Positions 1 to 64,000 of a DNA stretch of 64,000 nucleotides are shown here, in pieces. The translations under genes and the position numbers were made by a program. The stretch lies in the IMG/VR virus record IMGVR_UViG_3300003322_000571, positions 1-64,000 of that record; one strand, given 5' to 3'. The stretch's first letter is position 1; the number at the start of each line of letters is the position of its first letter. The notes under the pieces were generated by a model. It was not told where the DNA came from. It did not search any database and worked only from the letters and a program-made list of their open reading frames with translations.

Positions 1-36
1 AGCAGTGGGTCGGGGGTTCGAATCCCTCCACTCCGA
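1..36 (+). tRNA. 3' half of a tRNA truncated by the window edge (anticodon not visible)
   Basis: T-arm GGGGG-TTCGAAT-CCCTC followed by an acceptor 3' strand. Confidence 0.8.
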
Positions 37-88
37 CAAACTTTCTGGTGATTGAGTGGGTAATCAACTTTTAACCAAGGAGATTACT

Positions 89-307
89 ATGAAAGTGTTT
101 GTATGGAATCGTTTGTCTAACGTGTCTGATAATTACCATTCCGGTGGTGGATTAGTAGTATTCGCGGATAACGAGGAACGTGCATGTCAACTGGCAACAG
201 AACATGGTGTTGTATTCAGTGAAGGTGAAACTGTGGCAGATGACGTTCGCGTCGTCGACGGTGGATTCGAAGCTGTCTACATCATGCCAGACGCTGGCTG
301 TTGTTGA
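89..307 (+). CDS. hypothetical phage protein
   Basis: AAGGAG RBS before ATG at 89; ORF MKVFVWNRLS. Confidence 0.7.
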   Translation: MKVFVWNRLSNVSDNYHSGGGLVVFADNEERACQLATEHGVVFSEGETVADDVRVVDGGFEAVYIMPDAGCC

Positions 308-425
308 TCTAAAGGCGTCTGAAGGTGTGGCCACGCCGGATGACGTATCGTGGGTGTAAGGCGAGGGGCTTTACATTCAAGCACACAGGGCTGTAGGCAT
401 ATGGTCCGGGAAAGTGTGCACCCTT

Positions 426-496
426 CAGGATATAGTGTAGTGGTAACATACAACCTTCGGAGCGTTGTGTTGCTGGTTCGATTCCAGCTATCCTGA
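426..496 (+). tRNA. tRNA-Pro(CGG)
   Basis: CAGGATA/TATCCTG acceptor, loop TT-CGG-AG, GGTTCGATTCC T-arm. Confidence 0.85.
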
Positions 497-498
497 CT

Positions 499-743
499 AA
501 GTTGTTGCGTGGGTAGAGACGTTCATCATTTGTTCGACTCAAATATTTCCCGCAATGTACATTTAAGAGACCATCTTGCATGGTGCTGCGATAATCGCCT
601 AAGTGGCTTGGGATGTTGGTTAGTACTCCCTTGAACGACGATCTTGCAGTTAGGACTAATCTGCACGTGTACATTGCGGGAAATCGGGCCTGGTGGCCCA
701 TGGCGGTGTGAAAACCGTAGTTTCTCCGACTTTAACTCAACTT
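499..743 (+). ncRNA. Y RNA-like (YrlA-type) RNA 1: permuted tRNA-like domain with a large insert
   Basis: Shared terminal motif GTTGTTGCGTGG...GTTCATC / TTTAACTCAAC; T-arm ATTTG-TTCGACT-CAAAT, 17-bp stem ATTTCCCGCAATGTACA/TGTACATTGCGGGAAAT, then D-like arm GGGC-CTGGTG-GCCC. Confidence 0.65.
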
Positions 744-747
744 AAAT

Positions 748-856
748 GCGGGCGCTGGTAGCCTCGCTTGGCGACGGCCATAGTAACCAGAAGAGACTCC
801 GGATCTCTATTGTCTGGCGAATGCGAGTATTGGTTCGATTCCAATAAACCTGCACA
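748..856 (+). ncRNA. tRNA-like RNA with an elongated anticodon arm (CCG loop)
   Basis: GCGGG/CCTGC ends, T-arm ATTGG-TTCGATT-CCAAT, distal hairpin AGAGA-CTCCGGA-TCTCT. Confidence 0.55.
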
Positions 857-931
857 GAATTTAGTAAAGCCCTCTGCGAAAGCATTGACACTAAGTTCTG
901 CTACAAGGTTACTTGTAGCAACCAACTGATT

Positions 932-1081
932 ACTGTTGCGAAGTGCAGAATTCCTTCAGAAACTGTCGAGTGTAAACTCTTGGAGGTTCGAATCCTCCCC
1001 AATGGCCATATCGAAAGTGCTGGCAGGTGGCGAAACTGGTAGACGCGAAAGTCCAAAAAGTCTGTACAACTTAATCTCAGT
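932..1081 (+). ncRNA. Y RNA-like RNA 2: circularly permuted tRNA-Leu(CAG)-like domain
   Basis: CTGTTGCGAAG-TGCAGA-ATTCCTTC ... TCTGTAC-AAC-TTAATCTCAG; inside, the variable arm and T-arm come before the D-arm (GGCGAAACTGGTAGACGC). Confidence 0.75.
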
Positions 1082-1089
1082 GTCAAATT

Positions 1090-1174
1090 GGATGACTTAC
1101 TTCCTAGGTGGAAGCACAGCCTCGAAAGCTGATGATCTCGGAAACGGGATGGGGGTCGGTACCTCAGTCATCCG
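1090..1174 (+). tRNA. tRNA-Ser(CGA), non-canonical (probable 8/4 fold)
   Basis: GGATGACT/AGTCATCC acceptor, CAGC-CTCGAAA-GCTG, long variable arm, G73. Confidence 0.75.
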
Positions 1175-1177
1175 CAA

Positions 1178-1320
1178 ATGTGTTGTTGCGTAGTGTAGGA
1201 TTTCTTCATATCCCACGCCGTGTACGTAGGTTCGATTCCTACCTGCCGAGATTCTTGGCAGTCGTCTAGTGGTAGGACAATGGCTTCAAAAAGTGCCTGT
1301 ACGAATTTGACTCAACATAT
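1178..1320 (+). ncRNA. Y RNA-like RNA 3: circularly permuted tRNA domain
   Basis: TGTTGTTGCGTAG-TGTAGG-ATTTCTTC ... CCTGTAC-GAA-TTTGACTCAACA; T-arm GTAGG-TTCGATT-CCTAC, acceptor closed by a loop, then D-arm GTCTAGTGGTAGGAC. Confidence 0.8.
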
Positions 1321-1323
1321 CTT

Positions 1324-1413
1324 GGAACGTAGCGTGCTGAGGATGCACAACGAGCTTTGAACACTCGGGCTGTCGGTGAAGAGCCGGCAATGGTTCGACT
1401 CCATTACGTTCCT
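1324..1413 (+). tRNA. tRNA-Ser(TGA), divergent
   Basis: GGAACGT/ACGTTCC, loop TT-TGA-AC, long variable arm, T-arm. Confidence 0.75.
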
Positions 1414-1427
1414 CTTATAGGTGACAT

Positions 1428-1580
1428 ATGAAATTGATTGAATTGATTGTTACATTGCTTGGTGGACTAATCTCCACAGCACTTTGGATTATCCTTTGGT
1501 TTAACCCGTTGTGGTTCAGAGAGGATTTGCTTAATAAGTACTATCGATCGAACTTTTCATATTTCAACCCGTTCCGATAA
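1428..1580 (+). CDS. small membrane protein (50 aa)
   Basis: AGGTGA RBS; hydrophobic N-terminus MKLIELIVTLLGGLISTALWIILW. Confidence 0.55.
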   Translation: MKLIELIVTLLGGLISTALWIILWFNPLWFREDLLNKYYRSNFSYFNPFR

Positions 1581-1585
1581 TTTTT

Positions 1586-1716
1586 GGTAGATTGGTGTAA
1601 CGGTAGCACGCGTAAACTACCACTAATCGATCTTGTCTCGTCTAGCGACGTTGCGTAGAAAAGTGTTACTTCGCTTTCATTCGCGCGCGGTGGGGGTTCG
1701 AATCCCTCGTCTACCT
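1586..1716 (+). ncRNA. Y RNA-like RNA 4: normally ordered tRNA body with the shared stem in place of the anticodon loop
   Basis: GGTAGAT/GTCTACC acceptor with D- and T-arms; insert TTGTCTCGTC-TAGC-GACGTTGCGTAG...TTACTTC. Confidence 0.7.
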
Positions 1717-1722
1717 CAAATT

Positions 1723-1748
1723 AAAGTCGCTTCGGCGACTTTTCCTTT
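1723..1748 (+). terminator. intrinsic terminator
   Basis: AAAGTCGC-TTCG-GCGACTTTT. Confidence 0.7.
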
Positions 1749-1845
1749 TCCGGGCATGGTGCCCAAACTACAGGAAGACAGATATGGCTGTCGATTGGGA
1801 GTTCGAATCCCCCAATTCCTGCAAACTCAAAACTTACCAATAAAA

Positions 1846-2085
1846 ATGAGTTACAATCTGAAAGAAATGGTCCAAGGTGACCGAAAAGTCCACTTCAACT
1901 TCTACCGTAAGGGCGAACTTTGGTATAAGACAGAGTGTGGATTTGAGTTTCCCGTTCCAGTTGCTGATACAGGTGATGGAACGTTCTTGGCATCCGATCG
2001 AGCGATGCTTTTCATGCGGTACATCCGCAAACAGATTGACTCTATCAAGGAAGGAATGAGCGATGTCTCTTCTGCAACGAATTAA
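1846..2085 (+). CDS. conserved-type hypothetical phage protein
   Basis: ORF MSYNLKEMVQGD...LWYKTECGFEFPVP. Confidence 0.7.
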   Translation: MSYNLKEMVQGDRKVHFNFYRKGELWYKTECGFEFPVPVADTGDGTFLASDRAMLFMRYIRKQIDSIKEGMSDVSSATN

Positions 2086-2506
2086 AGATGACCAACTTGC
2101 TGCTCGTAAAGCACGCGACACGCTGAAAGCGACGTTGCTGACGACGTTGATCGGTGAAGCCACTACTGTCAAGCCTGACGGATCCCGTGGTGGCTCGGAT
2201 GCAGAAGTAACTGCACTGATTAAGAAGTTCATCAAAAACACGAATGAAGTACTGAAGGCGCTAGGTTCGATTGAAGGTGGTGCTGCAATGCAACCGCTTG
2301 CTGAACTGGCAATTCTGGAAACGTACCTTCCGAAGCAACTGTCAGAAGCTGAATTGACCGCAGCAGTTGCCGAAATCGTTGGCCATTTCCGCGAAAAGAC
2401 GAATCCTGTCACGATGGGAATGGTGATGGGTGCACTGAAGGCTGGGTTCGAAGGCCAGTATGACGGTAAGATGGCGAGTGCAGTTGTAAAGGCAGCTGTG
2501 GCGTGA
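2063..2506 (+). CDS. GatB/YqeY domain protein
   Basis: MSLLQRIKDDQLAARKARD; ELAILETYLPKQLSEAEL; MGMVMGALK; DGK motifs. Confidence 0.9.
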   Translation: MSLLQRIKDDQLAARKARDTLKATLLTTLIGEATTVKPDGSRGGSDAEVTALIKKFIKNTNEVLKALGSIEGGAAMQPLAELAILETYLPKQLSEAELTAAVAEIVGHFREKTNPVTMGMVMGALKAGFEGQYDGKMASAVVKAAVA

Positions 2507-2538
2507 CATTTCACGAGACCTAAAGTTGGACAGACCTT

Positions 2539-2916
2539 ATGATTGTTGAACAAATCTTCCTGTTCCTGACGCTGATTACGATTAAGCACTTCATTGCTGA
2601 CTTCCTCTATCAGCCACCGTATCAGTGGATGAACAAAGGTACGTACGGTCACTGGGGTGGAATTGTCCACTCAGGACAACACGCTGTACTGACTGCGATC
2701 ATTCTTGCATTCTTCGTAGATAGTCCTGTTGACATTGGCTTGATTGCACTTCTTGAGTTTGTCATCCACTATCATACTGACTGGGCGAAGATGAACCTGA
2801 ACAAGAAGATGGGATGGGGTGCTACGACGCACAACGAGTTTTGGATCTTGCTTGGTGTTGACCAATTGATTCATTCGTTGACTTATCTTCTGATCGGGTA
2901 TATCGTATTCATGTAA
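2539..2916 (+). CDS. DUF3307-type membrane protein
   Basis: HFIADFLYQ, HYHTD, GVDQLIH motifs. Confidence 0.8.
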   Translation: MIVEQIFLFLTLITIKHFIADFLYQPPYQWMNKGTYGHWGGIVHSGQHAVLTAIILAFFVDSPVDIGLIALLEFVIHYHTDWAKMNLNKKMGWGATTHNEFWILLGVDQLIHSLTYLLIGYIVFM

Positions 2917-2923
2917 ATACAAA

Positions 2924-2997
2924 TGCGGGGTGGTGTAGCCCGGTAGCACACCAGGCTCATAACCTGGAGGTCAGACGTTCAAATCGTCTCCCCGCAT
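2924..2997 (+). tRNA. tRNA-Met(CAT), initiator-like T-loop
   Basis: CCAGG-CTCATAA-CCTGG; TTCAAAT loop. Confidence 0.9.
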
Positions 2998-3286
2998 CAA
3001 AGTGAGCTTTGAAGGTTAGTAACCGAGACACCCTTCTTTATGACACTTAAACTGCTGACAAAGTCGATAAATTCCTTCTCAGGATGTGCAGTTGTCAAGG
3101 TTCACCCCCAAACAGTCTCAGTCCTGCTAATGACTGAGTGGTGGAGGCCGTAACTGTGAAATCAGTTTGCGCCCTACGGTTGCAGAGGACGTCTTTCTCT
3201 GAAAGTCACTGGAAAGAGCTTGCTCGCCGGTTAAAGTGACATACGTCGTGATAACCTATTCGACGAACAATTTAAAGGGGTTTGAT

Positions 3287-3535
3287 ATGTGGAATTTGTA
3301 CTTGTGGATCTGTGGACTGATCGCGTTGTGGGCTTTTGGCTCAGGGATCGTTCAAGACGTCCGTCAAGTATTCCATACGCCAGACCTTGATTTCGATGAG
3401 GACGACGAGACGTACTACAATACGACCGATCCGTTCTTCTGGATGTTTGGTTTTCTGGTCAGTTTCCCCGTCGTAAACTTGATCATCTTGGGATTGATTA
3501 TTTTGTCGGTCGTGTTCAGAAAAGAGACGGTGTAA
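3287..3535 (+). CDS. hypothetical membrane protein
   Basis: Two hydrophobic segments; RBS. Confidence 0.6.
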   Translation: MWNLYLWICGLIALWAFGSGIVQDVRQVFHTPDLDFDEDDETYYNTTDPFFWMFGFLVSFPVVNLIILGLIILSVVFRKETV

Positions 3536-3719
3536 TACAAATGAAAAATCTAGCAGAAATACAACAGATGTTTGAACAACTGGTGCCGTCAGCGCCGTTT
3601 AAACTAGACCTGTCGAAGACAGACGATAAGTATACAGATCCTCAGACACAACGTTGCTTTCAGCAATTTGCTGAAGGTTACTTTGATGGATACGTTGAAG
3701 CTGATCTGGTGTAATGTAA

Positions 3720-3790
3720 GCGGGCATGGTATAGTGGTTGTGCCTCAGCCTTCCAAGCTGATGAGACCGGTTCGATCCCGGTTGCCCGCT
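3720..3790 (+). tRNA. tRNA-Gly(TCC)
   Basis: GCGGGCA/TGCCCGC, TCAGC-CTTCCAA-GCTGA. Confidence 0.95.
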
Positions 3791-3814
3791 CAAATATAAC
3801 ATAAGGTTGCATAT

Positions 3815-4081
3815 ATGATCGGTGACAATTTTGTCCAGCACAAAGATGGTGGTTTGTATTCGATTCTCGCTGTAGGGAAAAGTACTGTTGATCAATCGGA
3901 ACACATCATTTACGTTCACTTGTATCCATTTGAACGTCAAGTGTGGATTCGTCCGATCGAAGAATTCACCGAAGAACGTTTTACGGTTCTAACGCAGGAG
4001 CAAGGCGTTGCGGTGTTGAACCGCGACCGAGAACAGTTCCAAGCAGAAATTACTGCGAACAAGAAAGCTCGTAAGGGCTAA
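3815..4081 (+). CDS. DUF1653-like protein
   Basis: HKDGGLY...IIYVHL...VWIRPIEEF. Confidence 0.65.
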   Translation: MIGDNFVQHKDGGLYSILAVGKSTVDQSEHIIYVHLYPFERQVWIRPIEEFTEERFTVLTQEQGVAVLNRDREQFQAEITANKKARKG

Positions 4082-4093
4082 ATAGGTTTAATT

Positions 4094-4176
4094 GCGGGTA
4101 TAGCTCAGTTGGTAGAGCACCGGTCTTCCAAACCGGAGGCGAATAGTTAACGCAGGTTCGAATCCTGTTGCCCGCT
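4094..4176 (+). tRNA. tRNA-Gly(TCC) with an enlarged variable loop
   Basis: CCGGT-CTTCCAA-ACCGG; variable region of about 15 nt. Confidence 0.85.
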
Positions 4177-4191
4177 CAAATGGAGAAATCC

Positions 4192-4620
4192 ATGATGGAA
4201 TTTGCGCATAACGGTACTGGCATTGTTCGGTACGATCCTCATCGCGGCACGATGAAGTCTAACACGAAGAATTGGTGCGTAATTGACGTTGATCGCGAGA
4301 TCACTCGGTACAACCGGTTCTGGCTTCAACGTGAGAAGCACATCATTCTGCAGCAGCCTGCTTGGGACGCTCACATCTCGGTTGTTCGAGGTGAAAGGCT
4401 TAGCCCCAAAGCACAAAAGCTGTGGAAGAAGTACGAAGGGAAGCGTGTTCCTATTCGGTATGAGCATGGTGATATCCAAATGTCCAAGGACCAAGATCAG
4501 CCTGGTTGGTTCTATTGGATTCGTGTTGACTGCCCGTTCGTGGACGAAATTCGTCAAGAGTTGGGGTTGATCACGAGTTGGAAGTATCATCATATTACGA
4601 TCGGTAGAACTTACTACTGA
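4192..4620 (+). CDS. putative 2H phosphoesterase
   Basis: Two Hx(S/T) motifs: AHISVV and HHITIG. Confidence 0.5.
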   Translation: MMEFAHNGTGIVRYDPHRGTMKSNTKNWCVIDVDREITRYNRFWLQREKHIILQQPAWDAHISVVRGERLSPKAQKLWKKYEGKRVPIRYEHGDIQMSKDQDQPGWFYWIRVDCPFVDEIRQELGLITSWKYHHITIGRTYY

Positions 4621-4631
4621 AGGAGTGGTTC

Positions 4632-4835
4632 ATGAAAGTGGTCACAGATCCTAAAACAGGGAAGCTGCATACTGTTGATAGTCCGTCCGAAGAAAGTATC
4701 AGGCGGAAATTGGCAGAACAGCGTCGTGAACTGCGGGAAATGCTCGCAGGTAACGTTCCTTTTCATGAAGATCAGTGGTCAAAGAAAGAACCACCTGAGT
4801 CTCCTCCCGAAGATCGTTGGGAAGATGACGAATAA
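4632..4835 (+). CDS. hypothetical protein
   Basis: AGGAG RBS; ORF. Confidence 0.6.
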   Translation: MKVVTDPKTGKLHTVDSPSEESIRRKLAEQRRELREMLAGNVPFHEDQWSKKEPPESPPEDRWEDDE

Positions 4836-4836
4836 A

Positions 4837-4938
4837 AGGTCCATGGTGTAACGGCAGCATTCCGGTCTCCTAAGTGCTTGCTCTAATGAGCATTTAGGAA
4901 AACCGTCGGTCGCGGTTCGAATCCGTGTGGACCTGCCA
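4837..4938 (+). tRNA. tRNA-Trp(CCA) with a 28-nt hairpin insertion in the anticodon (4871-4898)
   Basis: AGGTCCA/TGGACCT-G-CCA; removing the insert restores CGGT-CT-CCA-AA-ACCG. Confidence 0.8.
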
Positions 4939-4963
4939 TAACTATAACTATAACAAGGCTCTA

Positions 4964-5206
4964 ATGACAGCTACTGCCAAGAAGATTGTGTTCGCTCCAG
5001 GCGTCCTCGAACAACTCGAATCTGATTTCCAAGGTGAGGAACTCCAACAAGTCCTCGATGAAATTGCACAACTTGCAAATGACCCAACGCAGGGTAAAGC
5101 TGTTAACATGACACAGCTAATGCAAGAAGATCCAGCTTTGTATGCACAGCTGATTACGCAGCTGGAAAGCATTGAAGATAACACTGTAGCACCAACTATT
5201 CAATAA
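4964..5206 (+). CDS. hypothetical protein
   Basis: ORF in operon context. Confidence 0.6.
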   Translation: MTATAKKIVFAPGVLEQLESDFQGEELQQVLDEIAQLANDPTQGKAVNMTQLMQEDPALYAQLITQLESIEDNTVAPTIQ

Positions 5207-5214
5207 GGTGGTAT

Positions 5215-5469
5215 ATGGAAGGCCGTGAACTCGTCAAACTAGCTGCAGACTTTTCTGCAGGTACCGTGACTGCTGCTTATATCAAGCAAACGTTCGGTGA
5301 AGGTGTGTTCTCAACTGTCGCAGCACTAGCAGCTGGTGGAGTTGCCGGCCTTGTTACTGATGCTTTGGTTGAAACTGTGGACCAACACACGGGTGTTGTT
5401 TCTGCAGCGGGTAAAGTAGTAGACTCCGGGATCGGAGCTGTAACTTCTCTGTGGAATGATTGGTTCTGA
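5215..5469 (+). CDS. hypothetical Ala/Gly-rich protein
   Basis: AGGTGG RBS; ORF. Confidence 0.65.
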   Translation: MEGRELVKLAADFSAGTVTAAYIKQTFGEGVFSTVAALAAGGVAGLVTDALVETVDQHTGVVSAAGKVVDSGIGAVTSLWNDWF

Positions 5470-5470
5470 T

Positions 5471-5638
5471 ATGTGGTACGAACAAGAAGATGCAATCTTT
5501 CCACCACGTGTGGCAATTCTACTAGAAGGTAGTATTGTCCAAGTTGGCAATCGTTGTTACGTTAAAAACGATCGTTGGTCAAACGCCCGTGCGGTAACAA
5601 ATTCGCTTGAACAAGCGTTTTTGATTGCTGGATTTTAA
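5471..5638 (+). CDS. hypothetical protein
   Basis: Abuts the upstream gene. Confidence 0.5.
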   Translation: MWYEQEDAIFPPRVAILLEGSIVQVGNRCYVKNDRWSNARAVTNSLEQAFLIAGF

Positions 5639-5658
5639 TTAGACTAAATAGAAAGTAT

Positions 5659-5733
5659 GCCTCGTTAGCTCAGCGGTAGAGCGGCGTCTTTACACGGCGC
5701 GGGTCGGCGGTTCGAACCCGTCACGAGGTACCA
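5659..5733 (+). tRNA. tRNA-Val(TAC)
   Basis: Canonical cloverleaf; encoded CCA. Confidence 0.95.
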
Positions 5734-5740
5734 TATTCAC

Positions 5741-6268
5741 ATGCAACATAACATTGACACGATTGCGTACGACGCAATCAAGAAGATTGGCGAAGAGGAC
5801 CTTCGCATCATTTCTGGTCAAGACCAAACCAGTAATCGTGTCTGGTTTGACATTGCTGTGACGCGCTGGATCCGCAACGAATACGGTCTGTGGCATGATA
5901 GTCCTCTGACTGCTGTTTGGCGCGATAATCCAGACACCCGACGCATTATCGATGGTGTGGATCATAGTTACTGGCATCCAGACGCAGTATCCAACCGCAT
6001 CTACAAGTTCATGCAACAATACTTGAGCTACTACCCTGGACGTAAAGTTCATGTGTATACGTACGGAGTATTTGGACGTCAAGTTGAAGGCGAATACGAA
6101 GTCGTCAAGCGTACAAAGAGTGGTTTGATTGAAGTTTGTCACCCCGTGTACAAGAAAGTACGGCAAACAGTTCACCCTGATCGTATTGCTTTTGTTGATC
6201 AGCCTGTTGAACAACAATACAATAGCAACATTGAAATCATTACTCATGTATGGAAGTATCCTGAGTAA
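5741..6268 (+). CDS. hypothetical protein (N-terminus DUF6794-like)
   Basis: WIRNEYGLW...HPDAVS motif. Confidence 0.65.
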   Translation: MQHNIDTIAYDAIKKIGEEDLRIISGQDQTSNRVWFDIAVTRWIRNEYGLWHDSPLTAVWRDNPDTRRIIDGVDHSYWHPDAVSNRIYKFMQQYLSYYPGRKVHVYTYGVFGRQVEGEYEVVKRTKSGLIEVCHPVYKKVRQTVHPDRIAFVDQPVEQQYNSNIEIITHVWKYPE

Positions 6269-6276
6269 GTGAGTTT

Positions 6277-6366
6277 GGAAGCGTGGTAGAGCGGTTTATT
6301 GCAGAAGTCTTGAAAACTTCCGGTCCTTAACCGGGCCCGTGGGTTCGAATCCCACCGCTTCCTCCA
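6277..6366 (+). tRNA. tRNA-Ser(TGA)
   Basis: GAAGT-CTTGAAA-ACTTC, long variable arm, CCA. Confidence 0.95.
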
Positions 6367-6383
6367 AATACAAACGAGAATAT

Positions 6384-6590
6384 ATGTCAAAGTACGGACA
6401 ACTAGCGAAACAGCTGTGTGGTGGTGTTCGACTAGAGAATCAAATTCTGCAAAGTGCAGCTGGATACTACATCGGAACTTACGATGCAGAAGGTCCTGTT
6501 AGTCGCGAATCTCTAGAATACTGGCCAACACGTAAACTTGCTGAAGAAGCATATGTGACAGGTAACTGGACACAACGAGATCACCCATAA
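6384..6590 (+). CDS. conserved-type hypothetical protein
   Basis: LQSAAGYYIGT...GPVSRESLEYW. Confidence 0.7.
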   Translation: MSKYGQLAKQLCGGVRLENQILQSAAGYYIGTYDAEGPVSRESLEYWPTRKLAEEAYVTGNWTQRDHP

Positions 6591-6601
6591 CTACAACGAA
6601 T

Positions 6602-6805
6602 ATGCCAATCTACGGATACACATGCCAGGAGTGCAATCACTCCGAAGACTATCTTGTCAAATCTTCTGAATCTGCCGTTCCAGCCTGCAAAAGCTGCGGA
6701 AGTGTCAACCAAGAAAAGCAATTGAACACTGGAACAGCGTTCTTGCTGATGGGATACGGATGGTCGAAGAACGGAATGAATTCGAGGAAAGTTGGTAACA
6801 ACTAA
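6602..6805 (+). CDS. FmdB-family zinc-ribbon protein
   Basis: MPIYGYTCQEC...CKSCGS...GYGW. Confidence 0.85.
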   Translation: MPIYGYTCQECNHSEDYLVKSSESAVPACKSCGSVNQEKQLNTGTAFLLMGYGWSKNGMNSRKVGNN

Positions 6806-6811
6806 CACCCT

Positions 6812-6896
6812 GCCCGGGTGGCGGAATTGGTAGTCGCAGCAGGTTTAGGTCCTGCCGCTCATTGCGAGCGTAGGGGTTCGAGTCCCCTCCCGGGTA
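6812..6896 (+). tRNA. tRNA-Leu(TAG)
   Basis: GCAGG-TTTAGGT-CCTGC; long variable arm. Confidence 0.95.
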
Positions 6897-7014
6897 CATA
6901 TGATTCAATTTGAAAGTCCACTTCCATATCCAGTAATTTGGACACCGGAAGATGAAGCGCGACTCGACGCAGCGATCGCCATGATCCGTGAAAAGCGTCA
7001 ACAGAAAGCCCAAC

Positions 7015-7341
7015 ATGACAAAGCCAACGTACTACAGCACAGAGAGGTGCCTCGACAACCTGTCGACGGGCAATCCTGAAACTGTCAAGAACTATGTGAT
7101 CTACGTTCTGTGGGAATGTTCTACGGAGTTCATGGTCAATAACGGAATGCCGACGGATCCTGAAGTCGAAAAGTGGATCGAAGTGCTTGAAAGTCGTGAA
7201 GACAAAAACAATCAGTATATTCAGTCTGCAATTGGTGCTTGCCGCGAGTACATCAAACCTACTCCAACGCCAATGCCACCGTACTCTGGTGAACCGACAA
7301 TTGTCAGTGTTAAGCAAGTCAAGTTGAAACTGAAGAAGTGA
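7015..7341 (+). CDS. hypothetical protein
   Basis: ORF. Confidence 0.55.
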   Translation: MTKPTYYSTERCLDNLSTGNPETVKNYVIYVLWECSTEFMVNNGMPTDPEVEKWIEVLESREDKNNQYIQSAIGACREYIKPTPTPMPPYSGEPTIVSVKQVKLKLKK

Positions 7342-7390
7342 GTGTTATTCCCTGCAGTTGCACATAAATATGCGATTACAGGAGAATCTC

Positions 7391-7621
7391 ATGAAACTGA
7401 ATGAATTGTTTGACCGCGGCGATCACGAACTTCAACAAAGTGTTGCTAATCGCCAACGCGAACTGAACCAGAAAGATCAGGCCACGAAAGGTATTTGGTG
7501 GGTTGATGGAGCTGGAAAGAAACTAGCTGGTCCTTTTGCTGATCAAGAAAAGGCTGACAGCTTCAAGAAGAATCGTCCTGATCGTGTGCCGAAGGGTGCT
7601 AAGGCGATCACGATTCGTTAA
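7391..7621 (+). CDS. hypothetical late (possibly virion) protein
   Basis: TAAATA upstream; MKLNELF N-terminus. Confidence 0.6.
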   Translation: MKLNELFDRGDHELQQSVANRQRELNQKDQATKGIWWVDGAGKKLAGPFADQEKADSFKKNRPDRVPKGAKAITIR

Positions 7622-7626
7622 ACAAT

Positions 7627-7824
7627 GCGGGATGTAGCTCAGGGGTACTAACCTTGCTGTATTGTGAGTGATCATTAACTTGCAGTAAAGGCGTAGGTAG
7701 ACGTTGCATAGGGTGATGTAGAAATCGAAGTAGCTATCCGCTTTCTCGTCCAATACTTTCAATGTCTGCTTAGAGCGGCCGGTATCTAACCGGAGGGTCG
7801 GGGGTTCGATTCCCTCCAACCGTA
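7627..7824 (+). tRNA. tRNA-Arg(TCT)-like gene with a ~125-nt structured insertion in the D-loop
   Basis: TAGCTCAGGGGTA-[7648-7772]-GAGC; CCGG-TATCTAA-CCGG; T-arm; imperfect acceptor. Confidence 0.6.
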
Positions 7825-7830
7825 CTAACT

Positions 7831-7861
7831 GCCCACATGGCTTAGGTAAATCGGTACAGCC
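7831..7861 (+). pseudogene. remnant 5' end of a tRNA-Leu displaced by an HNH gene
   Basis: Starts GCCCACATGGCT with a D-arm-like segment; same first 6 nt as the tRNA at 8364. Confidence 0.5.
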
Positions 7862-7901
7862 ACCACCTAGTCATAAATATAGCTGTTCCGGGGAAAGCTA
7901 T

Positions 7902-8378
7902 ATGGCAGACAAAATTACCAAAGAGAAGATTGAAGCAGTTGTATCCGATTGCCAATCTTTTAGAGAGTTAACGATCAAACTTGGCCGAGCGCCGTTAGGC
8001 GGAAACATCTCAGAGATGAAACGCAGGTGTATCAAACTGGGAATCGACACGTCCCATATGCTTGGGAAATCTCATGCTAAGGGAAGTACATCTAACAAAA
8101 GACGAACACCCGCTGAGATATTGGTGGAACGTGATCGATTGCAAGGACGTGCACCTATTGAACAGTTACGTAGAGCACTAAAAGAAAGTGGTGTACAGTA
8201 TCAATGTCAAGTATGTTCGTTAAAAGATTGGAACGGTAAGCCGTTAACTTTACACATCGATCACATAGATGGCCAATACTGGAACTGTAGATTGACGAAT
8301 TTGAGGTACATTTGTCCTAATTGTCATTCGCAGACACCCACGTATTGTGGCAAAAACGTTAATGCCCACGTATGCTAA
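7902..8378 (+). CDS. HNH homing endonuclease
   Basis: CQVC...LHIDHIDG...NLRYICPNCHSQT. Confidence 0.9.
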   Translation: MADKITKEKIEAVVSDCQSFRELTIKLGRAPLGGNISEMKRRCIKLGIDTSHMLGKSHAKGSTSNKRRTPAEILVERDRLQGRAPIEQLRRALKESGVQYQCQVCSLKDWNGKPLTLHIDHIDGQYWNCRLTNLRYICPNCHSQTPTYCGKNVNAHVC

Positions 8379-8437
8379 TTGGTAACGCAGATGGATTTAA
8401 AATCCGTTGACTGTCGGTTCGAGTCCGACTGTGGGTA
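8364..8437 (+). tRNA. tRNA-Leu(TAA) with a short variable arm, overlapping the HNH 3' end
   Basis: GCCCACG/TGTGGGT; ATGGA-TTTAAAA-TCCGT. Confidence 0.85.
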
Positions 8438-8456
8438 CATATCATAGGAGACGTAC

Positions 8457-8780
8457 ATGATTAATGCAGATGTTGCAGCGTTTGATGCTGCAGTTGCGGC
8501 TGGGAAGCCGGTTGTTGTTGACTTTTGGGCACCTTGGTGCGGGCCTTGCAAGATGGTCGGTCCGGTGTTTGAAGAAATCGCTGGTGAGCGTTCTGAACAG
8601 GCAACGTTCTTGAAGGTCAACGTTGATGCTGAGCCTGAACTCGCTCAGAAGTTCAAGGTCCGTGGCATTCCGACGATTGTCGTTGCAAAGGACGGTGAGA
8701 CAGTTGCCTCGATTACTGGTGCACAGCCAAAGGCGAAGCTCGATCAGTTCATTGCTCAAAACCTTGGACCTGTTGCTTAA
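8457..8780 (+). CDS. trxA: thioredoxin
   Basis: VVVDFWAPWCGPCK. Confidence 0.95.
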   Translation: MINADVAAFDAAVAAGKPVVVDFWAPWCGPCKMVGPVFEEIAGERSEQATFLKVNVDAEPELAQKFKVRGIPTIVVAKDGETVASITGAQPKAKLDQFIAQNLGPVA

Positions 8781-8837
8781 CAGAATCGAAACAAGGTATA
8801 TTCCTAATTGATCTTAAGGTCATTTTGGGAAAAGCCT

Positions 8838-9011
8838 ATGAAATTCGATTTCGACGAATGGATGGAGCTTGCTCGGAAAAATCCAAATGAATTCGAAAGG
8901 CGGCGCCAAAGAATTCTGAAGGAAGAAGAGTTAGTTCCGTTTGAAGTGCAGTTTGTTGTAGCTGCCGAACAGAACGCTGTTCAACTTGAACTTGCCAAGA
9001 AAACCAAGTAA
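8838..9011 (+). CDS. hypothetical protein (DUF3135-like)
   Basis: FDEWMELARKNPNEFERRR. Confidence 0.55.
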   Translation: MKFDFDEWMELARKNPNEFERRRQRILKEEELVPFEVQFVVAAEQNAVQLELAKKTK

Positions 9012-9061
9012 GAAACGGACACTTCGTCCGTTTCTTTCATTAGACTCGGAGGAATACTTCG

Positions 9062-9883
9062 TTGCGTGCAGATTTGAATAAGCAGTTGTGTGAAGAAGAA
9101 CGACACAACTCAAGCGATTGCTACGGCAATTATCGCCATGATCGTCGGGCGAATGAAAAGTACGACGACATGTACGATCTCGACAACGAAGATCGTGAAG
9201 ACGCTTACCAGATGAGCGGTGCTCGTGAGAGCATGAAGCAGCGATACAAGATGCACTGGCATGAGAAGGAGTTCGGTGAACACTTGAACCCCTTGTACGG
9301 TCAGATCCGAAAGGCTGTTGGTCGCAAGTGGGATGACTTCTACAGTGAACTGTCGAAGGTATTCGATACTCGCTCTGTGATTAACCGTCACATTCTGCTT
9401 CACTTGTACGATCATATCGACGTTGACGGTGTATTCGTTGGTGACGACGGAGAACTGTATAGTCGCAATAAGTACAACCAACAGGCGTACCAGATCGGTG
9501 AAGATACGTCTCAGTACTACGTTGATCCTCGTGACGGAATCATCAAGATTAACCGTAAGTACAAACACTACCGTACACAACGTCGTCAGAGGGATGCTGA
9601 GTACGTCACTGAACAACAAAAAGTTCGACGTGTTGTTGACGATACGACAGAGCTTCACAACTTGAACGGCGTGTGGTTTGAAATCAAATTCCGCGTATTC
9701 AAGCCACAAATCAACGTCGTGTGGAAGAACATGACTGGTCCTGGCTATCGATATGCGTACAACGAATACGTGTATCCGTATTTGTACGATGTCCTCAAGA
9801 AGGAAACCGTGTCTTCCAATAAGGTTGCTGTTTCAAAACGTACCCTATCTCATAAAGAGTTGAAGAAACACGGTTTGGTTTGA
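9062..9883 (+). CDS. conserved-type hypothetical protein
   Basis: VGRKWDDFYSEL...YYVDPRDGII. Confidence 0.75.
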   Translation: MRADLNKQLCEEERHNSSDCYGNYRHDRRANEKYDDMYDLDNEDREDAYQMSGARESMKQRYKMHWHEKEFGEHLNPLYGQIRKAVGRKWDDFYSELSKVFDTRSVINRHILLHLYDHIDVDGVFVGDDGELYSRNKYNQQAYQIGEDTSQYYVDPRDGIIKINRKYKHYRTQRRQRDAEYVTEQQKVRRVVDDTTELHNLNGVWFEIKFRVFKPQINVVWKNMTGPGYRYAYNEYVYPYLYDVLKKETVSSNKVAVSKRTLSHKELKKHGLV

Positions 9884-9889
9884 TAAGAT

Positions 9890-9961
9890 ACCTCTTTAGT
9901 TCAGTGGAAAGAACGCGGTCTTCCGAAGTCCGAGGCACAAGTTCGATTCTTGTAAGAGGTA
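9890..9961 (+). tRNA. tRNA-Arg(CCG)
   Basis: ACCTCTT/AAGAGGT; loop TT-CCG-AA. Confidence 0.9.
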
Positions 9962-9965
9962 CAAA

Positions 9966-10196
9966 ATGGCATGTCAAAAATGTGGTAGTACTCGCGTCAT
10001 GAGCTTTAGTGGGAAGTGCAGTGACTGTTTTGGCGGGAGTATCGGATCGAAAGATTTCGATGGATATGTTCCCCATGACATGGGAATTGGTGGCGGTGAC
10101 TACGTCGAGGGCAAATTGTGCCTCGACTGTGGTCAGATGCAAGGTGAGTGGCCACTGCCGTTGTCGGAGATTGAATCCCCTGACGAAGACGAGTAA
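9966..10196 (+). CDS. small Cys-rich protein
   Basis: Three CxxC pairs. Confidence 0.7.
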   Translation: MACQKCGSTRVMSFSGKCSDCFGGSIGSKDFDGYVPHDMGIGGGDYVEGKLCLDCGQMQGEWPLPLSEIESPDEDE

Positions 10197-10203
10197 ATAA
10201 CAT

Positions 10204-10278
10204 ACCGCCTTAGTACAGTGGAAAGTACGAGGTCCTCCTAAGACTTAGACACAGGTTCGATTCCTGTAGGCGGTACCA
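10204..10278 (+). tRNA. tRNA-Arg(CCT)
   Basis: Loop CT-CCT-AA; CCA. Confidence 0.9.
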
Positions 10279-10280
10279 AG

Positions 10281-10310
10281 TTGACACACTAAGGGTAAGC
10301 GATATATACT
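10281..10310 (+). promoter_or_regulatory. sigma70-type promoter
   Basis: TTGACA-N18-TATACT. Confidence 0.65.
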
Positions 10311-10323
10311 TTGCTTATCAGTC

Positions 10324-10397
10324 GCCCCGTTAGCATGAAGGTCGTGCAGTTGCCTTGTAAGCATCAGGTGATGGTTCGATTCCGTCACGGGGCACCA
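10324..10397 (+). tRNA. tRNA-Thr(TGT)
   Basis: Loop CT-TGT-AA; CCA. Confidence 0.9.
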
Positions 10398-10416
10398 CTA
10401 TAATTCCAGGTGACAT

Positions 10417-11076
10417 ATGCCTGCACCCATCACAGACGTTATCTTCGTTGACGTCGACGGCCCAATGATTCCTCAACGGGCTGCATATCTCCCCTTCCAA
10501 TCCAAACGTTACGATGCATTCGATCCTTGTGCATCGTCGCTGCTGCTTCGTCTAATTGAAGACGCACAAGAAGCTGACCGTGTGATCAAGATCGTTGTGT
10601 CTAGCACGTGGCGAAAGCTTGGACGTGCTGCTTGCGATCAACTGTTTGAACAGAATGGAATTGATCCGTCGCATTTCCATGATGACTGGGCTACACCGAC
10701 AAAAATGTCGGCAACACGGACAGACGAAATTCTGTTGTGGCTGCGAGATCATCCAGAAGTGACAACATGGGTTGCACTCGATGATGAACACCTTAGCTGG
10801 GAACATCTGCCGAACGCAATTCAATGCGACTTGTATGATGGTTTCACGTGGCGAAACTACATCGAGTGTCGACTGCTTCTCAATCTTGATGACCCTTCAG
10901 CTCCGTTGAATCAACCATACAACCGTGAGAAATTGGCGTCTCAAGTTGATTTCTTCAAACGTCGTGAGATCACTAGGACGAAACGACGTAGTGAGCCAGG
11001 CTATTATCAGCTGTCTCAGTTTGCCGAACAAGTGTTTCCAATCGTGCGACCTGCACAAGATAAGGACGAGCAATGA
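10417..11076 (+). CDS. HAD-domain protein (Swiss-Army-knife RNA-repair type)
   Basis: IFVDVDG, IVVSSTWR, WVALDD. Confidence 0.8.
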   Translation: MPAPITDVIFVDVDGPMIPQRAAYLPFQSKRYDAFDPCASSLLLRLIEDAQEADRVIKIVVSSTWRKLGRAACDQLFEQNGIDPSHFHDDWATPTKMSATRTDEILLWLRDHPEVTTWVALDDEHLSWEHLPNAIQCDLYDGFTWRNYIECRLLLNLDDPSAPLNQPYNREKLASQVDFFKRREITRTKRRSEPGYYQLSQFAEQVFPIVRPAQDKDEQ

Positions 11077-11576
11077 TCAAGTATGTCGAGTGCCCTGAAT
11101 ACCATCTGGAATCGAAGATTTCGGAGTATACGGTGTTCCTGGCTGGTGGGATTTCGAACTGCCACAATTGGCAGGCTGACATCGTTGATATGTTCGAGGA
11201 CACGTACAAGCCTGAAGACTACGACCTCGATCTGATTCTGATCAATCCTCGTCGTGCCAACTTTGATATTGAAGATCCGGACATGAGCCGTGAACAGATC
11301 GAATGGGAGTTCGAGCATCTTCATGCTGTTGACCTGACACTGTTCTGGTTCCCTCCGGAGACGCTGTGCCCGATCACTCTGTTCGAGCTTGGAGCGGCTG
11401 CGTCTGATCCTAATCGTCAGATCGTCGTTGGTTGTCATCCTGACTATGCACGCAAGTTTGATGTTGAAGTCCAACTTGCGTTACAACGTCCTGGAGCGAA
11501 GGTTGTTGTCCATACCTCGCTTGATGGACTGGTCAAGGAAGTCAACGACACACTGCATCTGTTGAACAATTTTTGA
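11073..11576 (+). CDS. nucleoside 2-deoxyribosyltransferase-like protein
   Basis: VFLAGGI, NPRR, QIEWE, PITLFELG. Confidence 0.85.
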   Translation: MIKYVECPEYHLESKISEYTVFLAGGISNCHNWQADIVDMFEDTYKPEDYDLDLILINPRRANFDIEDPDMSREQIEWEFEHLHAVDLTLFWFPPETLCPITLFELGAAASDPNRQIVVGCHPDYARKFDVEVQLALQRPGAKVVVHTSLDGLVKEVNDTLHLLNNF

Positions 11577-11988
11577 GTAAGGTCTAGTCTACCGCTAGCG
11601 AAAGCTAGAGGAAGTTCGGGGCTGCAAAGAGCAAAGGGTGATCGCTCTGTGGGAGGTCTCGTGTGCGTTTAGGACGCCCTTGCGAGTATCGGACAACCGG
11701 GTTGGTGGGAAGACTTGATGGCGTTAGCCTTGGAAATCTCATCATTAGGCACGTATGACCGCTTGTACCACAACGATTCTGCAGCAAGCCAAACAGTTCT
11801 CGATGACTCTGCTCGACGAGGGAACGGGTTGGTGCACCTATGACCTGGTTTGAAAGCCAGCGAGGATAGGATGGTCATGATGGAAATATCCGCGTAACTG
11901 CAGTGAACACTCCGCATGATTGCCTATAGATGAATGGTAGACACAGTGATTTACGTCACTGCACATAACCCCGGCTATTGACCTTACT
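11576..11988 (+). ncRNA. rnpB: RNase P RNA
   Basis: P1 AGTAAGGTC/GACCTTACT; CR-I-like GAGGAAGTTCGGGGCT pairing with CR-V-like ACATAACCCCGGCTA; AGATGAATG. Confidence 0.85.
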
Positions 11989-12350
11989 CAACTTCTACTA
12001 GCCTTAAGATACTGGACAGCGTTCAACAAAATCTGTTCATTATCTTTGGCTAATCCAAGCAGCAGGTTGCATTCGCGGCAAAGGATACCACGAATGTTGC
12101 CCGTTGTATGGCAGTGATCAACTGCATACGTAGACGGATAGTTTGGATCAAGTGCCTTACAACAGATTCCGCACATGCACGACTGAGCAACAGTCATCTG
12201 TTGCTTCTCGTCCAGTGTGATTCCGTATGTTCGAACTAGATGGTCATTAGGTGAAACCTTGACCTTTGGCTTGAACTTGAGAGGTGCAGGTTCCCCGTCA
12301 AGCAGATGGTCTAGTTCTCGATCTTCCTTACGTCGCTTGTAAATACTCAT
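11988..12350 (-). CDS. endonuclease VII-family endonuclease
   Basis: CGIC...VDHCHTTGNIRGILCRECN. Confidence 0.9.
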   Translation of the reverse strand: MSIYKRRKEDRELDHLLDGEPAPLKFKPKVKVSPNDHLVRTYGITLDEKQQMTVAQSCMCGICCKALDPNYPSTYAVDHCHTTGNIRGILCRECNLLLGLAKDNEQILLNAVQYLKASRS

Positions 12351-12386
12351 GCACGTATTTAACGTAGCAATCTAAGGAGATACATT

Positions 12387-12503
12387 ATGGACTTTCTTAT
12401 TGGTGCTATTGCTGGTCTTGCTGTCGGCGCTTGGTTCTCAGAGCCAACGAAGAAGTATCTGACCAAAGCTTGGGATTGGATTAAGGGTTTCTTCACCCCC
12501 TAA
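12387..12503 (+). CDS. small membrane protein
   Basis: AAGGAG RBS; MDFLIGAIAGLAVGAWF. Confidence 0.6.
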   Translation: MDFLIGAIAGLAVGAWFSEPTKKYLTKAWDWIKGFFTP

Positions 12504-12682
12504 AGCAGACGAGTAATGTCTAAGTAACGACTAGCGTTACTAAATAACCATGTTGACAATGAGAGCGGGTTGCTCATATCATTGTCAACATGTAGTAAAC
12601 AGAGCTTAACTGTACAAAAAGCAATCAACTACAACCAACCAGATAGACTGGTTGCGTACTATTCGCAAAGGAGTTTTGCACC

Positions 12683-14170
12683 ATGAATATTCGTCAATCC
12701 GAAGACATCATCCGTCGCCGCGCTGAACTGTGGGCTGAGCTGGAAGCTCTGGAAGATCCCCGCACAATCACGTCGCTTGCCGACAACCCCATCCTCGATA
12801 CTGACAGCTACAAGCTGTGCCACCAGGCAATGTACAACATTCTTGGTGTGACCAAGTCGTTCTCGTACATCGAGCCTCGAATTCACGACAAGACGATGTT
12901 CTTCGCAGGCCTTCAGATGTATCTGAAGCGTATGAAGCCGATCACGCACAAGATGGTTGATCAGGCGAAGGAATTCTTCGGCAAGCACATCATCGGTGGT
13001 GCTGAGATGTTCCCGGAAGCTGACTGGCGCCGTGTCGTCGATGAATTCGGTGGTTATCCTCCGATCAAGATTCGTGCACTGCCGGAAGGTACTGTGATCA
13101 AGTCGCGTAACGCGCTGGTCACGATCGAATGTGACGTTCCTGGCCTCAGCTGGCTCGCTGCGTACTACGAAACTGCGATCCTTCGCGCTGTGTGGTATCC
13201 GACGACCGTCGCTTCGAAGAGCTACGACATTCGTCAAATGCTTCGCAAGTTCGCTGAACAGACGAGCGATCTGTCTGTCGAAGAAGTCGTCATGTTCATG
13301 TACCATGACTTCGGTGCGCGTGGTGTGTCGAGTTTCGAATCTGCCGGCCTCGGTGGCGCAGCCCACATTCTTGCAGGGTCGTGGGGTACTGACACGATCA
13401 CAGGTGCGATCTTCGCCAACGAACTGTACGGCTCTGACATGAGCGCGTTCAGTGTGTTTGCTACGGAACACAGCATCATGACGATGCGTGGCCGTGAAGG
13501 TGAACTGCAGACGGTTCGTGACATCATCAAGACGTACAACAAGGGTCCTGGGACGATCGTGTCGATCGTTTCTGACGGGTACGACATCTTCAATCTTGCT
13601 GACCATTACTGCACGACGCTGAAGCAGGAAATCATCGACGCAGGTATTCGCCTTGTTGTTCGTCCTGACTCTGGTGATGCTGTTGACGTAATCTGCAAGC
13701 TGCTGCTGAAGTTCGAAGCAGCTTACGGCGTGACGGTCAACAGCAAGGGATACAAGGTGTTGAACACCGTTCGTATCCTGCAAGGTGACGGCCTGTCGAC
13801 GGTCGAAGATTTCGCCAAGATCGTTGGTGCGGTCATCGCTCTGGGATTCGGCATTGAGAACCTCGTGTTCGGTATGGGTGGTGGTCTCTTGCAGATCGTC
13901 AACCGTGACCTGTACAAGTTTGCGATGAAGACTTGTGCTGCGGAAGTCAACGGTCAGTGGATCGATGTGTTCAAGGATCCTGTTACTGACCAAGGAAAGC
14001 GCTCGAAGAAGGGTCGTCTGACGGTCGTCAAGCGCAACGATGAAGCGATCACCGTTCGCTTGGAAGAAGTACTGCCGACTGATGTCGAACTGATGCAAGA
14101 CGTGTGGTATGCCGGTACTCTGTACAAGAGCTACAACGTCGAACAGGTTCGTGCAAACAGCCGTGCATAA
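12683..14170 (+). CDS. nadV: nicotinamide phosphoribosyltransferase
   Basis: DTDSYK, HDFGARG, ATEHS, RPDSGD, QGDG, FGMGG, FAMK motifs. Confidence 0.95.
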   Translation: MNIRQSEDIIRRRAELWAELEALEDPRTITSLADNPILDTDSYKLCHQAMYNILGVTKSFSYIEPRIHDKTMFFAGLQMYLKRMKPITHKMVDQAKEFFGKHIIGGAEMFPEADWRRVVDEFGGYPPIKIRALPEGTVIKSRNALVTIECDVPGLSWLAAYYETAILRAVWYPTTVASKSYDIRQMLRKFAEQTSDLSVEEVVMFMYHDFGARGVSSFESAGLGGAAHILAGSWGTDTITGAIFANELYGSDMSAFSVFATEHSIMTMRGREGELQTVRDIIKTYNKGPGTIVSIVSDGYDIFNLADHYCTTLKQEIIDAGIRLVVRPDSGDAVDVICKLLLKFEAAYGVTVNSKGYKVLNTVRILQGDGLSTVEDFAKIVGAVIALGFGIENLVFGMGGGLLQIVNRDLYKFAMKTCAAEVNGQWIDVFKDPVTDQGKRSKKGRLTVVKRNDEAITVRLEEVLPTDVELMQDVWYAGTLYKSYNVEQVRANSRA

Positions 14171-14241
14171 AGTTGCCCACTTCCAGGGTAACCTAGAATA
14201 TAGAGGGGTCAAAAGACCCCTCTTTTTATTTGGAGAATCAA

Positions 14242-14481
14242 ATGGATATTTTCAACAAGCTGACTGCTCACCTGGACGTTGAACAGCTCCGTGAATTGGT
14301 CAAAGCTGCTGCTGAGAAAGAGTCTGACCGTCCCGTCGAATCGATCACTTTTAATGTCGAGAGTCGCTGTGAGGGATACGGAATGAATGAACGAATGGTT
14401 CAAGTGTTCACCGGTGCAACGATCGTGTTTGGTAAACAAACAGAGCAGTCGGTCACTTTTACTCGTGTTCAGAAGAAATGA
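14242..14481 (+). CDS. hypothetical protein
   Basis: GGAG RBS. Confidence 0.6.
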   Translation: MDIFNKLTAHLDVEQLRELVKAAAEKESDRPVESITFNVESRCEGYGMNERMVQVFTGATIVFGKQTEQSVTFTRVQKK

Positions 14482-14563
14482 CCAAATAAATGAACTGTTG
14501 TTAACCTAATTATTTTAGGTTACTATGTTCTACCTTTAATTGCTCTTTAGGAGGAGGTTTTTT

Positions 14564-15220
14564 ATGAAGGCTTTGATTTCTCTTGCGCTCGCACTGGCGG
14601 CAAGCACAGCAGCTGTTGCTGCACCGGTCACTTCGAACGTGACCGTTGACGGTTTCGCGTACGGTTCTCGTTCTGTCGAATATGACACGAACAAGGCTGA
14701 CGGGCTTGCAGCGGCTGGTGGGTTCAACATCACGTCCGGCAACCAGTCGTTCCTGGCGTACTGCATCGAACTGACGCAAAATACGTACTTCGGTGCGATC
14801 AATACGTACACGTCGCTTTCGCCGTCGTCGTACTTCAGCAGCTCGAAGGTGTCGACTGATCTCGGTCGCCTGTTCGGTACGTTCGGCTCGTCGATTAACA
14901 CGACCGACGAGTCTGCTGCTTTCCAGATGGCAGTCTGGGAAATTGTGTACGAGAACGGCAATGGCAACAACAAGTACGATGTGACGAAGGGGTCTGCGCA
15001 GTTCAACAGCTTCTCCGCTGTTGAGACGCAAGCGAACTACTACCTGTCGCATCTCGGCAACACGTCGTCTTCGCTGACCGTGTTCTCGAACGGTAAATAC
15101 CAGGATCTGATCGCCGCCGTCGTGCCGACCAGCCCGGTTCCGGAACCTTCGTCGATCGCTTTGATCGGCGCTGGTCTCGCTGCTCTCGGCTTCGTTGCCC
15201 GCCGTAAGAAGGCAAACTAA
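14564..15220 (+). CDS. PEP-CTERM sorting-domain secreted protein
   Basis: Signal peptide; AYCIEL, AAFQMAVWEI; C-terminal VPEPSSIALIGAGLAALGFVARRK. Confidence 0.92.
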   Translation: MKALISLALALAASTAAVAAPVTSNVTVDGFAYGSRSVEYDTNKADGLAAAGGFNITSGNQSFLAYCIELTQNTYFGAINTYTSLSPSSYFSSSKVSTDLGRLFGTFGSSINTTDESAAFQMAVWEIVYENGNGNNKYDVTKGSAQFNSFSAVETQANYYLSHLGNTSSSLTVFSNGKYQDLIAAVVPTSPVPEPSSIALIGAGLAALGFVARRKKAN

Positions 15221-15247
15221 GTCTGACCTCAACAAGTAGGAGTGTAT

Positions 15248-16069
15248 ATGTACAAGTGCATGTTTGCGTTTGTCGCTCTGATCTTCAGTGCGTCGACGTT
15301 TGCTGCTGCACCGCAGGTCGTTCCTACTTGTTCGTGGGATCAACCTGGACAAAACCGCTTCACCGGTAACGTCATTGCAGCAGTCGACAACTACAAGGAC
15401 ATCCCTGTAGAGACGCGCGAAAAGCTCAAAAAGCGGCTCGCCAATCCAAAGAATTACGACGACAACGTCGTAATCAAGCGTAACGGAATCGTAGGCTCTA
15501 AGCAATACGATTCTGAACTGTCGCAGATGCATTTCGGTGCAAACAAAGTGTGCCAATCGGTCACACGTGACAAGTGGAAGGAAGACCAAGAAGAACGCGG
15601 TCTTGTGTTCTGTGAAGATGGTTACTGCGTCGTGTTGCCGACTGTATGTGGCAATTTGTCGCGTGTCAATCGTCGTGGATCACTTGGCGGTGGAGCTCCT
15701 GGTGAACACGGTGGTGCCCCGTACGAAGAACTTGCTTACATGCCAGCTCTTCCACCGGAATTGACAACGTTTGCAAATCCGCAAGATCCGTTCGAACCTT
15801 TGCCGGTGTTGAATCCACCACTCCTGCCAACTGATCCATTGTTTGGACCAGGACCTGGAGGTGGTTGGAATGGTGGCTGGTACAATCCACCGGCTGTTGT
15901 GTTCTTCCCGCCGGTCATCTTGCCGCCTGGTAAACCACCGTTCGTTGGACCACCAACTCCACCTGTGATCAATCCACCGACTACACCAGTTCCTGAGCCT
16001 GAAACCTGGGCACTGATGATTATCGGAATCGTAGCACTCGTAGCTGCGAAGAAACTGAAGGGCCGCTAA
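15248..16069 (+). CDS. MHFG-family PEP-CTERM protein
   Basis: CSWDQPG, MHFG, ERGLVFC, PTVCGNLSR; C-terminal VPEPETWALMIIG. Confidence 0.88.
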   Translation: MYKCMFAFVALIFSASTFAAAPQVVPTCSWDQPGQNRFTGNVIAAVDNYKDIPVETREKLKKRLANPKNYDDNVVIKRNGIVGSKQYDSELSQMHFGANKVCQSVTRDKWKEDQEERGLVFCEDGYCVVLPTVCGNLSRVNRRGSLGGGAPGEHGGAPYEELAYMPALPPELTTFANPQDPFEPLPVLNPPLLPTDPLFGPGPGGGWNGGWYNPPAVVFFPPVILPPGKPPFVGPPTPPVINPPTTPVPEPETWALMIIGIVALVAAKKLKGR

Positions 16070-16140
16070 GGCCCTTTTTCTTTGCTTGTTGAATTGAATT
16101 ACGGGTCATTCTATACTGGACGTTACTTTCTGGAGATTCC

Positions 16141-16983
16141 ATGTTTGCCAACATCGTCGCTGTTCCGAAGCTGAATGCACCCGATTCACGAGATGTGCTC
16201 GGATTGGTCAGCCATTCCAAACTAGCTGCACACGAACTGGGAATCAACTGCGAAGTATACGATCCGCAAAAGTCCTACGAAGGTACTACACTGTACCTGG
16301 CACTGGGCGGCGATGGCACAATGATCCATGCAATGAAGCTCGCGACCCAACATGGTGATGATGGATATGCGTACGGGATCAACCTTGGTAATGTTGGATT
16401 CTTGACGGAGCTCGGCTTGCGTGAGTTCCCGTACTTTGAACTGTACGACACGTTGATCGATCTGTTTAAGTTCGACAGTATGTACTACGAAGAGAGGATC
16501 GTCATTGAGACGACCGAACCGTATTCGTTGTCGGTCAACGAAGTTTCAATTTCTCAGCTGTATGCTGACGCAATGATTACGTACAGTCTTCGTGTTGATG
16601 GCCAAGATGCAGGCATTCACAAAGCGAACAGTCTTCTGATCGCTACTTCAACTGGTTCCACTGCCTATGCATTGTCGGCGGGTGGCGCTTTGATGACACC
16701 GACGCTGAAAGCGCTTCAGCTTGTTCCCGTCGCTCCAATTAAACTGACAGCTCGTCCGATCATTGTTCCGCACGATGCAAAGATTCAGGTTGAGGTGTGG
16801 GGCGAAGGTATTGCTGTCCGCACTGATGGCCAAGTGTTGATGCGGAGTTCTGATGTGTGGACAGAAAGCAATCCGTTCAAACTGACGCTGACGTCACACA
16901 ACAAGTTCGCCAAGGTTCTGCACAAGAATGGTTGGAATTTCTTTGATGTTCTCGCGGAGAAACTCGGATGGATGAAGAAGTGA
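16141..16983 (+). CDS. nadK: NAD+ kinase
   Basis: LGGDGT, GINLGNVGFL, NE, TSTGSTAYALSAGG. Confidence 0.92.
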   Translation: MFANIVAVPKLNAPDSRDVLGLVSHSKLAAHELGINCEVYDPQKSYEGTTLYLALGGDGTMIHAMKLATQHGDDGYAYGINLGNVGFLTELGLREFPYFELYDTLIDLFKFDSMYYEERIVIETTEPYSLSVNEVSISQLYADAMITYSLRVDGQDAGIHKANSLLIATSTGSTAYALSAGGALMTPTLKALQLVPVAPIKLTARPIIVPHDAKIQVEVWGEGIAVRTDGQVLMRSSDVWTESNPFKLTLTSHNKFAKVLHKNGWNFFDVLAEKLGWMKK

Positions 16984-17576
16984 AGTACGATTGGGAGAAA
17001 CTGCGGGACGAATTCAGTAAACACACAGTTAGGCATCCGACACTGATAGCAGTGATGCCACTTGTAGACCCACCTCGAGTGTTGAGTAGCCAAACTCCAG
17101 GCATTTATCCTGACAGAGACTACAGTCTCAAACGTATGTTGGACGCACCGATTATTGAGTTCAAGGACAAATACCATTTCCTGTCAAACTTCCACACTTC
17201 GGAGTTTGAATGGAGAGGAATTGTTTGGCCTAACGCAGAAGCTGCATACCAATCCGCGAAATCGGATAATCCGGCAGATTGGGAACGGTTCTCGAAGTTC
17301 ACCAATCCTGTTGTAGCAAAACGCGCCGGTAAGCAACTGAACCTTCGTTCAGATTGGGAGAAGGTCAAGATCCGGATTATGCTTGAAATTGTCCTGGCGA
17401 AATTCAGTCAGAACGATGAGTTGAAGCAACTATTGCTTGATACAGGTGACGCTCATCTTGAAGAAGGTAATTACTGGGGCGATAGGATTTGGGGTGTTAG
17501 CCCCGCGGGTTCAGGCCGAGGTCATAACTACCTCGGTCAAATTTTGATGCAAGTGAGGTCATATCTTCGTGGCTGA
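16968..17576 (+). CDS. NADAR (YbiA) family protein
   Basis: FLSNF, EAAYQSAK, KFSQN, WGDRIWG, NYLGQILM. Confidence 0.92.
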   Translation: MDEEVKYDWEKLRDEFSKHTVRHPTLIAVMPLVDPPRVLSSQTPGIYPDRDYSLKRMLDAPIIEFKDKYHFLSNFHTSEFEWRGIVWPNAEAAYQSAKSDNPADWERFSKFTNPVVAKRAGKQLNLRSDWEKVKIRIMLEIVLAKFSQNDELKQLLLDTGDAHLEEGNYWGDRIWGVSPAGSGRGHNYLGQILMQVRSYLRG

Positions 17577-17604
17577 TAAATGGTATGCTGGAATTGGCCG
17601 CTAA
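17569..17604 (+). pseudogene. orphaned original N-terminus of the SLOG/DprA-like gene (MADKWYAGIGR*)
   Basis: Matches WYAGVGS at the start of ORF 18170; has its own GAGGT RBS. Confidence 0.7.
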
Positions 17605-17624
17605 ATACCCGCATAGGAGGGTAT

Positions 17625-18209
17625 ATGGGACATACGCGATCTAGCACACCACGAGAACTCGAAATTCGTACAGAAAATAGGTACACTTTACATCCGCAGG
17701 ATAAGAAACGATGTACTAAGTGTGAGATGTTATATGTTGGTATAGCTGCTAACTTTGATATTCACCACAAGAAAGTTGATGGTACGGTAGTATACGCAGG
17801 TCAATGTAGAACCTGTTTAGCATCTGTAAGAGCAGAACGGACACATCGGTACAAGCAAGATATTAACTTGTACGTTCGGAGATTCCTACCAGCTGTTCGT
17901 TGCAGGGCGAAAGAAGAAGCATTACAATTTGATTTAGATGCAGAATGGTTAGTTGAGATATGGGCTCGTCAAGACGGAAGATGTTACTACACCAATGATC
18001 TGTTAGATCTATCAGCAACTACGGAAAAAGGTAGTCATCCACATCTCAATTTTCCTTCGTTGGACAGACGTATTCCCGCGGAAGGGTACGTTAAGGAAAA
18101 TGTAGTGTGGACGTCGTACGGTGTAAACCGCATGAAAAATAACTTGACTGACACACAGTTCATAGAATTATGCAAGACAGTAACGTTAAACGTTGGTACG
18201 CAGGAGTAG
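17625..18209 (+). CDS. putative homing endonuclease (zinc-finger plus HNH-like)
   Basis: CTKC, CRTC, QDGRCYYT, PSLDR, GYVKENVVW..VNRMK. Confidence 0.8.
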   Translation: MGHTRSSTPRELEIRTENRYTLHPQDKKRCTKCEMLYVGIAANFDIHHKKVDGTVVYAGQCRTCLASVRAERTHRYKQDINLYVRRFLPAVRCRAKEEALQFDLDAEWLVEIWARQDGRCYYTNDLLDLSATTEKGSHPHLNFPSLDRRIPAEGYVKENVVWTSYGVNRMKNNLTDTQFIELCKTVTLNVGTQE

Positions 18210-18721
18210 GAAGTAGGTCTACACCCGATTCCGTATTAGAATTGATGCGTGAGTTTGCCTTTCAAGCAGCTTACACATATGACTGGGGTCTTCGTTCGGG
18301 AGCAGCACCAGGCGCTGATAGCGCATTTGAAGTTGGTGCAGTTGATGCGGTCGGAGATTGTGAAATCTTCCTGCCGTGGAAAGGGTTTGCGGGACATACG
18401 TCGCAGCTGACCACGTCACTTCCGAATGCACACAAGATCGCTGCAGCAATCCATCCCGTGTGGTTCAAGCTAAAACCAGCTGCTCGTGAGCTGGTTGCTC
18501 GGAACATGCACCAGATTCTTGGTCCTAACCTCGATAACCCTGTCAAGTTTGTCGTTTGCTGGACCAAGGATGGTTGTGAAACAATCGAAGATTATTCGAT
18601 TACGACGGGTGGGACAGGAACAGCAATCGCTTGTGCTTCCGCACGAAACATCCCCGTTTTCAACTTGAAGAACCGCGGACGACTGGAAGCAGCGTACGCA
18701 TTTATGAAAGGATCGGTATGA
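18170..18721 (+). CDS. SLOG/DprA-like nucleotide-processing protein
   Basis: YAGVGSRSTP, LRSGAAPGADSAFE, ARN, GGTGTA. Confidence 0.8.
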   Translation: MQDSNVKRWYAGVGSRSTPDSVLELMREFAFQAAYTYDWGLRSGAAPGADSAFEVGAVDAVGDCEIFLPWKGFAGHTSQLTTSLPNAHKIAAAIHPVWFKLKPAARELVARNMHQILGPNLDNPVKFVVCWTKDGCETIEDYSITTGGTGTAIACASARNIPVFNLKNRGRLEAAYAFMKGSV

Positions 18722-19431
18722 TCATTATTGGTATTATTGCAGCGTTGTTGATCGTTGATTTGTTCTTGCTCGTGCGAGAACGGTTCTACTGGGCTCTCAC
18801 GTTGTACATTGCAGCAATTGCTGTTGCTGTTCACAAAATTGACGGCGTCCAGGAATTCATTCTCAGCAATGGTATCTGGGGTATTGTCAGCGCAGCTGGT
18901 GTATATCTGGCAATCGGTGGTCTCGTGTCAATTCTGAAGTGGTATCAACGTATTCGCAAGTACGGCGTCAAGCTGAAAGCAACAGTTGAGAAGTTCAATA
19001 CATCGTACAAGAATCCTGAACCAAAGCCCGGCGTTGAAAAGACTGTTGATGAGCCAGTTGCAGGTATTCCGATCAAGACGAAGCAGACGCAACCTAAGCA
19101 GTTTACTACCGAAGAATTGACGATCGCACGTCGCAAGGCATTGTATGACAAGCTGTATTCAGCTGGCCTATTGAAAGACGCAGACATTTCTCTTGCGCCG
19201 AGCGAAAAAGTTCTGCTCGACGAACAACTGTTCAAAGATGCAATCACTCCTCGTGCAAGCTGCAACAAGGAACGCATCACGATGTGGATTCTGTTGTGGC
19301 CGTTCGTCGCCGTTACATTCTTCGTGGAAGACTTCCTCGGCAACCTCGCTACATGGATGATGGAGCTGCTTAACGGCGTGTACAGCAAGATCGCCCGTAA
19401 CGCTGTCGACCAAAACATTGGAGAGATCTAA
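18718..19431 (+). CDS. membrane protein
   Basis: Several transmembrane segments. Confidence 0.7.
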   Translation: MIIIGIIAALLIVDLFLLVRERFYWALTLYIAAIAVAVHKIDGVQEFILSNGIWGIVSAAGVYLAIGGLVSILKWYQRIRKYGVKLKATVEKFNTSYKNPEPKPGVEKTVDEPVAGIPIKTKQTQPKQFTTEELTIARRKALYDKLYSAGLLKDADISLAPSEKVLLDEQLFKDAITPRASCNKERITMWILLWPFVAVTFFVEDFLGNLATWMMELLNGVYSKIARNAVDQNIGEI

Positions 19432-19943
19432 TGAGCACAGCACAAGAAGTTGTGCTGGTTGAACAAACAATTCCGGAGGCCGTCAAACAAGATACTGATG
19501 CTGCCCTCCGTGTAATTGACGAAGCCCGTGCACACGGTTTTGTTATCTACCTCGGTGGTTCACGCAGAATGGCCGAGCGTTCCCCTGAATTAGTTTTGAT
19601 CAATCAGGAAACTGATTATGATTTCTACGTTCAGAATAGCCCTGAAATCGAACACTTTTTGATCGACAAAGGGTTTCAGTATAGTGATCGTACGAGGAAG
19701 GTCCAGCAAGGACTACAATCGTATGATTTCGATACGAGCACGGTTCTTGTTTTGAAACAAGGTCGTGTAGAGATTTCACTCCGTAAGGACGTTAATCTGT
19801 ACAGGACAGTGTTTGAAAACATAGATCCGTATGTTTACCAAACGGTGTTGTGGAAATCCTCTCCGCACCAACCGAACCGTGAACTGATTCAACCCATCTT
19901 TAACACTTTTCTTTCTATCGCAAGCGCTGCGAAAGGTCTTTGA
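19431..19943 (+). CDS. putative nucleotidyltransferase-fold protein
   Basis: LGGSR...TDYDF. Confidence 0.5.
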   Translation: MSTAQEVVLVEQTIPEAVKQDTDAALRVIDEARAHGFVIYLGGSRRMAERSPELVLINQETDYDFYVQNSPEIEHFLIDKGFQYSDRTRKVQQGLQSYDFDTSTVLVLKQGRVEISLRKDVNLYRTVFENIDPYVYQTVLWKSSPHQPNRELIQPIFNTFLSIASAAKGL

Positions 19944-19945
19944 TT

Positions 19946-20221
19946 ATGCTGTACATTGCTGCCGACAAGCGCAACCTGTTTGATAATGCCATCCACACTA
20001 CTCTCCAAGCTCTTCGTGAGGCAGAGTGTGATTTCGATGACAAGGATTATGAATCAAACGTTGGTTATCTGATTCTCCACCTGCTGAAGACGACTCACTC
20101 TGCTGACAAGAGTTCTGACGATGTGATTCGTGCACTAGGTGTTCTCGAGACGGTCAAGATGGAATACATGCGCACAATCGGTATTCCAGTAGCAAAACAA
20201 CAACAGTACGACGTCGAATAA
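19946..20221 (+). CDS. hypothetical protein
   Basis: ORF. Confidence 0.65.
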   Translation: MLYIAADKRNLFDNAIHTTLQALREAECDFDDKDYESNVGYLILHLLKTTHSADKSSDDVIRALGVLETVKMEYMRTIGIPVAKQQQYDVE

Positions 20222-20301
20222 CTCGCTGAAGTTCTGTTAAGGAACCCCTTGTTGGTCGTTGCATATATAACGTATGTAACCATCAACAAGGGGTTTTTCT
20301 T

Positions 20302-20481
20302 ATGTTTACTGAAGTTCAACAGACGCTTTATTCGATTCGCGTTAATGGCCGCGTTGTTGCCAGCAATCTCCCTTCACGTCAACTTGCAGAAGCACAGCTG
20401 CTCACGTTGCCAGCAGAGCAACGTGCTCTCGCAGAAATCGTGCCTGTAACCGCTGACGGTCGTTCTCTCCTTCTCGGGTAA
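20302..20481 (+). CDS. hypothetical protein (59 aa, below the ORF-track cutoff)
   Basis: MFTEVQQTLYSIRVNG...DGRSLLLG. Confidence 0.6.
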   Translation: MFTEVQQTLYSIRVNGRVVASNLPSRQLAEAQLLTLPAEQRALAEIVPVTADGRSLLLG

Positions 20482-20549
20482 TTTTTGCCGAACATGGGGC
20501 ACTTTTTGTAAATAGGAACGGATTTTCTGACCTATAAAGAAAGTGCTCG

Positions 20550-20705
20550 ATGGACATCCTTACTACTACCGATCTACTCGAAACCATCAACGAAGTTATT
20601 CGTACGTTGGAGGCAGACGAGAGTGTGTTTTATATCGCTTTGGACGTCGCTCATCAACTGAGAGATGAGGTTCAACAAGCTTTGGCTGAATGCAGCGAAG
20701 ACTGA
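20550..20705 (+). CDS. small acidic hypothetical protein
   Basis: ORF MDILTTTDLLETINE. Confidence 0.45.
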   Translation: MDILTTTDLLETINEVIRTLEADESVFYIALDVAHQLRDEVQQALAECSED

Positions 20706-20729
20706 TAAATACTCCATACGGAGAAAATT

Positions 20730-20957
20730 ATGCGCTTCCTGCGAGAACTACTTCAAGAAATTCATGACAAGCGTGGCGACAATGCCGATAACGCTGTTGA
20801 GGACATCGTCTGCGTTCCAGACGATGAAGCTGTTCCTGCAAACGGCACAAAGACTACTGATGTGCAATCTAAGAGGAAGGTTACCACTCAAGTCGACAGG
20901 GCTACAGACTCGTTGATTAAGACGTTGTGGTACTACAACGATGCAGATGCGAGTTAA
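20730..20957 (+). CDS. hypothetical late protein
   Basis: TAAATA plus GGAG upstream. Confidence 0.6.
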   Translation: MRFLRELLQEIHDKRGDNADNAVEDIVCVPDDEAVPANGTKTTDVQSKRKVTTQVDRATDSLIKTLWYYNDADAS

Positions 20958-20962
20958 TCAAT

Positions 20963-21409
20963 ATGGACGAACTACGTAAACAACTAAAAGAAACACTGGC
21001 CTCGGTGTTTGCCTTCTATCTCAAAGTGCACAATTGTCACTGGAATGTCGAAGGTCCTGAATTCTATGAATATCACAAGATGTTCCAGAAGATTTACGAG
21101 GATGTTTATGATTCTGTCGATGCGCTAGCAGAACACATTCGTACTGTTGGCACGTATGCTCCAGGTGGCCTTAAGCGTTATCAAGAATTGTCGTTGATTG
21201 ACGATGCAACAGAAGTAATGACATCATCTCAGATGATCGAAGTACTGATGCAGGACAACGGTGTGATCATCCAGTCGCTGAATGACGCATTCAAACAGGC
21301 GCAAAAGCAAAATCTCCAAGGGCTAATGAACTATCTAGCGGATCGAATCGATCAACACCAGAAATGGGGCTGGTTCCTCCGCGCGTCATCAAAGAAACGA
21401 GGCGAATAA
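20963..21409 (+). CDS. dps: Dps / ferritin-like protein
   Basis: HWNVEGPEFYEYHKMF, DALAEHIR, HQKWGWFL. Confidence 0.93.
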   Translation: MDELRKQLKETLASVFAFYLKVHNCHWNVEGPEFYEYHKMFQKIYEDVYDSVDALAEHIRTVGTYAPGGLKRYQELSLIDDATEVMTSSQMIEVLMQDNGVIIQSLNDAFKQAQKQNLQGLMNYLADRIDQHQKWGWFLRASSKKRGE

Positions 21410-21410
21410 C

Positions 21411-21569
21411 ATGGAATTCCTAAAGCAATTGCTTGCCGAGAGCAAGGAAGAGAAAAAGAAGAAGGGCATCAAGTCTAAAGCAGCTGATGTCTATCACCGC
21501 GACTATATGAAGACGCGCAACAAGCCGTATCGTAAGTACGACGCTCAAGAGCGTTCAAAGGACGAATAA
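21411..21569 (+). CDS. small basic hypothetical protein
   Basis: ORF MEFLKQLLAES. Confidence 0.55.
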   Translation: MEFLKQLLAESKEEKKKKGIKSKAADVYHRDYMKTRNKPYRKYDAQERSKDE

Positions 21570-22363
21570 TGACATTCAAAAAAGTCTCTCGCCTCGATGA
21601 AGGTCCTCTTGACTTTGCTCGCGGATTCGGACGCGAAGGTGTTCGCCAAGTAAAGAATTCTGGAATTGGCCGTGCTGTAGGTAACATGGTTCAAGCGGGA
21701 CGTGATGCATCTGCAGAGGCTGATGCAAAGGCAGTCCAGACGCAATTGATTCAGTCTGTTCAACAGCTTGGTCAGCTCGTTGCAAAGTACAATCAGCTGA
21801 CAGGTCAAGTTCCCGACGAAGTACCGCAGGGTGATGATCTTCCTGACAACCCACGTCCTGCTGATAATGGTCAACAGCCACATCAGCAACAGAAAGACAA
21901 TGTCAAGATGGGTGTTCCAGATGCTTTCCGCACCACGCAGAAGCCTAAAGGTCGTATCGGTCAGCACGGATTTGAATACACGTTTGACTCATACCTTCGT
22001 CAAGTGTATGGCACAGAAGAACAACTCGACGAAGGATTCTGGGATTTCTTGAAGGGTGCAGGTAAAGAAGGTGCTCGCGCAGGTGTTGAAAAGATTAAGA
22101 CGGCGTTGAACCCTGAGAAGTCAACTCTTGCTAAGATGTACCGTGCTGGCCGTCAAGCATCACATGATGGAAATGTCCGTAACATTCAAGCAAAGATGCA
22201 GCAGGTCGCGGCACAGATTGCTGCACTAGCAGAGAAGGTTCCTCAGAAGGAAGCTGCGATCCGTAGTGCAATTGCACAAGTGCCACAACCCCTACAACGT
22301 GCTACGATGTACTTTATTCGTCAAGCGATTGAAAGCAATGGACGTCAAGATCCAACTGTGTAA
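21569..22363 (+). CDS. hypothetical (possible internal virion) protein
   Basis: Two LDEG motifs, resembling prohead-protease cleavage sites. Confidence 0.65.
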   Translation: MTFKKVSRLDEGPLDFARGFGREGVRQVKNSGIGRAVGNMVQAGRDASAEADAKAVQTQLIQSVQQLGQLVAKYNQLTGQVPDEVPQGDDLPDNPRPADNGQQPHQQQKDNVKMGVPDAFRTTQKPKGRIGQHGFEYTFDSYLRQVYGTEEQLDEGFWDFLKGAGKEGARAGVEKIKTALNPEKSTLAKMYRAGRQASHDGNVRNIQAKMQQVAAQIAALAEKVPQKEAAIRSAIAQVPQPLQRATMYFIRQAIESNGRQDPTV

Positions 22364-22427
22364 TTGTTGACTTATTTCTCTTACCTAATTAAGCTCCAGT
22401 ACCTAAAAATACTGGAGCTTTTTTATT

Positions 22428-22736
22428 ATGGTCTGGAAGCTGTTCCTCGACGACGAGCGTTACCCATCTCAAGAAGGTTGGTTCATTGCACGGAGTTCAC
22501 AAGAAGCAATTGAACTGGTTGAGAAAATTGGAATGCCGTGCGAGATCGCTTTCGATCATGACCTTGGCGGTGACGATACGTCGATCAAGTTTATCTGGTG
22601 GGTAATTGATCAACATTACGACAACGGATTGGAGATTGGTGATCTCCAATATTCGATTCATTCACAGAATCCGATCGGCGCTGCCAACATCAAAGGTTTG
22701 ATGGAGGGGTTCCTCAACGATATCCGGAGTAACTAA
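22428..22736 (+). CDS. cyclic-phosphate-processing receiver domain protein
   Basis: LFLDDER, FDHDLG, HSQNPIG. Confidence 0.85.
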   Translation: MVWKLFLDDERYPSQEGWFIARSSQEAIELVEKIGMPCEIAFDHDLGGDDTSIKFIWWVIDQHYDNGLEIGDLQYSIHSQNPIGAANIKGLMEGFLNDIRSN

Positions 22737-22951
22737 TGGAACTAAAGGTACGAGCAATTGTCCGTGTTAAGCGAGCAAACGTCGAGTTTGCTCCAGGACT
22801 TGGAATTGGTGTCCTTGCAACACAAGAGTTCAAAGTTCAAGTGCCGTTGGGTCGAACTGTGACCGATCACAGAGTTTCAGCTTGCATTCATGATGTTGGA
22901 CAAGCATTGCTTGACGATAGTGTAGAAGTAATCTACGAGGAAGTGAAATGA
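22736..22951 (+). CDS. hypothetical protein
   Basis: Translationally coupled ORF. Confidence 0.6.
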
Positions 22952-24021
22952 AAATCTACCTTGTCGGCGGTGCAGTTCGCGATATCCTTCTTGGTCTTGA
23001 GCCGAAGGATCGTGACTACGTCGTTGTTGGTGCAACTCCTGAAGATATGCTCGCTAAGGGCTTTTCGAAAGTTGGTGCATCGTTTCCTGTGTTCCTTCAT
23101 CCTGAAACTGGTGAAGAGTACGCTCTTGCACGTACCGAACGGAAGACGGGCGTTGGTTACAACGGGTTTGACGTGACGTTCGATACGTCTATCACTCTGG
23201 AAGATGACCTTCGTCGTCGTGATCTGACGATCAATTCAATGGCAATGGACCTCGAAACGAACGAGATCATTGATCCGTTCGGTGGTCAAAGTGATCTCAA
23301 GCGAAAGATCCTCCGTCATACAAGTGAAGCGTTTGCTGAGGATCCGGTTCGTGTTCTTCGTACTGCTCGGTTCGCAGCTCGGTACGGGTTTGATGTGTCA
23401 GAAACGACACTGGAGCTGATGGAACAGGTCGCTCCAGAACTTGACCATGTTCCTGCGGAACGAATCTTCGCCGAGTTCCAGAAGGGCTTGATGGAGAAAG
23501 CTCCGTACAGGATGCTTGGTGTACTGGTACAGTGCTACGCTGACAACGTTAAGTCGGTTGAACCATTTCTTCGTGGTGATCATGATCTGTGGCAACGTCT
23601 GCACCTTGTTCGAGATGATACGCCGTTGCATGTTCGGTTTGCTCTGATCGCTCGTCGCTTCCACCCGGAAGATTACGAAGCGTGCAAGATTCCTACAGAC
23701 CTTGCACGAGTGGCGAAAGCAGTTCAGTCGCACTTCTATCAATGGAAGGGACTTCGTACTTGCTCTGATGAACGGTTCGTTAAGATGTGTGACAGATACC
23801 GTGCTTTCAGCAACCCGGACTTCTTCCAGCAAGTGCTCGATGTATTTGAATTCATTGAACATCCGTACGCGATCAAAGGTGTATGGCGTGAACCTATCAA
23901 CGAACGTCTGGCGTTGGCAACGAGCATCGATGCTGCAACAATTGTTGCTAGTCTGCCGATTAAAGACGGCAAGTTGATTCAGGCGAAGATTCACGAAGCA
24001 CGTCTTGCCGCAATGAAGTAA
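22948..24021 (+). CDS. cca: tRNA nucleotidyltransferase (CCA-adding enzyme)
   Basis: [40 protein letters not shown]. Confidence 0.95.
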
Positions 24022-24084
24022 CAGACTATTCTGGTCTGACATAAAGGGCGCAGGTAAATACTGCGCCCTTTTCTTTTGCTCAAA

Positions 24085-24405
24085 ATGATCAACGTAACAC
24101 AACCAGCTCGCCAACAAATCTTGAAATCCTTAGCTAAGCGTGGCAAAGGACTTGGAATTCGTATTGGAATCAAAACGACGGGATGTTCAGGCTTGTCATA
24201 CGTGCTTGAATACGCAGATCAAATCAACGATGACGACTACATCGTCATGTATGACGGTTTTGGGATTTTTGTAGATCGAAAACACACGGTGTACGTCAAA
24301 GAAATGACGATTGACTATGTTTGTAAGGGATTGAATGAAGGGTTTGAGTTCATTAATCCTTTAGAGAAAAGTCGCTGCGGTTGTGGAGAGTCTTTCCGCG
24401 TGTGA
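24085..24405 (+). CDS. iscA: Fe-S cluster assembly protein, IscA/HesB family
   Basis: TTGCSGLSY, CGCGESF. Confidence 0.93.
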   Translation: MINVTQPARQQILKSLAKRGKGLGIRIGIKTTGCSGLSYVLEYADQINDDDYIVMYDGFGIFVDRKHTVYVKEMTIDYVCKGLNEGFEFINPLEKSRCGCGESFRV

Positions 24406-24468
24406 CGTCAGTGTAAACCAGTGCAGTTCCATAAATATGTACACTAATGTTTGTACAAAGGAATTGCG

Positions 24469-24714
24469 ATGCCTACACTGGATTATCAATTTGACACGGG
24501 CCAAACGGTCTACAACATCGACCCGGATGACGGCATTCGTGATGCTGTTGTGAAGAAGATCGAGGCGACGATTCAGTACGGGAGTACTGCGTTGCAATAC
24601 ACGATTGCGTTCAAAAAGACTGCAGAAGGATTTGCTACAGTCGACGAATCGACACTATTCCCAACTGCTGAATCTGCTTGGGAAGCATACAGGGCCAAGT
24701 ACTTGGATAACTAA
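24469..24714 (+). CDS. hypothetical late protein
   Basis: TAAATA upstream. Confidence 0.6.
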   Translation: MPTLDYQFDTGQTVYNIDPDDGIRDAVVKKIEATIQYGSTALQYTIAFKKTAEGFATVDESTLFPTAESAWEAYRAKYLDN

Positions 24715-24716
24715 TC

Positions 24717-25226
24717 ATGGCAGCAGCTAATCAAGTCATTCGCGTAAAGCGTTCGACGGTACCTGGTCGTGTACCGTCTGTAGGTGACTTGCTGACCGGT
24801 GAAATTGCTATCAACCTTCCTGATGGAAAGATGTATTTCCTGAAGGACAACGGTACACCTCAAGTAGTTGAAGTATCAACATCGGGTGGTTCCGGGGGTT
24901 CGTCTGTTTATACAGAGTTCCAACAGAACTTTGCTTTTTCTTCTGCTGGCATCATTTCACTTGCCGCAATCCCTGCGAACAAAGTTGTAGTTGAAGTGAC
25001 CGTAACGGTGTTAACACCGTTTGATGGTACACCAACTTTGTCTGTAGGCGATAGCGTAAATCAATCATCACTCGTAGCAACCAACGAAAATAATCTAGCT
25101 GTTGCTGCAACATTCGCATTGCATCCGAACGTTTCATACTCGTCTGCTGACGTAGCTAACATCTACTTTACACAAGGTGGAGCTACGCAAGGAACGGGAT
25201 TTGTGACGATCAAAATGCAACAGTAA
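24717..25226 (+). CDS. virion/tail-fibre-associated protein
   Basis: IRVKRSTVPGRVP...GEIAIN..DGK fibre N-terminal motif. Confidence 0.75.
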   Translation: MAAANQVIRVKRSTVPGRVPSVGDLLTGEIAINLPDGKMYFLKDNGTPQVVEVSTSGGSGGSSVYTEFQQNFAFSSAGIISLAAIPANKVVVEVTVTVLTPFDGTPTLSVGDSVNQSSLVATNENNLAVAATFALHPNVSYSSADVANIYFTQGGATQGTGFVTIKMQQ

Positions 25227-25259
25227 CCTAAATATCTTGGGTAAAAAATTGGAGGCCTT

Positions 25260-26189
25260 ATGAGCATGTTTTCCGATCTGTTGGGTACAATTAAGCAGTC
25301 GTTTGCGGTCGGTATCCGCGGCGTGCTGCTTAAGAACAAGAGTGGTACTTCTGCTGGCAGTGAAGTATTGCAAGTCCGTAATGCAACTGATGCAGCATTT
25401 GCTGCTGTTGAAGTTGGTGACGTAACTGCAAATGCGGTTGGCGCTGCTTCTGTTAGCACAACCGGTGGTGTTACCGTTGGCAACGCCCTGACCGTTTCTG
25501 CTGGCGGTGCTAACGTCACCGGTGCTGGTACGTTCTCTGGCGCATTGCAGGGTACAGGTGTAACTGCTACAACTGGTAACATCACAGCAACTGCAGGTAA
25601 CATTTCAGCGACAGCTGGTTCCGTTGCTGCAGGTACGACTGTTACAGCTGGTACTAACCTCGTTGCTACAAGCAGCGTTGTTGTTGGTTCAGGTGCTAAC
25701 CAAGCGACTTTGTCTGCTCCAGCTTCGGGCGGTGCAACAACGTTGACGTTGCCAGTTGGTGGTGGTGCGAGCGGTTATGTTTTGTCGACAAACGGCGCTG
25801 GTGTATTGTCTTGGGTTGACCCAGGTTCTCCTACAACGAATGCAGCACGTTGGACGGCAGCTTCAACGACAATTGCTTTCAACAGTGGTGCTACGGTTGC
25901 AGGTGACGCAATTCCTTCCGGCTCTGTGATCGACAACGTTCAAGTGATTATTGATACACCGTTTGATGCAACAGGTGCAGCTTTGTCGGTAGGTATTACA
26001 GGTACACCTACAAAGTATATGGCTACGACAGACAGTGCTTTGAACTTTGCCGCAGCAACGGTGTTTGCAGTTCATCCAGGACTGCCGGCTGAAGGTTCTG
26101 CAACAGCAGTATCGATCGCCTTCACGGCAGGTACAGGTGGTACAGCAGGTTCTGCGCGAGTAATTGTAACGTACGCAGCTCCTCTCTAA
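25260..26189 (+). CDS. Gly/Ala/Thr-rich virion fibre protein
   Basis: Composition; late promoter; C-terminus similar to the preceding gene. Confidence 0.7.
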   Translation: MSMFSDLLGTIKQSFAVGIRGVLLKNKSGTSAGSEVLQVRNATDAAFAAVEVGDVTANAVGAASVSTTGGVTVGNALTVSAGGANVTGAGTFSGALQGTGVTATTGNITATAGNISATAGSVAAGTTVTAGTNLVATSSVVVGSGANQATLSAPASGGATTLTLPVGGGASGYVLSTNGAGVLSWVDPGSPTTNAARWTAASTTIAFNSGATVAGDAIPSGSVIDNVQVIIDTPFDATGAALSVGITGTPTKYMATTDSALNFAAATVFAVHPGLPAEGSATAVSIAFTAGTGGTAGSARVIVTYAAPL

Positions 26190-26209
26190 TCGTTATTCGC
26201 TTAGATAAC

Positions 26210-26234
26210 AAACCTCGCTTCGGCGAGGTTTTTC
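26210..26234 (+). terminator. intrinsic terminator
   Basis: AAACCTCGC-TTCG-GCGAGGTTTTT. Confidence 0.8.
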
Positions 26235-26279
26235 GTTTGGTCGATAAATATTGCCATCACCTTAAATGGAGTTAAAACA

Positions 26280-26750
26280 ATGGCTGTTCCAGCATACATT
26301 ACTAATGAACACGTTTTCTACAGTGACGTGACAACTGAGGCAGCATTGCTTCTCGATGGTTCACCGCAGTGGCTGTTGCCATGGCAATCTCTCGTCGATC
26401 AGCGCTCTCAAGACGACCTCGATGTACTTGTTCAAGCAAACGGTGGTTCTCTCCCTTTGTCGGATGTCAATATTGCTAAGACGACGATCCTTGATAATGG
26501 CCAATCGTGGTACGATACATATATCGGCGCTACGAAGTATGTTGTATTGGCTGACCTATTCACATACGCCGTATTCCACAACCCATATTCAAGCGGCGGT
26601 GGAGGCGGGGGTGGTAGTTATGTATTGCCACCAGCGACACAATCAGTACTCGGCGGTGTAAGTGTTCCAGCTGATGGTGGGCTTGTTGTCGACGGATCCG
26701 GCGCAATTGCGGTAGATCCAAACGGTAGTGTGGACGGCGGCGACTTCTGA
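26280..26750 (+). CDS. virion protein with a head-fibre-like motif
   Basis: YVLPPATQSVLGGV; terminal DGGDF. Confidence 0.65.
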   Translation: MAVPAYITNEHVFYSDVTTEAALLLDGSPQWLLPWQSLVDQRSQDDLDVLVQANGGSLPLSDVNIAKTTILDNGQSWYDTYIGATKYVVLADLFTYAVFHNPYSSGGGGGGGSYVLPPATQSVLGGVSVPADGGLVVDGSGAIAVDPNGSVDGGDF

Positions 26751-26893
26751 AATTTGTGACTTGAGATAACGAAAAGTTATCAACCTACAAAAGGCCCTGG
26801 AAAATCTTCAGGGCCTTTGTTTTTAGCATTGTTTGTCAAGGGAAAGACAGTAAATATAGACATGTAACGTCTGACGACAAAGGTACACGAATT

Positions 26894-29800
26894 ATGTCAC
26901 AAACAATCAAGATCAAGCGTTCCTCTGACCCAGGTAAGGTTCCTGCTTCATCGGAACTCGAACTTGGCGAATTGGCCATTAACACTTATGACGGTAAAAT
27001 CTTCTTCAAGAGGGATGATGGCACTGAAAGTATCGTCAACGTAACTGGCGAAACAGGCAATACTGGTCAACCAGCTGGTTCCTTGTACAACATTCAGATG
27101 AATGGTGGTGGTAATTCCTTCGCTGCTATTCCTAACGGCACTGACGGTTATATCCTGACGGCTCATGGCAATGCTACTCCAACATGGGAACCAGCACCTG
27201 CCACGGGCGTTACATCGGTTGCTGTTTCCGGTGGTACAACAGGTCTGACAACATCTGGTGGTCCAATTACTGGCGCTGGTACAATCACACTTGGTGGCAC
27301 ACTTGCTATTGCTAACGGTGGTACAGGTGCTACAACGGCAGGTGCTGCTCTGACAGCATTGTTGCCTTCACAAACGGGTAACAACGGTCGTGTCCTCTCC
27401 ACGGACGGCACAACGGCTTCTTGGATTGCTCCTCCTGCAGCAGGCGTGACATCTGTGCAGGCTTCGGGCGGTACGACCGGCATGACATTCTCAGGCGGTC
27501 CAATCACGTCGTCAGGTACATTGACGATGGCTGGTACTTTGGCAATCGCTAATGGTGGTACAGGTGCAACGACAGCTGCTAACGCCATCAATGCTCTCGT
27601 CCCTTCACAGACAGGTAACAGTGGTCGTTATTTGACGACAAACGGTACAGTTGTTTCGTGGTCGGCAGCTGCTCCTGGTACAGTTACATCGGTTCAAGGT
27701 TCAGGTGGCACAACAGGTCTGACGTTCTCCGGCGGTCCAATTACTACTACCGGTACGTTGACACTTGGTGGCACGTTGGCTGTTGCTAACGGTGGTACTG
27801 GTTCGACAACGCAATCGGGTGCTATTAACAATCTGTTGCCAGCACAATCTGGTCAAGGTGGTAAGGTTCTTACGACTGATGGTTCTGCTGTATCATGGAC
27901 GACTGCATCTGCTGGAACGGTCACGTCTGTTGCTATTGATCCAAGCACAACGGGTCTGACTTTTGCTGGTGGCCCAATTACTTCGTCTGGTACATTCACA
28001 GTTGGTGGTACGCTTGCTGTTGCTAACGGCGGTACAGGTGCTACAACTGCCAACAGTGCTTTGAATGCCCTCTTGCCTTCGCAGACGGGTAACTCTGGCC
28101 GCGTGTTGTCTACAAACGGTACTGACGCTTCTTGGATTGCTGCAGCTACGGGTACAGTTACATCGGTCGCTGTTTCCGGTGGTACAACTGGTTTGACGAC
28201 TTCCGGTGGTCCAGTCACAACTTCCGGTACAATCACTCTTGCAGGTACTCTTGCCTTGGCAAACGGTGGTACAGGTGCAACGACACAAGCTGGCGCTGCT
28301 AACGCTGTATTGCCATCACAGACGGGTAACTCCGGTCGCTACTTGACAACAAACGGCACGAACGTTTCTTGGTCAGCTGCTGCACCAGGCACTGTTACGT
28401 CTGTTCAGGCATCTGGCGGTACGACGGGATTGACATTTAGCGGTGGTCCAGTTACGACATCTGGTACGTTGACGCTGTCGGGTACATTGGCACTCGCTAA
28501 TGGTGGTACAGGTGCTACAACGCAAGCTGGTGCAGCTAACGCTGTTCTGCCATCTCAATCGACTTTCGCTGGTCAATTCTTGACGACTGACGGCACGAAC
28601 GTGTCGTGGGCAATGCCTTCGGCATCTGCCACATCGTTGAATGGTATCGGTACGACACCACGTAGTGCTACAACGGCTGGTGTATATGCTGGTATTGATG
28701 GCGGTTCCGATCCGATCGTTACATTGTCTAACCCTGCTGCAGGTGTTGACGGCGGCGTGTTCCAGATGTATGTTATCGATAACGGTTCGTTGAACCTCGG
28801 TTTCTCGAACGATGCATACAACCAAACGAACTTCTTGACGGTTACGCGTCCTGCAGCAAGCAGCACTGCATCGAACATCACGTTCGCAGCAACTGCAATG
28901 CAGATCAACGCTCCTGTAACTGCAACGTCGTTCTCTGGTGTTGGCACGAACTTGACAGCGTTGAACGCTTCGAACGTCAGCTCCGGTACGCTCGCTATCG
29001 CCAACGGCGGTACAGGTCAGACGACGGCATCTGGTGCAATCAACGCTCTGGTTCCATCGCAAACGGGTAACTCTGGTCGTGTTCTCGGTACGAACGGTAC
29101 AGCAGTATCTTGGGTTGCTGCATCGGCAGGTACGGTAACTTCGGTTGCAGCATCTGGCGGTACAACTGGTTTGACGTTCAGCGGTTCGCCAATCACAACG
29201 TCGGGTACTTTGACATTGTCGGGTACTTTGGCTTTGGCAAATGGTGGTACAGGTGCTACAACGCAGGCGGGTGCAGCTAACGCTGTATTGCCATCGCAGA
29301 CAAGCGCTGCTGGTCAGTTCTTGACAACGAACGGTACAAACGTATCGTGGGCAACTGTTTCTGCTACAACGTTGGGCGCGACAGGTATTTCGCCACGCGC
29401 TGCTAGCGGTTCGACGTCTGGTATCTACGCTGGTATTGACACGGCTCCTAACAACGACCCAACGTTCACGATGGTGAGCGGTGATGCTACAACTGGTAAC
29501 AAGGTTTCTCAGTTGTATATCGTTGACAGCGGTCAAATCAACTGGGGCTTCTGCGCTGATAACTTCAGCGGTCAAACAAACTTCTTGACGGTTGGCCGTT
29601 CGTCGGGTACGAACAACGCAAGCACGATCACGTTGACAAGCACAGCGTTCCAAGTTAACGCTGCGTTGACAGCAACGTCGTTGGCTGGTTCTGGTACAGG
29701 TATCACGGCACTGAGTGCTTCGAACATCTCTACTGGTGTTATCCAGGATCCATTGCGATTGGCAACGACGGGTACACCAAGCTCGTCGACGTATCTGCGT

Positions 29801-30358
29801 GGTGACTTGTCTTGGCAGCCAATTTCGTCTGCTGGTACTGTTACTTCGGTACAGGTTGCTGGTGGTACGACTGGTTTGACGTTCTCAGGTGGTCCTATCA
29901 CTACGAGCGGTACGATCACGATGGCTGGTACGCTTGCTATCGCCAACGGCGGTACAGGTCAGACGACAGCTTCTGGTGCAATTAACGCATTGGTTCCGTC
30001 TCAGACTGGTAACGCTGGTTTGTACTTGACAACGAACGGTACTTCTGTCTCTTGGGCTGCTGCATCTGCTACTGCTTCTAATATCCCACGTGTAACAACG
30101 TTCGATATTAACGCTCGTGGTGCTCGTGTTGCATTGACAGCTGACGTCACGGTTAACAGTGGCGTGTTTGCAGTTGGTGATGTTATCAGCTTCTACAACA
30201 CAACAGCTTCTACGCTCCAGTTGATCCAAGGTTCAGGTATGACGGGACGTTTGGATGGTACAGCTAACACAGGTACACGTACAATTCAGCCTTTCGGTGT
30301 GTGCTACATCTGGTTCAACACAACAACGGAATACATCGTTTCCGGTAGCGTTTTGTAA
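26894..30358 (+). CDS. long tail fibre with ~80-aa tandem repeats
   Basis: IKIKRSS...GELAINTYDGK; repeated GTVTSV..SGGTTGLT.SGGPITTSGT...ANGGTG...LPSQTGN. Confidence 0.85.
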   Translation: MSQTIKIKRSSDPGKVPASSELELGELAINTYDGKIFFKRDDGTESIVNVTGETGNTGQPAGSLYNIQMNGGGNSFAAIPNGTDGYILTAHGNATPTWEPAPATGVTSVAVSGGTTGLTTSGGPITGAGTITLGGTLAIANGGTGATTAGAALTALLPSQTGNNGRVLSTDGTTASWIAPPAAGVTSVQASGGTTGMTFSGGPITSSGTLTMAGTLAIANGGTGATTAANAINALVPSQTGNSGRYLTTNGTVVSWSAAAPGTVTSVQGSGGTTGLTFSGGPITTTGTLTLGGTLAVANGGTGSTTQSGAINNLLPAQSGQGGKVLTTDGSAVSWTTASAGTVTSVAIDPSTTGLTFAGGPITSSGTFTVGGTLAVANGGTGATTANSALNALLPSQTGNSGRVLSTNGTDASWIAAATGTVTSVAVSGGTTGLTTSGGPVTTSGTITLAGTLALANGGTGATTQAGAANAVLPSQTGNSGRYLTTNGTNVSWSAAAPGTVTSVQASGGTTGLTFSGGPVTTSGTLTLSGTLALANGGTGATTQAGAANAVLPSQSTFAGQFLTTDGTNVSWAMPSASATSLNGIGTTPRSATTAGVYAGIDGGSDPIVTLSNPAAGVDGGVFQMYVIDNGSLNLGFSNDAYNQTNFLTVTRPAASSTASNITFAATAMQINAPVTATSFSGVGTNLTALNASNVSSGTLAIANGGTGQTTASGAINALVPSQTGNSGRVLGTNGTAVSWVAASAGTVTSVAASGGTTGLTFSGSPITTSGTLTLSGTLALANGGTGATTQAGAANAVLPSQTSAAGQFLTTNGTNVSWATVSATTLGATGISPRAASGSTSGIYAGIDTAPNNDPTFTMVSGDATTGNKVSQLYIVDSGQINWGFCADNFSGQTNFLTVGRSSGTNNASTITLTSTAFQVNAALTATSLAGSGTGITALSASNISTGVIQDPLRLATTGTPSSSTYLRGDLSWQPISSAGTVTSVQVAGGTTGLTFSGGPITTSGTITMAGTLAIANGGTGQTTASGAINALVPSQTGNAGLYLTTNGTSVSWAAASATASNIPRVTTFDINARGARVALTADVTVNSGVFAVGDVISFYNTTASTLQLIQGSGMTGRLDGTANTGTRTIQPFGVCYIWFNTTTEYIVSGSVL

Positions 30359-30367
30359 GGATAACTA

Positions 30368-32458
30368 ATGAGCTTTCTTGCTGGTATGGTTAACGGAACA
30401 ACAGGCCGCTCAGGCCTTGTTGTTCCAACGACCTTTACGTTGAAAACTTCGTCGACTAATAACCAAACGTCGACGAGTAGTATTACTGCCGTTGACAATA
30501 ACTCAGGAACTAACACAGTTCCTGTGACAGTAGTCAACCCAACTCTTGGTTCTGTTTCTTCATTCACACCGTTCTGCAGTCCTCAGGGGTATTGGAGTTA
30601 TTCAGCCAACGCAACAATTGGTGATGGATCAACGATTTATCCTACTAATGCTGCATTGGTGACAAGCACAGGTGACTTTACGTGGGAAGCATATATCACA
30701 CGTAACACGACATCGTCTGCTGTTATGTGCTTGGCTAACACGAGCACAGCTGGACAGGCTATTCTTCGTGTTACAGGTGACACTGCAGCCAACATTCTTG
30801 GTTTGTTCTCGTACACAGGATCTGCTTTTGCAACAGCACTTAAGGGTGGTCAGTGGGCTCACTTTGCTATCGTCCGTGCTTCTAGTACAATCTCTGTTTA
30901 CTTGAACGGTAGGTTGTTGATGCCGCCTGTAACAGGTAACAATACGTCGTTCTCGTTTACAGGATCTGGAGCTTTGATTGGTGGTGCTAACAACAGCGTT
31001 ACAAACCAAGAATGGATTGGTAACATTAGCAACCTCCGTATCACGATCGGTACTGCTGTATACACAGGTCAATTCATTCCATCGAACGCACCACTAACAA
31101 CATTGGCTAACACAAAGCTATTGATGTTCTGCGGTCCATCACACCTTGACTACTCTGGTTCTGGTACGACGTTCACATATTCGACGACTGCGACGTACTC
31201 TGCACGCATCAGCCAAGCTAATCCATTCACAACAACGCAAAGTTTTGTGCCTGCAAGTGATATTGGATCTTTAGCAAACATTAGTCGAGCGGGTGCTGCT
31301 ACGACTATGACTTACATTACGTTGAATTCTGCACCTGCAGCTATCGGAGCTTCTGATTGGACGGCAGAAGGTTGGTTTTACTTTACGTCAAACGTCGCGG
31401 CAGCATCATTTATGAGTTGCTGGATCAACGGAAATAACGGTGCTTCGTCATGGGCTCTTAGTCAAGGTGGAGGCGGTGCCGGTTCAAGTGCGGGCGATCA
31501 GACAAAGCTTCGTATTGTTACGAACGCTGGTGGTGTTAGTGACGTCAACTTCGGTGCACAAGGCACGCTACCTTTAAACAGTTGGGTTCACGTTGCTGTA
31601 TGTCGTTCTGGTGGTACTCTCCGTTTGTACTCTAACGGGGTACAGGTGTTTACCACATCAGGAGGTCCAGGAACTGGAACGTATGCAAACAACCCAACAT
31701 TGACGCTGTTTAACTACAGTAACGCTGGAAGTAACCAATGTAACGGCTATGCGTATAACGTCCGCTATATGATTGGTACAGCTGCTTATACAGGTACAAC
31801 ATACACGATCCCGACGGGGCCACTGGCTGCTACAGGATCAACTGCTATGTTCAACTTCCGCAACCCGGGATTGTATGACGGCACAGGAAATGCGGGAATT
31901 ATTACAGCTGGTGATACTACCCGTTTGACTACAGCTACAGCTGCTTACGGAACGACTTCTGTTAGTTTGCCTAACGCTGGTGACTATCTGTTGCTGACAA
32001 ATCCCCGTGCAGCTTTCCAATTTGGCAACGGTGACTTCACTGTTGAAGGTTGGATTAACTGGACGAATGCTGATTCAACATTGTTCTACATTATCGACGG
32101 TCGCAACCCTTCACAGACGTCGGGTTGGAACTTGTCGCGTAGTGCAGCCAACAAACTGGTATGGTCAAACGGTACTGGTACAGCAGGAGCAATCCTAACG
32201 TCCACAGCAAACCTTGATGTCATGAACACATGGACTCACGTTGCGTACTGCCGTACAGCTGGTGTCGGTCGTTTGTTCATTAACGGTGTTCTCGATTCGT
32301 CGGTTACTGATACGACGGTATATGACATCTCTTCGTACTACGCATACATCGGTGCTGGATCGAACGCTGTGTCTCAAATGAACGGTAACGTTCAAGGTTT
32401 CCGCGTATCAAAGTTTGGTAGGTACACAGCAAACTTCACGCCACCAACAAACATCTAA
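30368..32458 (+). CDS. LamG/concanavalin-like triple-domain adhesin
   Basis: Three D(F/W)TxE(G/A) ... WxH(V/F)A..R ... NG repeats. Confidence 0.85.
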   Translation: MSFLAGMVNGTTGRSGLVVPTTFTLKTSSTNNQTSTSSITAVDNNSGTNTVPVTVVNPTLGSVSSFTPFCSPQGYWSYSANATIGDGSTIYPTNAALVTSTGDFTWEAYITRNTTSSAVMCLANTSTAGQAILRVTGDTAANILGLFSYTGSAFATALKGGQWAHFAIVRASSTISVYLNGRLLMPPVTGNNTSFSFTGSGALIGGANNSVTNQEWIGNISNLRITIGTAVYTGQFIPSNAPLTTLANTKLLMFCGPSHLDYSGSGTTFTYSTTATYSARISQANPFTTTQSFVPASDIGSLANISRAGAATTMTYITLNSAPAAIGASDWTAEGWFYFTSNVAAASFMSCWINGNNGASSWALSQGGGGAGSSAGDQTKLRIVTNAGGVSDVNFGAQGTLPLNSWVHVAVCRSGGTLRLYSNGVQVFTTSGGPGTGTYANNPTLTLFNYSNAGSNQCNGYAYNVRYMIGTAAYTGTTYTIPTGPLAATGSTAMFNFRNPGLYDGTGNAGIITAGDTTRLTTATAAYGTTSVSLPNAGDYLLLTNPRAAFQFGNGDFTVEGWINWTNADSTLFYIIDGRNPSQTSGWNLSRSAANKLVWSNGTGTAGAILTSTANLDVMNTWTHVAYCRTAGVGRLFINGVLDSSVTDTTVYDISSYYAYIGAGSNAVSQMNGNVQGFRVSKFGRYTANFTPPTNI

Positions 32459-32461
32459 CAC

Positions 32462-32485
32462 AGGACCCTTCGGGGTCCTTTTTTA
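32462..32485 (+). terminator. intrinsic terminator
   Basis: AGGACCC-TTCG-GGGTCCTTTTTT. Confidence 0.85.
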
Positions 32486-32616
32486 TACCCTGTTGACTTG
32501 GTCTAAATATTGAGAGAAAGTTTACTTCATCGATTGATTGCTTAGGTAGCTTTTGCTGCACTAAGCATAAATAAAAGGACACGCCACTCTTGGCACAATT
32601 TTTGGAAGCAAACGAA

Positions 32617-32758
32617 ATGTTCAACCACAATGTGATTACCGTCAAGGCAGCCACAAATGCGATTAAAAATTCGCAGGGGGTTCTTCGTAGCTAAAGAAAA
32701 TGCGCAAGCACAGCTAACACAAGAGCCCTGGCAGATGAAAATCACCAGGGCTTTTTTG
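32617..32758 (+). promoter_or_regulatory. putative leader-peptide attenuator upstream of tRNA array 2
   Basis: 25-aa ORF 32617-32694; terminator AAGAGCCCTGG...CCAGGGCTTTTTT; GGGGTTCTT in the ORF can pair with the terminator 5' arm. Confidence 0.65.
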
Positions 32759-32854
32759 TTAACTGTTGTTCTGAGAGTACCGCGAGACCATGCATGAAAA
32801 CTGCTGGCCGGCCTTAGTAGCAACAATCGTTCTTTCACAATTTAGATGTACTTT

Positions 32855-32927
32855 CTTCCGTTGGTGTAATTGGCAGCACACCAGACTTTTAATCTGGCAG
32901 GTCCGGGATCGTTGCCCGGGCGGAGGA
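32855..32927 (+). tRNA. tRNA-Lys(TTT)
   Basis: CCAGA-CTTTTAA-TCTGG. Confidence 0.85.
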
Positions 32928-32944
32928 CAATATGTGTACAAAGC

Positions 32945-33027
32945 TCCACAGTAAGCATAATTGGTACTGCAACGCACTGTTAATGCGTCTTCCTTGAGTC
33001 TTGCTGGTTCGAGTCCAGCCTGTGGAG
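32945..33027 (+). tRNA. tRNA-Asn(GTT) with an enlarged variable loop, nested in an inverted repeat
   Basis: ACGCA-CTGTTAA-TGCGT. Confidence 0.85.
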
Positions 33028-33041
33028 CTTTGTACACATAT

Positions 33042-33119
33042 TCCGGGAGAGGCGCCGTGGTGGCAACCGCTTGACTGTTAATCAAGATTAGACTGGTTCG
33101 ACTCCAGTTCCCGGAGCCA
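33042..33119 (+). tRNA. tRNA-Asn(GTT)
   Basis: CTTGA-CTGTTAA-TCAAG; GCCA end. Confidence 0.9.
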
Positions 33120-33129
33120 AAATAAGGAG

Positions 33130-33516
33130 ATGCATATGAAGCACGTTGCAATTATCGTTGGGGGTTACCATGATTTCGATTATAATGACTACAATTCTGT
33201 TACTAAGCTGATCGCTTCTTCGATCACTGAATGGACAGAAGTGTCCGATGAACAGTTCGAACTGTTGAAGCGTGCTCAATCATATGATTATCACAATCGT
33301 TTTACCTTGATTGAACGTCCTGTTGACGAACCAGCATATGTTCGTAAGACAGTTGACGATTATGTCAAGTGGGCTAAGGCTGAAGAAGACAAGAAAGCTA
33401 AAGAAAAGCAAAAGGCCGCTGAGGCAGCCCTAGCTAAGAAGCTCAAGCGTGAAGCGAAGACGCTTGCTGATAAGCGAAAGCTACTCGACAAGCTAAAGGA
33501 AGAGCTTGGCGAATAA
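33130..33516 (+). CDS. hypothetical protein with a Lys-rich coiled coil
   Basis: AAGGAG RBS. Confidence 0.7.
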   Translation: MHMKHVAIIVGGYHDFDYNDYNSVTKLIASSITEWTEVSDEQFELLKRAQSYDYHNRFTLIERPVDEPAYVRKTVDDYVKWAKAEEDKKAKEKQKAAEAALAKKLKREAKTLADKRKLLDKLKEELGE

Positions 33517-33520
33517 ACAA

Positions 33521-33599
33521 GGGTTCTGTGTTGATGCTGGTTGACTGCTTGCCTTCGGGGGCAGTCAACGCCCGGGTACAAGTCCTGGAGAATCCACCA
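33521..33599 (+). ncRNA. tmRNA tRNA-like-domain mimic (G3:U70, A73, UUCG-capped stem)
   Basis: GGGTTCT/AGAATCC-ACCA; no D-stem; long GTTGACTGC/GCAGTCAAC helix; T-arm CCGGG-TACAAGT-CCTGG. Confidence 0.7.
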
Positions 33600-33603
33600 A
33601 ATT

Positions 33604-33675
33604 GGGACGTTGGCAGAATGGTTATGCACCGGACTCTTAATCCGACTTATCCGAGTTCGATCCTCGGGCGTCCTA
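33604..33675 (+). tRNA. tRNA-Lys(CTT)
   Basis: CGGA-CTCTTAA-TCCG. Confidence 0.9.
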
Positions 33676-33699
33676 CAGTTTAAGGTAATATTGTTTTAT

Positions 33700-33774
33700 G
33701 GGAGTATGGCGTAGCTGGAAACGTACTAGGCTCTTACCCTTGTGTCCACGGTTCGAATCCGTGTGCTCCCACCA
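33700..33774 (+). tRNA. tRNA-Lys(CTT), variant
   Basis: AGG-CTCTTAC-CCT; CCA. Confidence 0.85.
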
Positions 33775-33790
33775 ACTTTGAAAGGATTAG

Positions 33791-34024
33791 ATGACTCTAC
33801 CTTCAACATATCAGATCGGTGACGTAGTACTATACCTTCCGTACGAGATGCGTGAGGATGATCACGTGATTCATATTCGCGCTACGATCGTTGCTGTAAC
33901 GTTTACAAAAGCGAAAGTGTTCTATGACATTGTATTTGAGTTGGAAGGTACAGAGTATCTGAAGCAACGAGTAGATTCAGCTTTTGTGCTGAATGACAGC
34001 ACAAATGTTCGTGTGGTTCATTAA
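33791..34024 (+). CDS. hypothetical protein
   Basis: AAGGA RBS. Confidence 0.65.
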   Translation: MTLPSTYQIGDVVLYLPYEMREDDHVIHIRATIVAVTFTKAKVFYDIVFELEGTEYLKQRVDSAFVLNDSTNVRVVH

Positions 34025-34127
34025 CCTAATCGGTTGACGATAAGTTGTGTGCTGAACTGAATAAATGCGTTGTTGTAAGGTACACGATCGACTACTATCA
34101 ACGGTAGTATACTCTAGAGATTAAATT

Positions 34128-34200
34128 GCCCAGCGGTGTGGCTGGTGAAACTACCTCTCTTACAAAGAGGATTTGCGGGGTTCGAAACCCTGGCTGGGCA
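34128..34200 (+). tRNA. tRNA-Val(TAC), divergent D-arm
   Basis: CCTCT-CTTACAA-AGAGG. Confidence 0.8.
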
Positions 34201-34256
34201 CAGTAACCTAATACGTTGTGAAACAATTAGGTTAACATTAAAATACTTCAAACAAT

Positions 34257-34330
34257 TCCCGGTTAGTTCAATGGCAGAACATCGTGCTGATAACGCGGAG
34301 ACACAGGATCGTAACCTGTACTGGGAACCA
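34257..34330 (+). tRNA. tRNA-Ile(GAT)
   Basis: Loop CT-GAT-AA; CCA. Confidence 0.85.
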
Positions 34331-34343
34331 ATAGGAGACTGAT

Positions 34344-34820
34344 ATGCCTTGGCCTGATGCAATGGATGGCGACATGGACGATTACTATTATGGTCCTATT
34401 GGGCCTGCTGGTCGAATCGGAGGTGGCGCAGATCAACAGTATGCGGAACGATATTCGCATGACAATTCTGCACGTTCATCGCCTTTGTATCAGTTCAATA
34501 GCTTAGAAGAGCTTGTCACTTCTGAAGTGTTCCAGCAACAGCTAGGAATGGCGCTTGAATGCAAGAACAAGCAAATTGCTGAGCTTCGCCAAGAATTGAT
34601 CGACAAACACCCAGGACATCCTAGTACTGAAGCGGTGTTTGATCAGTGGGAATGGATTCAGCAAAACCAGTCGAAGTCGTTCTGGTCGTTTGGATACAAC
34701 ATGATTCGTAAGAATTATTGTTATAGTGGGTTTGGTACGTACGGATTTGGATTTCCATCGTATTACCACGCATATGCTGCAGCAAACAGGTACGAAGCAC
34801 CTGAAAGTGCTGCAGATTGA
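34344..34820 (+). CDS. hypothetical protein
   Basis: AGGAG RBS. Confidence 0.65.
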   Translation: MPWPDAMDGDMDDYYYGPIGPAGRIGGGADQQYAERYSHDNSARSSPLYQFNSLEELVTSEVFQQQLGMALECKNKQIAELRQELIDKHPGHPSTEAVFDQWEWIQQNQSKSFWSFGYNMIRKNYCYSGFGTYGFGFPSYYHAYAAANRYEAPESAAD

Positions 34821-34826
34821 TAGTCT

Positions 34827-34901
34827 GGTGGGGTAGCTCAGAGGCAGAGCAATCGGTCGATAACCGATAGGTCGAGATTTCGAAATTCTCTCTCACCACC
34901 A
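34827..34901 (+). tRNA. tRNA-Ile(GAT), with an unusual C33
   Basis: ATCGG-TCGATAA-CCGAT; CCA. Confidence 0.85.
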
Positions 34902-34911
34902 AATAGTCACT

Positions 34912-34986
34912 GCTCCGTAAACATTGACGGTGATGCCTGGTTTTGTAGTCCAGTTGAAGGCGGTTCGAATCCGTCACGGAGCACCA
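34912..34986 (+). tRNA. tRNA-Thr(TGT)
   Basis: GCTCCGT/ACGGAGC; loop TT-TGT-AG. Confidence 0.8.
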
Positions 34987-34988
34987 AT

Positions 34989-35067
34989 CCTCGTGTTAAG
35001 CGCCCTTGTGCACAGGGTAGCCAATAGGTATGGACAATGTTACTTTCGACGGTAACCACGGGGGCCA
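34989..35067 (+). ncRNA. D-arm-less tRNA-like RNA
   Basis: CCTCGTG/CACGGGG-GCCA; three internal hairpins including a TTCGA loop. Confidence 0.5.
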
Positions 35068-35085
35068 AATAACAAGGGAGCAACC

Positions 35086-35283
35086 ATGATCACATTTAGC
35101 GAACTGCGTAAATCGTACAAGTATTTCAAGAACGAGCTTCAGACGAACGACAAGGCAAAGATTTTCAATGCGATGGTGACAGATTTCACCGCCAGTGATC
35201 AAATCAACCCGTTCGACTATGCTGAAGTTGGTCACTTCTATGTGCGTGTTTCGCTGTACCGCCTGATCGCCTGGTTGTACTAA
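35086..35283 (+). CDS. hypothetical protein
   Basis: GGAG RBS. Confidence 0.6.
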   Translation: MITFSELRKSYKYFKNELQTNDKAKIFNAMVTDFTASDQINPFDYAEVGHFYVRVSLYRLIAWLY

Positions 35284-35290
35284 CAAGAAT

Positions 35291-35369
35291 TTGCGGCTGC
35301 GTAGCAACACGGTTACTTCTTTGACTCTTAATCAAAACCATAACACCGTTAGCGATTTTATCTCCGCAA
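35291..35369 (+). ncRNA. Y RNA-like RNA 5: minimal, displaying a tRNA-Lys(CTT) anticodon arm
   Basis: GCGGCTGCGTAG...GGTTACTTC-[TTTGA-CTCTTAA-TCAAA]...TTTATCTCCGC. Confidence 0.72.
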
Positions 35370-35388
35370 CTTAATTTCTGGACTGACA

Positions 35389-35856
35389 ATGAATCAGTAT
35401 GTCACTGGCGTTCTTGATAACGACGCTAAAGGAACCACAGGTGTCGGCACTATCTTCTTCGTCGATGTAACACTCGACGGAATTAAGACAAGGCATACGT
35501 GGGGACTGGTTGAACAAATTCAAGGGAAGTTCGATCTAGACGCTGTCGTCGCTCCTGTTCGCGAACGTTTGAAAGCAGCTGCTTCTGCACAGAAGGCAGC
35601 TGAAGAACAAGCGAAGAAGGAAAAGATGGAGCAGCGTGAAGCAAGCGTTGTAGTTGATGACGTACTGGCTTCACTTGTCAAGACAGTACTGAACGATTCG
35701 GGAAGCGCAAAAGCGATTTCTGAGTACAAGTCGGGCAAGGAAAAAGCACTGAATGCACTCGTCGGATCTGTGATCAAGCAGATCAGGACCCAGAAGTTGA
35801 ATGTCAGCTTCGATGCATTCACAATCAACAGAGCTCTGCAAGCACAACTTGCATGA
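35389..35856 (+). CDS. protein with a C-terminal GatB/YqeY tail domain
   Basis: EYKSGKEKALNALVGSVIK. Confidence 0.65.
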   Translation: MNQYVTGVLDNDAKGTTGVGTIFFVDVTLDGIKTRHTWGLVEQIQGKFDLDAVVAPVRERLKAAASAQKAAEEQAKKEKMEQREASVVVDDVLASLVKTVLNDSGSAKAISEYKSGKEKALNALVGSVIKQIRTQKLNVSFDAFTINRALQAQLA

Positions 35857-35862
35857 GTCAAT

Positions 35863-35935
35863 TCCGGTGTAGCTCAGAGGTAGTAGCAACTGACTGTTAA
35901 TCAGTGGGTCGGAGGTTCGATCCCTTCCACCGGAG
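35863..35935 (+). tRNA. tRNA-Asn(GTT)
   Basis: ACTGA-CTGTTAA-TCAGT. Confidence 0.92.
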
Positions 35936-35953
35936 CAAATTTAGGAGTGTCAG

Positions 35954-36145
35954 ATGTTCGCATTGACCAAAGAACAGAGTGAAAAGCTGAACGAATGGGC
36001 CAAGGCCCTGAAGAACGGGCCTACAGGTGCTATCGGTGGTCGCTTCACATACAGTTTCACGCCAACGAGTCTTGGTACAATCGTCAAAGTCAAATGTGGC
36101 TTGACGAATGAAGAAGTTGATCTGACGGATTATCAGGACTGGTAA
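35954..36145 (+). CDS. conserved-type phage hypothetical protein
   Basis: GAIGGRFTYSFTPTSLG. Confidence 0.7.
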   Translation: MFALTKEQSEKLNEWAKALKNGPTGAIGGRFTYSFTPTSLGTIVKVKCGLTNEEVDLTDYQDW

Positions 36146-36146
36146 T

Positions 36147-36644
36147 ATGCTAGACTATCTGTACGACGTTGAAGACCGCATTCACGAACTGTTATCGCAT
36201 CCCGAACTATGGAATGATCTTCTCGTTACTTACGAGAAGCCGACCGTAGAACGTCTGTGGATGCAAGACGGCGAGAACCGAATTTACCTGCACAGGATTC
36301 ACACGTGCAATCCAGGTGAAGCGTACTATCACAAGCATCCGTGGCCTTCCGCAATGCGTGTTGTTTCAGGAACGTACGAGATGCAAGTTGGGCTAATGAT
36401 GCCTGGCAATACGGAGCCAACAACGGCTGCAAAGCTTCGTTTGGATCATGGATCTACATACGAGATGACCAACTCTGAAGCAATGCATTCTGTGCGACCT
36501 CTTGCATACGAAACTTTGTCGCTGATGGTAACTGGTCCTCGCTGGACTATTAGTGATTCAGCCGCAAAGCTTGATAACGGTCGACTGACACAGGATCAAC
36601 GAGATAGGTTGTTTGCAGATTTTCTGGACTACTATCTTTGGTAA
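36147..36644 (+). CDS. cupin-like protein
   Basis: HKHPW, GTYE, HSV. Confidence 0.6.
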   Translation: MLDYLYDVEDRIHELLSHPELWNDLLVTYEKPTVERLWMQDGENRIYLHRIHTCNPGEAYYHKHPWPSAMRVVSGTYEMQVGLMMPGNTEPTTAAKLRLDHGSTYEMTNSEAMHSVRPLAYETLSLMVTGPRWTISDSAAKLDNGRLTQDQRDRLFADFLDYYLW

Positions 36645-36649
36645 AAATT

Positions 36650-36718
36650 GGGCTGCCCGCTGGGGCGGAGGGATCCCTTGCAAGGATCTCGGGACGGGTT
36701 CGATCCCCGTGCGGTCCA
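36650..36718 (+). tRNA. tRNA-Ala(TGC), short D-arm
   Basis: G3:U70; GATCC-CTTGCAA-GGATC. Confidence 0.8.
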
Positions 36719-36723
36719 CATAT

Positions 36724-36783
36724 GAGCTTGATGTTGATGCAACCTGCATGCGGAGAGCGGTACGAGTCCGCATAGGTTCACCA
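36724..36783 (+). ncRNA. mini tRNA-like RNA (G3:U70, ACCA end) related to 33521-33599
   Basis: GAGCTTG/TAGGTTC-ACCA; shared TGTTGATGC and TAC(A/G)AGT T-loop. Confidence 0.55.
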
Positions 36784-36804
36784 CAAACATAGACAGGAAT
36801 TAGA

Positions 36805-37086
36805 ATGTACACAGAAATTGTTGTAGATCATACGCACTATTTCGTCGCTACAAAAGTGATGGAAGGACGAGTATTTGATGTATCAACGCACGCAGGACTA
36901 CACAACCTGTTGGCGATGAGTGATTTTGTAGTTCGAAACCAACAGTTCATCAAATGTCGCCATGATTTGGCGTTTATTGTAAGGACATTCTGTGAAAACC
37001 AACAATCAGAAAGTGCCAAGCGCGCAGACGAAATCTTCGAAGTCGCCAAGTACGGACCAGGATTCTTCGACCTCCATCGATATTGA
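36805..37086 (+). CDS. hypothetical protein
   Basis: ORF with RBS. Confidence 0.5.
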   Translation: MYTEIVVDHTHYFVATKVMEGRVFDVSTHAGLHNLLAMSDFVVRNQQFIKCRHDLAFIVRTFCENQQSESAKRADEIFEVAKYGPGFFDLHRY

Positions 37087-37360
37087 ATCGTCTCCCGATG
37101 AGAAGTTCAAGAAGCAGTGGAAAGAGACGGCAGCGCGTCTTGCTGACTTGCAGAAGTTGATTTACGACTTCTATGAGCTTCACGATACGGACGTAATTGA
37201 CGGCAGCAAGAAAAAGAAGATTCCGCCGAGGAGAGACCTTCAATTGCAACGTCAACTGTACCGTCAAGAAGCTACCAGGTTGCATAACTTGAGGGTCAAG
37301 CTGATCATGTCAGCTTACGATGAAAATCGTCGTCTCCGTACAGAACTGTTTGAGGATTAA
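36992..37360 (+). CDS. hypothetical protein
   Basis: ORF; start uncertain. Confidence 0.5.
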   Translation: MKTNNQKVPSAQTKSSKSPSTDQDSSTSIDIESSPDEKFKKQWKETAARLADLQKLIYDFYELHDTDVIDGSKKKKIPPRRDLQLQRQLYRQEATRLHNLRVKLIMSAYDENRRLRTELFED

Positions 37361-37362
37361 TT

Positions 37363-37608
37363 ATGTACGATGCGCTCGAGCGATACATGCGAGCTTGCGA
37401 GGTAGTATTCAACATCATCTCAGCGCCGTTCAAGTTGAGTAAGGATGGCACGCTGGTGTATTACTTCCTGTTTACGTTTGTCGGCGTGCCGTCACTAGCA
37501 GTATCTTTGGTACTTGCTGTATTTGGTTGGTTGACTTGGTGGACAACAGTTGGTGTTATTGTTGTTAACTTGGCTGTAGTTTGGTATTGGTTCATTTACA
37601 AGAAGTGA
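37363..37608 (+). CDS. membrane protein
   Basis: Two transmembrane segments; GAGG RBS. Confidence 0.65.
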   Translation: MYDALERYMRACEVVFNIISAPFKLSKDGTLVYYFLFTFVGVPSLAVSLVLAVFGWLTWWTTVGVIVVNLAVVWYWFIYKK

Positions 37609-37613
37609 ACGCT

Positions 37614-37684
37614 GGGATGCAAACTTTAAGGTGAAGTACCTGGCTTTTAACCAGGAAAACAGGGGTCAGTACCCTGGCGTCCTA
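37614..37684 (+). tRNA. tRNA-Lys(TTT), atypical T-loop
   Basis: CCTGG-CTTTTAA-CCAGG. Confidence 0.8.
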
Positions 37685-37701
37685 CTAACGGGAAGACAGA
37701 C

Positions 37702-38118
37702 ATGACTGAAGACGAAGTAACAGTGATGAAGCAGATCTGGTCGTTGATGATCCATGAAGGTCGTCCGACAGATCCTAATGCTGACTGGTCAATCTACTGC
37801 GGTGATTTTAATGATTACTGGCAGCTTACCAGCACAGGCTGGGATGGATTGAAGAAGCAAAAGGATGCGTTCATCGAACAAATCAAAGAGGTAGGTGTTA
37901 ACATCTACCGCTGCGACGTTCCTGAGTACAATTGTTATGGTCACTTCTGTGATTCCAACTCACCATGCGATCAAGTCCATGTGTGGACAGGGAACATGCT
38001 GTTGAATGATGGGACAAAGATTTTTGTGTCCGCAAAGGATATTGATCTTCGTCCGCTTGTTAATCGATTGACAAGCAAACAAGACCAAGTAGACTTGGTC
38101 AAACTATATTTTGGTTGA
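37702..38118 (+). CDS. hypothetical protein
   Basis: ORF. Confidence 0.65.
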   Translation: MTEDEVTVMKQIWSLMIHEGRPTDPNADWSIYCGDFNDYWQLTSTGWDGLKKQKDAFIEQIKEVGVNIYRCDVPEYNCYGHFCDSNSPCDQVHVWTGNMLLNDGTKIFVSAKDIDLRPLVNRLTSKQDQVDLVKLYFG

Positions 38119-38222
38119 TTTAGCACATACAAGGAGGATGCTATGACACCGCTAAACGCATCGAGCGAACCAATGGAGTTCCGCGTAACAGTGTAAACGG
38201 AATATCGAACAAGTTCAAGAGG

Positions 38223-38513
38223 ATGGCCGAGATCTACAGGATCTTTGCTAAAGACTGGGAACACGTACTCGACTTTTCCGATGACGCTTTATTGCAGTTG
38301 TATAACCACGAATCGTACGGTGGGCGTATTGATTCGAACAATGGTTATGCGCACGGCAAAAAGTATCTTAATTTGCACGTTACGATGTGGAAAGAAGATA
38401 TCGCAAAGGGCTTGCTTTTCAAGCATGAGCTATACGAAGACAACGTCTTCCCTCACTGGTGGCTAGACAACATCTTGAAAGATGTGTACAACAACTATGC
38501 TACCTGGAAATAA
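38223..38513 (+). CDS. hypothetical protein
   Basis: ORF. Confidence 0.65.
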   Translation: MAEIYRIFAKDWEHVLDFSDDALLQLYNHESYGGRIDSNNGYAHGKKYLNLHVTMWKEDIAKGLLFKHELYEDNVFPHWWLDNILKDVYNNYATWK

Positions 38514-38530
38514 TCACAAGAACACATCCT

Positions 38531-38872
38531 ATGAACACGCATTCTGTCCCTCAAGACGTCCTACAAAAATTCTTCACGAACACAGACGACACAGGTCGCT
38601 TTGTGTATACGTCGAAGCGAACAGGCCGCACATACTTTGTCGAGCCTATTGAAACCGCTCACACACCTAAATGGGGTTCTGTTGATCCTGCGACAGGCAA
38701 CCTCATGCATAAGAAGGGCGACGGTAAGTACCGTGGTGGTATCTCTCCTAGCGAATCGTTGATCACGCCGGAGAATGGTTTCAAGAATATTCAGGTGCTA
38801 GACCGCGGTACAAGTCCTTTGCTTGCAATCGACTATATCGATTCAAAGTACCCTGATAAAGTTGACACTTAA
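38531..38872 (+). CDS. conserved-type hypothetical protein
   Basis: TGRF..S.RTGRTYFVEPI, WGSVDPATG, ESLITPENGF. Confidence 0.75.
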   Translation: MNTHSVPQDVLQKFFTNTDDTGRFVYTSKRTGRTYFVEPIETAHTPKWGSVDPATGNLMHKKGDGKYRGGISPSESLITPENGFKNIQVLDRGTSPLLAIDYIDSKYPDKVDT

Positions 38873-39005
38873 ACGGGTTAACTTGACACTGAGCGCGATT
38901 GAGTCTCCTCGCTCATAAAACATACGAAGAGATCCGCGTAGCGCGATCCAGCGCCATCCTGTAAAGGGCAAGTACTGGAAGGTCAGGCAGCGGCTGACCA
39001 ATCAT

Positions 39006-39079
39006 GGGGGCGGAGTGTTTACGGGATAGCACGTTACTCTTGCACGGTTTCAGATCGAGTTCAAGCCTCGACGCCTCCA
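39006..39079 (+). tRNA. tRNA-Ala(TGC), divergent
   Basis: GGGGGCG/CGCCTCC with G3:U70; loop CT-TGC-AC. Confidence 0.75.
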
Positions 39080-39102
39080 CAAACTTCTAGACGAGAATAG
39101 AC

Positions 39103-39543
39103 ATGAAAGTCCGCAAGATCGCTAAGGCGAAACTCTTCACTTATGCACAACGCCAAGCGTTTTACACCGCGCGTTGGTTCAGTCTGCGATTCAGTGCATG
39201 GGGGAGCGACGTACGTCGTGCAGCTCGCCATTTGAAGGTCGGTACAATCATTGAGACGTGTGGCCTTGACGTTGCTGAAATCGTTAACGTTGATTGGCAA
39301 GATGACAGTATCAAATACAAGTCACTGACACGTCCTGACCAAGGGTTTGGATACTGCAGTATTCGTAATTGTGGACCTCTGCCTCTTCGTCCTTACGCTG
39401 TTGAGCGCCGTCTTGACCTGTTTAACAAGTACGGAAAAGACGGTCTGTCTCTGCGTTATTACGTCGAAGATTGCCGGATGCCAATCGAAGAAGCTAAGAA
39501 GCAGCTTGACGCTTTTAAGGCGGAGTGGAATGCGAAAGAATGA
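39103..39543 (+). CDS. hypothetical protein
   Basis: ORF. Confidence 0.65.
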   Translation: MKVRKIAKAKLFTYAQRQAFYTARWFSLRFSAWGSDVRRAARHLKVGTIIETCGLDVAEIVNVDWQDDSIKYKSLTRPDQGFGYCSIRNCGPLPLRPYAVERRLDLFNKYGKDGLSLRYYVEDCRMPIEEAKKQLDAFKAEWNAKE

Positions 39544-39892
39544 TCTGATCAAGATGCTACAGGACCTACCTGGTAATCCTGAAGTTGTGTTCTGGAACGG
39601 ATTTGTCAATGACTACCATCATATTGATCGTAACGTTGAGACGGTGACACTGGTCAAAGAAACACGAGAGTTTGTTCGTCATTGCTTGACGCTTGCTTCG
39701 GGTGGGGTTCCTCCTACGGAGCAAACGTTGGATGCTGCAATGAAACGTCGTGAATGGGAACGTCCGAACGAATTTGTTGATCCTAATGAACATCAACAGT
39801 GGTACGGCACGAAGAAGAAAAAGTTGTACGTGCTACAAGGATTGCCGCGCGGTAAGACTATGTGGGATCGTATGGGTGACATGGAATACTAA
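39530..39892 (+). CDS. hypothetical protein
   Basis: GGAG RBS; MRKNDLIKMLQDLPGNPEV. Confidence 0.7.
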   Translation: MRKNDLIKMLQDLPGNPEVVFWNGFVNDYHHIDRNVETVTLVKETREFVRHCLTLASGGVPPTEQTLDAAMKRREWERPNEFVDPNEHQQWYGTKKKKLYVLQGLPRGKTMWDRMGDMEY

Positions 39893-40075
39893 ATGGCAAC
39901 AACCACAAATCAAAAGGCGATGGCACTGCTTGATTTATGTGAGAAGTTCGTTAACGACCAAAGGATTTCTTGCCCCGAAGCTGTTTACCAAACAGATAGG
40001 GTCATTGAAAATGCATATGACTTCATTACAGAAGTGTGTGAAATCGTAGGCTATTACGAATACCCGGAGGAATGA
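39893..40075 (+). CDS. hypothetical protein
   Basis: Coupled ORF. Confidence 0.65.
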   Translation: MATTTNQKAMALLDLCEKFVNDQRISCPEAVYQTDRVIENAYDFITEVCEIVGYYEYPEE

Positions 40076-40269
40076 TGGGAACTTTGATTTGGTTGGTGTT
40101 CACGACCGTCGTTGGCGGTCTGATCGGCAAGTATGTCCCTGCTGAATCGCAAGCGTTCATCGGTGCTGTGATCGGCTTTGTTGTCGGTCTGGTTCTTCGA
40201 CTGATTGTTGCGGGCGGTGGCGAAGGTCTCGATGATCTTGCTGACGGTATCGGCGACATGATCGACTGA
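40072..40269 (+). CDS. small membrane protein
   Basis: Two transmembrane segments. Confidence 0.65.
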   Translation: MMGTLIWLVFTTVVGGLIGKYVPAESQAFIGAVIGFVVGLVLRLIVAGGGEGLDDLADGIGDMID

Positions 40270-40276
40270 TGGTATT

Positions 40277-40349
40277 GGGGGATTAGCTCAGCTGGGAGAG
40301 CGACGGATTTGCAATTCGTAGGTCAGGAGTTCGATCCTCCTATCCTCCA
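40277..40349 (+). tRNA. tRNA-Ala(TGC)
   Basis: Canonical; G3:U70. Confidence 0.93.
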
Positions 40350-40541
40350 CAAAGAAAGTAACGTATGGTACTGACATTTACATTGGCGTGGTGGATGATT
40401 CCACTAGCGGTTGCAGTAATCGGAACGTTGTTCATGCCAACAGGTTCAGGTGGCTTTGTAGTAGGGCTACTGTGCTGGTTTGCAGCGATTTGTATCGTAT
40501 TAGGTCGTTATGTCGGCCTGTGGTTCGGTTGAACATTTTAT

Positions 40542-40612
40542 ACCTCGTTAGCTCAAAGGTAGAGCGCTGCATTGACATTGCAGATACGGCGGATCGTTAC
40601 CGTCACGAGGTA
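40542..40612 (+). tRNA. tRNA-Val(GAC)
   Basis: CTGCA-TTGACAT-TGCAG. Confidence 0.88.
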
Positions 40613-40633
40613 CAAAGATACGTTATAACGTTT

Positions 40634-40704
40634 GCTCTCATAGTACAGTGGCAGTACACGACCTTGGTACGGTTGAGACATGGGTTCAATTCCCGTTGAG
40701 AGCA
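40634..40704 (+). tRNA. tRNA-Thr(GGT)
   Basis: Loop TT-GGT-AC. Confidence 0.88.
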
Positions 40705-40708
40705 CAAA

Positions 40709-40906
40709 ATGATTGTTTGTATTTGTCATTTTGTCCGTTCCCAAGACATTGAAAAATGTATTGAAGACGGATGTGATTTGGAAGGCATCCAAAAGCGAAC
40801 ACGTGCATGTACATCATGTATGCGCTGCAGAGATGTCATTGAAGACTTGTTACAGAAGGGAACTAGTGATGCTAGGCTATCCAGTGAGGATGACGGGACG
40901 AGATAG
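40709..40906 (+). CDS. Bfd-like (2Fe-2S) protein
   Basis: MIVCIC...CTSC. Confidence 0.75.
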   Translation: MIVCICHFVRSQDIEKCIEDGCDLEGIQKRTRACTSCMRCRDVIEDLLQKGTSDARLSSEDDGTR

Positions 40907-41138
40907 TTGGTCCGGTCCTGAAGATAACGGTTACTACGTGTTCAACAGCGATGCTGCACGTAAGGCGTATATCAACGACCAGATGAAGGATCGACGTGGT
41001 GCTGCTCCGGAATACTACGTTGAGTACACTTCCGAACAACCGTTCGAGCTGTTGCCTGAAAGCGTCAACAAGTTCGACGAAGATGGCAAGTTCTTTGCTG
41101 AAAAGATCAGCAAGACTGTCAAAATCAACTTGGTGTGA
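40869..41138 (+). CDS. hypothetical protein
   Basis: ORF. Confidence 0.6.
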   Translation: MLGYPVRMTGRDSWSGPEDNGYYVFNSDAARKAYINDQMKDRRGAAPEYYVEYTSEQPFELLPESVNKFDEDGKFFAEKISKTVKINLV

Positions 41139-41350
41139 ACATGAAACTGGTTGAAGTCACCGGAACTATCCCTGCAGGCTCGTATCCAGCTGTATGCAGC
41201 GGATACGTGTCTGAGTTCAAAGTGAACGGTCAAACATACCGTGCGAAATTCAAGATTGGAGTTCGCGGTATCAACATTCAAGACACCGTGACGGTTACCC
41301 CTGAAGGGATTACGTCGCAGCATCTTGGCGCCAACGGTATTATCGTTTAA
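41135..41350 (+). CDS. hypothetical protein
   Basis: Coupled ORF. Confidence 0.6.
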   Translation: MNMKLVEVTGTIPAGSYPAVCSGYVSEFKVNGQTYRAKFKIGVRGINIQDTVTVTPEGITSQHLGANGIIV

Positions 41351-41763
41351 TGTCGTACGCAAAAAAGACGATCACTTGTATCTATTGCGGTTGTACCAAA
41401 GATCAAAGCCGGCATTCTGCCAAAGGTAAGTACTGTTCCAATAAATGTCAACAGGACTTCCAATATCAACAATACGTCACTCAATGGAAATCAGGCGAGG
41501 TGACTGGTCTCGTTGGTAAGACAGGTATTAGTTACCATGTTCGCAGATATGTGTTTGCGAAATATAACAACAAGTGCTGTATTTGTGGCTGGCGTGAACA
41601 GCATCCCACAGATGGTTCAATCCCTCTAGAAATTGATCATATTGATGGCGATTGGACTAACACCATTGAGAGTAATCTTCGGTTGCTATGTCCCAACTGT
41701 CATAGTTTGACCCCTACATATAAAAGTAGGAATCGTGGTAAGAGTTCACGAACGTATAAATAA
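41350..41763 (+). CDS. HNH endonuclease
   Basis: YCSNKC, LEIDHIDG, NLRLLCPNCH. Confidence 0.9.
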   Translation: MSYAKKTITCIYCGCTKDQSRHSAKGKYCSNKCQQDFQYQQYVTQWKSGEVTGLVGKTGISYHVRRYVFAKYNNKCCICGWREQHPTDGSIPLEIDHIDGDWTNTIESNLRLLCPNCHSLTPTYKSRNRGKSSRTYK

Positions 41764-41770
41764 CTCCATT

Positions 41771-41841
41771 GCCCTTGTAGTATATTGGTATTACAATTGC
41801 CTTGTAAGCATTAGAAGACGGTTCGATTCCGTACTGGGGCA
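41771..41841 (+). tRNA. tRNA-Thr(TGT)
   Basis: Loop CT-TGT-AA. Confidence 0.85.
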
Positions 41842-42041
41842 CAGTCCGAATGTGGTAGCACGGCCGTAAAGGTATAGTCGACCAGCATTTCCGCAGTCGT
41901 AAGCGGATTCATCGAAGCTAGAAAGGCGTACTAGCGCTCGAAAGAGAGATGAGGAAAAAGAAGGCCTTGCAGGTTCTTACCTGGACAAGGGGACTGACCG
42001 TAGGTCAGAAGCCGGTTCTTCTGCCGTCCTTCGATGTTTTT

Positions 42042-42112
42042 GCTCTGTTAGTATAGTGGTATTATGCGACACTCGTAACGTTGAGACTGCAGTTCGATTC
42101 TGCAACGGAGCA
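42042..42112 (+). tRNA. tRNA-Thr(CGT)
   Basis: Loop CT-CGT-AA. Confidence 0.85.
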
Positions 42113-42304
42113 CAAAGCAAGTAGCATTAAGGTCGGTTGTTACAGTTCAGCCCGAATAGATGCGCATCAAGTGACAAACAAGCAACTGTATGCTGTCGCA
42201 TGAGCTTGCCTCCCCTTAAACAAGTACATCTAAATTGGTCTTTTGACCCGTTTTCTTTAATTGCGAACCCTCCTATAGTTGCTGAAACTTAGGAGGGTTT
42301 CCCT

Positions 42305-42706
42305 ATGCAATACAGGATCACCGTGACGGCTGTTCCGTCCGATCTTGCACGCGGTAACAATAAGCCGTACATTGACTGGATTCGTCAGCTGACCGGTGAT
42401 GCACTTGCTGATGGCCATCGCAAGTTCTGTGCGATCCGTGATGGCATGCCGTTGTCATACGTGACGTGGTATCGTCCGACCAAGCCTGCTCCTCTTGGAT
42501 TGTCAGTCGAAGTTGAGGAAATCCTGACGGAGCAGGAACTGAAAGACCGTGAAGCTGCGCAGCTCCGTGAGTTCATGGTCGAAAAGTTCCAAAACCTGCT
42601 CAAAGAGGGCGCTGAGGGATTCAGCGGCTCCGCTGTCGAAGCATGCCGCATGCTGATCAAAGATCCGACACTGATCGGTCACAAGTACATCGCAGCGGGT
42701 GGTTGA
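42305..42706 (+). CDS. hypothetical protein
   Basis: AGGAGG RBS. Confidence 0.65.
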   Translation: MQYRITVTAVPSDLARGNNKPYIDWIRQLTGDALADGHRKFCAIRDGMPLSYVTWYRPTKPAPLGLSVEVEEILTEQELKDREAAQLREFMVEKFQNLLKEGAEGFSGSAVEACRMLIKDPTLIGHKYIAAGG

Positions 42707-43205
42707 TATGGATCGATATACACCATTCGTCATTGCTGGCGTTCTTGCGTTTGGATCGGTCGCTGTACTACGCACCTGTTCCCCGAGTTACCGTGAGGTG
42801 GTTGACAAGCCTGCGGTTTCGATCACCGTCAATCACACGAAGGCTCCGTACCAATGGAAAGTGATCCGTGTGCTCGACGGTGATACCGTTGAAGTCGATG
42901 CAAAGTTCTTCCCCGAAGAGCTCGGCAACATCCGCGTGCGGATTGAAGGAATCGATACACCCGAATCAGGTGGCCGAGCAAAATGTGACGACGAACGTGA
43001 CCGTGCGAAAGTCGCAAAGAAGTTCGCCAAGGACACTCTGGAAGGCAAAGTGATCGAAGTCCGTCAAGTGAAGACAGACAAGTACGGTGGTCGTATCGTC
43101 GGTGACATCTACATCGATGGCAAACCCTATCGCCAGCTGTTGCTTGAAAAGGGACTTGCGAAGTCGTATGATGGTGGTACAAAATCATCATGGTGTCGCC
43201 TATGA
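42699..43205 (+). CDS. thermonuclease (SNase) family protein
   Basis: RVLDGDT, RIEGIDTPE, DKYGGR, GLAKSY. Confidence 0.9.
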   Translation: MVDMDRYTPFVIAGVLAFGSVAVLRTCSPSYREVVDKPAVSITVNHTKAPYQWKVIRVLDGDTVEVDAKFFPEELGNIRVRIEGIDTPESGGRAKCDDERDRAKVAKKFAKDTLEGKVIEVRQVKTDKYGGRIVGDIYIDGKPYRQLLLEKGLAKSYDGGTKSSWCRL

Positions 43206-43362
43206 AAAAGCTATTCACTTACGTCCCTCAGAAACTAAGCAAATTCTTCGGTCAAGACCGGTACACACTGTTTGCGTTGTACGGGTTCTGGTGGACATTC
43301 TTGTCTGAAATTGTCCTCTTGATTTTGATCTCCGGCTTGGCGCTGTTCTACTGGCTGTTCGA

Positions 43363-43563
43363 ATGAAAGTCAATGTAGGCCATAAGCCATACTCTGCAGG
43401 GATGCGTCTGATGCTGTCTCATGCAGTACGGCAGCATTTTCAGGACTGGACTTCTGTTGTTGTCGTGCATCATTACACTGATAATAGCGATAAACTTCAA
43501 CTTGAAGTAGAGCGCCGTCATCAAGACGGGACAATCACATTTGAACGGTTGATTTTCAAATGA
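43363..43563 (+). CDS. hypothetical protein
   Basis: Coupled ORF. Confidence 0.5.
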   Translation: MKVNVGHKPYSAGMRLMLSHAVRQHFQDWTSVVVVHHYTDNSDKLQLEVERRHQDGTITFERLIFK

Positions 43564-43940
43564 AAACGCGAATCACGAAACAACATGAGCTGATGTCCGA
43601 AGAACGTTTCGACGACATCAAGAACAAGCTTCGCCATCTGTTGATTGACGGCGTGATCCTGTATTTCGACGACAGCACGCAAGTGCGTTGGCTCGACGCC
43701 GGCCAAACGTACGAAGCAGGCGACTACATTTACAAGGCGATGGAAAGTGGTGTGTTCATCCTGTGGCCTGGAAATGATGAACACCACTGGATGTATCACG
43801 GTTCGTTCAAGATGTACGAATCTGCTCTGTTCGACGGAATCCTCGAGAGCGCCGAAAAGGCATATGAACTCGAAGGATGGTTCACTGGCGTTCTTGCCAG
43901 TAAGGTGCTGACTGACATGCGCCGCGAAAGGAAAATCTAA
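43560..43940 (+). CDS. hypothetical protein
   Basis: Coupled ORF. Confidence 0.65.
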   Translation: MKTRITKQHELMSEERFDDIKNKLRHLLIDGVILYFDDSTQVRWLDAGQTYEAGDYIYKAMESGVFILWPGNDEHHWMYHGSFKMYESALFDGILESAEKAYELEGWFTGVLASKVLTDMRRERKI

Positions 43941-44797
43941 TGCTGCCCCATCGCCTTAACAAGGATGCTGAATCGTATGAAGATGTTTTTCAGTACTTTC
44001 AGACACGTGCTCTCCAACTGACGCCGTACGGCGTACGGTGGAATCGACGTCTCGAAAAAGTCGATGGCGGCTATACGACTGTGCTGACTTACCTCGGACG
44101 GAACTATAGCTCGTTCTATACTGTTCTGTCTGAACGTGGTAAGGGCAAGACTGAAAAGATGGCAAGGGCACTGCCGTACGAAGTGTTGACTGTTCCTGAC
44201 TGTCATATCGCAGGATTCCTTGACTACCACAAGATTCCGTACGACATGTTCTCGGGAATTATTTCGAATACTGTTGAGTACGAAAAGATCGAGCAGTACT
44301 ACGGTACACGTCAGCCGAATCGCGCTCCTGTTTACTTCATGAATCACGTCGACGAAGGGATGTATATCCTCGACAAGATTGGTGCTAGTGATGCGGCAAT
44401 GCGGGCATTTGCGCTCCATCCGATCATCCAAGATGACAAGGACATGCCTGTCAACTACAAGTCGTTGCTTGATTGCAACCCTGAAGCGTTGATTTTGGCT
44501 GTAGAATATCGGAATATTGCCAATCAGTACCTGTCCAATAAGGTAACTGTGTCTGGTGATACGTTCGATTACCACGGAGGTCCGGTGCTCGGTCCTGTCA
44601 AGGCTGTCAACGACATGTTGATTGCTGACAAGATTCAGAACTACAAGGACTTCCTGCTGTATCACCACAAGACGCACCCCCGGTCCCGGGAACTGGAAGC
44701 GTATTTCAAGGTCTGGCTTGAAGCGCTTGGGATCACGAACTTCAAGGATTGGTTCGATGAATTGAACGAACTCAATCCGCCACACAATATGCGATGA
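43940..44797 (+). CDS. conserved-type hypothetical protein (possible HD-like)
   Basis: MNHVDEG, LHPIIQ, MLIADKIQN. Confidence 0.7.
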   Translation: MLPHRLNKDAESYEDVFQYFQTRALQLTPYGVRWNRRLEKVDGGYTTVLTYLGRNYSSFYTVLSERGKGKTEKMARALPYEVLTVPDCHIAGFLDYHKIPYDMFSGIISNTVEYEKIEQYYGTRQPNRAPVYFMNHVDEGMYILDKIGASDAAMRAFALHPIIQDDKDMPVNYKSLLDCNPEALILAVEYRNIANQYLSNKVTVSGDTFDYHGGPVLGPVKAVNDMLIADKIQNYKDFLLYHHKTHPRSRELEAYFKVWLEALGITNFKDWFDELNELNPPHNMR

Positions 44798-45393
44798 CAT
44801 CAATTAAACACTTTGGGATTCCTGGATTTGGCTCAGGAATTCTCCAACCGAAACTCTCGCGGAACTTCCGCGTTCGATTCCTTGACACGGACGGTAATCC
44901 ACTACCGTACTCTGAACACCTGTCAAAGCAGGTAACAACGACTGATCCAATTCCGGTGTGGACCTTGCGTAGTCGCACATCTCAGTGGGGAACTCTCGTT
45001 GGTCAAGAGGAGTTCACGATCGTCTTCGAAGACGACGTCCAGGACCTCGTTGCTAGTAGCTTGCTGAAACTGCAGCAGGAGCTGACGTTCACTGTAGCGA
45101 TCGACTACCTCGACGGGAATGACACTGTCATTCGAACAATCAGTTTGACGACCGCAAACGTGGAGAAGCTGTTGTTTGACAGCTTGAGCTACGCGAGTAA
45201 GAGTGCGGTAAGTACGTTCGACGCTAAGTACAGTACAGATATCAGTGATAATGAGTCTGACATTGCGTTGGCCTTGAACGACCTCAAGTCGACGACTACG
45301 ATGTACAATTGCCGTGAATCAGACGTACTGTCGATCTTTGTGACGATCAACTACACTGACGTCAAATTTCAATTCAACAATCCAAACCTCTAA
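44794..45393 (+). CDS. tail-tube (gp19-like) paralog
   Basis: ILQPKL...FRVRF, TIVFEDD, LDGN, LSYAS pattern. Confidence 0.55.
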   Translation: MTSIKHFGIPGFGSGILQPKLSRNFRVRFLDTDGNPLPYSEHLSKQVTTTDPIPVWTLRSRTSQWGTLVGQEEFTIVFEDDVQDLVASSLLKLQQELTFTVAIDYLDGNDTVIRTISLTTANVEKLLFDSLSYASKSAVSTFDAKYSTDISDNESDIALALNDLKSTTTMYNCRESDVLSIFVTINYTDVKFQFNNPNL

Positions 45394-45403
45394 AGGACGA
45401 ATC

Positions 45404-45661
45404 ATGCAATAGGTTTTCGAAAACACCGCTATCGTTTTTCACTTCAACAAGGGACACCTCGCTGACCCTACGATCCCTATGTGGGTGTTGAAGATTAAGG
45501 GTGAGTCACATTACGTCACTCATGTTACCGTCAAACCTGGTATTGGCTTTAGTACTAAGGAAACGCCTGATAATGCTCACACCAAAGGTGCGATCAAGTT
45601 CAAAGGCAGTGCACGGATCTTTACTAACGATGCGGGAGAACCTGAAGCAGAGATTTACTGA
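45404..45661 (+). CDS. hypothetical protein with an in-frame TAG at codon 3 (read-through or pseudogene)
   Basis: AAGGA-N6-ATG CAA TAG GTT... is in frame with ORF 45479. Confidence 0.5.
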
Positions 45662-45662
45662 T

Positions 45663-45869
45663 ATGACTAACCCACTGTTCCCTGTGCCTGATCCTTCTGA
45701 ATTGAAATCGTTCATGATCAACGTCAAGATTCCTGGGTCGACGCGCCTTGTTCCATACAAGGCGAAGCAATACCTCGTCGACCAAGGAACACTGCTCGTA
45801 GAGCTAGCGACTGGTAAGCGTGTTGTTTACGCACAAGGACAGTGGCTGATGGTTACGGAACCGGAGTAA
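45663..45869 (+). CDS. hypothetical protein
   Basis: ORF. Confidence 0.6.
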   Translation: MTNPLFPVPDPSELKSFMINVKIPGSTRLVPYKAKQYLVDQGTLLVELATGKRVVYAQGQWLMVTEPE

Positions 45870-45871
45870 GT

Positions 45872-46456
45872 ATGCCAATTAAGTTCGTTGAACGCGACGA
45901 TAAGGTTGAAGAGATTTACGGTGGTGATCTGTTCCTTGGTGAAGTGGGCGGATACGTCCGCTCTTTGCCCGACAACCCTTTTGAAGTGTATAACCTCGAA
46001 CAAGAGTACAAGTATCATTTCAACCTTGCGTGGGTGGATCAAAATACTTGGTGGGCTCTTGCAGCGTTGCCTGGGCTGAGTAACGATGCCGTCCGTTATC
46101 TTAACATGGCGGCGCGGTACAAATGCCCGTACACAGACAACTGGTTCACTGTGATCGTCCCGCATACGATTATGTCAAAGCATAATCTGTTTGGCGAAAC
46201 ATACCTTGAAGGAAAAGAACCTTGGTATCTTGAGTACGCTGTCAGAGACGTTAGCGATACCGATGATGAGGAAGAGGAAGAAGAGGATGTGGACTACGAA
46301 GACAATGTCCCTACAATTCAACAGTTCCTTCTCGGCCCTGGGTACTCTCAAATGACTTTGATGTCTGACGGATCGACTTACGTTCGAGAAGTGCTGATTG
46401 ACTTGGATAACGGTGACTTGCTTCGTGCTTGGGTCCACGTTTGGTATAACAAATGA
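45872..46456 (+). CDS. hypothetical acidic protein
   Basis: GGAG RBS. Confidence 0.65.
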   Translation: MPIKFVERDDKVEEIYGGDLFLGEVGGYVRSLPDNPFEVYNLEQEYKYHFNLAWVDQNTWWALAALPGLSNDAVRYLNMAARYKCPYTDNWFTVIVPHTIMSKHNLFGETYLEGKEPWYLEYAVRDVSDTDDEEEEEEDVDYEDNVPTIQQFLLGPGYSQMTLMSDGSTYVREVLIDLDNGDLLRAWVHVWYNK

Positions 46457-46559
46457 AAGCACTGAAATCACCTCTTGCGAGACGAATCCTAGCCAGAGCA
46501 TTTTACGATCGAGTATTCGCTAGGCAGTTTCGCAGTGGATTGTTTCTGTTTGAAGGTAT

Positions 46560-46925
46560 ATGGTACAAACAAAAGAAGAACGACTAATTGATGTACTGCG
46601 GTCGTACGGTTGGAATACAACGATTCCTCTAGTGTTTGATGTTGTTTATGGACCAGTGTTCCTTCATAGTCGTCCTGACGGTAGCAAACAAGCGTGTGAA
46701 GTTCGGTCACGAATGCTAGCTCCTCACCGGTCGAAGACAGAACAGGTGATCGAAGAGATTGAGAACGATATCAGTTGGATGACTGAGCACCAGCTGAAAC
46801 CACACGCGTATACGTTCAATGTATATGTGTTTGGTGACTACAACCTGCTACGGTACAACAAAATTGTCGATGGTAACTTCTCTATGTCACCAATCTGGAC
46901 GTATTACTCGTCTTTAGGACAATAA
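46560..46925 (+). CDS. hypothetical protein
   Basis: AAGGT RBS. Confidence 0.6.
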   Translation: MVQTKEERLIDVLRSYGWNTTIPLVFDVVYGPVFLHSRPDGSKQACEVRSRMLAPHRSKTEQVIEEIENDISWMTEHQLKPHAYTFNVYVFGDYNLLRYNKIVDGNFSMSPIWTYYSSLGQ

Positions 46926-46936
46926 ATAACGTACAT

Positions 46937-47007
46937 GCCTCAGCCGATGGAGCGGCGGGACGCCTTCTAAGCGACCTTTGATGGGGGTTCGAATCCCTCC
47001 TGAGGCA
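46937..47007 (+). tRNA. tRNA-Arg(TCT), short D-arm
   Basis: GCCTCAG/CTGAGGC; loop CT-TCT-AA. Confidence 0.8.
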
Positions 47008-47022
47008 CATAAGGAGATAAAT

Positions 47023-47223
47023 ATGATCAATGAAGTATGGCACATCAAAGTGCCGGGCAAGGCAAAGCTTGTCACAAAACGCGTTGTGGAACAAACAGAA
47101 CTTACTACTGTGCTTGAGGATACGGAAAGTCCTTTGGAACAGTTTGGACTCAATGTATTCGCACGAGAACGTAGTCGTTACTTAACCGATGATCTCAAGT
47201 TTGTTGAACAGGTGTCAGAATAA
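47023..47223 (+). CDS. hypothetical protein
   Basis: AAGGAG RBS. Confidence 0.65.
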   Translation: MINEVWHIKVPGKAKLVTKRVVEQTELTTVLEDTESPLEQFGLNVFARERSRYLTDDLKFVEQVSE

Positions 47224-47238
47224 CCTAGGAGAAGTACG

Positions 47239-47919
47239 ATGAAGTACATCGTTGAAGTTCATGCCGCTGAGGGCGGTGACGATAGCAAGTTGTTCGTGAA
47301 GGACCTTGCGCAAGCATACACGAAGTTGTTCCAGCGTTTTGGCTGAAAGCACCGGGTTGTTGTAGAGAAGGACGGCGAAATTCACATTGAAGTGAGTGGC
47401 TCTGATCTATCACAGCTCAACAATGAACCCGGTGGCCATAGGCTTCAACGAATTCCTCCCACGGAAAAACGTGGAAGAGTTCATACGTCCACTGTTACTG
47501 TCGCTGTAATCGATACAGATAGCTATGCGACACCTGATTTTACTCAGATTGATCCTAGTGATTTCAAGATTGAGTGGTACTCAGGAACAGGTGCAGGTGG
47601 ACAGCACCGTAATAAACATCAGAACAGTATCCGACTTACACACGTACCTACGGGGTTAGTTGAGACGTCTCAGTGCCGGAGCCGGGAGGCTTCTCACAAA
47701 GAGGCGATGAGTCAGATGGTGAAGCGGTTGCAGAGCAATGCAAGTTACCAGCGTGTAGTAGCTCAATCAATTGAGCGTAAGCGTCAAATGGGAACAGGTA
47801 TGCGAGGTGACAAAATTCGTACATATCGCTTCCAAGATGATGTTGCCACAGACAACCGTACAGGTAAGAAGGTCAACCTTTCAAAAGTAATGAACGGACA
47901 ATTCGACCTTCTTTGGTAA
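47239..47919 (+). CDS. class-I release factor (RF1-like PxT motif, lacking domain 1) with an in-frame TGA at codon 36
   Basis: EVHAAEGGDDSKLF...FG*K; EPGGHRLQRIPPTEKRGRVHTS; GAGGQHRNK; KIRTY. Confidence 0.9.
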
Positions 47920-48456
47920 TCATTTGTTCAGTGTTTGTAGAATAGCCTTGACTTTGGCGGAGTTGATCTCTTTCGGATCCTCCGCCTTTTCCTTTGCTGG
48001 ATGCAGAACACTATGAATGATCGATTCAGCGATCTTCTTAGCACCCGATACTGGCTTGACTTCCTCTTCTACGACTGGTTGTTCCGTTTCCTCTTCTGGT
48101 TCAGTTTCACTTTCCGTAATCATCTCTGGCAATGATTCAGAATGGACTTCAACGATTGGTTTACTGTCGTAGCTAATGTCACCCTTTGCAGCTTCGAAGA
48201 AATATCCGTCAACAATCACTTCAATGCGGAATTCGGTCGGCTTGTCTTCCATCTCCTTCAATGCTGCAACATCAACTGTCCATCCCGTTTTTGATGTTGG
48301 TACGCGTTTTGCATGGAACAACGTTTCTGTAAACGTATCACCAACACACAGACGAACTTTCGGAACTTCGAATCCATCGATGTTCATGATGTTGACATCG
48401 AACTCAACCTCTGTCGTTTCGTTCAGATTTAGATTGATTGTCGTTGAATCAGCCAT
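47920..48456 (-). CDS. hypothetical (late/virion) protein
   Basis: Minus-strand operon. Confidence 0.7.
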   Translation of the reverse strand: MADSTTINLNLNETTEVEFDVNIMNIDGFEVPKVRLCVGDTFTETLFHAKRVPTSKTGWTVDVAALKEMEDKPTEFRIEVIVDGYFFEAAKGDISYDSKPIVEVHSESLPEMITESETEPEEETEQPVVEEEVKPVSGAKKIAESIIHSVLHPAKEKAEDPKEINSAKVKAILQTLNK

Positions 48457-48463
48457 ATGCTAC

Positions 48464-48853
48464 TCACTTACGTTTGAAGGTGACGCTCAATGATTCAGCA
48501 ATCTGCGACATCTTGCGTTTGAAACTGTTACCGTACTTCAGCATTTTGACAATGATGTTCGCCTTCTTCTGATCGACAACGAACATCTTACGCCAAGTGC
48601 TGTTTTTTGCCTTAACAGTGATCATTACGACCTTTTGGTTCGGCAACATCATCTTATTCGATACCGGGGTATATGCTTGGTTGACGAACACAGGCGTAAC
48701 AGCATATCCACCAGTTGCTTGACGAGGTGGTTGAGGAGGAACGTAGATTGTGCACTTGAACAAACCAAACCCCATCGTCAACATGCCGCAGCATGCATCC
48801 ATTCCGAGGCCTTTCGTGATCAAGCCACTATACGTGTTCTTAAACAGTGCCAT
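48464..48853 (-). CDS. hypothetical (late/virion) protein
   Basis: Coupled to the upstream gene. Confidence 0.65.
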   Translation of the reverse strand: MALFKNTYSGLITKGLGMDACCGMLTMGFGLFKCTIYVPPQPPRQATGGYAVTPVFVNQAYTPVSNKMMLPNQKVVMITVKAKNSTWRKMFVVDQKKANIIVKMLKYGNSFKRKMSQIAESLSVTFKRK

Positions 48854-49434
48854 CAGCAATTACCACCACGTGGAACGCGTTCACACACTTCCTGAACGCT
48901 TGGCATACCGTGGAAGTCTTTAAGATCAAACACCGTCAGAGGCGTTGTGCAGTCATCATCGTAGATTGTCAACGTCGCATTTGCTACGTCAATTTCTGTA
49001 CGGTTGCGTTCGTACTTAAGCAATGTCTCTAGTAACGTTACGATCATTACTTCTGTAATCATCATTGAAGCGACATTAGCACTAATTTGATTCAACTCGA
49101 GACCTGCTGATCCTGGTATAGTATGTTCGACAGCTTGTTCATCCCACACAGCTGGAGCAATGTCCTCTACGTAACTATCATTCCCGCCGTATTTGTACCT
49201 GTCATTCTCGTCGAGTGTGACTCCACCATCAAACGTAAACACGTAACTGGTCAGTGGATTATACGTAGAGAAGTTATAGCGATACCAACCATTACCAATT
49301 TCAGCTACCGGAGCATCTACGACAATTGGGTCATTACTGTTGGTGTTCAACTGATAAATGGTGATCGTTGGAGTCAAACCAGGTTGCGGGACTCCGTCGT
49401 TGGTGAAGAACGCTGTGATGATTTTGGTAGCCAT
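48853..49434 (-). CDS. putative virion protein
   Basis: TAAATA upstream on the minus strand; EIGNGWYRY, TIYDDD.TTPL..FDL. Confidence 0.7.
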   Translation of the reverse strand: MATKIITAFFTNDGVPQPGLTPTITIYQLNTNSNDPIVVDAPVAEIGNGWYRYNFSTYNPLTSYVFTFDGGVTLDENDRYKYGGNDSYVEDIAPAVWDEQAVEHTIPGSAGLELNQISANVASMMITEVMIVTLLETLLKYERNRTEIDVANATLTIYDDDCTTPLTVFDLKDFHGMPSVQEVCERVPRGGNC

Positions 49435-49516
49435 TGAAAGACCCTCATGAGCATCGTATTTATTTTCAGCTGGTTAGCAGGAAGGAAATAAATACCGTTA
49501 CAATTAGGAGTCATCG

Positions 49517-50587
49517 ATGAGCGTCATTGTAGCGAAGTCGAACAGAAAGGTTTGCTCAACACCAACGTACAATTGTTTTCCAGCTGTCACAGAACAAGTA
49601 ATTGTTCCTGCCGGCGCAACTGTATTCATTGATGGTTTGTTGACAGACAAGTTCGCCGCTGGCAAATGGTTCATCACATTAGCTACTTCTGATGATCGTC
49701 TTCAAGGGTATGAGCTCTACGCTACCCACCGTAATGGTACTTCACCAACACACGTAATCTACGGTGAAGTTGGCTCACTGATCAATCACACAACGAATGT
49801 TGTGATCAATGCGTCACGTTTGACGTTGACTATCGAAAACAACGAATCGATTGATTTGCTTGTTTGTTTCACACGCGTTGCTGTTCCAAAGGTTCTCAAT
49901 TACGTTGAGACACTCGATGTTGTTGAAGTTGGTAATTTGAACGGCTTTGTTCCAGCAAACACTTCAGGTTCTGTTGATTTCATCGGCAACCAACAAGCAA
50001 TCGGTGTTAAATGGGTTGTTGCTGTTACAACGTCTACAGGTGAGCGTAGTTCTGCTCAAGTGTATGCATCGCTCGGTACAACTGTCCAGGCAGTAACGTA
50101 CGGATTCATTGGTGATCAACTAGCGTATTCAATTGACGTCGAACAGGTAGCCGGCTTTGGATATAATCTCGTTGTGTCGAATCTGACGAGTAATCCGATC
50201 CGCGTAGATATCACACGTGTTCCTATTCAGTTGACCACAGGCGTGTCATATTGTGGTCCTAGCGCAGGTCTTGACCTGTGGATTCCACAACCTGTCACGG
50301 TTCAGCCAACACAGACGACAACTGTCGACACATTGTCAACGACGCAGGCATATGCTGCTGCGAAATGGCTTGCGGTGTTGTCAAATACGACAAATCAAAC
50401 AATGGCTTTTGAAGTTGCATCTGTTGAATCGGGTGTTACTTCAGACACTATGTACGCAATTATCTCCGACTACTTTGATGTAGACGTAGAGACCGTTGTA
50501 TCAGGTCAGACCGTACAACTTAACGTCACTAATAATCAACCTGATGCAATTACTGTTCGAATGCTGCGCATTCCGGTAGCCTTGTAA
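49517..50587 (+). CDS. virion protein with three internal repeats
   Basis: Three (A/V/G)KW...Y(G/A) beta-rich repeats. Confidence 0.7.
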   Translation: MSVIVAKSNRKVCSTPTYNCFPAVTEQVIVPAGATVFIDGLLTDKFAAGKWFITLATSDDRLQGYELYATHRNGTSPTHVIYGEVGSLINHTTNVVINASRLTLTIENNESIDLLVCFTRVAVPKVLNYVETLDVVEVGNLNGFVPANTSGSVDFIGNQQAIGVKWVVAVTTSTGERSSAQVYASLGTTVQAVTYGFIGDQLAYSIDVEQVAGFGYNLVVSNLTSNPIRVDITRVPIQLTTGVSYCGPSAGLDLWIPQPVTVQPTQTTTVDTLSTTQAYAAAKWLAVLSNTTNQTMAFEVASVESGVTSDTMYAIISDYFDVDVETVVSGQTVQLNVTNNQPDAITVRMLRIPVAL

Positions 50588-50607
50588 GCATCGAAGTGTG
50601 AGTTAAT

Positions 50608-51396
50608 ATGGCAATTGAACTATTCAGGATCAGGAAAGGTATTGAGATTGACAACTCCGTGTGTATTCTGTACGGAGATGGTCCACCCGGCTCTTCACAA
50701 GATACTGATGATGCAGGCGTAGGTTCGATGTACCTTGACGCTACGAATGGTGATTCGTACTCAAAGATCAATCCAAGCGCAGGATCGAACTCTTGGCAGC
50801 GCATCGCTGCTGAAGGTCAAAACTTATACCGTGAGCATCCTGTTACACCAGCACCTGGTCTGGCAGCTGGTCCTAATTCGATGGCTTTCGGTCAAGCTGC
50901 TCAAACAGCTCCTGAGGCGCACGATGCTGTAGCTATTGGTCCTCAGTCGTATGCACGTCTTCCAGGTTTGGTTCAAGCGTCGGGTCGTTTTGGAAGTTCG
51001 GGCGATGCACAAGCTGGTCGTTACATTTTGCGAACAGTTTCCGTTAATCAGTTTGCAACAACGATGTTCTTCGACGGAACCAACGGAACAGAACGGTTGA
51101 CATTGCCTGATGACTGCACATGGAGGTTCAAAGCGACAATCGTAGGACACCGTATTGATGCAGAAGGCCACGCAGGTTATACGATTGAAGGTTTAGCATA
51201 TCGATTGGCAGGCCCTGGTACGACAAGTATCTTGGGATCGACAATCAAAAATATCATAGCAGAGAGCGATCCAGCATGGGATGTTGAAGTAGTCGCTGAT
51301 ACAGTTAATGGTAGTTTGAACATTAACGTCACAGGTGAGTCTGGAAAGACGATTCGTTGGGTCGCCATCGTTGAAACGGTAGAAGTGACCAACTGA
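50608..51396 (+). CDS. fibre-associated virion protein
   Basis: YadA-like A(I/F)G motifs; C-terminal domain shared with 51453. Confidence 0.7.
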   Translation: MAIELFRIRKGIEIDNSVCILYGDGPPGSSQDTDDAGVGSMYLDATNGDSYSKINPSAGSNSWQRIAAEGQNLYREHPVTPAPGLAAGPNSMAFGQAAQTAPEAHDAVAIGPQSYARLPGLVQASGRFGSSGDAQAGRYILRTVSVNQFATTMFFDGTNGTERLTLPDDCTWRFKATIVGHRIDAEGHAGYTIEGLAYRLAGPGTTSILGSTIKNIIAESDPAWDVEVVADTVNGSLNINVTGESGKTIRWVAIVETVEVTN

Positions 51397-51452
51397 AAGG
51401 AATAATGCATTTAGGGTAAATACACCTACACGTCCAACATTGGAGAAATTCT

Positions 51453-54173
51453 GTGAATTTTAACCACGACACTGGCTTAGTCGATAGCCTTCTTACAATC
51501 GACACAACAGTTGCGCCACCACTTGGTGGTTTGACGAACACTCTTGCTATCACAGGCACAGGTTCGCTGGTTCTTCCTCATGGTTCAACAGCTGAGCGTC
51601 CGGGTACGCCTGTTGAGGCTATGATTCGCTACAACAACAGCACACAGGATCTTGAATTCTACGACGGCACAAGTTGGGTTGAAGTTTCTTCTTCCGTAGG
51701 TACTGTGACATCTGTGACTGTGACAACATCAACAGGTATGACAGTATCTGGTGGTGTTACACAAACAGTTACTGACAACGGAACGTTCGCTCTTGTATTG
51801 TCACCAGAACTGCAAGGATTGTCGGCACTTGCTGTAACTGGTATTGTTACACGTACAGCAGCTGGTACATATGTATCACGCACGATCGCTGGTACAGCTG
51901 GTGATATCGTTGTTGCGAACGGTGATGGCGTATCTGGGAATCCAACATTGTCGCTTGCTACAGTCGGTACTCCTGTATCGAATGGCTTCCTTAAAATCAC
52001 TACAGATACGAAGGGTCGTGTAACAGGTACAACAGCAGTTACAACTGCGGATGTTACGACACTTGTTGATGGAACATACGTCAACATTTCTGGTGATACA
52101 ATGGCGTCAGGTGCAAACTTGACGTTTACGGGCGGTGGTGAAATTCTAGGTTTGCCTGCGATGCCGTCAGATCCAACATCTGCCGCTTCAAAGGCGTACG
52201 TTGATGCTACTGCTCAAGGTTTGGCGACTAAAGATTCCGTCCGTGTTGCTACAACAGGCCCGGGTACACTTTCTTCGTCGTTTGCAAACGGTCAAACAGT
52301 TGACGGTATTGTTCTTGTAACAGGCGACCGTATCCTGATCAAAAACCAGACGAGCCAAGCCGAAAACGGTATCTATGTTGTACAAGCAGCAGGTACGCCT
52401 GTCCGTGCTGTCGACATGGACATTTGGGCGGAAGTTCCTGGCGCTTACTGCTTTGTAAGCGGAGGTACATTAAATCACGATACTGGTTGGGTGTGTACAT
52501 CTCAACCTGGCGGTACAATCAACGTTAACCCAATCACGTTCACGCAGTTCTTTGGTGCTGGTGCTTACACAGCTGGCGTTGGTTTGACGCTGAACGGTAC
52601 TGAATTCTCGTTAACGTCTCCTGTTGCAACAACGCTTGGTGGTACTGGTTTGACGACTGTAGGTGGTGCTAACACTGTTCTTGGTGTCAATGCTGCTGGT
52701 ACAGCTTATCAAGCTAAGACTATTGCTGCTGGTACGGGTGTTTCTGTAACGCACAGCACAGGTACGATTACGCTCGCTAACACAGGTGTTACTTCCGTCG
52801 CTGGTACAGCTGGTCGTGTTACGGTTTCTGGTTCGACAGGTGATGTTACAATCAGCTTGCCTAACGATGTTTCCGTCGCTTCTGTTACTGCTACAGGTTT
52901 GACACCGAACGGTGCTTTGTTTGCAAGTGCTGGTGGTCTCGTAAGCTCAACAACAGCAATGACGAACGGTCAGTTGTTGATCGGTAATACAGGCACAACA
53001 CCATCAGTTGCTACACTTGCCACAGGTACGGGTATTTCTGTAACAAACGGTGCTGGTACAATCACGCTTGCTAACACGGGCGTTACATCCCTGACTGCTG
53101 GTACAGGTATCAGCTTGTCTGGTGCAACAGGTGCGATCACTGTTACGAACACAGGTGTGACATCAGTTAACGCTTCAGGCGGTACAACAGGTTTGTCGTT
53201 CAGTGGTGGTCCAGTTACAACGACAGGTACGTTGACGCTCGGTGGTACTCTTGCTCCATCGAACGGTGGTACGGGGTTGACAGCACTTGGTGTTGCTAAC
53301 TCTGTTCTAGGTGTCAACGCTGCTGCGTCGTCAGCAGAATACAAGACTGTTGAAGCTGGCACAGGTATTTCCGTAACACACAGCGCAGGTCAAATTACAG
53401 TTGCTAACACAGGTGTAACATCGGTTGGTCTTGCTGCGCCAAGCATCTTTACGGTTGCCGGCACGCCTGTTACAACAACAGGTACGTTGACACTCAGTCT
53501 TGCAACACAAACTGCAAATACAGTATTTGCAGGTCCTACTTCAGGCGGTTCTGCAGCACCAACGTTCCGTTCGCTGGTATACAACGACTTGCCAATCGCA
53601 TTGTACAAGGAAAATCCATCGACGCCTACAGCGCCTGTAGCTTCTGGTACAAACGCAATTGCTATTGGTAGCGGCTCGTCAGCTACTGCACAAGGTGGTT
53701 TGGCTCTCGGTATTGGTTCTGCAGCTCGTGTATACGGTCAAGTTGCTGTTGCTAACGGTCAATTCACTTCTGTCGGTGATGCACAACAAGGTACATACAT
53801 CTTCCGCAACATCACCACTAACGCAACGCAAACGGAATTGTTCCTTGATGGTGTCACAGGTACACAGCGTCTTGTAATGCCTAACAACAGTGCAATGACG
53901 TTCTCGATCCTGGTAACAGGTCGTCGTACCGATGCTGTAGGTGGTGGCGCTGGTTACCGTATCGACGGCGTTGCTCGTAAGGATGCAACAGCTGCTTCTG
54001 CAACAATCATTGGTGCTGTTGTTAAGTCGGTCCTTGGTGAAACAAATGCGGCATGGGATGTAACGGTTGACGCTGACACAACAAACGGTTCGCTCCGTGT
54101 TCGTGTAACAGGTGAAGCTGCTAAAACAATTCGTTGGGTTGCTGTTGCAACGACTGCGGAAGTAACAAACTAA
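51453..54173 (+). CDS. tail fibre protein
   Basis: GSTAERP..MIRYN, SVRVATT, GDRILIKNQT..ENGIY, NTGVTS repeats. Confidence 0.85.
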   Translation: MNFNHDTGLVDSLLTIDTTVAPPLGGLTNTLAITGTGSLVLPHGSTAERPGTPVEAMIRYNNSTQDLEFYDGTSWVEVSSSVGTVTSVTVTTSTGMTVSGGVTQTVTDNGTFALVLSPELQGLSALAVTGIVTRTAAGTYVSRTIAGTAGDIVVANGDGVSGNPTLSLATVGTPVSNGFLKITTDTKGRVTGTTAVTTADVTTLVDGTYVNISGDTMASGANLTFTGGGEILGLPAMPSDPTSAASKAYVDATAQGLATKDSVRVATTGPGTLSSSFANGQTVDGIVLVTGDRILIKNQTSQAENGIYVVQAAGTPVRAVDMDIWAEVPGAYCFVSGGTLNHDTGWVCTSQPGGTINVNPITFTQFFGAGAYTAGVGLTLNGTEFSLTSPVATTLGGTGLTTVGGANTVLGVNAAGTAYQAKTIAAGTGVSVTHSTGTITLANTGVTSVAGTAGRVTVSGSTGDVTISLPNDVSVASVTATGLTPNGALFASAGGLVSSTTAMTNGQLLIGNTGTTPSVATLATGTGISVTNGAGTITLANTGVTSLTAGTGISLSGATGAITVTNTGVTSVNASGGTTGLSFSGGPVTTTGTLTLGGTLAPSNGGTGLTALGVANSVLGVNAAASSAEYKTVEAGTGISVTHSAGQITVANTGVTSVGLAAPSIFTVAGTPVTTTGTLTLSLATQTANTVFAGPTSGGSAAPTFRSLVYNDLPIALYKENPSTPTAPVASGTNAIAIGSGSSATAQGGLALGIGSAARVYGQVAVANGQFTSVGDAQQGTYIFRNITTNATQTELFLDGVTGTQRLVMPNNSAMTFSILVTGRRTDAVGGGAGYRIDGVARKDATAASATIIGAVVKSVLGETNAAWDVTVDADTTNGSLRVRVTGEAAKTIRWVAVATTAEVTN

Positions 54174-54189
54174 AACTATAAGGTGATAT

Positions 54190-56289
54190 ATGGAGTTTGA
54201 CTACAGCTTAGAGACGATTAGTCCTACGCTAACTCCTACTCTCACGATTGGTGGTACAGGCAGTCTGACGATTCCAGTAGGAACGTCAGCTGCTGAACCA
54301 ACTGGTGTGACGGGTACGATGCGATACGATACGGATCTCAACAAGTTCCGTTTCTACACAACTAGTTGGAATAACATTGCGACAGAAGGATACGTTGCGT
54401 CAAACTTCCAACCACTTGATTCCGACTTGACAGCACTGGCTAATACGTCAACAACAGGATTGTATGTTGTGACAGGTGCTGGTACATCTACCACCCGAAC
54501 ACTGACAGCACCTGCAGCTGGTATTACCGTTTCAAACGGTAACGGTGTTGCGGGTAACCCCACTCTGTCTCTTGCTAATGACTTGAGTGCTCTTGAAGCT
54601 CTCGCAAGTACAGGATATGCGGTACGTACAGCAACTGATACATGGGCACAACGTTCAATCGTTGCCGGTTCCTCTAAGTTGTCCGTAACAAATGGTGACG
54701 GCGTTGCGGGTAATACATCTGTCGACGTAGTTGAAGCAAACCTGACGTTAAACAACATTGGCGGTACTCTTAGCATTGCCAAAGGCGGCACGGGATTGAC
54801 TGGTGCAGGTACAGCAAACCAGATGTTTGGCATGAATGCTGCAGCAACAGCTCCCGAATACAAAACGCTTGTTGCTGGTACAGGGTTGTCTATTCTTCAT
54901 GCACCTGGACAAATTACATTTGCAAATACTGGTGTAACATCAGTCGCTGCAACAGTTCCCGCTGCAGGTATTACTGTTAGCGGAAGTCCGATCACAACAA
55001 CTGGTACACTTGCATTCAATCTTGCCAACGATCTCGCTGCTTTGGAAGGTCTTGCAAGCACGGGATTTGCAACTCGTACTGCAACTGATATCTGGGCGCA
55101 ACGTACTCTGACATCTGGCTCTTCCAAGTTGTCGTTGACGAATGGTGACGGTGTTGCTGGCAATCCTACATTCGATGTTGTTGAAGGAAACTTGACACTA
55201 AACAATATCGGCGGGACGCTTGGTATTGCTAAAGGCGGTACAAACTTGACGACACTTGGAACAGCGAACCAAGTACTTGGTGTCAATGCAGCTGCTACAT
55301 CACTTGAATACAAATCGCTTGTTGCGGGTACGGGCATTAGTATTGGACAAGGTGCTGGTGCGGTGACGATCAACAACACAGGTGTAACGTCAGTAGCAGC
55401 TTCTGCACCAAGCGCTGGTTTTACGATTACGGGTAGTCCGATCACAACGACAGGTACGTTGACGTTTACATTGGCAAATGACTTGGCAGCTGTTGAAGGA
55501 TTGGCAGGAACAGGATATGCGGTACGTACTGCAGCTGATACATGGGCTCAACGTTCGTTTGCAGCTGCCTCTTCCAAAGTTGCTATCACGAATGGCGATG
55601 GCGTTTCGGGAAACACTACGGTTGATGTAGTTGAAGCGAACCTATCATTGAACAACATTGGCGGCACGCTCAGTGTTGCAAAGGGCGGTACAAACCTGAC
55701 AGCGGTTGGATCTGCAAATCAGGTGATGGGTGTTAATGCTGCTGGTACAGCTCTTGAATACAAAACGATTGCAGCTGGTACAGGTATTACTGTAGCACAC
55801 ACAGCAAATACGGTAACGATCACAAACAACTCGAAGTCGATTGCGCAGTTGATTCCAAGTGCAATTACAGCAGCAACTGGCTCAACAACAATCCCCGTAG
55901 ACAACACTCCTCCGTTGAATACGGAAGGTACGCAAGTGTGGTCAGGTACTATTACACCAACAGCAACAACTTCGACGGTACGAATTGAAGTTTGTACTAA
56001 CGTAGGTGTTGACGCAAACCAAGCATTTGTTACAGTTGCATTGTTCCGTGGTACGACTTGTATTGCTGTTAAATCTGCCGCGGCTATTGGTGCTGGACTA
56101 GCGTCAGCTGTTCAACAAGCTGCTTCGTTGAACCTGTGTTTCTATGATACCCCTGCTACTACATCAGCTGTGACATACTCTGTACGTGTGGGTTCTAGTA
56201 CAGGCAACTGGTATTTTGGACGAAGTGCTGTTGCTACATATAACGGATTAGCATCAGGACAAGTAGTATTAACAGAGTTCCGCGCATAA
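54190..56289 (+). CDS. tail fibre protein with three ~150-aa repeats
   Basis: Three copies of LANDL.A.E.LA.TG.A.RTA.D.WAQR. Confidence 0.85.
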   Translation: MEFDYSLETISPTLTPTLTIGGTGSLTIPVGTSAAEPTGVTGTMRYDTDLNKFRFYTTSWNNIATEGYVASNFQPLDSDLTALANTSTTGLYVVTGAGTSTTRTLTAPAAGITVSNGNGVAGNPTLSLANDLSALEALASTGYAVRTATDTWAQRSIVAGSSKLSVTNGDGVAGNTSVDVVEANLTLNNIGGTLSIAKGGTGLTGAGTANQMFGMNAAATAPEYKTLVAGTGLSILHAPGQITFANTGVTSVAATVPAAGITVSGSPITTTGTLAFNLANDLAALEGLASTGFATRTATDIWAQRTLTSGSSKLSLTNGDGVAGNPTFDVVEGNLTLNNIGGTLGIAKGGTNLTTLGTANQVLGVNAAATSLEYKSLVAGTGISIGQGAGAVTINNTGVTSVAASAPSAGFTITGSPITTTGTLTFTLANDLAAVEGLAGTGYAVRTAADTWAQRSFAAASSKVAITNGDGVSGNTTVDVVEANLSLNNIGGTLSVAKGGTNLTAVGSANQVMGVNAAGTALEYKTIAAGTGITVAHTANTVTITNNSKSIAQLIPSAITAATGSTTIPVDNTPPLNTEGTQVWSGTITPTATTSTVRIEVCTNVGVDANQAFVTVALFRGTTCIAVKSAAAIGAGLASAVQQAASLNLCFYDTPATTSAVTYSVRVGSSTGNWYFGRSAVATYNGLASGQVVLTEFRA

Positions 56290-56291
56290 AG

Positions 56292-56318
56292 AAAAAGCCC
56301 ACCTAGGTGGGCTTTTTT
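56292..56318. terminator. bidirectional intrinsic terminator
   Basis: AAAAGCCCACC-TA-GGTGGGCTTTTT between convergent genes. Confidence 0.8.
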
Positions 56319-56319
56319 A

Positions 56320-56688
56320 TTAGTGAATCGACTGAGCGTCCTGTTGTCCCATTCCGCCTGGTTGACCCTGCGGAGCTGTTTGACGTACAGGAGGTGTTGC
56401 TTTTTGCTGACCACCTTGGCCGCCTTCTTCTGCAGCGATACGGCGTTGTAGAGCGCCGCGAATCTTGTTCAAGTTAACGAATACTGCAGAACGCCAGCGC
56501 TTACGGAGAGCTGGATTAGGTTCTTTGTTTACGAGCTTGAGAGCGCGGCTGCATGCAGCAAGACGTTCGCTCAAGTCCTCATCAGACATGTCGTCAGACA
56601 ATTGAACTACCTCCTGGAGATAAGCGAGATTTTTGTCAGCTTCATTGAGCTTCATACCTGCGAGCTGTTTGATACGTGTGGAATCCAT
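56320..56688 (-). CDS. hypothetical late protein
   Basis: RIKQLAG N-terminus; TAAATA upstream. Confidence 0.7.
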   Translation of the reverse strand: MDSTRIKQLAGMKLNEADKNLAYLQEVVQLSDDMSDEDLSERLAACSRALKLVNKEPNPALRKRWRSAVFVNLNKIRGALQRRIAAEEGGQGGQQKATPPVRQTAPQGQPGGMGQQDAQSIH

Positions 56689-56863
56689 AAATTACCCCTG
56701 TTTTAAGGTTGTTGTGTATTTATGTACGTCATGTGATAGTGCACATAACTATTACCGGAGATCTGAAATGCTGTTCAAGTTCGTTTTCAAGTGACGTTGA
56801 TCTACTCGATCGAAATCTCAGTGCTGTGAGAGCACTAACTACGTCTATTTGAAAAGGAACTAT

Positions 56864-57472
56864 ATGTTGCAGTATCCCTCTATTGTCGGCTGGAAAAAAG
56901 CACCTATTGGCAAACCGTGTATCGCATTTAACAAGTACGATGGATCAAACCTTCGTTGGGAGTATTCACCCAAACGTGGTTGGAATAAAATGGGTACACG
57001 TCGTTGCATGTTTGATGCAAACACTCCCCTGTATAACCAAGCAATCGAACTGTTTCACGACAGTGGAATGGCTCAGACGATCGTTGATACGACGAATCAT
57101 GCGTTCGGTCGTAAAGTTGAACGTATCACAGCGTTCACGGAGTTCTTCGGTCCGTCGAGTTTTGCAGGTTATCACAAACACGATGAAGCAAAGCAATTGA
57201 AGCTGTTTGATGTGTTTGTGTTCAAGAAGGGGTTCATTCCACCTAAGCAATTTGTCAAGTTGTTCGGTAAACAAGAATGGGCTGCGGAAGTTGTTTACCA
57301 AGGCAATATGAACCAAGAGTTCATTGAAGATGTCCGTAACGGGAAGTATCCTGTGTATGAAGGCGTCATCTGCAAAGGTGAGGACTGGAATGCAAAAATC
57401 AAGACGATTCAATTCCTTGAACGTCTGAAGAACACTCATGCAGATTTGTATGAGGAGGAAAAGAACGAATGA
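56864..57472 (+). CDS. putative ATP-dependent RNA ligase-family protein
   Basis: KYDGSN (motif I), EFFG, LFDV, EGVICK, KIK. Confidence 0.7.
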   Translation: MLQYPSIVGWKKAPIGKPCIAFNKYDGSNLRWEYSPKRGWNKMGTRRCMFDANTPLYNQAIELFHDSGMAQTIVDTTNHAFGRKVERITAFTEFFGPSSFAGYHKHDEAKQLKLFDVFVFKKGFIPPKQFVKLFGKQEWAAEVVYQGNMNQEFIEDVRNGKYPVYEGVICKGEDWNAKIKTIQFLERLKNTHADLYEEEKNE

Positions 57473-57669
57473 CAGCGAACGAAGTCGCAGCAAGGTTCGG
57501 AGAGGACCTTGTTGAATTGAATGCACGCATTGCAATTACCCACGCGAAGTATTTGTTTGACAGTTACTCTGAACGTGGGTATCACAGTCATGCGGAACAT
57601 GCTCAAATGATTGTTCAATCCCTCGAACAACTACTCGAATTCTACCTAAACCATAAGGAAAACAAATGA
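57469..57669 (+). CDS. hypothetical protein
   Basis: Coupled ORF. Confidence 0.6.
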   Translation: MTANEVAARFGEDLVELNARIAITHAKYLFDSYSERGYHSHAEHAQMIVQSLEQLLEFYLNHKENK

Positions 57670-57962
57670 CCGAAACACAAATTGAATGGTTCTCCCAACA
57701 ATTCAGCGCAATCTTGGTGACGTTCGCCTTCGACCCGAATGACAACGACACGCGACAGAATGTTCACAATGCCTTCTTCAACTTTCTGAGTGAACAACCA
57801 GAGGTGTATGATTTTGCCGTCGTTTGTAATGAAACCAACAACGCTGGAGACCGACCTACAAAGTTGCGTGCTGACATCTGCTTGAAGGTTGAAGAAGACG
57901 GTCCGTTTTTCTATTTCCCGTTGACACTCGATTTAGTGGAGACGACAGATGTGGTCGCTTGA
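57666..57962 (+). CDS. stand-alone tail-sheath C-terminal-like domain
   Basis: FAFDPNDNDTR, YDFAVVCNETNN, LRADI.LK. Confidence 0.7.
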   Translation: MTETQIEWFSQQFSAILVTFAFDPNDNDTRQNVHNAFFNFLSEQPEVYDFAVVCNETNNAGDRPTKLRADICLKVEEDGPFFYFPLTLDLVETTDVVA

Positions 57963-58275
57963 GTTCTGGGGCATTACATGCTTCGTGTTTGTCGCTCTGT
58001 TTACTTTCAGAGCGTACAAACTTGAACCAGGCAAAGGACAATCACCGCGTAGCTCGATCATTGAAGCTTGGGTCAACATCGTCATTGGTTTCACTATCAG
58101 TTACGGTGCGAACTTCCTAATTTTCCCTCTAATTGGCTCGCATCTAACCGCTGGACAGAACTTTTGGATTGGCTGGATTTACACAGCAATTTCAATTGTT
58201 CGTCAGTATACAATTAGGCGTTGGTTCAACGACCACGTCCACAATATGGCACTGCGCTTGGCAGGAGACAAATGA
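57949..58275 (+). CDS. membrane protein
   Basis: QSPRSSIIEAWVN...SIVRQYTIRRWFN. Confidence 0.7.
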   Translation: MWSLEFWGITCFVFVALFTFRAYKLEPGKGQSPRSSIIEAWVNIVIGFTISYGANFLIFPLIGSHLTAGQNFWIGWIYTAISIVRQYTIRRWFNDHVHNMALRLAGDK

Positions 58276-58823
58276 TTTACTTGTTTTTAGATACGGAGTT
58301 CACCTCGTTTGAACAACCAGAGCTGATCTCCATTGGCATCGTTTCGGAAGACGGTCAACATGAATTCTACCGTGAAGTGTCCGACCACAATGCGTATAAA
58401 CGTAGCCAGTTCGTCAAGGACGTCGTCATCCCGTTGTTGTTCAACGACTACGCAACAAGCATGATTCGTGAGTACGTTGCTATGGATCTCAACAAGTGGA
58501 TCGATAGCCTCCCAACCGATCAAGTGACAATTGTTGTTGATTATCCTGGTGACTGGCATCTCGTTAAGCCATTGCTTGATAAGGTGTCTGAGCGACGCGT
58601 TAAGATCAATGCTGAGATGCGTAATCACTCGTTCCTTGCTGCTGCACGGTACCGAGCTGTTGATGTCTCGCCTGAAAAGACATTGGAAGCAATGTTCGTG
58701 ATGGAGGAGTCTGAAGAGGCTTACTTCAAGACAGATCCTCGTCAACATCACGCTTTGGTCGATGCACGAGCAATGCGTGCTGGATGGATTGCAGCTTTGG
58801 AGGTTCTCAATGGACAGCAATAA
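58272..58823 (+). CDS. DEDDh 3'-5' exonuclease
   Basis: FLDTEF, LISIGIV, HHALVDA. Confidence 0.88.
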   Translation: MIYLFLDTEFTSFEQPELISIGIVSEDGQHEFYREVSDHNAYKRSQFVKDVVIPLLFNDYATSMIREYVAMDLNKWIDSLPTDQVTIVVDYPGDWHLVKPLLDKVSERRVKINAEMRNHSFLAAARYRAVDVSPEKTLEAMFVMEESEEAYFKTDPRQHHALVDARAMRAGWIAALEVLNGQQ

Positions 58824-59766
58824 ACTACTAGGAGGCTTTTATGGCCTCGTTCTTGGTGATGCTGTTGGTGTTCCGTTTGAATTTCAACAGCCGCGCCAAC
58901 TACCGCCGCTGTCAAAAATCGACATTGTGATGGCTGATGTTCCCAAGTTCACCAAAACATATCCGCAAGTCCCGTACGGTACCTGGTCCGATGACACAGC
59001 ATTGTCATTGTGTCTTCTTGATGCGTTGCTTGATTTTACCGAGCCGGAGATGTGGCACGGCGACTTTGTCGAGAATATGCAAAATTGGCGATTCCATGGC
59101 AAATTTACTCCGTATAACGAGAAGAAATTTGACATTGGGTTGCAGACTGCCATGGCATTGACTGAACTGGAAGACGGATTGAGTATTCAGGCGCGTGTGG
59201 ACGGCCCAGATCGTTGTGGAAACGGTGCTTTGATGCGTAGCCTTCCAGTTGCCCTCGTGTATGCTTACGTACCAGACCACGACGTTCGTGCAAACTTAAT
59301 TGCCAATGTTACACTCGATCACGTCAATGCTACCCACGCGAACATGATGAGCAAGATTGTCAGTTTGGCGTATACGTTGCTGGCATCATATCTTCTCGAT
59401 GGAGTGTATTGGTTCGATGCCATTGATCTGGCGCTTGATAAGACCGAACAACTTCTTGGTGAAGCTTATAAGGATGACATGTTGAAGTTCCGAGCTTATG
59501 AGCATCGTGAACCAACAGGAACAGGCTACTCTGTTGATACATTCTGGTCTGCGATTTATGCATTGAAGGCTGGTTCAGACTTCCGTACAACGATTCAGCA
59601 TGCTATTTCACTTGGCAACGATACAGACACAACTGCATGCGTTGCTGGTGGACTCGCGGGGATTATCTACGGGTTTGATCGTCTTCCTGTTGATTGGCTT
59701 GCACATCTTCGCGATAAGCAACAAATTGATCAATATGCTCAGCGACTACTAATTATCTCACTATGA
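58810..59766 (+). CDS. ADP-ribosylglycohydrolase
   Basis: GDAVGVPFEF, WSDDT, GNGALMR, GNDTDT. Confidence 0.93.
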   Translation: MDSNKLLGGFYGLVLGDAVGVPFEFQQPRQLPPLSKIDIVMADVPKFTKTYPQVPYGTWSDDTALSLCLLDALLDFTEPEMWHGDFVENMQNWRFHGKFTPYNEKKFDIGLQTAMALTELEDGLSIQARVDGPDRCGNGALMRSLPVALVYAYVPDHDVRANLIANVTLDHVNATHANMMSKIVSLAYTLLASYLLDGVYWFDAIDLALDKTEQLLGEAYKDDMLKFRAYEHREPTGTGYSVDTFWSAIYALKAGSDFRTTIQHAISLGNDTDTTACVAGGLAGIIYGFDRLPVDWLAHLRDKQQIDQYAQRLLIISL

Positions 59767-59957
59767 AAGACAAAATAGGTCAGAAACTAGCTGTACATGA
59801 CCGCGTAGCGACGACGTTGTATGGTGCTTTGTGCGTTGGAGTTATTACAAAGTTGACAAAGGCGTATGTCTACGTACTAGCCCTTGACGAGACGGCGATG
59901 TTAGCGACCTTTAAGACGACTTCCAGCAACGTGATTAAGATTGGAAACACAGAATGA
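59763..59957 (+). CDS. hypothetical protein
   Basis: Coupled ORF. Confidence 0.55.
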   Translation: MKDKIGQKLAVHDRVATTLYGALCVGVITKLTKAYVYVLALDETAMLATFKTTSSNVIKIGNTE

Positions 59958-60382
59958 TTCTAAAAGAAAAGACACTAATGAGGGTAGATGCCCCTAATCG
60001 TAATATGCGTCAATATCCACGCGAGGTCGTTGAAGCTGCTCTTGCAACGAAAACGACGATGTACGGATTGCTAGGCGAACCGGCAATTGTTGGTGATGAC
60101 GAGGGAACGTTTAAAATTGATGTCCCAACTGCCGAGAACGCTGCTTTTGTTGCTTCCAACTTCAAGTTTGATGGTGACTACGTTGTCTGCGATGTTGAAA
60201 CACTTGATACTCATACAGGACGAATTTTCGAGCAATTGACAACTTTGCCTAAAGGTTGTGGATTCTATCCAGTTCTGACCGTCGGTGGCTATATTGGATC
60301 AACGATGAGTGATGGTGTTCAATTAGTCACGGAGTGGGATTTTATCGTTCCGTACGCAACTGTTATTCCTATGTGGGATTAA
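59954..60382 (+). CDS. degenerate prohead protease (T4 gp21-like) paralog
   Basis: PNRNMRQYPREV, LLGE, LDT.TGR; catalytic His not evident. Confidence 0.55.
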   Translation: MILKEKTLMRVDAPNRNMRQYPREVVEAALATKTTMYGLLGEPAIVGDDEGTFKIDVPTAENAAFVASNFKFDGDYVVCDVETLDTHTGRIFEQLTTLPKGCGFYPVLTVGGYIGSTMSDGVQLVTEWDFIVPYATVIPMWD

Positions 60383-60383
60383 A

Positions 60384-60425
60384 ATGAGTCATCCTAAACA
60401 AGTTATTGTGATGCGCAAAGCATAA
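60384..60425 (+). pseudogene. orphaned original N-terminus of Pth2 (MSHPKQVIVMRKA*)
   Basis: Duplicates PKQVIVMR of ORF 61142. Confidence 0.85.
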
Positions 60426-60449
60426 ATACCTTCCAAAGAAGGTATTTGA

Positions 60450-61172
60450 ATGTACATCATCTACAAACACACTTGTACTGCCACTGGTAAAAGTTATGTT
60501 GGACAAACCAAAGAACTAACTAAGCGTACAAACGCACACAAGAGTTCAAGGTCGGGGTGCGTTGCGTTCAGGAACGCCATTAGCTGCTACGGGTGGGAGT
60601 CATTTGTCACGGTTGAGTTGGCTTGTTGCACGACGGTTGGAGACGCCAACGTTGTAGAGAGCTTGTTGATATCCGAATACAACACCATAGCACCCAGTGG
60701 ATATAACTTAACAAGTGGTGGCAAAGCATGTCAGATCAGCGAATTGACCAAGCGGAAAATTTCTGAGTCACTGAAAGGTAGGCCGAAGCCTCCCCGGACA
60801 TCATCTCACATAGAAAATCTGGCTGCACGGCGTCGAGGAAAGTCGTATGAGGAGTTATACGGCGTTGAACGAGCCAAAGAGTTAAAGAAAAACAAAGGGC
60901 ACGCGTTTGATGAGTACCATTCACAGCGACGAGGAAAAGGGTTTAACGACTTGTTTGGTGAAGACAAAGCCGCAGAGATACGCGCAAAGATGTCGAGGAC
61001 TAGGTTGACCAAAATTCCCGAATCAACCCAAGTGTTGATAGAAACAACATACGATCGTGACAAGTGTGTGACAAAAACGTTTGCGGAATCAATCGGGTTG
61101 ACAGTATACATTGTAGTTAGATATTTGAAGGACATCGGTAAATGGAATCCAAAGCAGCTCCCAAGCAGGTAA
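60450..61172 (+). CDS. GIY-YIG homing endonuclease
   Basis: IIY..T...GKSYVGQT, GYNLTSGG, NUMOD3-like repeat. Confidence 0.9.
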   Translation: MYIIYKHTCTATGKSYVGQTKELTKRTNAHKSSRSGCVAFRNAISCYGWESFVTVELACCTTVGDANVVESLLISEYNTIAPSGYNLTSGGKACQISELTKRKISESLKGRPKPPRTSSHIENLAARRRGKSYEELYGVERAKELKKNKGHAFDEYHSQRRGKGFNDLFGEDKAAEIRAKMSRTRLTKIPESTQVLIETTYDRDKCVTKTFAESIGLTVYIVVRYLKDIGKWNPKQLPSR

Positions 61173-61558
61173 TCGTAATGAGACGCGATCTGAAGATGCC
61201 GCGAGGAAAGATTGCGGCACAGGCAGCACATGCTTCAATGGCAGGCCTTCTCAACCATGTTACCTTCCGTCTTGAGGAAGACACGATGGAGGGATGGGCG
61301 TTGTCGATGCCGAAGAATGGTGCGATGTCACAGTGGTTGCGTGGCGCTTTCACCAAGGTTTGCGTTTGCGTTGAGAGTGAAGCTGAACTTGAGGCTGTGT
61401 ACAAGCAAGCTCAATTGGCTGGCCTCAACGTGTCAAAGATTGTCGATAACGGTTTGACTGTATTCGACAACGTTCCCACTTGGACGTGCATCGGTGTGGG
61501 GCCGGACTTCCCTGAGCGAATTGATCCAATCACTGGCCATTTGAAACTATACAATTGA
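61142..61558 (+). CDS. pth2: peptidyl-tRNA hydrolase Pth2
   Basis: KQVIVMRRDLKM..GKIAAQAAHA, IVDNGLT, IGVGP, ITGHLKLY. Confidence 0.93.
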   Translation: MESKAAPKQVIVMRRDLKMPRGKIAAQAAHASMAGLLNHVTFRLEEDTMEGWALSMPKNGAMSQWLRGAFTKVCVCVESEAELEAVYKQAQLAGLNVSKIVDNGLTVFDNVPTWTCIGVGPDFPERIDPITGHLKLYN

Positions 61559-62183
61559 CATAATACCAGTCTGTAACAGTTGGACTGTTGAGTTTAGCCA
61601 TTATTGACGAACGATGCATGTTGAGCGTACGAATAGCATCTCCTATTGAGTTGTACTTAACGCCAGCACATACCACTGGTTTTAATCGAGCTTGATTAGA
61701 AGAACGAAGTTTCACCTTTTGCTCTTCTGTCATTGGCACTCCTTTGTTGGATGCTGTTCTTCCGGTAAGCTTTTCGCGTTGTTCCAATGTCCATGGCTTT
61801 CCTTTGTTGGGCGCAGGTCGTCCCTTCAAAGATTCGGAGATCATCCGCTTGGAAAGTTCCGTGTGTGTTTTTCCGATGAATGTGCCGGATGTATTTCCGT
61901 TAGGATTTCCCTTTCCACCAACAGTTATATTCAAGCATAGTGGATCTCGTAACAACTCAGTGGTAACCAGTTCACTCTCAATCACCAACGCTTCTGCGCG
62001 TGTAGAGCAGATGCGAAGAACTTCACGCTTGAACAGCGATCGTCCGTATTTCCTGACGCTAGCTCTGATACGATTACCCGAACCTAAATAGTCATCTGTG
62101 CTCGCATTCTCCCCTGAATGTACGCCAATGTAAAATTGGTTTGTGTCAATGTTGACGGTCTTGTAAACAATGTGCTCTCTCAT
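61530..62183 (-). CDS. GIY-YIG (Seg-like) homing endonuclease
   Basis: IVYKTVN...FYIGVH, YLGSG, NUMOD3/NUMOD1 repeats. Confidence 0.9.
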   Translation of the reverse strand: MREHIVYKTVNIDTNQFYIGVHSGENASTDDYLGSGNRIRASVRKYGRSLFKREVLRICSTRAEALVIESELVTTELLRDPLCLNITVGGKGNPNGNTSGTFIGKTHTELSKRMISESLKGRPAPNKGKPWTLEQREKLTGRTASNKGVPMTEEQKVKLRSSNQARLKPVVCAGVKYNSIGDAIRTLNMHRSSIMAKLNSPTVTDWYYVNCIVSNGQ

Positions 62184-62206
62184 GATACCCCTCCAACGCT
62201 TATTTA

Positions 62207-62284
62207 TGGACTTGCATTGCGATTGGTCCAGACTTCCCTGAGAAGATCGATCCGATCACTCGTCAACTCAAGTTGTACAACTAA
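62207..62284 (+). pseudogene. orphaned original C-terminus of Pth2
   Basis: WTCIAIGPDFPEKIDPITRQLKLYN* versus WTCIGVGPDFPERIDPITGHLKLYN*. Confidence 0.9.
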
Positions 62285-62292
62285 GTACACCT

Positions 62293-62390
62293 GCCAGCGT
62301 TTCTAATATTGGCCTTAGGGGTGCCCTTATAAAGCACTAAGACCCGTCTAGATCAGGCGGTTAATGTGGGTTCGATTCCCATCGCTGGTA
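62293..62390 (+). tRNA. tRNA-Ile(TAT)-like with a long variable arm
   Basis: GCCAGCG/CGCTGGT; loop CT-TAT-AA; extra arm of about 28 nt. Confidence 0.7.
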
Positions 62391-62446
62391 CACACAACCC
62401 TAATATTTCTGTTGGGGTAACGTACTCAACCATATATACTTTCTTC

Positions 62447-62513
62447 AGCTGTTGCGTAGTTCAAGGGTTACTTCTTTTGGTGAAACTATCCCCTTGACGT
62501 TTTAATCTCAGCT
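62447..62513 (+). ncRNA. Y RNA-like RNA 6: minimal
   Basis: AGCTGTTGCGTAG-TTCAAGGG-TTACTTC...CCCTTGAC-GTT-TTAATCTCAGCT; TATACT -10 box just upstream. Confidence 0.75.
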
Positions 62514-62526
62514 TTAACATATGTAC

Positions 62527-62588
62527 GCACGTGGGTGCAAGGTTAACTGTTCCCGTCTCATGACCGGACGTTAGTCTCCACGCTGCCA
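62527..62588 (+). ncRNA. CCA-ended hairpin displaying a Met(CAT)-like anticodon loop
   Basis: Paired ends GCA-CGTGG/CCACG-C-TGC-CA; apical loop CTCATGA. Confidence 0.4.
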
Positions 62589-62600
62589 ACTTTTGGTTGA

Positions 62601-62635
62601 AGCCCTGGTATGCAACACTGCTACCAGGGCTTTTC
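62601..62635 (+). terminator. intrinsic terminator
   Basis: AGCCCTGGTA...TACCAGGGCTTTT. Confidence 0.7.
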
Positions 62636-62652
62636 CTTTTTGGAGAAAATAA

Positions 62653-63057
62653 ATGTCGCTAGGTACAATTAAAGATGTCGTAATTGCTACGGTGGATGTC
62701 GCTAATCTCAACAATCGCGTTTACCCAAAGAACGTGATTGAAGAAGCTGTTCGTCAGCGTGTTCATCCGATTTTCGGCCGAGTCGGTATGCCGGAAGCAG
62801 GATCGTCTTGTGAGGTCGACCTTCGTGATGTATCACATCAAGTTACCGATCTCCGAATCACCGAAGATGGTAACTTGACTGGCACAGTTGTCGTCCTTGA
62901 CACGCCTCCCGGTAGGTTGCTGACATCATTGTTGACAGAGAACCTCGACATCACCTTCCGCATGGCAGGATATGGTGATCTAATTGATAAGGATGGATAC
63001 ACAGAAGTGACCAACTTTCGTCTATCATCGATCAATGCTGTCGCAGACGGTGCTTGA
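62653..63057 (+). CDS. degenerate prohead protease (gp21-like) paralog
   Basis: NLNNRVYP, VSHQVT, VLDTPPGR. Confidence 0.65.
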   Translation: MSLGTIKDVVIATVDVANLNNRVYPKNVIEEAVRQRVHPIFGRVGMPEAGSSCEVDLRDVSHQVTDLRITEDGNLTGTVVVLDTPPGRLLTSLLTENLDITFRMAGYGDLIDKDGYTEVTNFRLSSINAVADGA

Positions 63058-63075
63058 TCTCATTAAGGGTCAACC

Positions 63076-63375
63076 ATGAAACTCCTCGAAGAACTTGAAG
63101 CACAGTTTACTGATGGTCGTCAACTGTCTTCTGAACTGTTTGGTTACATCTTGCGTTGGTATCAAACAGGTGAGATCGACAAAGTTGATGAGCTGCTGAA
63201 GTCGATCGAGTTCAAGCCCACGATGCTGCATGTTGCTGCTGGCGTGATCCGTATCACAGCAGGCTGGCGACACCTTCTTCCGTCTTGGGAAGAAGCAAAG
63301 GATCGGGCGGTGTTGGCGATCACGGAAAGTGGTCATGATCCTCACAAGCTGTTAATGGGAGTTCGTCCGTTATGA
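63076..63375 (+). CDS. hypothetical protein
   Basis: ORF. Confidence 0.6.
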   Translation: MKLLEELEAQFTDGRQLSSELFGYILRWYQTGEIDKVDELLKSIEFKPTMLHVAAGVIRITAGWRHLLPSWEEAKDRAVLAITESGHDPHKLLMGVRPL

Positions 63376-63560
63376 AACGTGACATCAAAGATCATCCGTT
63401 ATTGAAAACGATGACGGCTGAGCAACTGTTGCAAATGCTCGTTGATGTTCGAGAAGTTGCATGGGTCGAAGGCCAAGATGGACGAACGAAAGAAGATTTT
63501 TACAACGCTTTAACGCAAATTTGTCGCATCACACGTGATGTTGACAACTACCATTTTTAA
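63372..63560 (+). CDS. hypothetical protein
   Basis: Coupled ORF. Confidence 0.55.
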   Translation: MKRDIKDHPLLKTMTAEQLLQMLVDVREVAWVEGQDGRTKEDFYNALTQICRITRDVDNYHF

Positions 63561-63573
63561 CTGGAGAAACGAT

Positions 63574-64000
63574 ATGTCAAAACTCAATCCAACTGGTCGT
63601 AACGTTACGACAAACATTGTTGCGGTTGCTGCGAACCGTGGTGAACAGCTTGCTGTTTCTGCGAATGGCAACTTGCAATTCAAGAAGGACTCCTACCAGA
63701 CGTTGTACGAAACAACTGTTTCGACGATGCTTGGCAAGGGCAACCAACTGAATTCTGCTGATGCGCTTGTGCAAAAGCTGAAGGCGTCCGTTCGTTCTGT
63801 TGTTGCTGATGGCGCCAGCTCATTCGACTTCATTGCGAACCTCGCAATCCACGCACGTACGGAGATGAACGTCCGTACGATCCCAATCGTTCTTGTGGTT
63901 GAATTTGCGAAGGCGCTCGCCGATCAGCGTCAACCGTTGGTTGCACGTGTTGATGCGATTGAACAAGAACTGACTACAGCTCGTAAGGCTAAGCGTGCGA
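63574..64000 (+). CDS. Ro60/Rsr-like TROVE-domain protein (N-terminal part; runs off the window)
   Basis: GGAG RBS; open to the window end; DFIANLAIHARTEMNVRTIPIVLVVE resembles the TROVE F.A.LA.YAR..M.LR..P helix. Confidence 0.72.
   Translation, partial: MSKLNPTGRNVTTNIVAVAANRGEQLAVSANGNLQFKKDSYQTLYETTVSTMLGKGNQLNSADALVQKLKASVRSVVADGASSFDFIANLAIHARTEMNVRTIPIVLVVEFAKALADQRQPLVARVDAIEQELTTARKAKRA

Follow-up and report, generated by a model that had tools for sequence, protein, structure and literature searches.

The closest described counterparts in layout of the RNAs analyzed here are the tRNA-like domains of tmRNA. This domain is defined by a D loop without a stem, with SmpB taking the place of the anticodon and D stems (PMC3968760). 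Forms reduced to the tRNA-like domain alone (CDS-less tmRNAs) are known from mycobacteriophage DS6A, and similar CDS-less tmRNAs are reported from Mallomonadaceae plastids and from a mitochondrial group (PMC4131195, PMC11915505). A molecule similar to that of DS6A inhibits tmRNA in E. coli (PMC4131195, PMC11915505). A second point of comparison is tRNA-Ala and the alanine minihelix substrates of AlaRS (papers cited in PMC9976931), for which the bacterial acceptor-stem identity set is A73, G2-C71, G3.U70, and G4-C69 (PMC9976931). A third is the non-proteinogenic tRNA-Gly of Staphylococcus, which donate glycine to cell wall synthesis. These are extra tRNA-like copies with altered elbow and T-stem features that keep synthetase identity but are diverted from decoding. 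However, they keep a full cloverleaf and an anticodon and serve known Fem transferases.

Two anticodon-less RNA elements in a phage tRNA array

We analyzed a 64,000-nucleotide stretch (the window) of a giant soil/root phage, IMG/VR record IMGVR_UViG_3300003322_000571. A preliminary description, made from the sequence alone, had noted two mini tmRNA-like RNAs here with alanine identity and neither anticodon nor message. We confirmed this observation by reading and folding both elements, named E1 and E2. Their parts are as follows.

33521-33599, + strand: E1, a 79-nt tRNA-like RNA gene of the long-helix type, 4 nt after the stop codon of ORF 33130-33516 and 4 nt before tRNA-Lys(CUU) at 33604
33521-33527, + strand: E1 acceptor stem, 5' strand (GGGUUCU), pairing with 33589-33595, with G3 at 33523
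33528-33539, + strand: E1 unpaired 12-nt D region (GUGUUGAUGCUG), containing UGUUGAUGC
33540-33569, + strand: E1 third arm, an 11-bp helix with a small internal loop and a C(UUCG)G apex, with no 7-nt anticodon loop, containing a putative CUUGC remnant of a tRNA-Ala anticodon loop
33572-33588, + strand: E1 T arm, a 5-bp stem (CCGGG/CCUGG) and the 7-nt loop UACAAGU, with A where tRNAs and tmRNA have U55
33589-33599, + strand: E1 acceptor stem, 3' strand (AGAAUCC, U70 at 33593), A73 (33596), and the encoded CCA (33597-33599)
36724-36783, + strand: E2, a 60-nt short paralog, 4 nt after the atypical tRNA-Ala(UGC) at 36650-36719
36724-36730 with 36773-36779: E2 acceptor stem (GAGCUUG/UAGGUUC), with G3:U70 at 36726 and 36777
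36732-36740: E2 D motif, the same UGUUGAUGC, which can form a mini hairpin (GUUG-AUG-CAAC) at 36733-36743
36744-36756: E2 residual center, where the central arm is almost gone
36757-36771: E2 T arm, a 4-bp stem and the loop UACGAGU
36780 and 36781-36783: E2 A73 and CCA

The E1 acceptor pairs are G1-C, G2-C, G3-U, U-A, U-A, C-G, and U-A. The minimum-free-energy fold of E1 is exactly the structure listed above (-33.1 kcal/mol, z -2.36). E2 on its own does not fold better than shuffled sequences (z -0.30), and so its structure rests on comparison with a homolog of the same subtype and on a covariance model, both described below. The two shared motifs, UGUUGAUGC and UACRAGU, occur at this spacing twice in the window, against 0.00 expected from 100 shuffles. 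Neither element was called by ARAGORN or by any Rfam model, including tRNA and tmRNA, at gathering score or at E<=10.

Conservation and covariation

We found three homologs in the tRNA arrays of other phage contigs, for a total of five members in four contigs (E1, E2, and one each in contigs L062, L078, and L079). The L062 homolog (8489-8569) occupies the same position as E1, upstream of tRNA-Lys(CUU). The L079 homolog (3066-3138) is of the E2 subtype but has a full 8-9-bp third arm. A covariance model built from the family alignment A2 (R2) scored the members at 60 to 93 bits (E1, 93.2; E2, 60.4), with the next best hit at 22 bits and ordinary tRNAs at 22 bits or less. R2 can find these genes, which tRNA and tmRNA finders miss.

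The family shows a covarying three-way fold. In the alignment of the five members, 97.5% of cells are paired and 12 of 17 pairs show compensatory changes, a result reached by 0 of 500 shuffles, while slid controls gave 29 to 65% paired. All 7 acceptor pairs are standard in 5/5 members and 4 of the 7 show compensatory changes, as do 3 of the 5 T-stem pairs, and the outer 5 pairs of the third arm all covary. The 9-nt D motif UGUUGAUGC and the 11-nt T motif GGUACRAGUCC are invariant in 5/5 members. The family is small, however, and two of its members were found with a pattern that fixed the two loops and CCA.

The elements could in principle be decaying tRNA-Ala pseudogenes, the null hypothesis set out in the preliminary description, which would predict a lack of conservation. 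Three observations fit this reading: the weak fold of E2, the absence of E1 from the relatives G004 and L059, and the presence of four other tRNA-Ala genes in the phage, two of them atypical. Against it, in addition to the compensatory changes, E1 and the L062 homolog are identical over all 49 nt outside the third helix, while the helix itself has diverged (20/32 identical) and still pairs. Orthologous tRNAs of the same two phages are 87 to 96% identical, and a shared ORF is 65% identical at the DNA level. Both subtypes also recur in distant phage contigs with intact stems, G3:U70, and CCA, and the divergent helices, acceptors, and flanks exclude that the four contigs are recent copies of one another. 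The elements are thus conserved and are not decaying pseudogenes; we regard this rival as very unlikely.

It is also conceivable that the elements are only processing punctuation, i.e., tRNA-shaped signals at which RNase P and the 3' trimming enzymes cut the long array transcripts, releasing an RNA with no job. Consistent with this, they lie 4 to 6 nt from neighboring tRNAs or from an ORF end, on the same strand as the array, and the acceptor/T-arm stack and the CCA are what bacterial RNase P reads. However, a processing signal does not need G3:U70 and A73 in 5/5 members while the rest of the stem changes, nor D and T motifs that stay invariant between phages sharing only 25 to 38% protein identity (the window phage and L078), and neighboring true tRNAs already provide cut sites. 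We consider this explanation unlikely.

Comparison with tmRNA and tRNA-Ala

The E1 type (E1 and the L062 and L078 homologs) has the layout of a tmRNA tRNA-like domain: 12 single-stranded nt in the D region, one helix, 2 nt, and the T arm. The E2 type (E2 and the L079 homolog) can also be drawn with a 4-bp mini D hairpin with a triloop. G3:U70, A73, and a 3' CCA are present in 5/5 members. The phage has its own two-piece tmRNA (G000, the phage genome, about 304537-304906, minus strand), which also has G3:U70, A73, and CCA, a 12-nt single-stranded D region, a helix leaving the junction at the same place, and a T arm of 5 bp with a 7-nt loop. The E family differs from it in lacking an mRNA-like domain and pseudoknots, as the RNAs are 60 to 81 nt in total and the third arm is a closed hairpin, and in its D-loop and T-loop sequences.

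The outline matches, but the sequence does not. No tmRNA-clan family of Rfam gave a hit at E<=10 on any of the five members, whereas the same search found the phage's own tmRNA at 126.3 bits and the DS6A element, which we located at L081:28478-28560 (L081 being the DS6A contig), at 43.2 bits (E 6.5e-14). The DS6A element resembles the E family in being phage-encoded and about 80 nt long, with a G-U at 3:70 of the acceptor stem, a stemless D region, one helix closed by a loop, a T arm, no tag reading frame, and no anticodon. It differs in having a canonical GUUCGAUUC T loop and a GG-containing D loop, and it ends in CUA rather than CCA in the genome; the E family has UACRAGU and UGUUGAUGC loops instead, appears to descend from tRNA-Ala, and sits in tRNA arrays. 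The E family D loop lacks the tmRNA GG...UUCGAC signature, and its T arm departs from the tmRNA GGUUCGAnUCC, with A55 instead of U55. This argues against a role with SmpB, as D-loop/T-loop contacts are needed for SmpB binding (PMC3968760).

The RNAs are likewise not canonical tRNAs. The third arm ends in UUCG, UCC, or a 4-7-nt loop without U33, or is nearly absent, and there is no normal D arm. The canonical elbow, in which G18G19 of the D loop pairs with U55/C56 of a UUCRANN T loop, is absent, as the T loop is UACRAGU and UGUUGAUGC has no GG. ARAGORN made no call, and Rfam tRNA gave no hit at E<=10 on any member. Of the bacterial alanine identity set, A73 and G3.U70 are present in 5/5 members, G2-C71 in 4/5, and G4-C69 in 0/5, while pairs 4 to 7 vary. 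The major determinants are present and the minor one is absent. The acceptor/T-arm coaxial stack is the part AlaRS studies have used in minihelix form. CCA is encoded in E1, E2, and the L062 homolog, but in only 17 of the phage's 56 tRNA genes and in none of its four tRNA-Ala genes.

Several sequence links point to descent from a phage tRNA-Ala. The acceptor of the L078 homolog is identical (7/7) to that of tRNA-Ala(UGC) of the relative G004. GUGUUGA also begins the D arm of the tRNA-Ala of phage XacN1, and a near copy begins the window tRNA-Ala at 39006. The best nonmember hits of R2 in the window are the tRNA-Ala genes at 39006 and 36650, and a UUGC remnant points the same way.

Proposed origin and possible functions

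E1 and E2 are best explained as two paralogous genes of a small, conserved family of tRNA-like RNAs in the tRNA arrays of a clade of XacN1-related giant phages, though we hold this explanation as a whole only tentatively. The analysis itself establishes the covarying fold, with a third helix of free sequence and length, the invariant loops, the invariant G3:U70, A73, and CCA, and the lack of an anticodon loop. The remainder is inference from sequence: that the RNAs arose from a phage tRNA-Ala(UGC) whose D stem and anticodon loop were lost; that, in the absence of expression data (no RNA run was listed), they are transcribed with the neighboring tRNAs and cut out by RNase P and the 3' trimming enzymes; that host AlaRS charges them with alanine through the acceptor-stem identity set, which we consider likely; that they cannot read a codon; and any binding to SmpB or EF-Tu or role in ribosome rescue.

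The preliminary description had interpreted the RNAs as codon-independent alanine donors or SmpB/EF-Tu decoys for ribosome rescue, perhaps working with the Pth2 and release factor of the window. This interpretation is partly supported. The conserved alanine identity marks and the E1-type layout agree with it, and the genes it mentioned are real, with an RF1-domain ORF (an RF1 fragment) at 47392-47919 and a Pth2 ORF at 61142-61558. A detectable relationship to tmRNA is not supported, and the phage has no smpB. Its own complete tmRNA needs host SmpB, which argues against a pure SmpB-decoy role.

Our leading guess, possible but more likely wrong than right, is that the RNAs act as a tmRNA tRNA-like domain acts. 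The stemless D region and T-loop elbow would bind a protein that fills the place of the anticodon arm, with host SmpB as the obvious candidate, and EF-Tu would carry the alanyl-RNA to ribosomes with an empty decoding site. There, it would either give one alanine to the stalled chain or compete with tmRNA, and the product could then be released by the phage's RF1-like protein and Pth2. In this view, giant phages would have built, from one of their own tRNA-Ala genes, an independent analog of the tRNA-like domain, a codon-independent alanyl-RNA with a private elbow (A55 plus UGUUGAUGC) that would enter or block ribosomes with an empty decoding site, giving tag-less, one-alanine rescue or control of host trans-translation beside the phage's own tmRNA, RF1 fragment, and Pth2. 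The DS6A precedent and the rescue theme of the phage genome are consistent with this. However, an SmpB-binding mimic would compete with the phage's own tmRNA, and E2, with almost no third arm and three G-U pairs in its acceptor, may be a weakened copy. In addition, the two closest relatives with this region, G004 and L059, have an ordinary tRNA-Lys at the place of E1, so the RNA is dispensable within the clade.

The tRNA arrays of giant phages are usually read as codon-usage tuning. Here, the arrays carry a conserved RNA that keeps only the predicted chargeable half of tRNA-Ala and, by inference, cannot decode, so the phage would invest in an alanyl-RNA for something other than reading codons. 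If it acts like a tmRNA tRNA-like domain, it would be a second, independent origin of that design and a minimal natural substrate for studying how anticodon-less RNAs enter the ribosome. If it acts elsewhere, it points to an unknown partner: a transferase, a defense target, or a regulator.

This last alternative, which we hold to be possible but doubtful, is that the RNAs are charged or uncharged alanine tRNA mimics working away from the ribosome. They could donate alanine to a transferase that is not yet recognized, or they could be an uncleavable decoy or sponge for a protein that binds the acceptor/T-arm half of tRNA-Ala, such as AlaRS, EF-Tu, or a host tRNA-targeting defense enzyme. The phage genome, which does encode a CCA-adding enzyme, has no AlaRS, no FemAB-type transferase, and no aminoacyl-phosphatidylglycerol synthase domain, and no protein was found to travel with the RNA in the four contigs. 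No defense system aimed at tRNA-Ala acceptor stems is known to us, and a sponge for AlaRS or EF-Tu would also hurt phage translation. In favor of this alternative, the elbow departs from both tRNA and tmRNA, with A55 and no GG in the D region, as expected of an RNA kept away from normal translation, and the changes in the non-proteinogenic tRNA-Gly of Staphylococcus are comparable. Also in its favor, the function sits in the acceptor/T-arm half plus the unusual elbow, while the third arm is free to vary in sequence and length, down to almost nothing in E2.

The giant-phage context of E1 and E2

We first placed the two elements in the genome that carries them. The window is the first 64 kb of the virus record, which spans 350,089 bp with terminal repeats. 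The large terminase is 47% identical to that of Xanthomonas phage XacN1 and slightly less identical to those of Xoo-sp13, Stenotrophomonas RAS14/CM1, Ralstonia RsoM2USA, and Agrobacterium Atu_ph07, placing this phage among the giant myoviruses of the XacN1 group. ARAGORN finds 30 tRNA genes in the window and 56 in the whole genome. Among sequencing runs, the region is held by two DNA metagenomes, one from root and one from soil, and no RNA run was listed; the root metagenome may be the source of the sequence, and the soil metagenome holds a near relative, whose contigs end 20 nt before E1.

We next examined the sequence and predicted fold of each element, which are as follows.

33521-33599 (+), E1: a 7-bp acceptor with G3:U70, A73, and CCA; 12 unpaired nt; an 11-bp helix capped by C(UUCG)G; 2 nt; and a 5-bp T stem with the loop UACAAGU.
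36724-36783 (+), E2: the acceptor GAGCUUG/UAGGUUC, again with G3:U70, followed by A73 and CCA; the same UGUUGAUGC motif; the T loop UACGAGU; and a center reduced to about a dozen nt.
33530-33549, within E1: a tandem near-repeat of 10 nt (GUUGAUGCUG then GUUGACUGCU).

The structure of E1 is also its minimum-free-energy and centroid fold (-33.1 kcal/mol, z -2.36), whereas E2 alone folds no better than shuffles (z -0.30). Due to the tandem near-repeat, either copy could pair with the 3' strand UCAAC of the long helix of E1. The two shared motifs at this spacing occur twice in the window, against none in 100 shuffles. ARAGORN, Rfam at gathering score, and Rfam at E<=10 report nothing at either place. 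Thus, the preliminary description of two small alanine-identity RNAs without an anticodon was accurate in its observations.

Conservation and covariation of a phage RNA family

To determine whether the elements are conserved, we searched for homologues by several routes. Megablast and blastn searches of GenBank phages returned no close DNA relative, and searches of IMG/VR with the small flanking ORFs returned no relatives. The large terminase (TerL) led to four IMG/VR relatives, of which only one, G004 (terminase 76% identical), covers the tRNA region, and it has a tRNA-Lys(CUU) exactly where E1 lies. In XacN1, Xoo-sp13, RAS14, RsoM2USA, and Atu_ph07, searches with model R1 found only ordinary tRNAs, at 31 bits or less. 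Motif scans of IMG/VR and of one genome for each of 185,579 prokaryote species gave only chance matches, as judged by inspecting the matches for stems. However, a neighboring ORF led to a Logan contig, L062, which carries a clear E1 homologue between tRNA-Asn and tRNA-Lys(CUU), in the same position as in the window. A motif scan of JGI metagenomes gave 18 matches, of which two, on contigs L078 and L079, are real members, and both sit inside dense phage tRNA arrays. L078 also carries a GOLLD RNA (L078:11288-11743, minus strand; Rfam RF02032, 199 bits), which overlaps what ARAGORN calls a tRNA-Pyl(CUA). The family is therefore rare and, so far, found only in phages.

We built a covariance model (R2) from the five sequences, and it scores them at 93, 89, 89, 77, and 60 bits, while the next best hit in 94 kb is an ordinary tRNA at 22 bits. 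On the alignment, 97.5% of cells form standard pairs, against 29-65% when partners are slid by 1-3 columns. Twelve of 17 pairs have compensatory changes, and none of 500 shuffles reaches these values. In the acceptor stem, pairs 2, 4, 6, and 7 change on both sides and pair 5 changes on one side, but pair 1 stays G-C and pair 3 stays G-U in all five members. E1 and its L062 homologue are identical over all 49 nt outside the third helix, while the helix is 20/32 identical and still pairs; for comparison, orthologous tRNAs of the same two phages are 87-96% identical and a shared ORF is 65% identical at the DNA level. L078 comes from a phage whose shared proteins are only 25-38% identical to those of the window, yet both loop motifs are unchanged. 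This rules out the null hypothesis raised in the preliminary description, that these are decaying tRNA-Ala pseudogenes.

The family has two subtypes, and the window phage has one of each. The E1 type (E1, L062, and L078) has GUGUUGAUGCUG as an unpaired D region, then a long helix with an apex of the form GCC-UYCG-G, then 2 nt, then a 5-bp T stem. The alternative pairing allowed by the near-repeat in E1 is possible in L062 but not in L078. The E2 type (E2 and L079) has AUGUUGAUGCAAC, which can draw a 4-bp hairpin with a triloop, followed by a third arm, AGA, and a 4-bp T stem flanked by an A-A mismatch. The third arm is 8-9 bp with a small loop in L079 and nearly absent in E2. UGUUGAUGC, GGUACRAGUCC, G3:U70, A73, and CCA are invariant in all five members. 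The T loop is a canonical UUCRANN loop except for A at position 55, and the D motif has no GG; therefore, the usual G18-U55 and G19-C56 elbow cannot form as in tRNA or tmRNA. The third arm varies freely in sequence, length, and loop, so nothing in it is read as an anticodon.

Origin and relationship to tmRNA

Comparison with phage tRNA genes points to a phage tRNA-Ala(UGC) ancestor. The phage has four tRNA-Ala(UGC) genes, and none encodes CCA.

36650-36719: tRNA-Ala(UGC) with a 4-nt D loop, which fails Rfam tRNA.
39006-39080: tRNA-Ala(UGC) with a GUGUUUACGGG D arm like XacN1 tRNA-Ala.
40277-40350: tRNA-Ala(UGC).
184171-184243 of the whole genome (G000): tRNA-Ala(UGC).

The L078 acceptor (GGGCUUA/UAGGUCC) is identical to that of tRNA-Ala(UGC) in G004. 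GUGUUGA starts the atypical D arm of XacN1 tRNA-Ala, and GUGUUUA starts that of the tRNA-Ala at 39006. The best nonmember hits of R2 in the window are the tRNA-Ala genes at 39006 and 36650. E1 and L062 keep UUGC, the core of the alanine anticodon loop, buried in the helix just before the capping hairpin. This descent is inferred rather than proven. We considered whether the helix of E1 hides a spliceable insert, but rejected this because removing it does not restore a 7-nt alanine anticodon loop. A different tRNA-like gene in the window (4837-4938, plus strand) does pair a perfect anticodon-loop sequence, CUCCUAA (Arg CCU), with a 28-nt insert, in the way a small intron masks an anticodon. It scores 41 bits on Rfam tRNA but is not called by ARAGORN, has a third arm of 16 bp (4 + 12 bp), ends in GCCA, and has a fold with z -3.5. 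ARAGORN also misses two weaker Rfam tRNA hits, at 62293-62390 (+) (32 bits, with a long extra arm and a 9-nt loop) and 37615-37683 (+) (30 bits, with a noncanonical T loop).

The RNAs resemble tmRNA by layout but not by sequence. [quoted passage not shown] E1 has this topology, and its single-stranded D region is 12 nt long, like that of the phage's own tmRNA. As a positive control, we located the published tRNA-like-domain-only tmRNA of mycobacteriophage DS6A (PMC4131195), which is unannotated in its GenBank record (JN698994; L081:28478-28560, plus strand), lies between gp33 and gp34, and ends in CUA rather than CCA. Rfam tmRNA scores it 43.2 bits (E 6.5e-14). The window phage also encodes a complete two-piece (permuted) tmRNA (G000:C1 about 304537-304906, minus strand; L100:1037-1406), which scores 126.3 bits on Rfam beta_tmRNA (gathering score 84) and 112.5 bits on tmRNA_permuted. 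ARAGORN reads its tag as ANEGNFRLAA, and its betaproteobacterial type hints at the host. The same searches give no tmRNA hit at E<=10 on any of the five members. We therefore do not classify them as tmRNA; they resemble a tRNA-like domain by convergence. Kinship with bacterial Y RNAs and with plant-virus tRNA-like ends was also rejected, because those lack a free acceptor stem formed by both RNA ends inside a tRNA array. The closest analogue is the DS6A tRNA-like-domain-only tmRNA, from which the family differs in descent and in both elbow loops. We could not find this conserved family of anticodon-less, alanine-identity tRNA-like RNAs in giant-phage tRNA arrays described, and standard tools miss it.

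Possible functions of the alanine-identity RNAs

The conservation, covarying fold, and invariant loops and acceptor features are established by our analysis; the tRNA-Ala descent, processing, and alanylation are inferred, and SmpB binding and any action on ribosomes are conjectural. G3:U70 with A73 is the major alanine identity set, and AlaRS charges such acceptor/T-arm minihelices. The strict retention of a G-U pair while its neighbors change argues that charging is selected, and we consider alanylation likely. The genes encode CCA, unlike 39 of the phage's 56 tRNA genes (only 17 encode it). They lie 4-6 nt from their neighbors on the array strand, which fits tRNA-type processing, although a role purely as processing punctuation seems unlikely.

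An alanyl-RNA that cannot decode has one known use: entry into ribosomes with an empty A site together with SmpB. A tRNA-like-domain-only molecule inhibits tmRNA in E. coli (PMC4131195, PMC11915505). In addition to its tmRNA, the phage shows a ribosome-rescue theme in the following genes.

47392-47919 (+): a 175-aa ORF matching only the C-terminal half of release factor 1 (profile positions 168-333 of 347, E 1e-45), far below the full-length cutoff and so a truncated RF1-like protein.
61142-61558 (+): a 138-aa peptidyl-tRNA hydrolase of the archaeal/eukaryotic Pth2 type (TIGR00283, 93.6 bits, above its cutoff); a short second PTH2-like fragment lies at 62207-62278.
22948-24021 (+): a CCA-adding enzyme (E 1e-95).

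However, the D and T loops are not those that SmpB is known to need, the phage has no smpB, its own tmRNA would have to share host SmpB with the mimic, and relatives do without E1. Thus, action like a tRNA-like domain is only a tentative reading. The preliminary description had proposed codon-independent alanine donors or SmpB/EF-Tu decoys for ribosome rescue, perhaps working with Pth2 and the release factor, and our results bear out this interpretation only in part.

Use of the RNAs with another partner, as a transferase substrate, sponge, or decoy, is possible to a similar, limited degree. We looked for partners that would support a nonribosomal use and found none: the genome has no FemAB, no aminoacyl-phosphatidylglycerol synthase domain, and no AlaRS, and no protein co-occurs with the RNA in the four contigs that carry it. 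A 155-aa ORF with the tRNA-binding GatB/YqeY tail domain (35389-35856, plus strand) lies between E1 and E2 but was not found in the other contigs with the RNA. The 165-aa ORF next to E2 (36147-36644, plus strand) has no Pfam or NCBIfam match. Its family is widespread, also occurs in cellular genomes, and is no marker for the RNA; it has 60 or more homologues at 37-55% identity that occur in phage contigs and also in a cellular contig (L104) near a ribosomal-protein operon.

What the first reader, a model, noticed from the sequence alone, without database searches (positions are those of the whole stretch)
35291..35369. Minimal Y-like RNA presenting a tRNA-Lys(CUU) anticodon stem-loop, a possible decoy for anticodon nucleases
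Seen: immediately after TTACTTC lies TTTGA-CTCTTAA-TCAAA, a perfect 5-bp/7-nt Lys anticodon arm, inside an array holding four tRNA-Lys genes. Established: tRNA-Lys is the target of PrrC and of PARIS AriB. Inference: a Ro60-protected bait, inhibitor or sensor for tRNA-cleaving defences.
Basis: partly seen in the sequence, partly recalled or inferred. Interest (0 to 1): 0.85.

Follow-up and report, generated by a model that had tools for sequence, protein, structure and literature searches.

The report
Phage Y RNA showing a tRNA-Lys anticodon arm
This 79-base stretch is a small non-coding "Y RNA" that partners with the phage's own Ro60 protein. Its tip is an exact copy of the anticodon arm of a lysine tRNA, a feature that recurs in other phages and may act as bait for bacterial enzymes that cut tRNAs.

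Summary
After GUUACUUC, 35320-35336 forms a perfect 5-bp/7-nt hairpin, UUUGA-CUCUUAA-UCAAA.

The element at 35291-35369 is a minimal, YrlB-like Y RNA:
- A covariance model built only from Ro60-adjacent RNAs of other phages finds it (38 bits, E 2e-6), together with one paralogue at 62446-62513.
- Its two scaffold helices covary across the family.
- The phage's own Ro60 gene (TROVE+vWA) starts at 63574 and runs off the window.

The hairpin is identical in all 17 nt to the anticodon arm of real bacterial tRNA-Lys(CUU) genes. The same hairpin, with CUU or UUU, sits on otherwise diverged Y RNAs of at least 11 other phages or contigs, several next to Ro60. One is the cultured Ralstonia phage RsoM2USA.

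It is not Lys-only. The same cassette carries GUU, AUU, UCU, UGA or CGA in other phages, and the nearest paralogue has a different loop. In tRNA-like Y RNAs this hairpin sits 4-6 nt before the T arm, like an anticodon arm.

Positions 36-41 (UAAUCA) equal the published AriB cleavage context. "Y-like RNA" is supported. An anticodon-arm mimic is well supported as anatomy. A decoy function for PrrC or AriB is plausible but untested.

The parts
35291..35369 (+). Minimal (YrlB-like) Y RNA gene, in the 106-nt gap between ORF 35086-35283 and ORF 35389-35856.
   Evidence: Model R2, built without any window sequence, scores it 38.3 bits, E 2.3e-6. Model R1 scores it 62.9 bits. There is no tRNA or Rfam call here.
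35292..35296 (+). Terminal helix H1, 5' strand. It pairs with 35364-35368.
   Evidence: The helix is in the MFE fold. All 5 family pairs show compensatory changes. The paralogue has GCUG/CAGC in place of GCGG/CCGC.
35298..35304 (+). UGCGUAG, the counterpart of the GNCGAAN0-1G motif proposed as the Ro60 contact.
   Evidence: Ro60-adjacent homologs carry GCGAAG, GCGUAG or GCGCAG at this position. The motif is defined in PMC4201824.
35304..35313 (+). Inner helix H2, 5' strand. 35304-35305 pairs with 35352-35353, and 35309-35313 pairs with 35345-35349.
   Evidence: The pairing is. In the family, 5 of 7 pairs have changes on both sides, and 94% of cells are paired.
35312..35319 (+). GUUACUUC, the near-invariant family heptamer/octamer. 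It contains the YUAY of Chen et al.
   Evidence: It is present in 50 of 51 short family members and invariant in alignments A5 and A6.
35320..35336 (+). Apical anticodon-arm-like hairpin UUUGA-CUCUUAA-UCAAA. The loop is 35325-35331, the 'anticodon' CUU is 35327-35329, and positions 36-41 read UAAUCA.
   Evidence: Sequence and fold are. It is identical to the anticodon arm of 20 real tRNA-Lys(CUU) genes. The identical 17-mer occurs in the L128 Y RNA. The cassette recurs with other triplets. The AriB site is described in PMC12409363.
35345..35353 (+). H2, 3' strand.
35353..35363 (+). Conserved 3' single-stranded tract CGAUUUUAUCU. The family consensus is CG-AUUUUUCU.
   Evidence: Alignment A5. 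The tract is identical in the closest homolog, L059:3522-3593.
35364..35368 (+). H1, 3' strand.
62446..62514 (+). Paralogous minimal Y RNA, about 1.06 kb upstream of Ro60. Its apical loop is UUUUGGU, not Lys-like.
   Evidence: R1 69.2 bits. R2 36.2 bits, E 6.4e-6. Alignment.
63574..64000 (+). 5' part of the phage Ro60 (Rsr) gene. The full gene spans contig 63574-65250 and runs off the window.
   Evidence: L069:4001-5677 has TROVE at 7e-21 and VWA_2 at 3e-6. It was found as a relative of other phage Ro60 proteins. Window coordinates equal contig coordinates.
1586..1731 (+). Possible third Y-like RNA of the window. It is tRNA-shaped (acceptor, D arm, T arm), with GCGUAG...GUUACUUC inside a 60-nt insertion where the anticodon arm would be.
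   Evidence: Support is weak: R2 gives only E 0.93 and the MFE fold is indecisive.

Best explanation
35291-35369 encodes a minimal Y RNA, the RNA partner of the phage's own Ro60 (TROVE+vWA) protein, whose gene starts at 63574.

The paired 5' and 3' ends (H1, H2), with the UGCGUAG and GUUACUUC motifs, form the Ro60-binding scaffold. This is inferred from homology to RNAs encoded beside Ro60 genes.

The apical 5-bp/7-nt hairpin is the effector module. It corresponds to the first hairpin (called 'V') of tRNA-like Y RNAs. In those RNAs it sits 4-6 nt before the T arm, so it is best read as a retained anticodon arm.

In this copy the hairpin is a perfect replica of a bacterial tRNA-Lys(CUU) anticodon arm. 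The most likely mechanism is that the Ro60-Y RNA particle presents this arm as a tRNA mimic to a protein that recognises anticodon arms. My favoured class is host tRNA-cleaving defence nucleases, with the mimic titrating them or being sensed by them. This would complement the phage's large set of tRNA genes and its tRNA-repair and translation-rescue genes.

Shown: family membership, conserved structure, presence of Ro60, sequence identity to real anticodon arms, and recurrence of the module. Inferred: Ro60 binding, expression and processing from the tRNA-array transcript, and the target of the mimic.
For: Family membership and association with Ro60:
- A motif-only scan found the same architecture directly upstream of TROVE+vWA genes, on the same strand, in six other phage contigs.
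- In 19 minimal members, 10 of 12 pairs show compensatory changes. 94.6% of cells are paired against 69% in shuffles, covariation is 0.66 against 0.20 (0 of 500 shuffles), and slid controls give 32-55%.
- Model R1 gave 153 hits over about 1.05 Mb of Ro60 loci. All are on the Ro60 strand, and most lie within about 0.8 kb upstream of Ro60.
- Model R2, built without window sequences, finds only the candidate and 62446-62513 in the window at E<1e-5.
- The phage's own Ro60 gene is confirmed.

The hairpin as an anticodon arm:
- The 17-mer equals the anticodon arm of real tRNA-Lys(CUU) genes in 20 genomes.
- E. coli lysT shares the 15-nt core of the UUU version.
- The identical 17-mer occurs on the diverged L128 Y RNA, between two tRNAs and about 200 nt upstream of Ro60.
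- Further Lys-type hairpins occur in L059, L134, L135, L140, L142, L148, L152, L155, L159 and cultured phage RsoM2USA, on three different stems. Ro60 lies adjacent in L135, L140 and L152.
- These loci are scattered over the Ro60 tree.
- Loops identical to real anticodon loops occur in 9 of 72 short and 12 of 49 long Y RNAs, against 0.27 and 0.73 in shuffles.
- In tRNA-like members, the spacing from hairpin to T arm is most often 4-6 nt.

Context: the window also encodes a CCA-adding enzyme, a HAD_SAK_2 RNA-repair domain, PTH2 and an RF-1-domain protein.

Literature: Hughes et al. raised the possibility that YrlA acts as a competitive inhibitor of an anticodon nuclease (PMC7790460). A phage Ro60-like protein counters a defence system (PMC11482910).
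Against: - There are no expression, processing or binding data.
- The fold alone is not significant (z -0.63), and no promoter or terminator lies nearby.
- This copy lies 28 kb from Ro60, whereas published Y RNAs lie within 4 kb.
- The UGCGUAG motif departs from the published GNCGAAG by one base.
- The hairpin cassette carries many triplets in other phages (GUU, AUU, UCU, UGA, CGA). The paralogue, and most minimal Y RNAs, have other loops. The variable positions may therefore be unconstrained loop bases rather than a specificity code.
- The pattern scans fixed the stem, so stem conservation is partly a search artefact.
- AriB needs D-loop contacts that a bare hairpin lacks.
Confidence: 0.5

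Rival explanations
1. The RNA is a Lys-specific bait, inhibitor or sensor for nucleases that cut tRNA-Lys (PrrC, PARIS AriB), held by Ro60.
For: - Lys-type loops (CUU or UUU) are kept on three different stems in diverged phages: the candidate, L128, L148, L159, L134, L135, L155, L140, L059 and RsoM2USA.
[quoted passage not shown] U39A or A41C block cleavage (PMC12409363).
- The phage's own Lys tRNAs read UAAUCU, UAAUCC and UACCCU, and its Thr(UGU) tRNAs lack UAAU. This fits the picture of resistant phage tRNAs plus one susceptible-looking mimic.
- The neighbouring tRNAs are Lys, Asn and Thr(UGU), which are the AriB target set.
Against: - The same cassette carries GUU, AUU, UCU, UGA or CGA elsewhere.
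- Two of the phage's Asn tRNAs also read UAAUCA.
- AriB also needs D-loop U16/U17, and restoring the cleavage site in T5 tRNA-Lys did not restore cleavage.
- The host and its defence systems are unknown.
- No assay has been done.
Confidence: 0.2
2. The hairpin is only a structural element of the Y RNA, a stable U-turn loop of the form CU-NN-UAA. The match to tRNA-Lys is a coincidence of two free loop positions, with no mimicry involved.
For: - The CU NNN AA loop is a family trait, seen in 22 of 121 Y RNAs, with GCU and GUU the commonest triplets.
- With U36 fixed, 2 of 16 dinucleotides give a Lys anticodon.
- The UUGA/UCAA stem also occurs in real Asn, Met, Arg and Pro tRNAs.
Against: - The full 17-nt identity to real tRNA-Lys(CUU) arms.
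- Lys-type loops are retained while the stem changes: UUUGA, UUCA, UCUUA.
- Anticodon-loop identity is enriched about 30-fold in short and 16-fold in long Y RNAs over shuffles.
- The hairpin-linker-T-arm geometry is that of a tRNA.
Confidence: 0.2
3. The mimic recruits a tRNA-Lys-handling housekeeping enzyme to Ro60, or titrates it, rather than acting on a defence nuclease. Candidates are lysyl-tRNA synthetase and enzymes that modify anticodon-loop positions 34 or 37.
For: - YrlA is modified by tRNA enzymes and is cut by RNase P (PMC4201824).
- The loop keeps U36-A37.
- From my own knowledge, the anticodon is the main identity element for LysRS, which would tolerate C or U at position 34.
Against: There is no gene-neighbourhood or other evidence here. 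Triplet diversity across phages argues against a single synthetase partner.
Confidence: 0.07
4. The element is a decayed tRNA-Lys(CUU) pseudogene left in the tRNA array.
For: It lies inside a tRNA array and carries a perfect Lys anticodon arm. A GG-UUA stretch upstream aligns with the D loop of the phage's tRNA-Lys.
Against: - There is no acceptor, D or T arm. ARAGORN finds nothing even at relaxed settings with introns allowed, and Rfam tRNA finds nothing at E<=10.
- The flanks match the Y RNA scaffold, with covarying helices.
- The same hairpin sits on Y scaffolds in many phages.
Confidence: 0.02

Closest known systems
YrlB-type (minimal) bacterial Y RNAs of Salmonella Typhimurium and Mycobacterium smegmatis (Chen et al. 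2014, PMC4201824)
   Same: Both are short RNAs whose 5' and 3' ends pair into a stem carrying a GNCGAAG-like motif. Both are encoded with a Ro60 (Rsr) gene and alongside a tRNA-like YrlA-type sibling, and both lack the T and D arms.
   Different: - The motif here is UGCGUAG.
- The octamer GUUACUUC is conserved.
- This copy lies 28 kb from Ro60, inside a tRNA array.
- The apical module is a perfect anticodon-arm replica, which has not been described for YrlB in the papers I could read.
YrlA, the tRNA-like Y RNAs of bacteria and mycobacteriophages (PMC4201824)
   Same: They share the scaffold and the YUAY element. The phage has YrlA-like siblings (L015:12658-12775 and perhaps window 1586-1731). 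The hairpin here corresponds to their 'V' stem-loop.
   Different: The candidate has no T arm, acceptor-like arm or D arm. The published model treats the Ro60 stem as the anticodon-stem equivalent and V as a variable arm. My data suggest instead that V is the anticodon-arm equivalent: it has a 5-bp/7-nt CU NNN AA hairpin and lies 4-6 nt before the T arm.
[quoted passage not shown]
   Same: Both are phage-encoded RNAs bearing a Lys-type anticodon loop, in a phage with a large tRNA array. Both relate to AriB, which cuts at U36AAUC|A41.
   Different: The T5 RNAs are full, functional tRNAs that escape cleavage through U39A and A41C and replace the cut host tRNA. The candidate is not a tRNA and keeps the susceptible UAAUCA sequence. 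If it acts on AriB, it would do so by competition or sensing, not by substitution.
HIV-1 genomic tRNA-like element that mimics the tRNA-Lys3 anticodon loop and binds LysRS (recalled from memory, not checked here)
   Same: A viral RNA hairpin that copies a tRNA-Lys anticodon loop to engage a tRNA-binding protein.
   Different: It belongs to a eukaryotic virus, involves no Ro60 and has a different purpose (primer placement). It is an analogy only.

Membership tests
Bacterial/phage Y RNA (Ro60 partner) | A Ro60/TROVE protein gene in the same genome, on the same strand | tested here: met
   The Ro60 gene lies at contig 63574-65250 on the + strand, with TROVE at 7e-21 and VWA_2.
Bacterial/phage Y RNA (Ro60 partner) | Encoded within about 4 kb of the Ro60 gene (the criterion of Chen et al. 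2014) | tested here: not met
   The candidate lies 28.2 kb upstream of Ro60. Its paralogue 62446-62514 lies 1.06 kb upstream. Other Y-like copies of this phage are also dispersed in the tRNA array.
Bacterial/phage Y RNA (Ro60 partner) | The 5' and 3' ends pair into a stem, with a GNCGAAN0-1G-like motif on the 5' strand | tested here: inconclusive
   The stem is present and covaries. The motif is UGCGUAG, one base away from GNCGAAG. Ro60-adjacent homologs use GCGAAG, GCGUAG or GCGCAG at this position.
Bacterial/phage Y RNA (Ro60 partner) | A YUAY element after the inner helix | tested here: met
   UUAC lies at 35313-35316, inside the near-invariant GUUACUUC.
Bacterial/phage Y RNA (Ro60 partner) | Sequence and structure homology to RNAs found next to Ro60 genes, using a model that excludes the candidate | tested here: met
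   Model R2, built from 17 RNAs of other phages, scores it 38.3 bits, E 2.3e-6.
Bacterial/phage Y RNA (Ro60 partner) | Physical binding to Ro60 and stable accumulation as a small RNA | not testable with these tools
   No transcriptome or binding data are available. The contig comes from a metagenome.
YrlA subclass (tRNA-like Y RNA) | T arm, acceptor-like stem-loop and D arm | tested here: not met
   The module between the H2 strands holds only one hairpin plus 8 nt. The candidate therefore belongs with the minimal YrlB-like members.
tRNA / tRNA-Lys gene or pseudogene | A cloverleaf detectable by ARAGORN or Rfam RF00005 | tested here: not met
   ARAGORN makes no call at default or relaxed settings, with introns allowed. 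Rfam gives no hit at E<=10.
Anticodon-arm mimic of tRNA-Lys | Sequence identity of stem and loop to genuine tRNA-Lys anticodon arms | tested here: met
   17 of 17 nt match 20 genomic tRNA-Lys(CUU) genes. The 15-nt core of the UUU variant equals E. coli lysT.
Anticodon-arm mimic of tRNA-Lys | Lys identity conserved in homologs | tested here: inconclusive
   Lys-type loops occur in at least 12 Y RNAs on three different stems. The same cassette carries GUU, AUU, UCU, UGA or CGA elsewhere, and the paralogue has UUUUGGU.
Decoy or inhibitor of anticodon nucleases (PrrC, AriB) | Binding, cleavage or inhibition by the nuclease | not testable with these tools
   The only finding is a sequence match, UAAUCA, to the AriB site U36AAUC|A41.

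The most novel reading that the evidence does not exclude
Phage Y RNAs are circularly permuted tRNA derivatives whose first hairpin is the anticodon arm. A conserved cassette (UUUGA-CU NNN AA-UCAAA) is re-programmed at the triplet in different phages: Lys, Asn, Arg, Ser. Ro60 would thus display anticodon-arm decoys or tripwires matched to the tRNA-cleaving defences of each host, such as AriB-like or PrrC-like nucleases. This would be an RNA-based anti-defence layer working beside the phage's tRNA arrays.
Probability: 0.2. Interest if true: 0.9.

Novelty: new variant of a known kind. Interest (0 to 1): 0.7.

Why it matters
The role of Ro60 and Y RNAs in bacteria and phages is still open. Published ideas include tethering Ro60 to nucleases and competitive inhibition of an anticodon nuclease (PMC7790460).

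A recurrent Y RNA module that is a base-for-base copy of a tRNA anticodon arm, and that carries the AriB recognition hexamer, turns that idea into a concrete experiment. It also links Ro60 and Y RNAs to the current picture of phage tRNA arrays as counter-measures against tRNA-cleaving immunity.

It suggests two further points. The 'V' stem-loop of tRNA-like Y RNAs may be a retained anticodon arm. Some 'tRNA genes' annotated in phage arrays are in fact Y RNAs, for example L068:3727-3799.

A homolog in the cultured Ralstonia phage RsoM2USA makes wet-lab work feasible.

Tried and rejected
- **Thermodynamics alone.** The z-scores were -0.63 and +0.51, so this was not informative.
- **Known RNA families.** Rfam gave nothing here at gathering thresholds or at E<=10.
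- **tRNA or pseudogene.** ARAGORN gave no call at default, relaxed or intron-allowing settings. An alignment to the phage's Lys tRNAs shares only the loop and GGUUA. This reading was rejected.
- **Near-identical phage genomes.** None were found. Flanking ORFs have no Pfam or PHROG family. The 155-aa neighbour finds only its own contig.
- **Locating the Ro60 gene.**
  - tblastn with actinophage-type Ro60 proteins did not find a Ro60 gene in the window.
  - A two-sequence Ro60 profile also missed the phage's gene.
  - A more diverse profile found it at 63574.
- **Is the 17-mer a common cellular tRNA-Lys arm?** It is not common. There were 76 genomic hits, close to my own estimate of about 70 expected by chance, although 20 are genuine tRNA-Lys(CUU) genes.
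- **Is the UUGA/UCAA stem Lys-specific?** It is not. Real Asn, Met, Arg and Pro tRNAs have it too.
- **Window 1586-1731 as a circularly permuted YrlA.** The anatomy fits by eye, but the MFE fold and model R2 do not settle it.
- **Ro60 in RsoM2USA.** None was found within 52-101 kb of the record. The rest of that genome was not examined.
- **Clustering on the Ro60 tree.** The Lys-type loci do not cluster: five changes are needed, the same as for shuffled labels. Absence of the hairpin elsewhere is not established, because Y RNAs can lie far from Ro60.
Full report
**Where the window comes from.** The window is the first 64 kb of a 350,089-bp viral contig, IMGVR_UViG_3300003322_000571. Window coordinates equal contig coordinates. 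The contig is a jumbo phage with a Gp23-type capsid protein. That protein is distantly related (about 25-37% identity) to those of XacN1, RsoM2USA, PA5oct and similar jumbo phages. There is no near-identical record among deposited phages.

The tRNA array is very large. It holds 30-32 genes in the window and 22 more at the far end of the contig. The window also encodes the following translation, RNA-repair and NAD functions:
- a CCA-adding enzyme
- a HAD_SAK_2 RNA-repair domain protein
- NAMPT
- NAD kinase
- NADAR
- ADP-ribosylglycohydrolase
- an RF-1-domain protein
- PTH2

**Checking the observation.** The finding lies in a 106-nt gap between ORFs 35086-35283 and 35389-35856. The described sequence is present exactly:
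- TTACTTC at 35313-35319
- TTTGA at 35320-35324
- CTCTTAA at 35325-35331
- TCAAA at 35332-35336

The minimum-energy fold contains this hairpin plus an outer and an inner helix. The fold is no more stable than shuffled sequence (z -0.63). The loop heptamer is not rare in the window. Rfam and ARAGORN find nothing there, even at permissive settings. Taken alone, the element would be unconvincing.

**A repeated motif leads to Ro60.** The string GCGTAG-N7-8-GTTACTTC occurs three times in the window, at 1653, 35299 and 62454. It occurs once more near the contig end (L015).

The copy at 62447-62513 is a close paralogue. It has compensatory changes in both helices: GCGG/CCGC becomes GCUG/CAGC, and ACGG/CCGU becomes CAAGGG/CCCUUG. 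Its apical loop differs and reads UUUUGGU.

A scan of viral contigs for the motif alone returned six other contigs with the same architecture. In each one the match lies immediately upstream of a TROVE+vWA (Ro60) gene, on the same strand. This matches the published description of bacterial and phage Y RNAs: a GNCGAAN0-1G motif near the 5' end, then a YUAY element, encoded beside Ro60 (PMC4201824).

**The family.** I collected 25 and then 79 further Ro60-encoding viral loci. These loci carry tandem arrays of 2-10 such RNAs. The arrays mix tRNA-like members that have a T arm with minimal members that have only a hairpin.

An alignment of 19 minimal members gives two helices with 12 pairs, and 10 of them show compensatory changes. 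In that alignment:
- 94.6% of cells are paired, against 69% after shuffling.
- The covariation score is 0.66 against 0.20 (0 of 500 shuffles reach it).
- Slid controls reach only 32-55%.

The covariance model R1 gave 89 and 64 hits over about 1.05 Mb of Ro60 loci. Every hit is on the Ro60 strand, and most lie within about 0.8 kb upstream of Ro60, with some immediately downstream. GUUACUUC, or a close variant, is present in 50 of 51 short members.

Because the candidate was part of the R1 seed, I built a second model, R2, from 17 RNAs of other phages only. In the whole window R2 finds two matches at E<1e-5: 35291-35368 (38.3 bits, E 2.3e-6) and 62446-62513 (36.2 bits).

**The phage's own Ro60.** With a more diverse Ro60 profile, the phage's own gene appeared at contig 63574-65250. 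It has TROVE at 7e-21 and VWA_2. The gene starts inside the window and runs off its end, which explains why ORF listing and my first tblastn search missed it.

The candidate is therefore a Y RNA of a Ro60-encoding phage. It lies 28 kb from the Ro60 gene, in the tRNA array. Its paralogue lies 1.06 kb upstream of Ro60.

**Is the hairpin a tRNA-Lys anticodon arm?** Several results support this reading:
- The exact 17-mer occurs 76 times in 185,579 species genomes. Twenty of those occurrences are positions 27-43 of bona fide tRNA-Lys(CUU) genes, in Planctomycetes, Acidobacteriota and other groups.
- E. coli lysT has G-UUGA-CUUUUAA-UCAA-U.
- Among Y RNAs found without reference to the hairpin, L128:3626-3719 carries the identical 17-mer although the rest of the RNA has diverged. 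It sits between tRNA-Pro and tRNA-Gly, about 200 nt upstream of Ro60.
- The closest homolog of the candidate, L059:3522-3593, has UUCA-CUUUUAA-UGAA.

Pattern scans for UACUUC followed within 8 nt by UUGA-CUYUUAA-UCAA added Y-like RNAs in L134, L135 and L140 from viral contigs. They also added L142, L148, L152, L155 and L159 from metagenomes. Ro60 lies adjacent on the same strand in L135, L140 and L152. In the alignment of these RNAs only GUUACUUC and the hairpin are conserved. Their Ro60 proteins are 30-48% identical and scattered over the Ro60 tree.

A BLAST search with the candidate's core found an unannotated spot in the tRNA array of the cultured Ralstonia phage RsoM2USA. L294:2483-2560 is a minimal Y RNA (R1 22.7 bits, E 1.8e-4) with the hairpin UCUUA-CUUUUAA-UAAGA. 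A tRNA-like Y RNA lies about 90 nt downstream. Lys-type loops are thus kept on three different stems.

**Is it Lys-specific?** Across the family it is not. Leaving the triplet free in the scan returned Y RNAs with the same stem and loop flanks but other triplets:

| Triplet | Loci |
|---|---|
| GUU | L244, L250, L263, L239 group |
| AUU | L266, L268 |
| UCU | L238, L264 group |
| UGA | L290 |
| CGA | L248 |

Ro60 adjacency or a model hit confirms L238, L244/L253, L263, L264 group, L267, L268 and L290. L239, L248 and L266 are judged from their sequence alone. Typically one member of each array carries this cassette.

In a sample of 121 Y RNAs not selected by hairpin, 22 have a first hairpin with a CU NNN AA loop. 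GCU occurs 6 times, GUU 5 times and CUU twice. Loops identical to real anticodon loops are found in 9 of 72 short and 12 of 49 long members, against 0.27 and 0.73 in shuffled modules.

In the tRNA-like members this hairpin is most often followed by a 4-6-nt linker, such as UGGUC, and then the T arm. That is the anticodon arm, variable loop and T arm order of a class I tRNA. I therefore read the 'V' stem-loop of Chen et al. as a retained anticodon arm, and the minimal Y RNAs as scaffold plus anticodon arm. This is my inference and it differs from the published assignment.

Many other minimal members have loops such as UUUGGGU or AUUGG. Real Asn, Met, Arg and Pro tRNAs also use the UUGA/UCAA stem. 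ARAGORN also calls one Y RNA, L068:3727-3799, a tRNA-Arg(UCU).

**Mechanism.** Family membership, conserved structure, the Ro60 gene, identity to real anticodon arms and recurrence of the module are shown. Everything else is inferred.

From the literature:
- Y RNAs tether Ro60 to other proteins and gate its cavity (PMC4201824, PMC7790460).
- Hughes et al. suggested that YrlA might competitively inhibit an anticodon nuclease.
- A Ro60-like protein of phage Bas63 counters a defence system and sits beside tRNA genes (PMC11482910).

AriB of PARIS cuts E. coli tRNA-Lys(UUU) at U36AAUC|A41. The UAAU sequence is shared by its targets Lys(UUU), Thr(UGU) and Asn(GUU). U39A or A41C block cleavage, but D-loop contacts are also required (PMC12409363).

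The candidate hairpin reads UAAUCA at positions 36-41. The phage's own tRNAs read as follows:

| tRNA | Positions 36-41 |
|---|---|
| Lys (three genes) | UAAUCU, UAAUCC, UACCCU |
| Thr(UGU) (three genes) | UAAGCA, UAGUCC, UAAGCA |
| Asn (three genes) | UAAUGC, and UAAUCA in two |

This pattern is compatible with a decoy or sensor role, but it does not prove one. I put the generic reading, in which the Ro60-Y RNA particle presents an anticodon-arm mimic to a tRNA-directed protein, most likely a defence nuclease, at about 0.5. A purely structural hairpin gets about 0.2. Recruitment of housekeeping tRNA enzymes gets under 0.1, and a tRNA pseudogene about 0.02.

**Comparison and novelty.** The element is a member of the Y RNA kind, of the minimal YrlB-like subclass. 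It fails the 4-kb criterion and has a one-base variant of the 5' motif.

Three things are new relative to the papers I could read:
- the anticodon-arm replica as the effector module
- its recurrence as a cassette with a variable triplet
- the dispersal of Y RNAs through a tRNA array

I found no paper describing this. The library is incomplete, and the 2020 review on bacterial Ro60 was not available.

**Verdict.** This is a new variant of a known kind, with interest 0.7.

Noticed in passing
window 1586-1731: A tRNA-shaped RNA with acceptor GGTAGAT/GTCTACC, a D arm and a T arm. Its anticodon-arm position holds a 60-nt insertion containing GCGUAG...GUUACUUC. ARAGORN in intron mode calls it tRNA-SeC(UCA) with an intron. 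It may be a circularly permuted YrlA-type Y RNA.
   Followed up: partly
window 4837-4938 and 62293-62391: Two further over-long tRNA-like genes with 26-nt and 21-nt insertions. Rfam tRNA scores them 41.4 and 32.4 bits, and ARAGORN finds them only in intron mode. Their nature is unknown.
   Followed up: no
L015:12658-12775 (contig ~349.9 kb): A full tRNA-like (YrlA-type) Y RNA of the same phage, directly after tRNA-Ser. Its first hairpin is UUUUAU-UUUGCUU-AUAAAA, followed by 4 nt and then the T arm. The fold z-score is -1.8.
   Followed up: partly
window 10417-24021 and 47392-64000: An island of translation-rescue, RNA-repair and NAD-salvage genes: HAD_SAK_2, NAMPT, NAD kinase, NADAR, CCA-adding enzyme, an RF-1-domain protein, ADP-ribosylglycohydrolase, PTH2 and Ro60.
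   Followed up: partly
window 14540-16069: Two adjacent proteins end in a PEP-CTERM motif. This hints at a Gram-negative host with an exosortase system.
   Followed up: no
window 33700-33774 and 34912-34986: Phage tRNA-Lys(CUU) has the loop CUCUUAC and tRNA-Thr(UGU) has the loop UUUGUAG. These are non-canonical anticodon loops of the sort proposed to evade anticodon nucleases.
   Followed up: no
L008:102-2274 (- strand; the same contig region as L065): The Ro60 gene of this 197-kb phage is split by an ORF carrying HNH endonuclease and NUMOD3 domains.
   Followed up: no
L068:3727-3799: ARAGORN calls this a tRNA-Arg(UCU), but it is a Y RNA. It has UUGCGUAAG, an inner helix read as an 'acceptor', AUACUUC, UUUGA-CUUCUAA-UCAAA, a T arm and a terminal helix. 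Some annotated phage tRNAs are probably Y RNAs.
   Followed up: partly
L294:2483-2790 (Ralstonia phage RsoM2USA, MG752970.1 ~75.2-75.5 kb): Two unannotated Y RNAs lie in the tRNA array of a cultured jumbo phage. One is minimal with a Lys(UUU)-type loop and one is tRNA-like. No Ro60 was found in record positions 52-101 kb.
   Followed up: partly
L263:2600-4500 (- strand) and L268:4700-6300 (- strand): Arrays of 10 and 8 tandem Y RNAs with different modules lie beside Ro60. Only one member of each array carries the UUUGA cassette.
   Followed up: partly
L163, L196, L208, L221, L223, L228, L237: Near-identical tRNA-Lys(CUU) genes occur in MAGs of unrelated phyla, most with a similar upstream sequence (cgtaattttg or a close variant). 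This may be a mobile element or prophage.
   Followed up: no
whole window: TTACTTC occurs 20 times against 7.5 expected (0 of 100 shuffles reach this). Only three copies lie in Y RNAs and the rest lie in ORFs. This is unexplained.
   Followed up: no

Follow-up and report, generated by a model that had tools for sequence, protein, structure and literature searches.

A phage RF1-type release factor gene with a conserved in-frame UGA as a probable read-through gate

We found that a soil jumbo phage carries a shortened RF1-type translation-termination factor whose gene is interrupted by a conserved, leaky in-frame UGA, so that synthesis of the factor probably requires programmed read-through of this stop. 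The gene belongs to a large phage gene family in which 101 of 104 distinct gene versions are gated by such a stop, by a prfB-style +1 frameshift, or by both. The analysed window is the first 64 kb (64,000 nucleotides) of a 350,089-bp IMG/VR contig (IMGVR_UViG_3300003322_000571), which encodes virion and baseplate proteins, a CCA-adding enzyme and NAMPT. ARAGORN detected 30 tRNA genes in the window and Rfam added three further candidates. Runs that hold near-identical sequence are root, rhizosphere and soil metagenomes. The coordinates of the release factor gene and of other features in the window are summarized in Table 1.

Table 1. Features of the release factor gene and of the surrounding window
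Position	Strand	Feature
4837-4938		Odd tRNA-like gene of uncertain identity
42699-43205		SNase domain, the only Pfam hit among ten neighbouring ORFs
46937-47008	+	tRNA-Arg(UCU), the last tRNA of the window's tRNA arrays, just upstream of the release factor gene
47023-47223	+	Small ORF (66 aa from ATG) of unknown function, without Pfam hit, ending 16 nt before the release factor start
47227-47231	+	Shine-Dalgarno AGGAG, 7 nt before the ATG
47239-47919	+	RF1-like gene of 226 codons
47239-47343	+	First 35 codons (from the ATG), encoding a beta strand and the helix whose tip is the GGDD loop, counterpart of the RF1 GGxE stop-codon-reading tip
47344-47347	+	In-frame TGA (47344-47346) followed by A (tetranucleotide UGA-A), preceded by GGC (Gly)
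47347-47916	+	Distal 190 codons in the same frame: rest of domain 2 with Q..PPT..HTS, domain 3 with GGQ, and domain 4
47392-47919	+	Portion captured by the mechanical ORF list
47455-47463	+	PPT
47596-47604	+	GGQ
47917-47919	+	Terminator TAA, abutting the stop of the convergent gene
47920-48456	-	Convergent gene
49517-50584		ORF of 356 aa used for a protein search of phages

Both pieces flanking the TGA belong to one release factor gene. The 35-residue piece matched Pfam PCRF positions 102-132 (E 5.9e-6), while the distal piece matched PCRF 152-194 and RF-1 5-116. Moreover, E. coli RF1 aligned through the stop in a single tblastn segment (47248-47931), with 35% identity over RF1 residues 112-346. 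The gene structure described in an earlier note, which was based on the sequence alone and also remarked that the ORF list captures only the distal part, was therefore confirmed. No second release-factor-like gene was found in the window, and a scan for promoters and terminators around the gene gave nothing above shuffled sequences. A DNA search of the region against GenBank phages and a protein search with the 356-aa ORF found no match, and E. coli genomes gave no match either.

The TGA is not a sequencing error, and the window is not recoded. Logan contigs from four runs of four different studies (root, rhizosphere and soil) covered the codon with no other letter, and one of them carried a synonymous G>A at 47322, 22 nt upstream. 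This rules out an assembly-specific error, although assembled contigs hide minor variants. TGA is an ordinary stop elsewhere in the window, where it ends 49 of 113 greedy non-overlapping ORFs (TAA and TAG end 55 and 9, respectively), with about ten ATGA stop/start overlaps. Allowing TGA as sense did not raise coding density (0.891 against 0.893), and both code 4 and code 15 were rejected for the window. The seven largest plus-strand genes have 52 TGG codons and no in-frame TGA. The release factor gene is thus the only gene in the window that needs TGA to be read.

Profile searches placed the protein with RF1. NCBIfam models gave 155-158 bits for prfA, 96 for prfB and 48 for prfH, and a PDB sequence search put RF1 first, at 117 bits against 80 for RF2. 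Nevertheless, the match to the prfA models (TIGR00019/NF001859) covered only model positions 107-333 of 347, and scores of 158-197 bits fell below the cut-offs of 400 and 423. The protein starts where RF1 residue about 106 lies and lacks RF1 domain 1, which the earlier note did not notice, so it is an RF1-like factor rather than an equivalog. In the alignment to E. coli RF1 and RF2, both taken from NC_000913.3, the decoding residues were LQRIPPTEKRGRVHTS, against VQRVPATESQGRIHTS in RF1 and LVRKSPFDSGGRRHTS in RF2, i.e., the Gln before the tripeptide, the Pro-x-Thr (here Pro-Pro-Thr) and the Thr of HTS are all of RF1 type. A variant Asp replaces the invariant Glu of the helix tip, giving GGDD where RF1 and RF2 have GGDE and GGTE. 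An AlphaFold model of P0034, a 64%-identical homolog in the protein database (mean pLDDT 85.6), superposed on ribosome-bound RF1 with TM 0.85 over its whole length, compared with 0.63 for PrfH. In that model, residues 1-60 have pLDDT 87-96 and form strand 2-11, helix 14-34 and strand 37-44, and the interrupted codon lies at the helix-strand junction. The pre-stop piece is therefore an integral part of domain 2 carrying the helix tip that reads the first stop-codon base, and the distal ORF alone would not be a working decoder.

The interrupted codon aligns with the Trp of E. coli RF1 (ARRWRVE), with Phe of RF2 and with Leu of distant relatives. The earlier note had placed the stop at a conserved Trp position, and this was supported, but one correction is needed to its basis. 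Three apparently full-length homologs with W at this site in the protein database (P0034, P0037 and P0046) are code-4 gene calls whose DNA also has TGA. The Trp assignment therefore rests on E. coli RF1 and on in-clade relatives that have TGG there.

To examine the conservation of the stop, we used the distal piece to retrieve 55 viral, 80 metagenomic and 12 MAG loci. The loci that carry both the N-terminal motif and the PPTE motif were classified by walking from the conserved A-A-E-G-G motif to the first stop; ten loci lacking a recognisable N-terminal motif, mostly at contig ends, were left out. The resulting 141 genes collapsed to 104 distinct versions. Of these, 48 (45 distinct at the nucleotide level around the site) have TGA exactly 27 codons after the motif, as in the window (class A), and none has TGG or another stop there, although synonymous sites are saturated. 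All 44 of those with enough upstream sequence start at an ATG lying 33-39 codons before the TGA, and 35 of them have an SD-like 4-mer upstream. Across 45 relatives, pN/pS was 0.39 in the 27 pre-stop codons (pS 0.79) and 0.18 around PPT, with pS about 0.78, indicating purifying selection on both sides of the stop.

The nucleotide context is also under selection. The base after the stop was A in 30 and C in 15 of 45 versions, the leaky contexts, and never G or T. Where the next residue is Leu, it was CTN in 15 of 15, although TTR makes 46% of Leu codons in the same genes (about 1e-4 under gene-wide codon frequencies). These statistics were not corrected for phylogeny, although the tree shows many deep, independent lineages. 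By contrast, the window's own TGA terminators prefer T at +4. UGA-A is the context most misread by tRNA-Trp in E. coli, and +4U gives the strongest termination (PMC5289835). Gly at -1, on the other hand, could be a protein constraint rather than a termination signal.

On a maximum likelihood tree, inferred by a quick search with SH-aLRT support only, the phage family formed one clade (support 98) sister to E. coli RF1, with RF2 as outgroup. Class A and its derivatives formed a 55-row clade (support 100) with no uninterrupted member. Interestingly, the five rows in which the Trp codon is TGG all carry a replacement gate, namely TGA-C four codons downstream in three loci (L100, L101 and L103) and CTT-TAG-C six codons downstream with the distal ORF in the +1 frame in two others (L096 and L140). 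Two further loci (L012 and L081) have both the TGA and a CTT-stop shift site, and another (L045) has a TGA plus CTT-TAG. The main sister group (38 distinct versions) has, one codon from the class A position, an invariant CTT-T preceded by C-GGAGG and a 3-nt spacer, with the distal ORF in +1, comparable to E. coli prfB AGGGGG-TAT-CTT-TGA-C. The stop in this group is TGA in 27, TAG in 10 and TAA in 1 version, flips often on the tree and showed no relation to local G+C. Only three versions (L023, L116 and L053) are uninterrupted, and they have Leu at the site. The interruptions of the other 101 lie within a 20-codon zone. Selection therefore acts on the presence of a recoding gate, not on a particular codon.

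As for the mechanism, the frame in the window is unchanged and no matching codon for a hop exists. RNAalifold on 22 class A sequences predicted no conserved pairs after the stop (the median z-score of single folds was -1.08), and there is no conserved in-frame start after it, since the called starts of truncated homologs differ. The gate must therefore be passed by a tRNA reading UGA. Near-cognate decoding of UGA by tRNA-Trp in an A or C context is established, and we consider Trp insertion in competition with RF2 the most likely route. Under this model, which we regard as probable on comparative evidence and without RNA, ribosome-profiling or protein data, ribosomes translate 35 codons and reach UGA-A with Gly-tRNA in the P site. 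Either host RF2 then releases a useless 35-residue peptide, or a near-cognate Trp-tRNA of host or phage decodes UGA and translation continues to give the 226-residue factor with Trp where RF1 has Trp. As no conserved stimulatory structure follows the stop, read-through may be only a few percent or less. The yield should rise when RF2 activity on UGA is limiting, which is the logic of the prfB frameshift that the sister clade uses literally. The need for read-through and the prfB analogy proposed in the earlier note are thus supported, the latter more strongly than the sequence alone could indicate, whereas the proposed role as a sensor of low RF2 or of a phage suppressor tRNA remains an inference. 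Because the factor's decoding residues are of RF1 type (UAA/UAG), the gate is best read as cross-regulation rather than prfB-type self-regulation. One possible rationale, which we favour, is load balancing, in which extra RF1-type capacity takes UAA stops, about half of the window's stops, off RF2 when RF2 is short.

Several alternatives appear less likely. The UGA might be decoded by a phage opal suppressor tRNA(UCA), or by an over-expressed or altered phage tRNA-Trp, so that the factor would appear only once the phage tRNA set is active, as part of a partial code-change module. In line with this, the gene lies inside the phage tRNA arrays, as in relatives, where it is often beside a phage tmRNA; one relative (L018) has a 72-nt tRNA with anticodon UCA 1.7 kb from its release factor gene, two others (L008 and L029) carry tRNA-Trp(CCA) near the gene, and TGA-recoded Jade phages pair RF1 with a suppressor tRNA and TrpRS (bioRxiv 10.1101/2021.08.26.457843). 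The odd tRNA-like gene of the window may also be noted here. However, no tRNA with anticodon UCA or CCA was found among the ARAGORN and Rfam tRNAs of the window, which covers only 64 of 350 kb, or within 3 kb of the gene in about 45 other class A loci. An efficient suppressor would be costly, as 43% of window ORFs end in TGA, and no other window gene needs TGA as sense. Furthermore, the strict avoidance of G or T at +4 points to competition with a release factor rather than cognate decoding, and the sister clade achieves the same gating with a frameshift that no suppressor explains. An artefact or decay (sequencing error, recent pseudogene, selenocysteine codon or split gene read as two polypeptides) is very unlikely. 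Although gene callers annotate only the distal 175-186 residues in most database entries, this reading is contradicted by the four independent assemblies, the conservation in 45 nucleotide-distinct relatives and the purifying selection on both sides. Further evidence against it is the lack of a SECIS-like hairpin, of tRNA-Sec in the window and of a conserved internal start, the buried hydrophobic nature of the site (W/F/L) in relatives, and the strand and codon-reading helix supplied by the 35-residue piece.

True self-regulation, in which the factor has broadened specificity and itself terminates at UGA as well as UAA/UAG, is also less likely but would most easily explain why the gating stop can be TGA, TAG or TAA and switches readily across the family. 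The fixed Asp at the helix tip of the family (GGDD/GGED against GGDE/GGTE), the unusual PPT and the argued autoregulation of the Mimivirus RF gene (PMC3521657) also speak for it. On the other hand, the residues that define specificity are all of RF1 type and none is of RF2 type, and profiles and the tree place the family with RF1. A plain throttle, setting a fixed low output of a dosage-sensitive factor from a tRNA region that is presumably highly transcribed, is likewise less likely. Release factor over-expression does reduce fitness in B. subtilis (PMC12421855), and the interchangeable stops of the frameshift clade fit a generic weak-stop throttle as well as an RF2-specific sensor, arguing against strict RF2 specificity for the family as a whole. 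Yet a weak ribosome-binding site would achieve the same, whereas most relatives keep an SD-like motif and ATG. Moreover, the gate has been re-invented or moved at least five times without ever being lost in the class A clade, and any stop-codon gate responds to release factor activity by its nature.

Recoding-controlled release factors are well known for bacterial RF2 only. In prfB, as here, a class-I release factor gene is interrupted early (codon 26 in prfB, codon 36 here) by a weak in-frame UGA and full-length product is made only when termination fails, but the window gene keeps the frame, has no CTT and no internal SD, and encodes a factor not expected to read the gating UGA. A 2025 survey of more than 12,000 genomes found the motif only in prfB, never in prfA and never with TAG (PMC12421855), and all CUU-stop entries of RECODE are prfB (PMC10885494), whereas phage relatives use TAG in 10 of 38 versions. 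The nearest precedent is the Mimivirus R726/Megavirus mg280 class-I release factor (Jeudy et al. 2012, PMC3521657), whose gene needs a conserved UGA read-through in a weak tetranucleotide (UGA-C), with Trp predicted to be inserted, and a +1 frameshift at a second stop near the 5' end. That factor is eRF1/aRF1-type in a eukaryotic virus, while the window gene has only the read-through, and in the phage family the two signals are mostly alternatives in different clades, although L012, L081 and L045 combine both. The design also corresponds to the hypothetical read-through-regulated release factor discussed by Atkins et al. 2016 (PMC5009743), who state that no bacterial RF2 gene has it and that the counterpart with UAG in RF1 genes is unknown; here it occurs in a phage RF1-type gene, but with UGA. 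Code-change modules of TGA-recoded phages (Borges et al., bioRxiv 10.1101/2021.08.26.457843) likewise encode an RF1 together with translation genes, but are written in standard code and serve genomes with many in-frame TGAs, whereas this window has none apart from the release factor gene. Huge phages are known to encode RF1, RF2, tmRNA and other translation genes, with no recoding mentioned (PMC7162821). Like PrfH and ArfB, the protein is short, has a GGQ domain and lacks domain 1, but it retains the RF1 stop-codon-reading elements and scores far below the prfH cut-off of 166.65 (TIGR03072). We found no published description of a recoded phage RF1, although our literature search did not reach most subscription journals and a prior description cannot be excluded.

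The design appears here in phages in dozens of diverged lineages, and a sister clade has copied the prfB cassette into an RF1-type gene, sometimes with TAG. Public annotations of this family are systematically wrong, as most of its database proteins are annotated as 167-191 residues, i.e., cut at the interruption, or else read with code 4, and recoding-aware gene callers are needed for phage translation genes. The interchangeable gates (read-through, frameshift or both) provide a natural series for studying how termination efficiency is sensed, how phages manage host termination capacity late in infection, and what an RF1 without domain 1 does on the ribosome. More tentatively, this widespread family of phage-borne, domain-1-less RF1 factors may be built around an obligatory recoding gate at codons about 36-53, which has interconverted during evolution between UGA read-through, prfB-like CUU-stop +1 frameshifting and combinations of both. 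On this reading, the family would be a phage-encoded termination-capacity homeostat that reads host release factor activity (RF2 at UGA gates, RF1 at UAG gates) and adds RF1-type capacity accordingly. It would then be the first recoding-regulated RF1, the natural realisation of a read-through design that was postulated, and then not found, for bacterial release factors, and a convergence with the giant-virus RF gene.

Rfam detected a tRNA-like gene (41 bits) in the window that was not found by ARAGORN. It has A1-U72, G73 and an encoded CCA, and a 28-30 nt insert in the anticodon loop pairs with the anticodon region to extend the arm by a 12-bp helix (MFE -40.5, z -3.5). The anticodon could be CCU (Arg), or CCA (Trp) if the insert is removed, and the gene might bear on UGA decoding. 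Two more weak candidates were found only by Rfam, one with anticodon UAU and a 25-nt variable region and the other a 69-nt UUU candidate at the gathering threshold. Several of the tRNAs predicted by ARAGORN are also over-long, including two of 84 nt. Among the relatives, a 335-kb contig (locus L018) carries a 72-nt tRNA with anticodon UCA 1.7 kb from a class A release-factor gene. This tRNA is opal-suppressor-like; ARAGORN labels it SeC, but it is far too short for tRNA-Sec. Local coding density is 0.74 under code 11 and 0.90 with TGA as sense, although over only 6.5 kb. The window also encodes auxiliary genes, which are listed with the other features in the table below.

Features in the window and in related loci
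Sequence	Coordinates	Strand	Feature
Window	4837-4938	+	tRNA-like gene
Window	62293-62390	+	Weak Rfam-only tRNA candidate
Window	37615-37683	+	Weak Rfam-only tRNA candidate
Window	4094-4177		Over-long ARAGORN tRNA (84 nt)
Window	32945-33028		Over-long ARAGORN tRNA (84 nt)
Window	47272-47283		Helix tip, codons 12-15
Window	12683-14170		Nicotinamide phosphoribosyltransferase
Window	22948-24021		tRNA nucleotidyltransferase
Window	58762-59766		ADP-ribosylglycohydrolase
Window	42699-43205		SNase-domain nuclease
L018	5199-5270	-	tRNA with anticodon UCA
L005	4075-4496		tmRNA
L007	4136-4505		tmRNA
L013	2459-2852		tmRNA
L028	2097-2455		tmRNA
L048	127-493		tmRNA
L066			tmRNA
L073			tmRNA
L022, L039, L121, L127, L128, L143, L145, L148, L149, L151	about 2980-3000 in each locus		Shift site of prfB-like cassette

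The related loci with shift sites listed in the table carry prfB-like cassettes with CTT-TAG instead of CTT-TGA, and one carries CTT-TAA (L120). This stop choice is reported as absent from all 8,164 bacterial prfB motifs. Furthermore, among loci L012, L081, L045, L037/L042, L026/L129/L130, L034, and L036, there are genes with two gates, namely TGA plus a CTT-stop shift, or in-frame TGA plus in-frame TAG in L037, while others have in-frame TGA or TAG at other nearby codons (+28, +34, +37, +38). Some of these may come from genuinely recoded phages.

The family is systematically mis-annotated in the protein database. About 80% of the closest 120 entries (P0001-P0120) are truncated at the gate (167-191 aa), and the 222-237 aa entries that were checked are code-4 translations that show W for TGA. 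Two long database proteins, P0129 (477 aa) and P0154 (481 aa), match the distal piece in two separate stretches and may be tandem or fused release-factor-like domains.

Every sequence inspected in this family has GG(D/E/A)D at the helix tip, where RF1 and RF2 have the invariant GGxE that contacts the first stop-codon base, and PPT rather than the usual PAT/PVT. Although no tmRNA was found in the window, a phage-encoded tmRNA lies within about 1 kb of the release-factor gene in many relatives, suggesting a termination and ribosome-rescue module.
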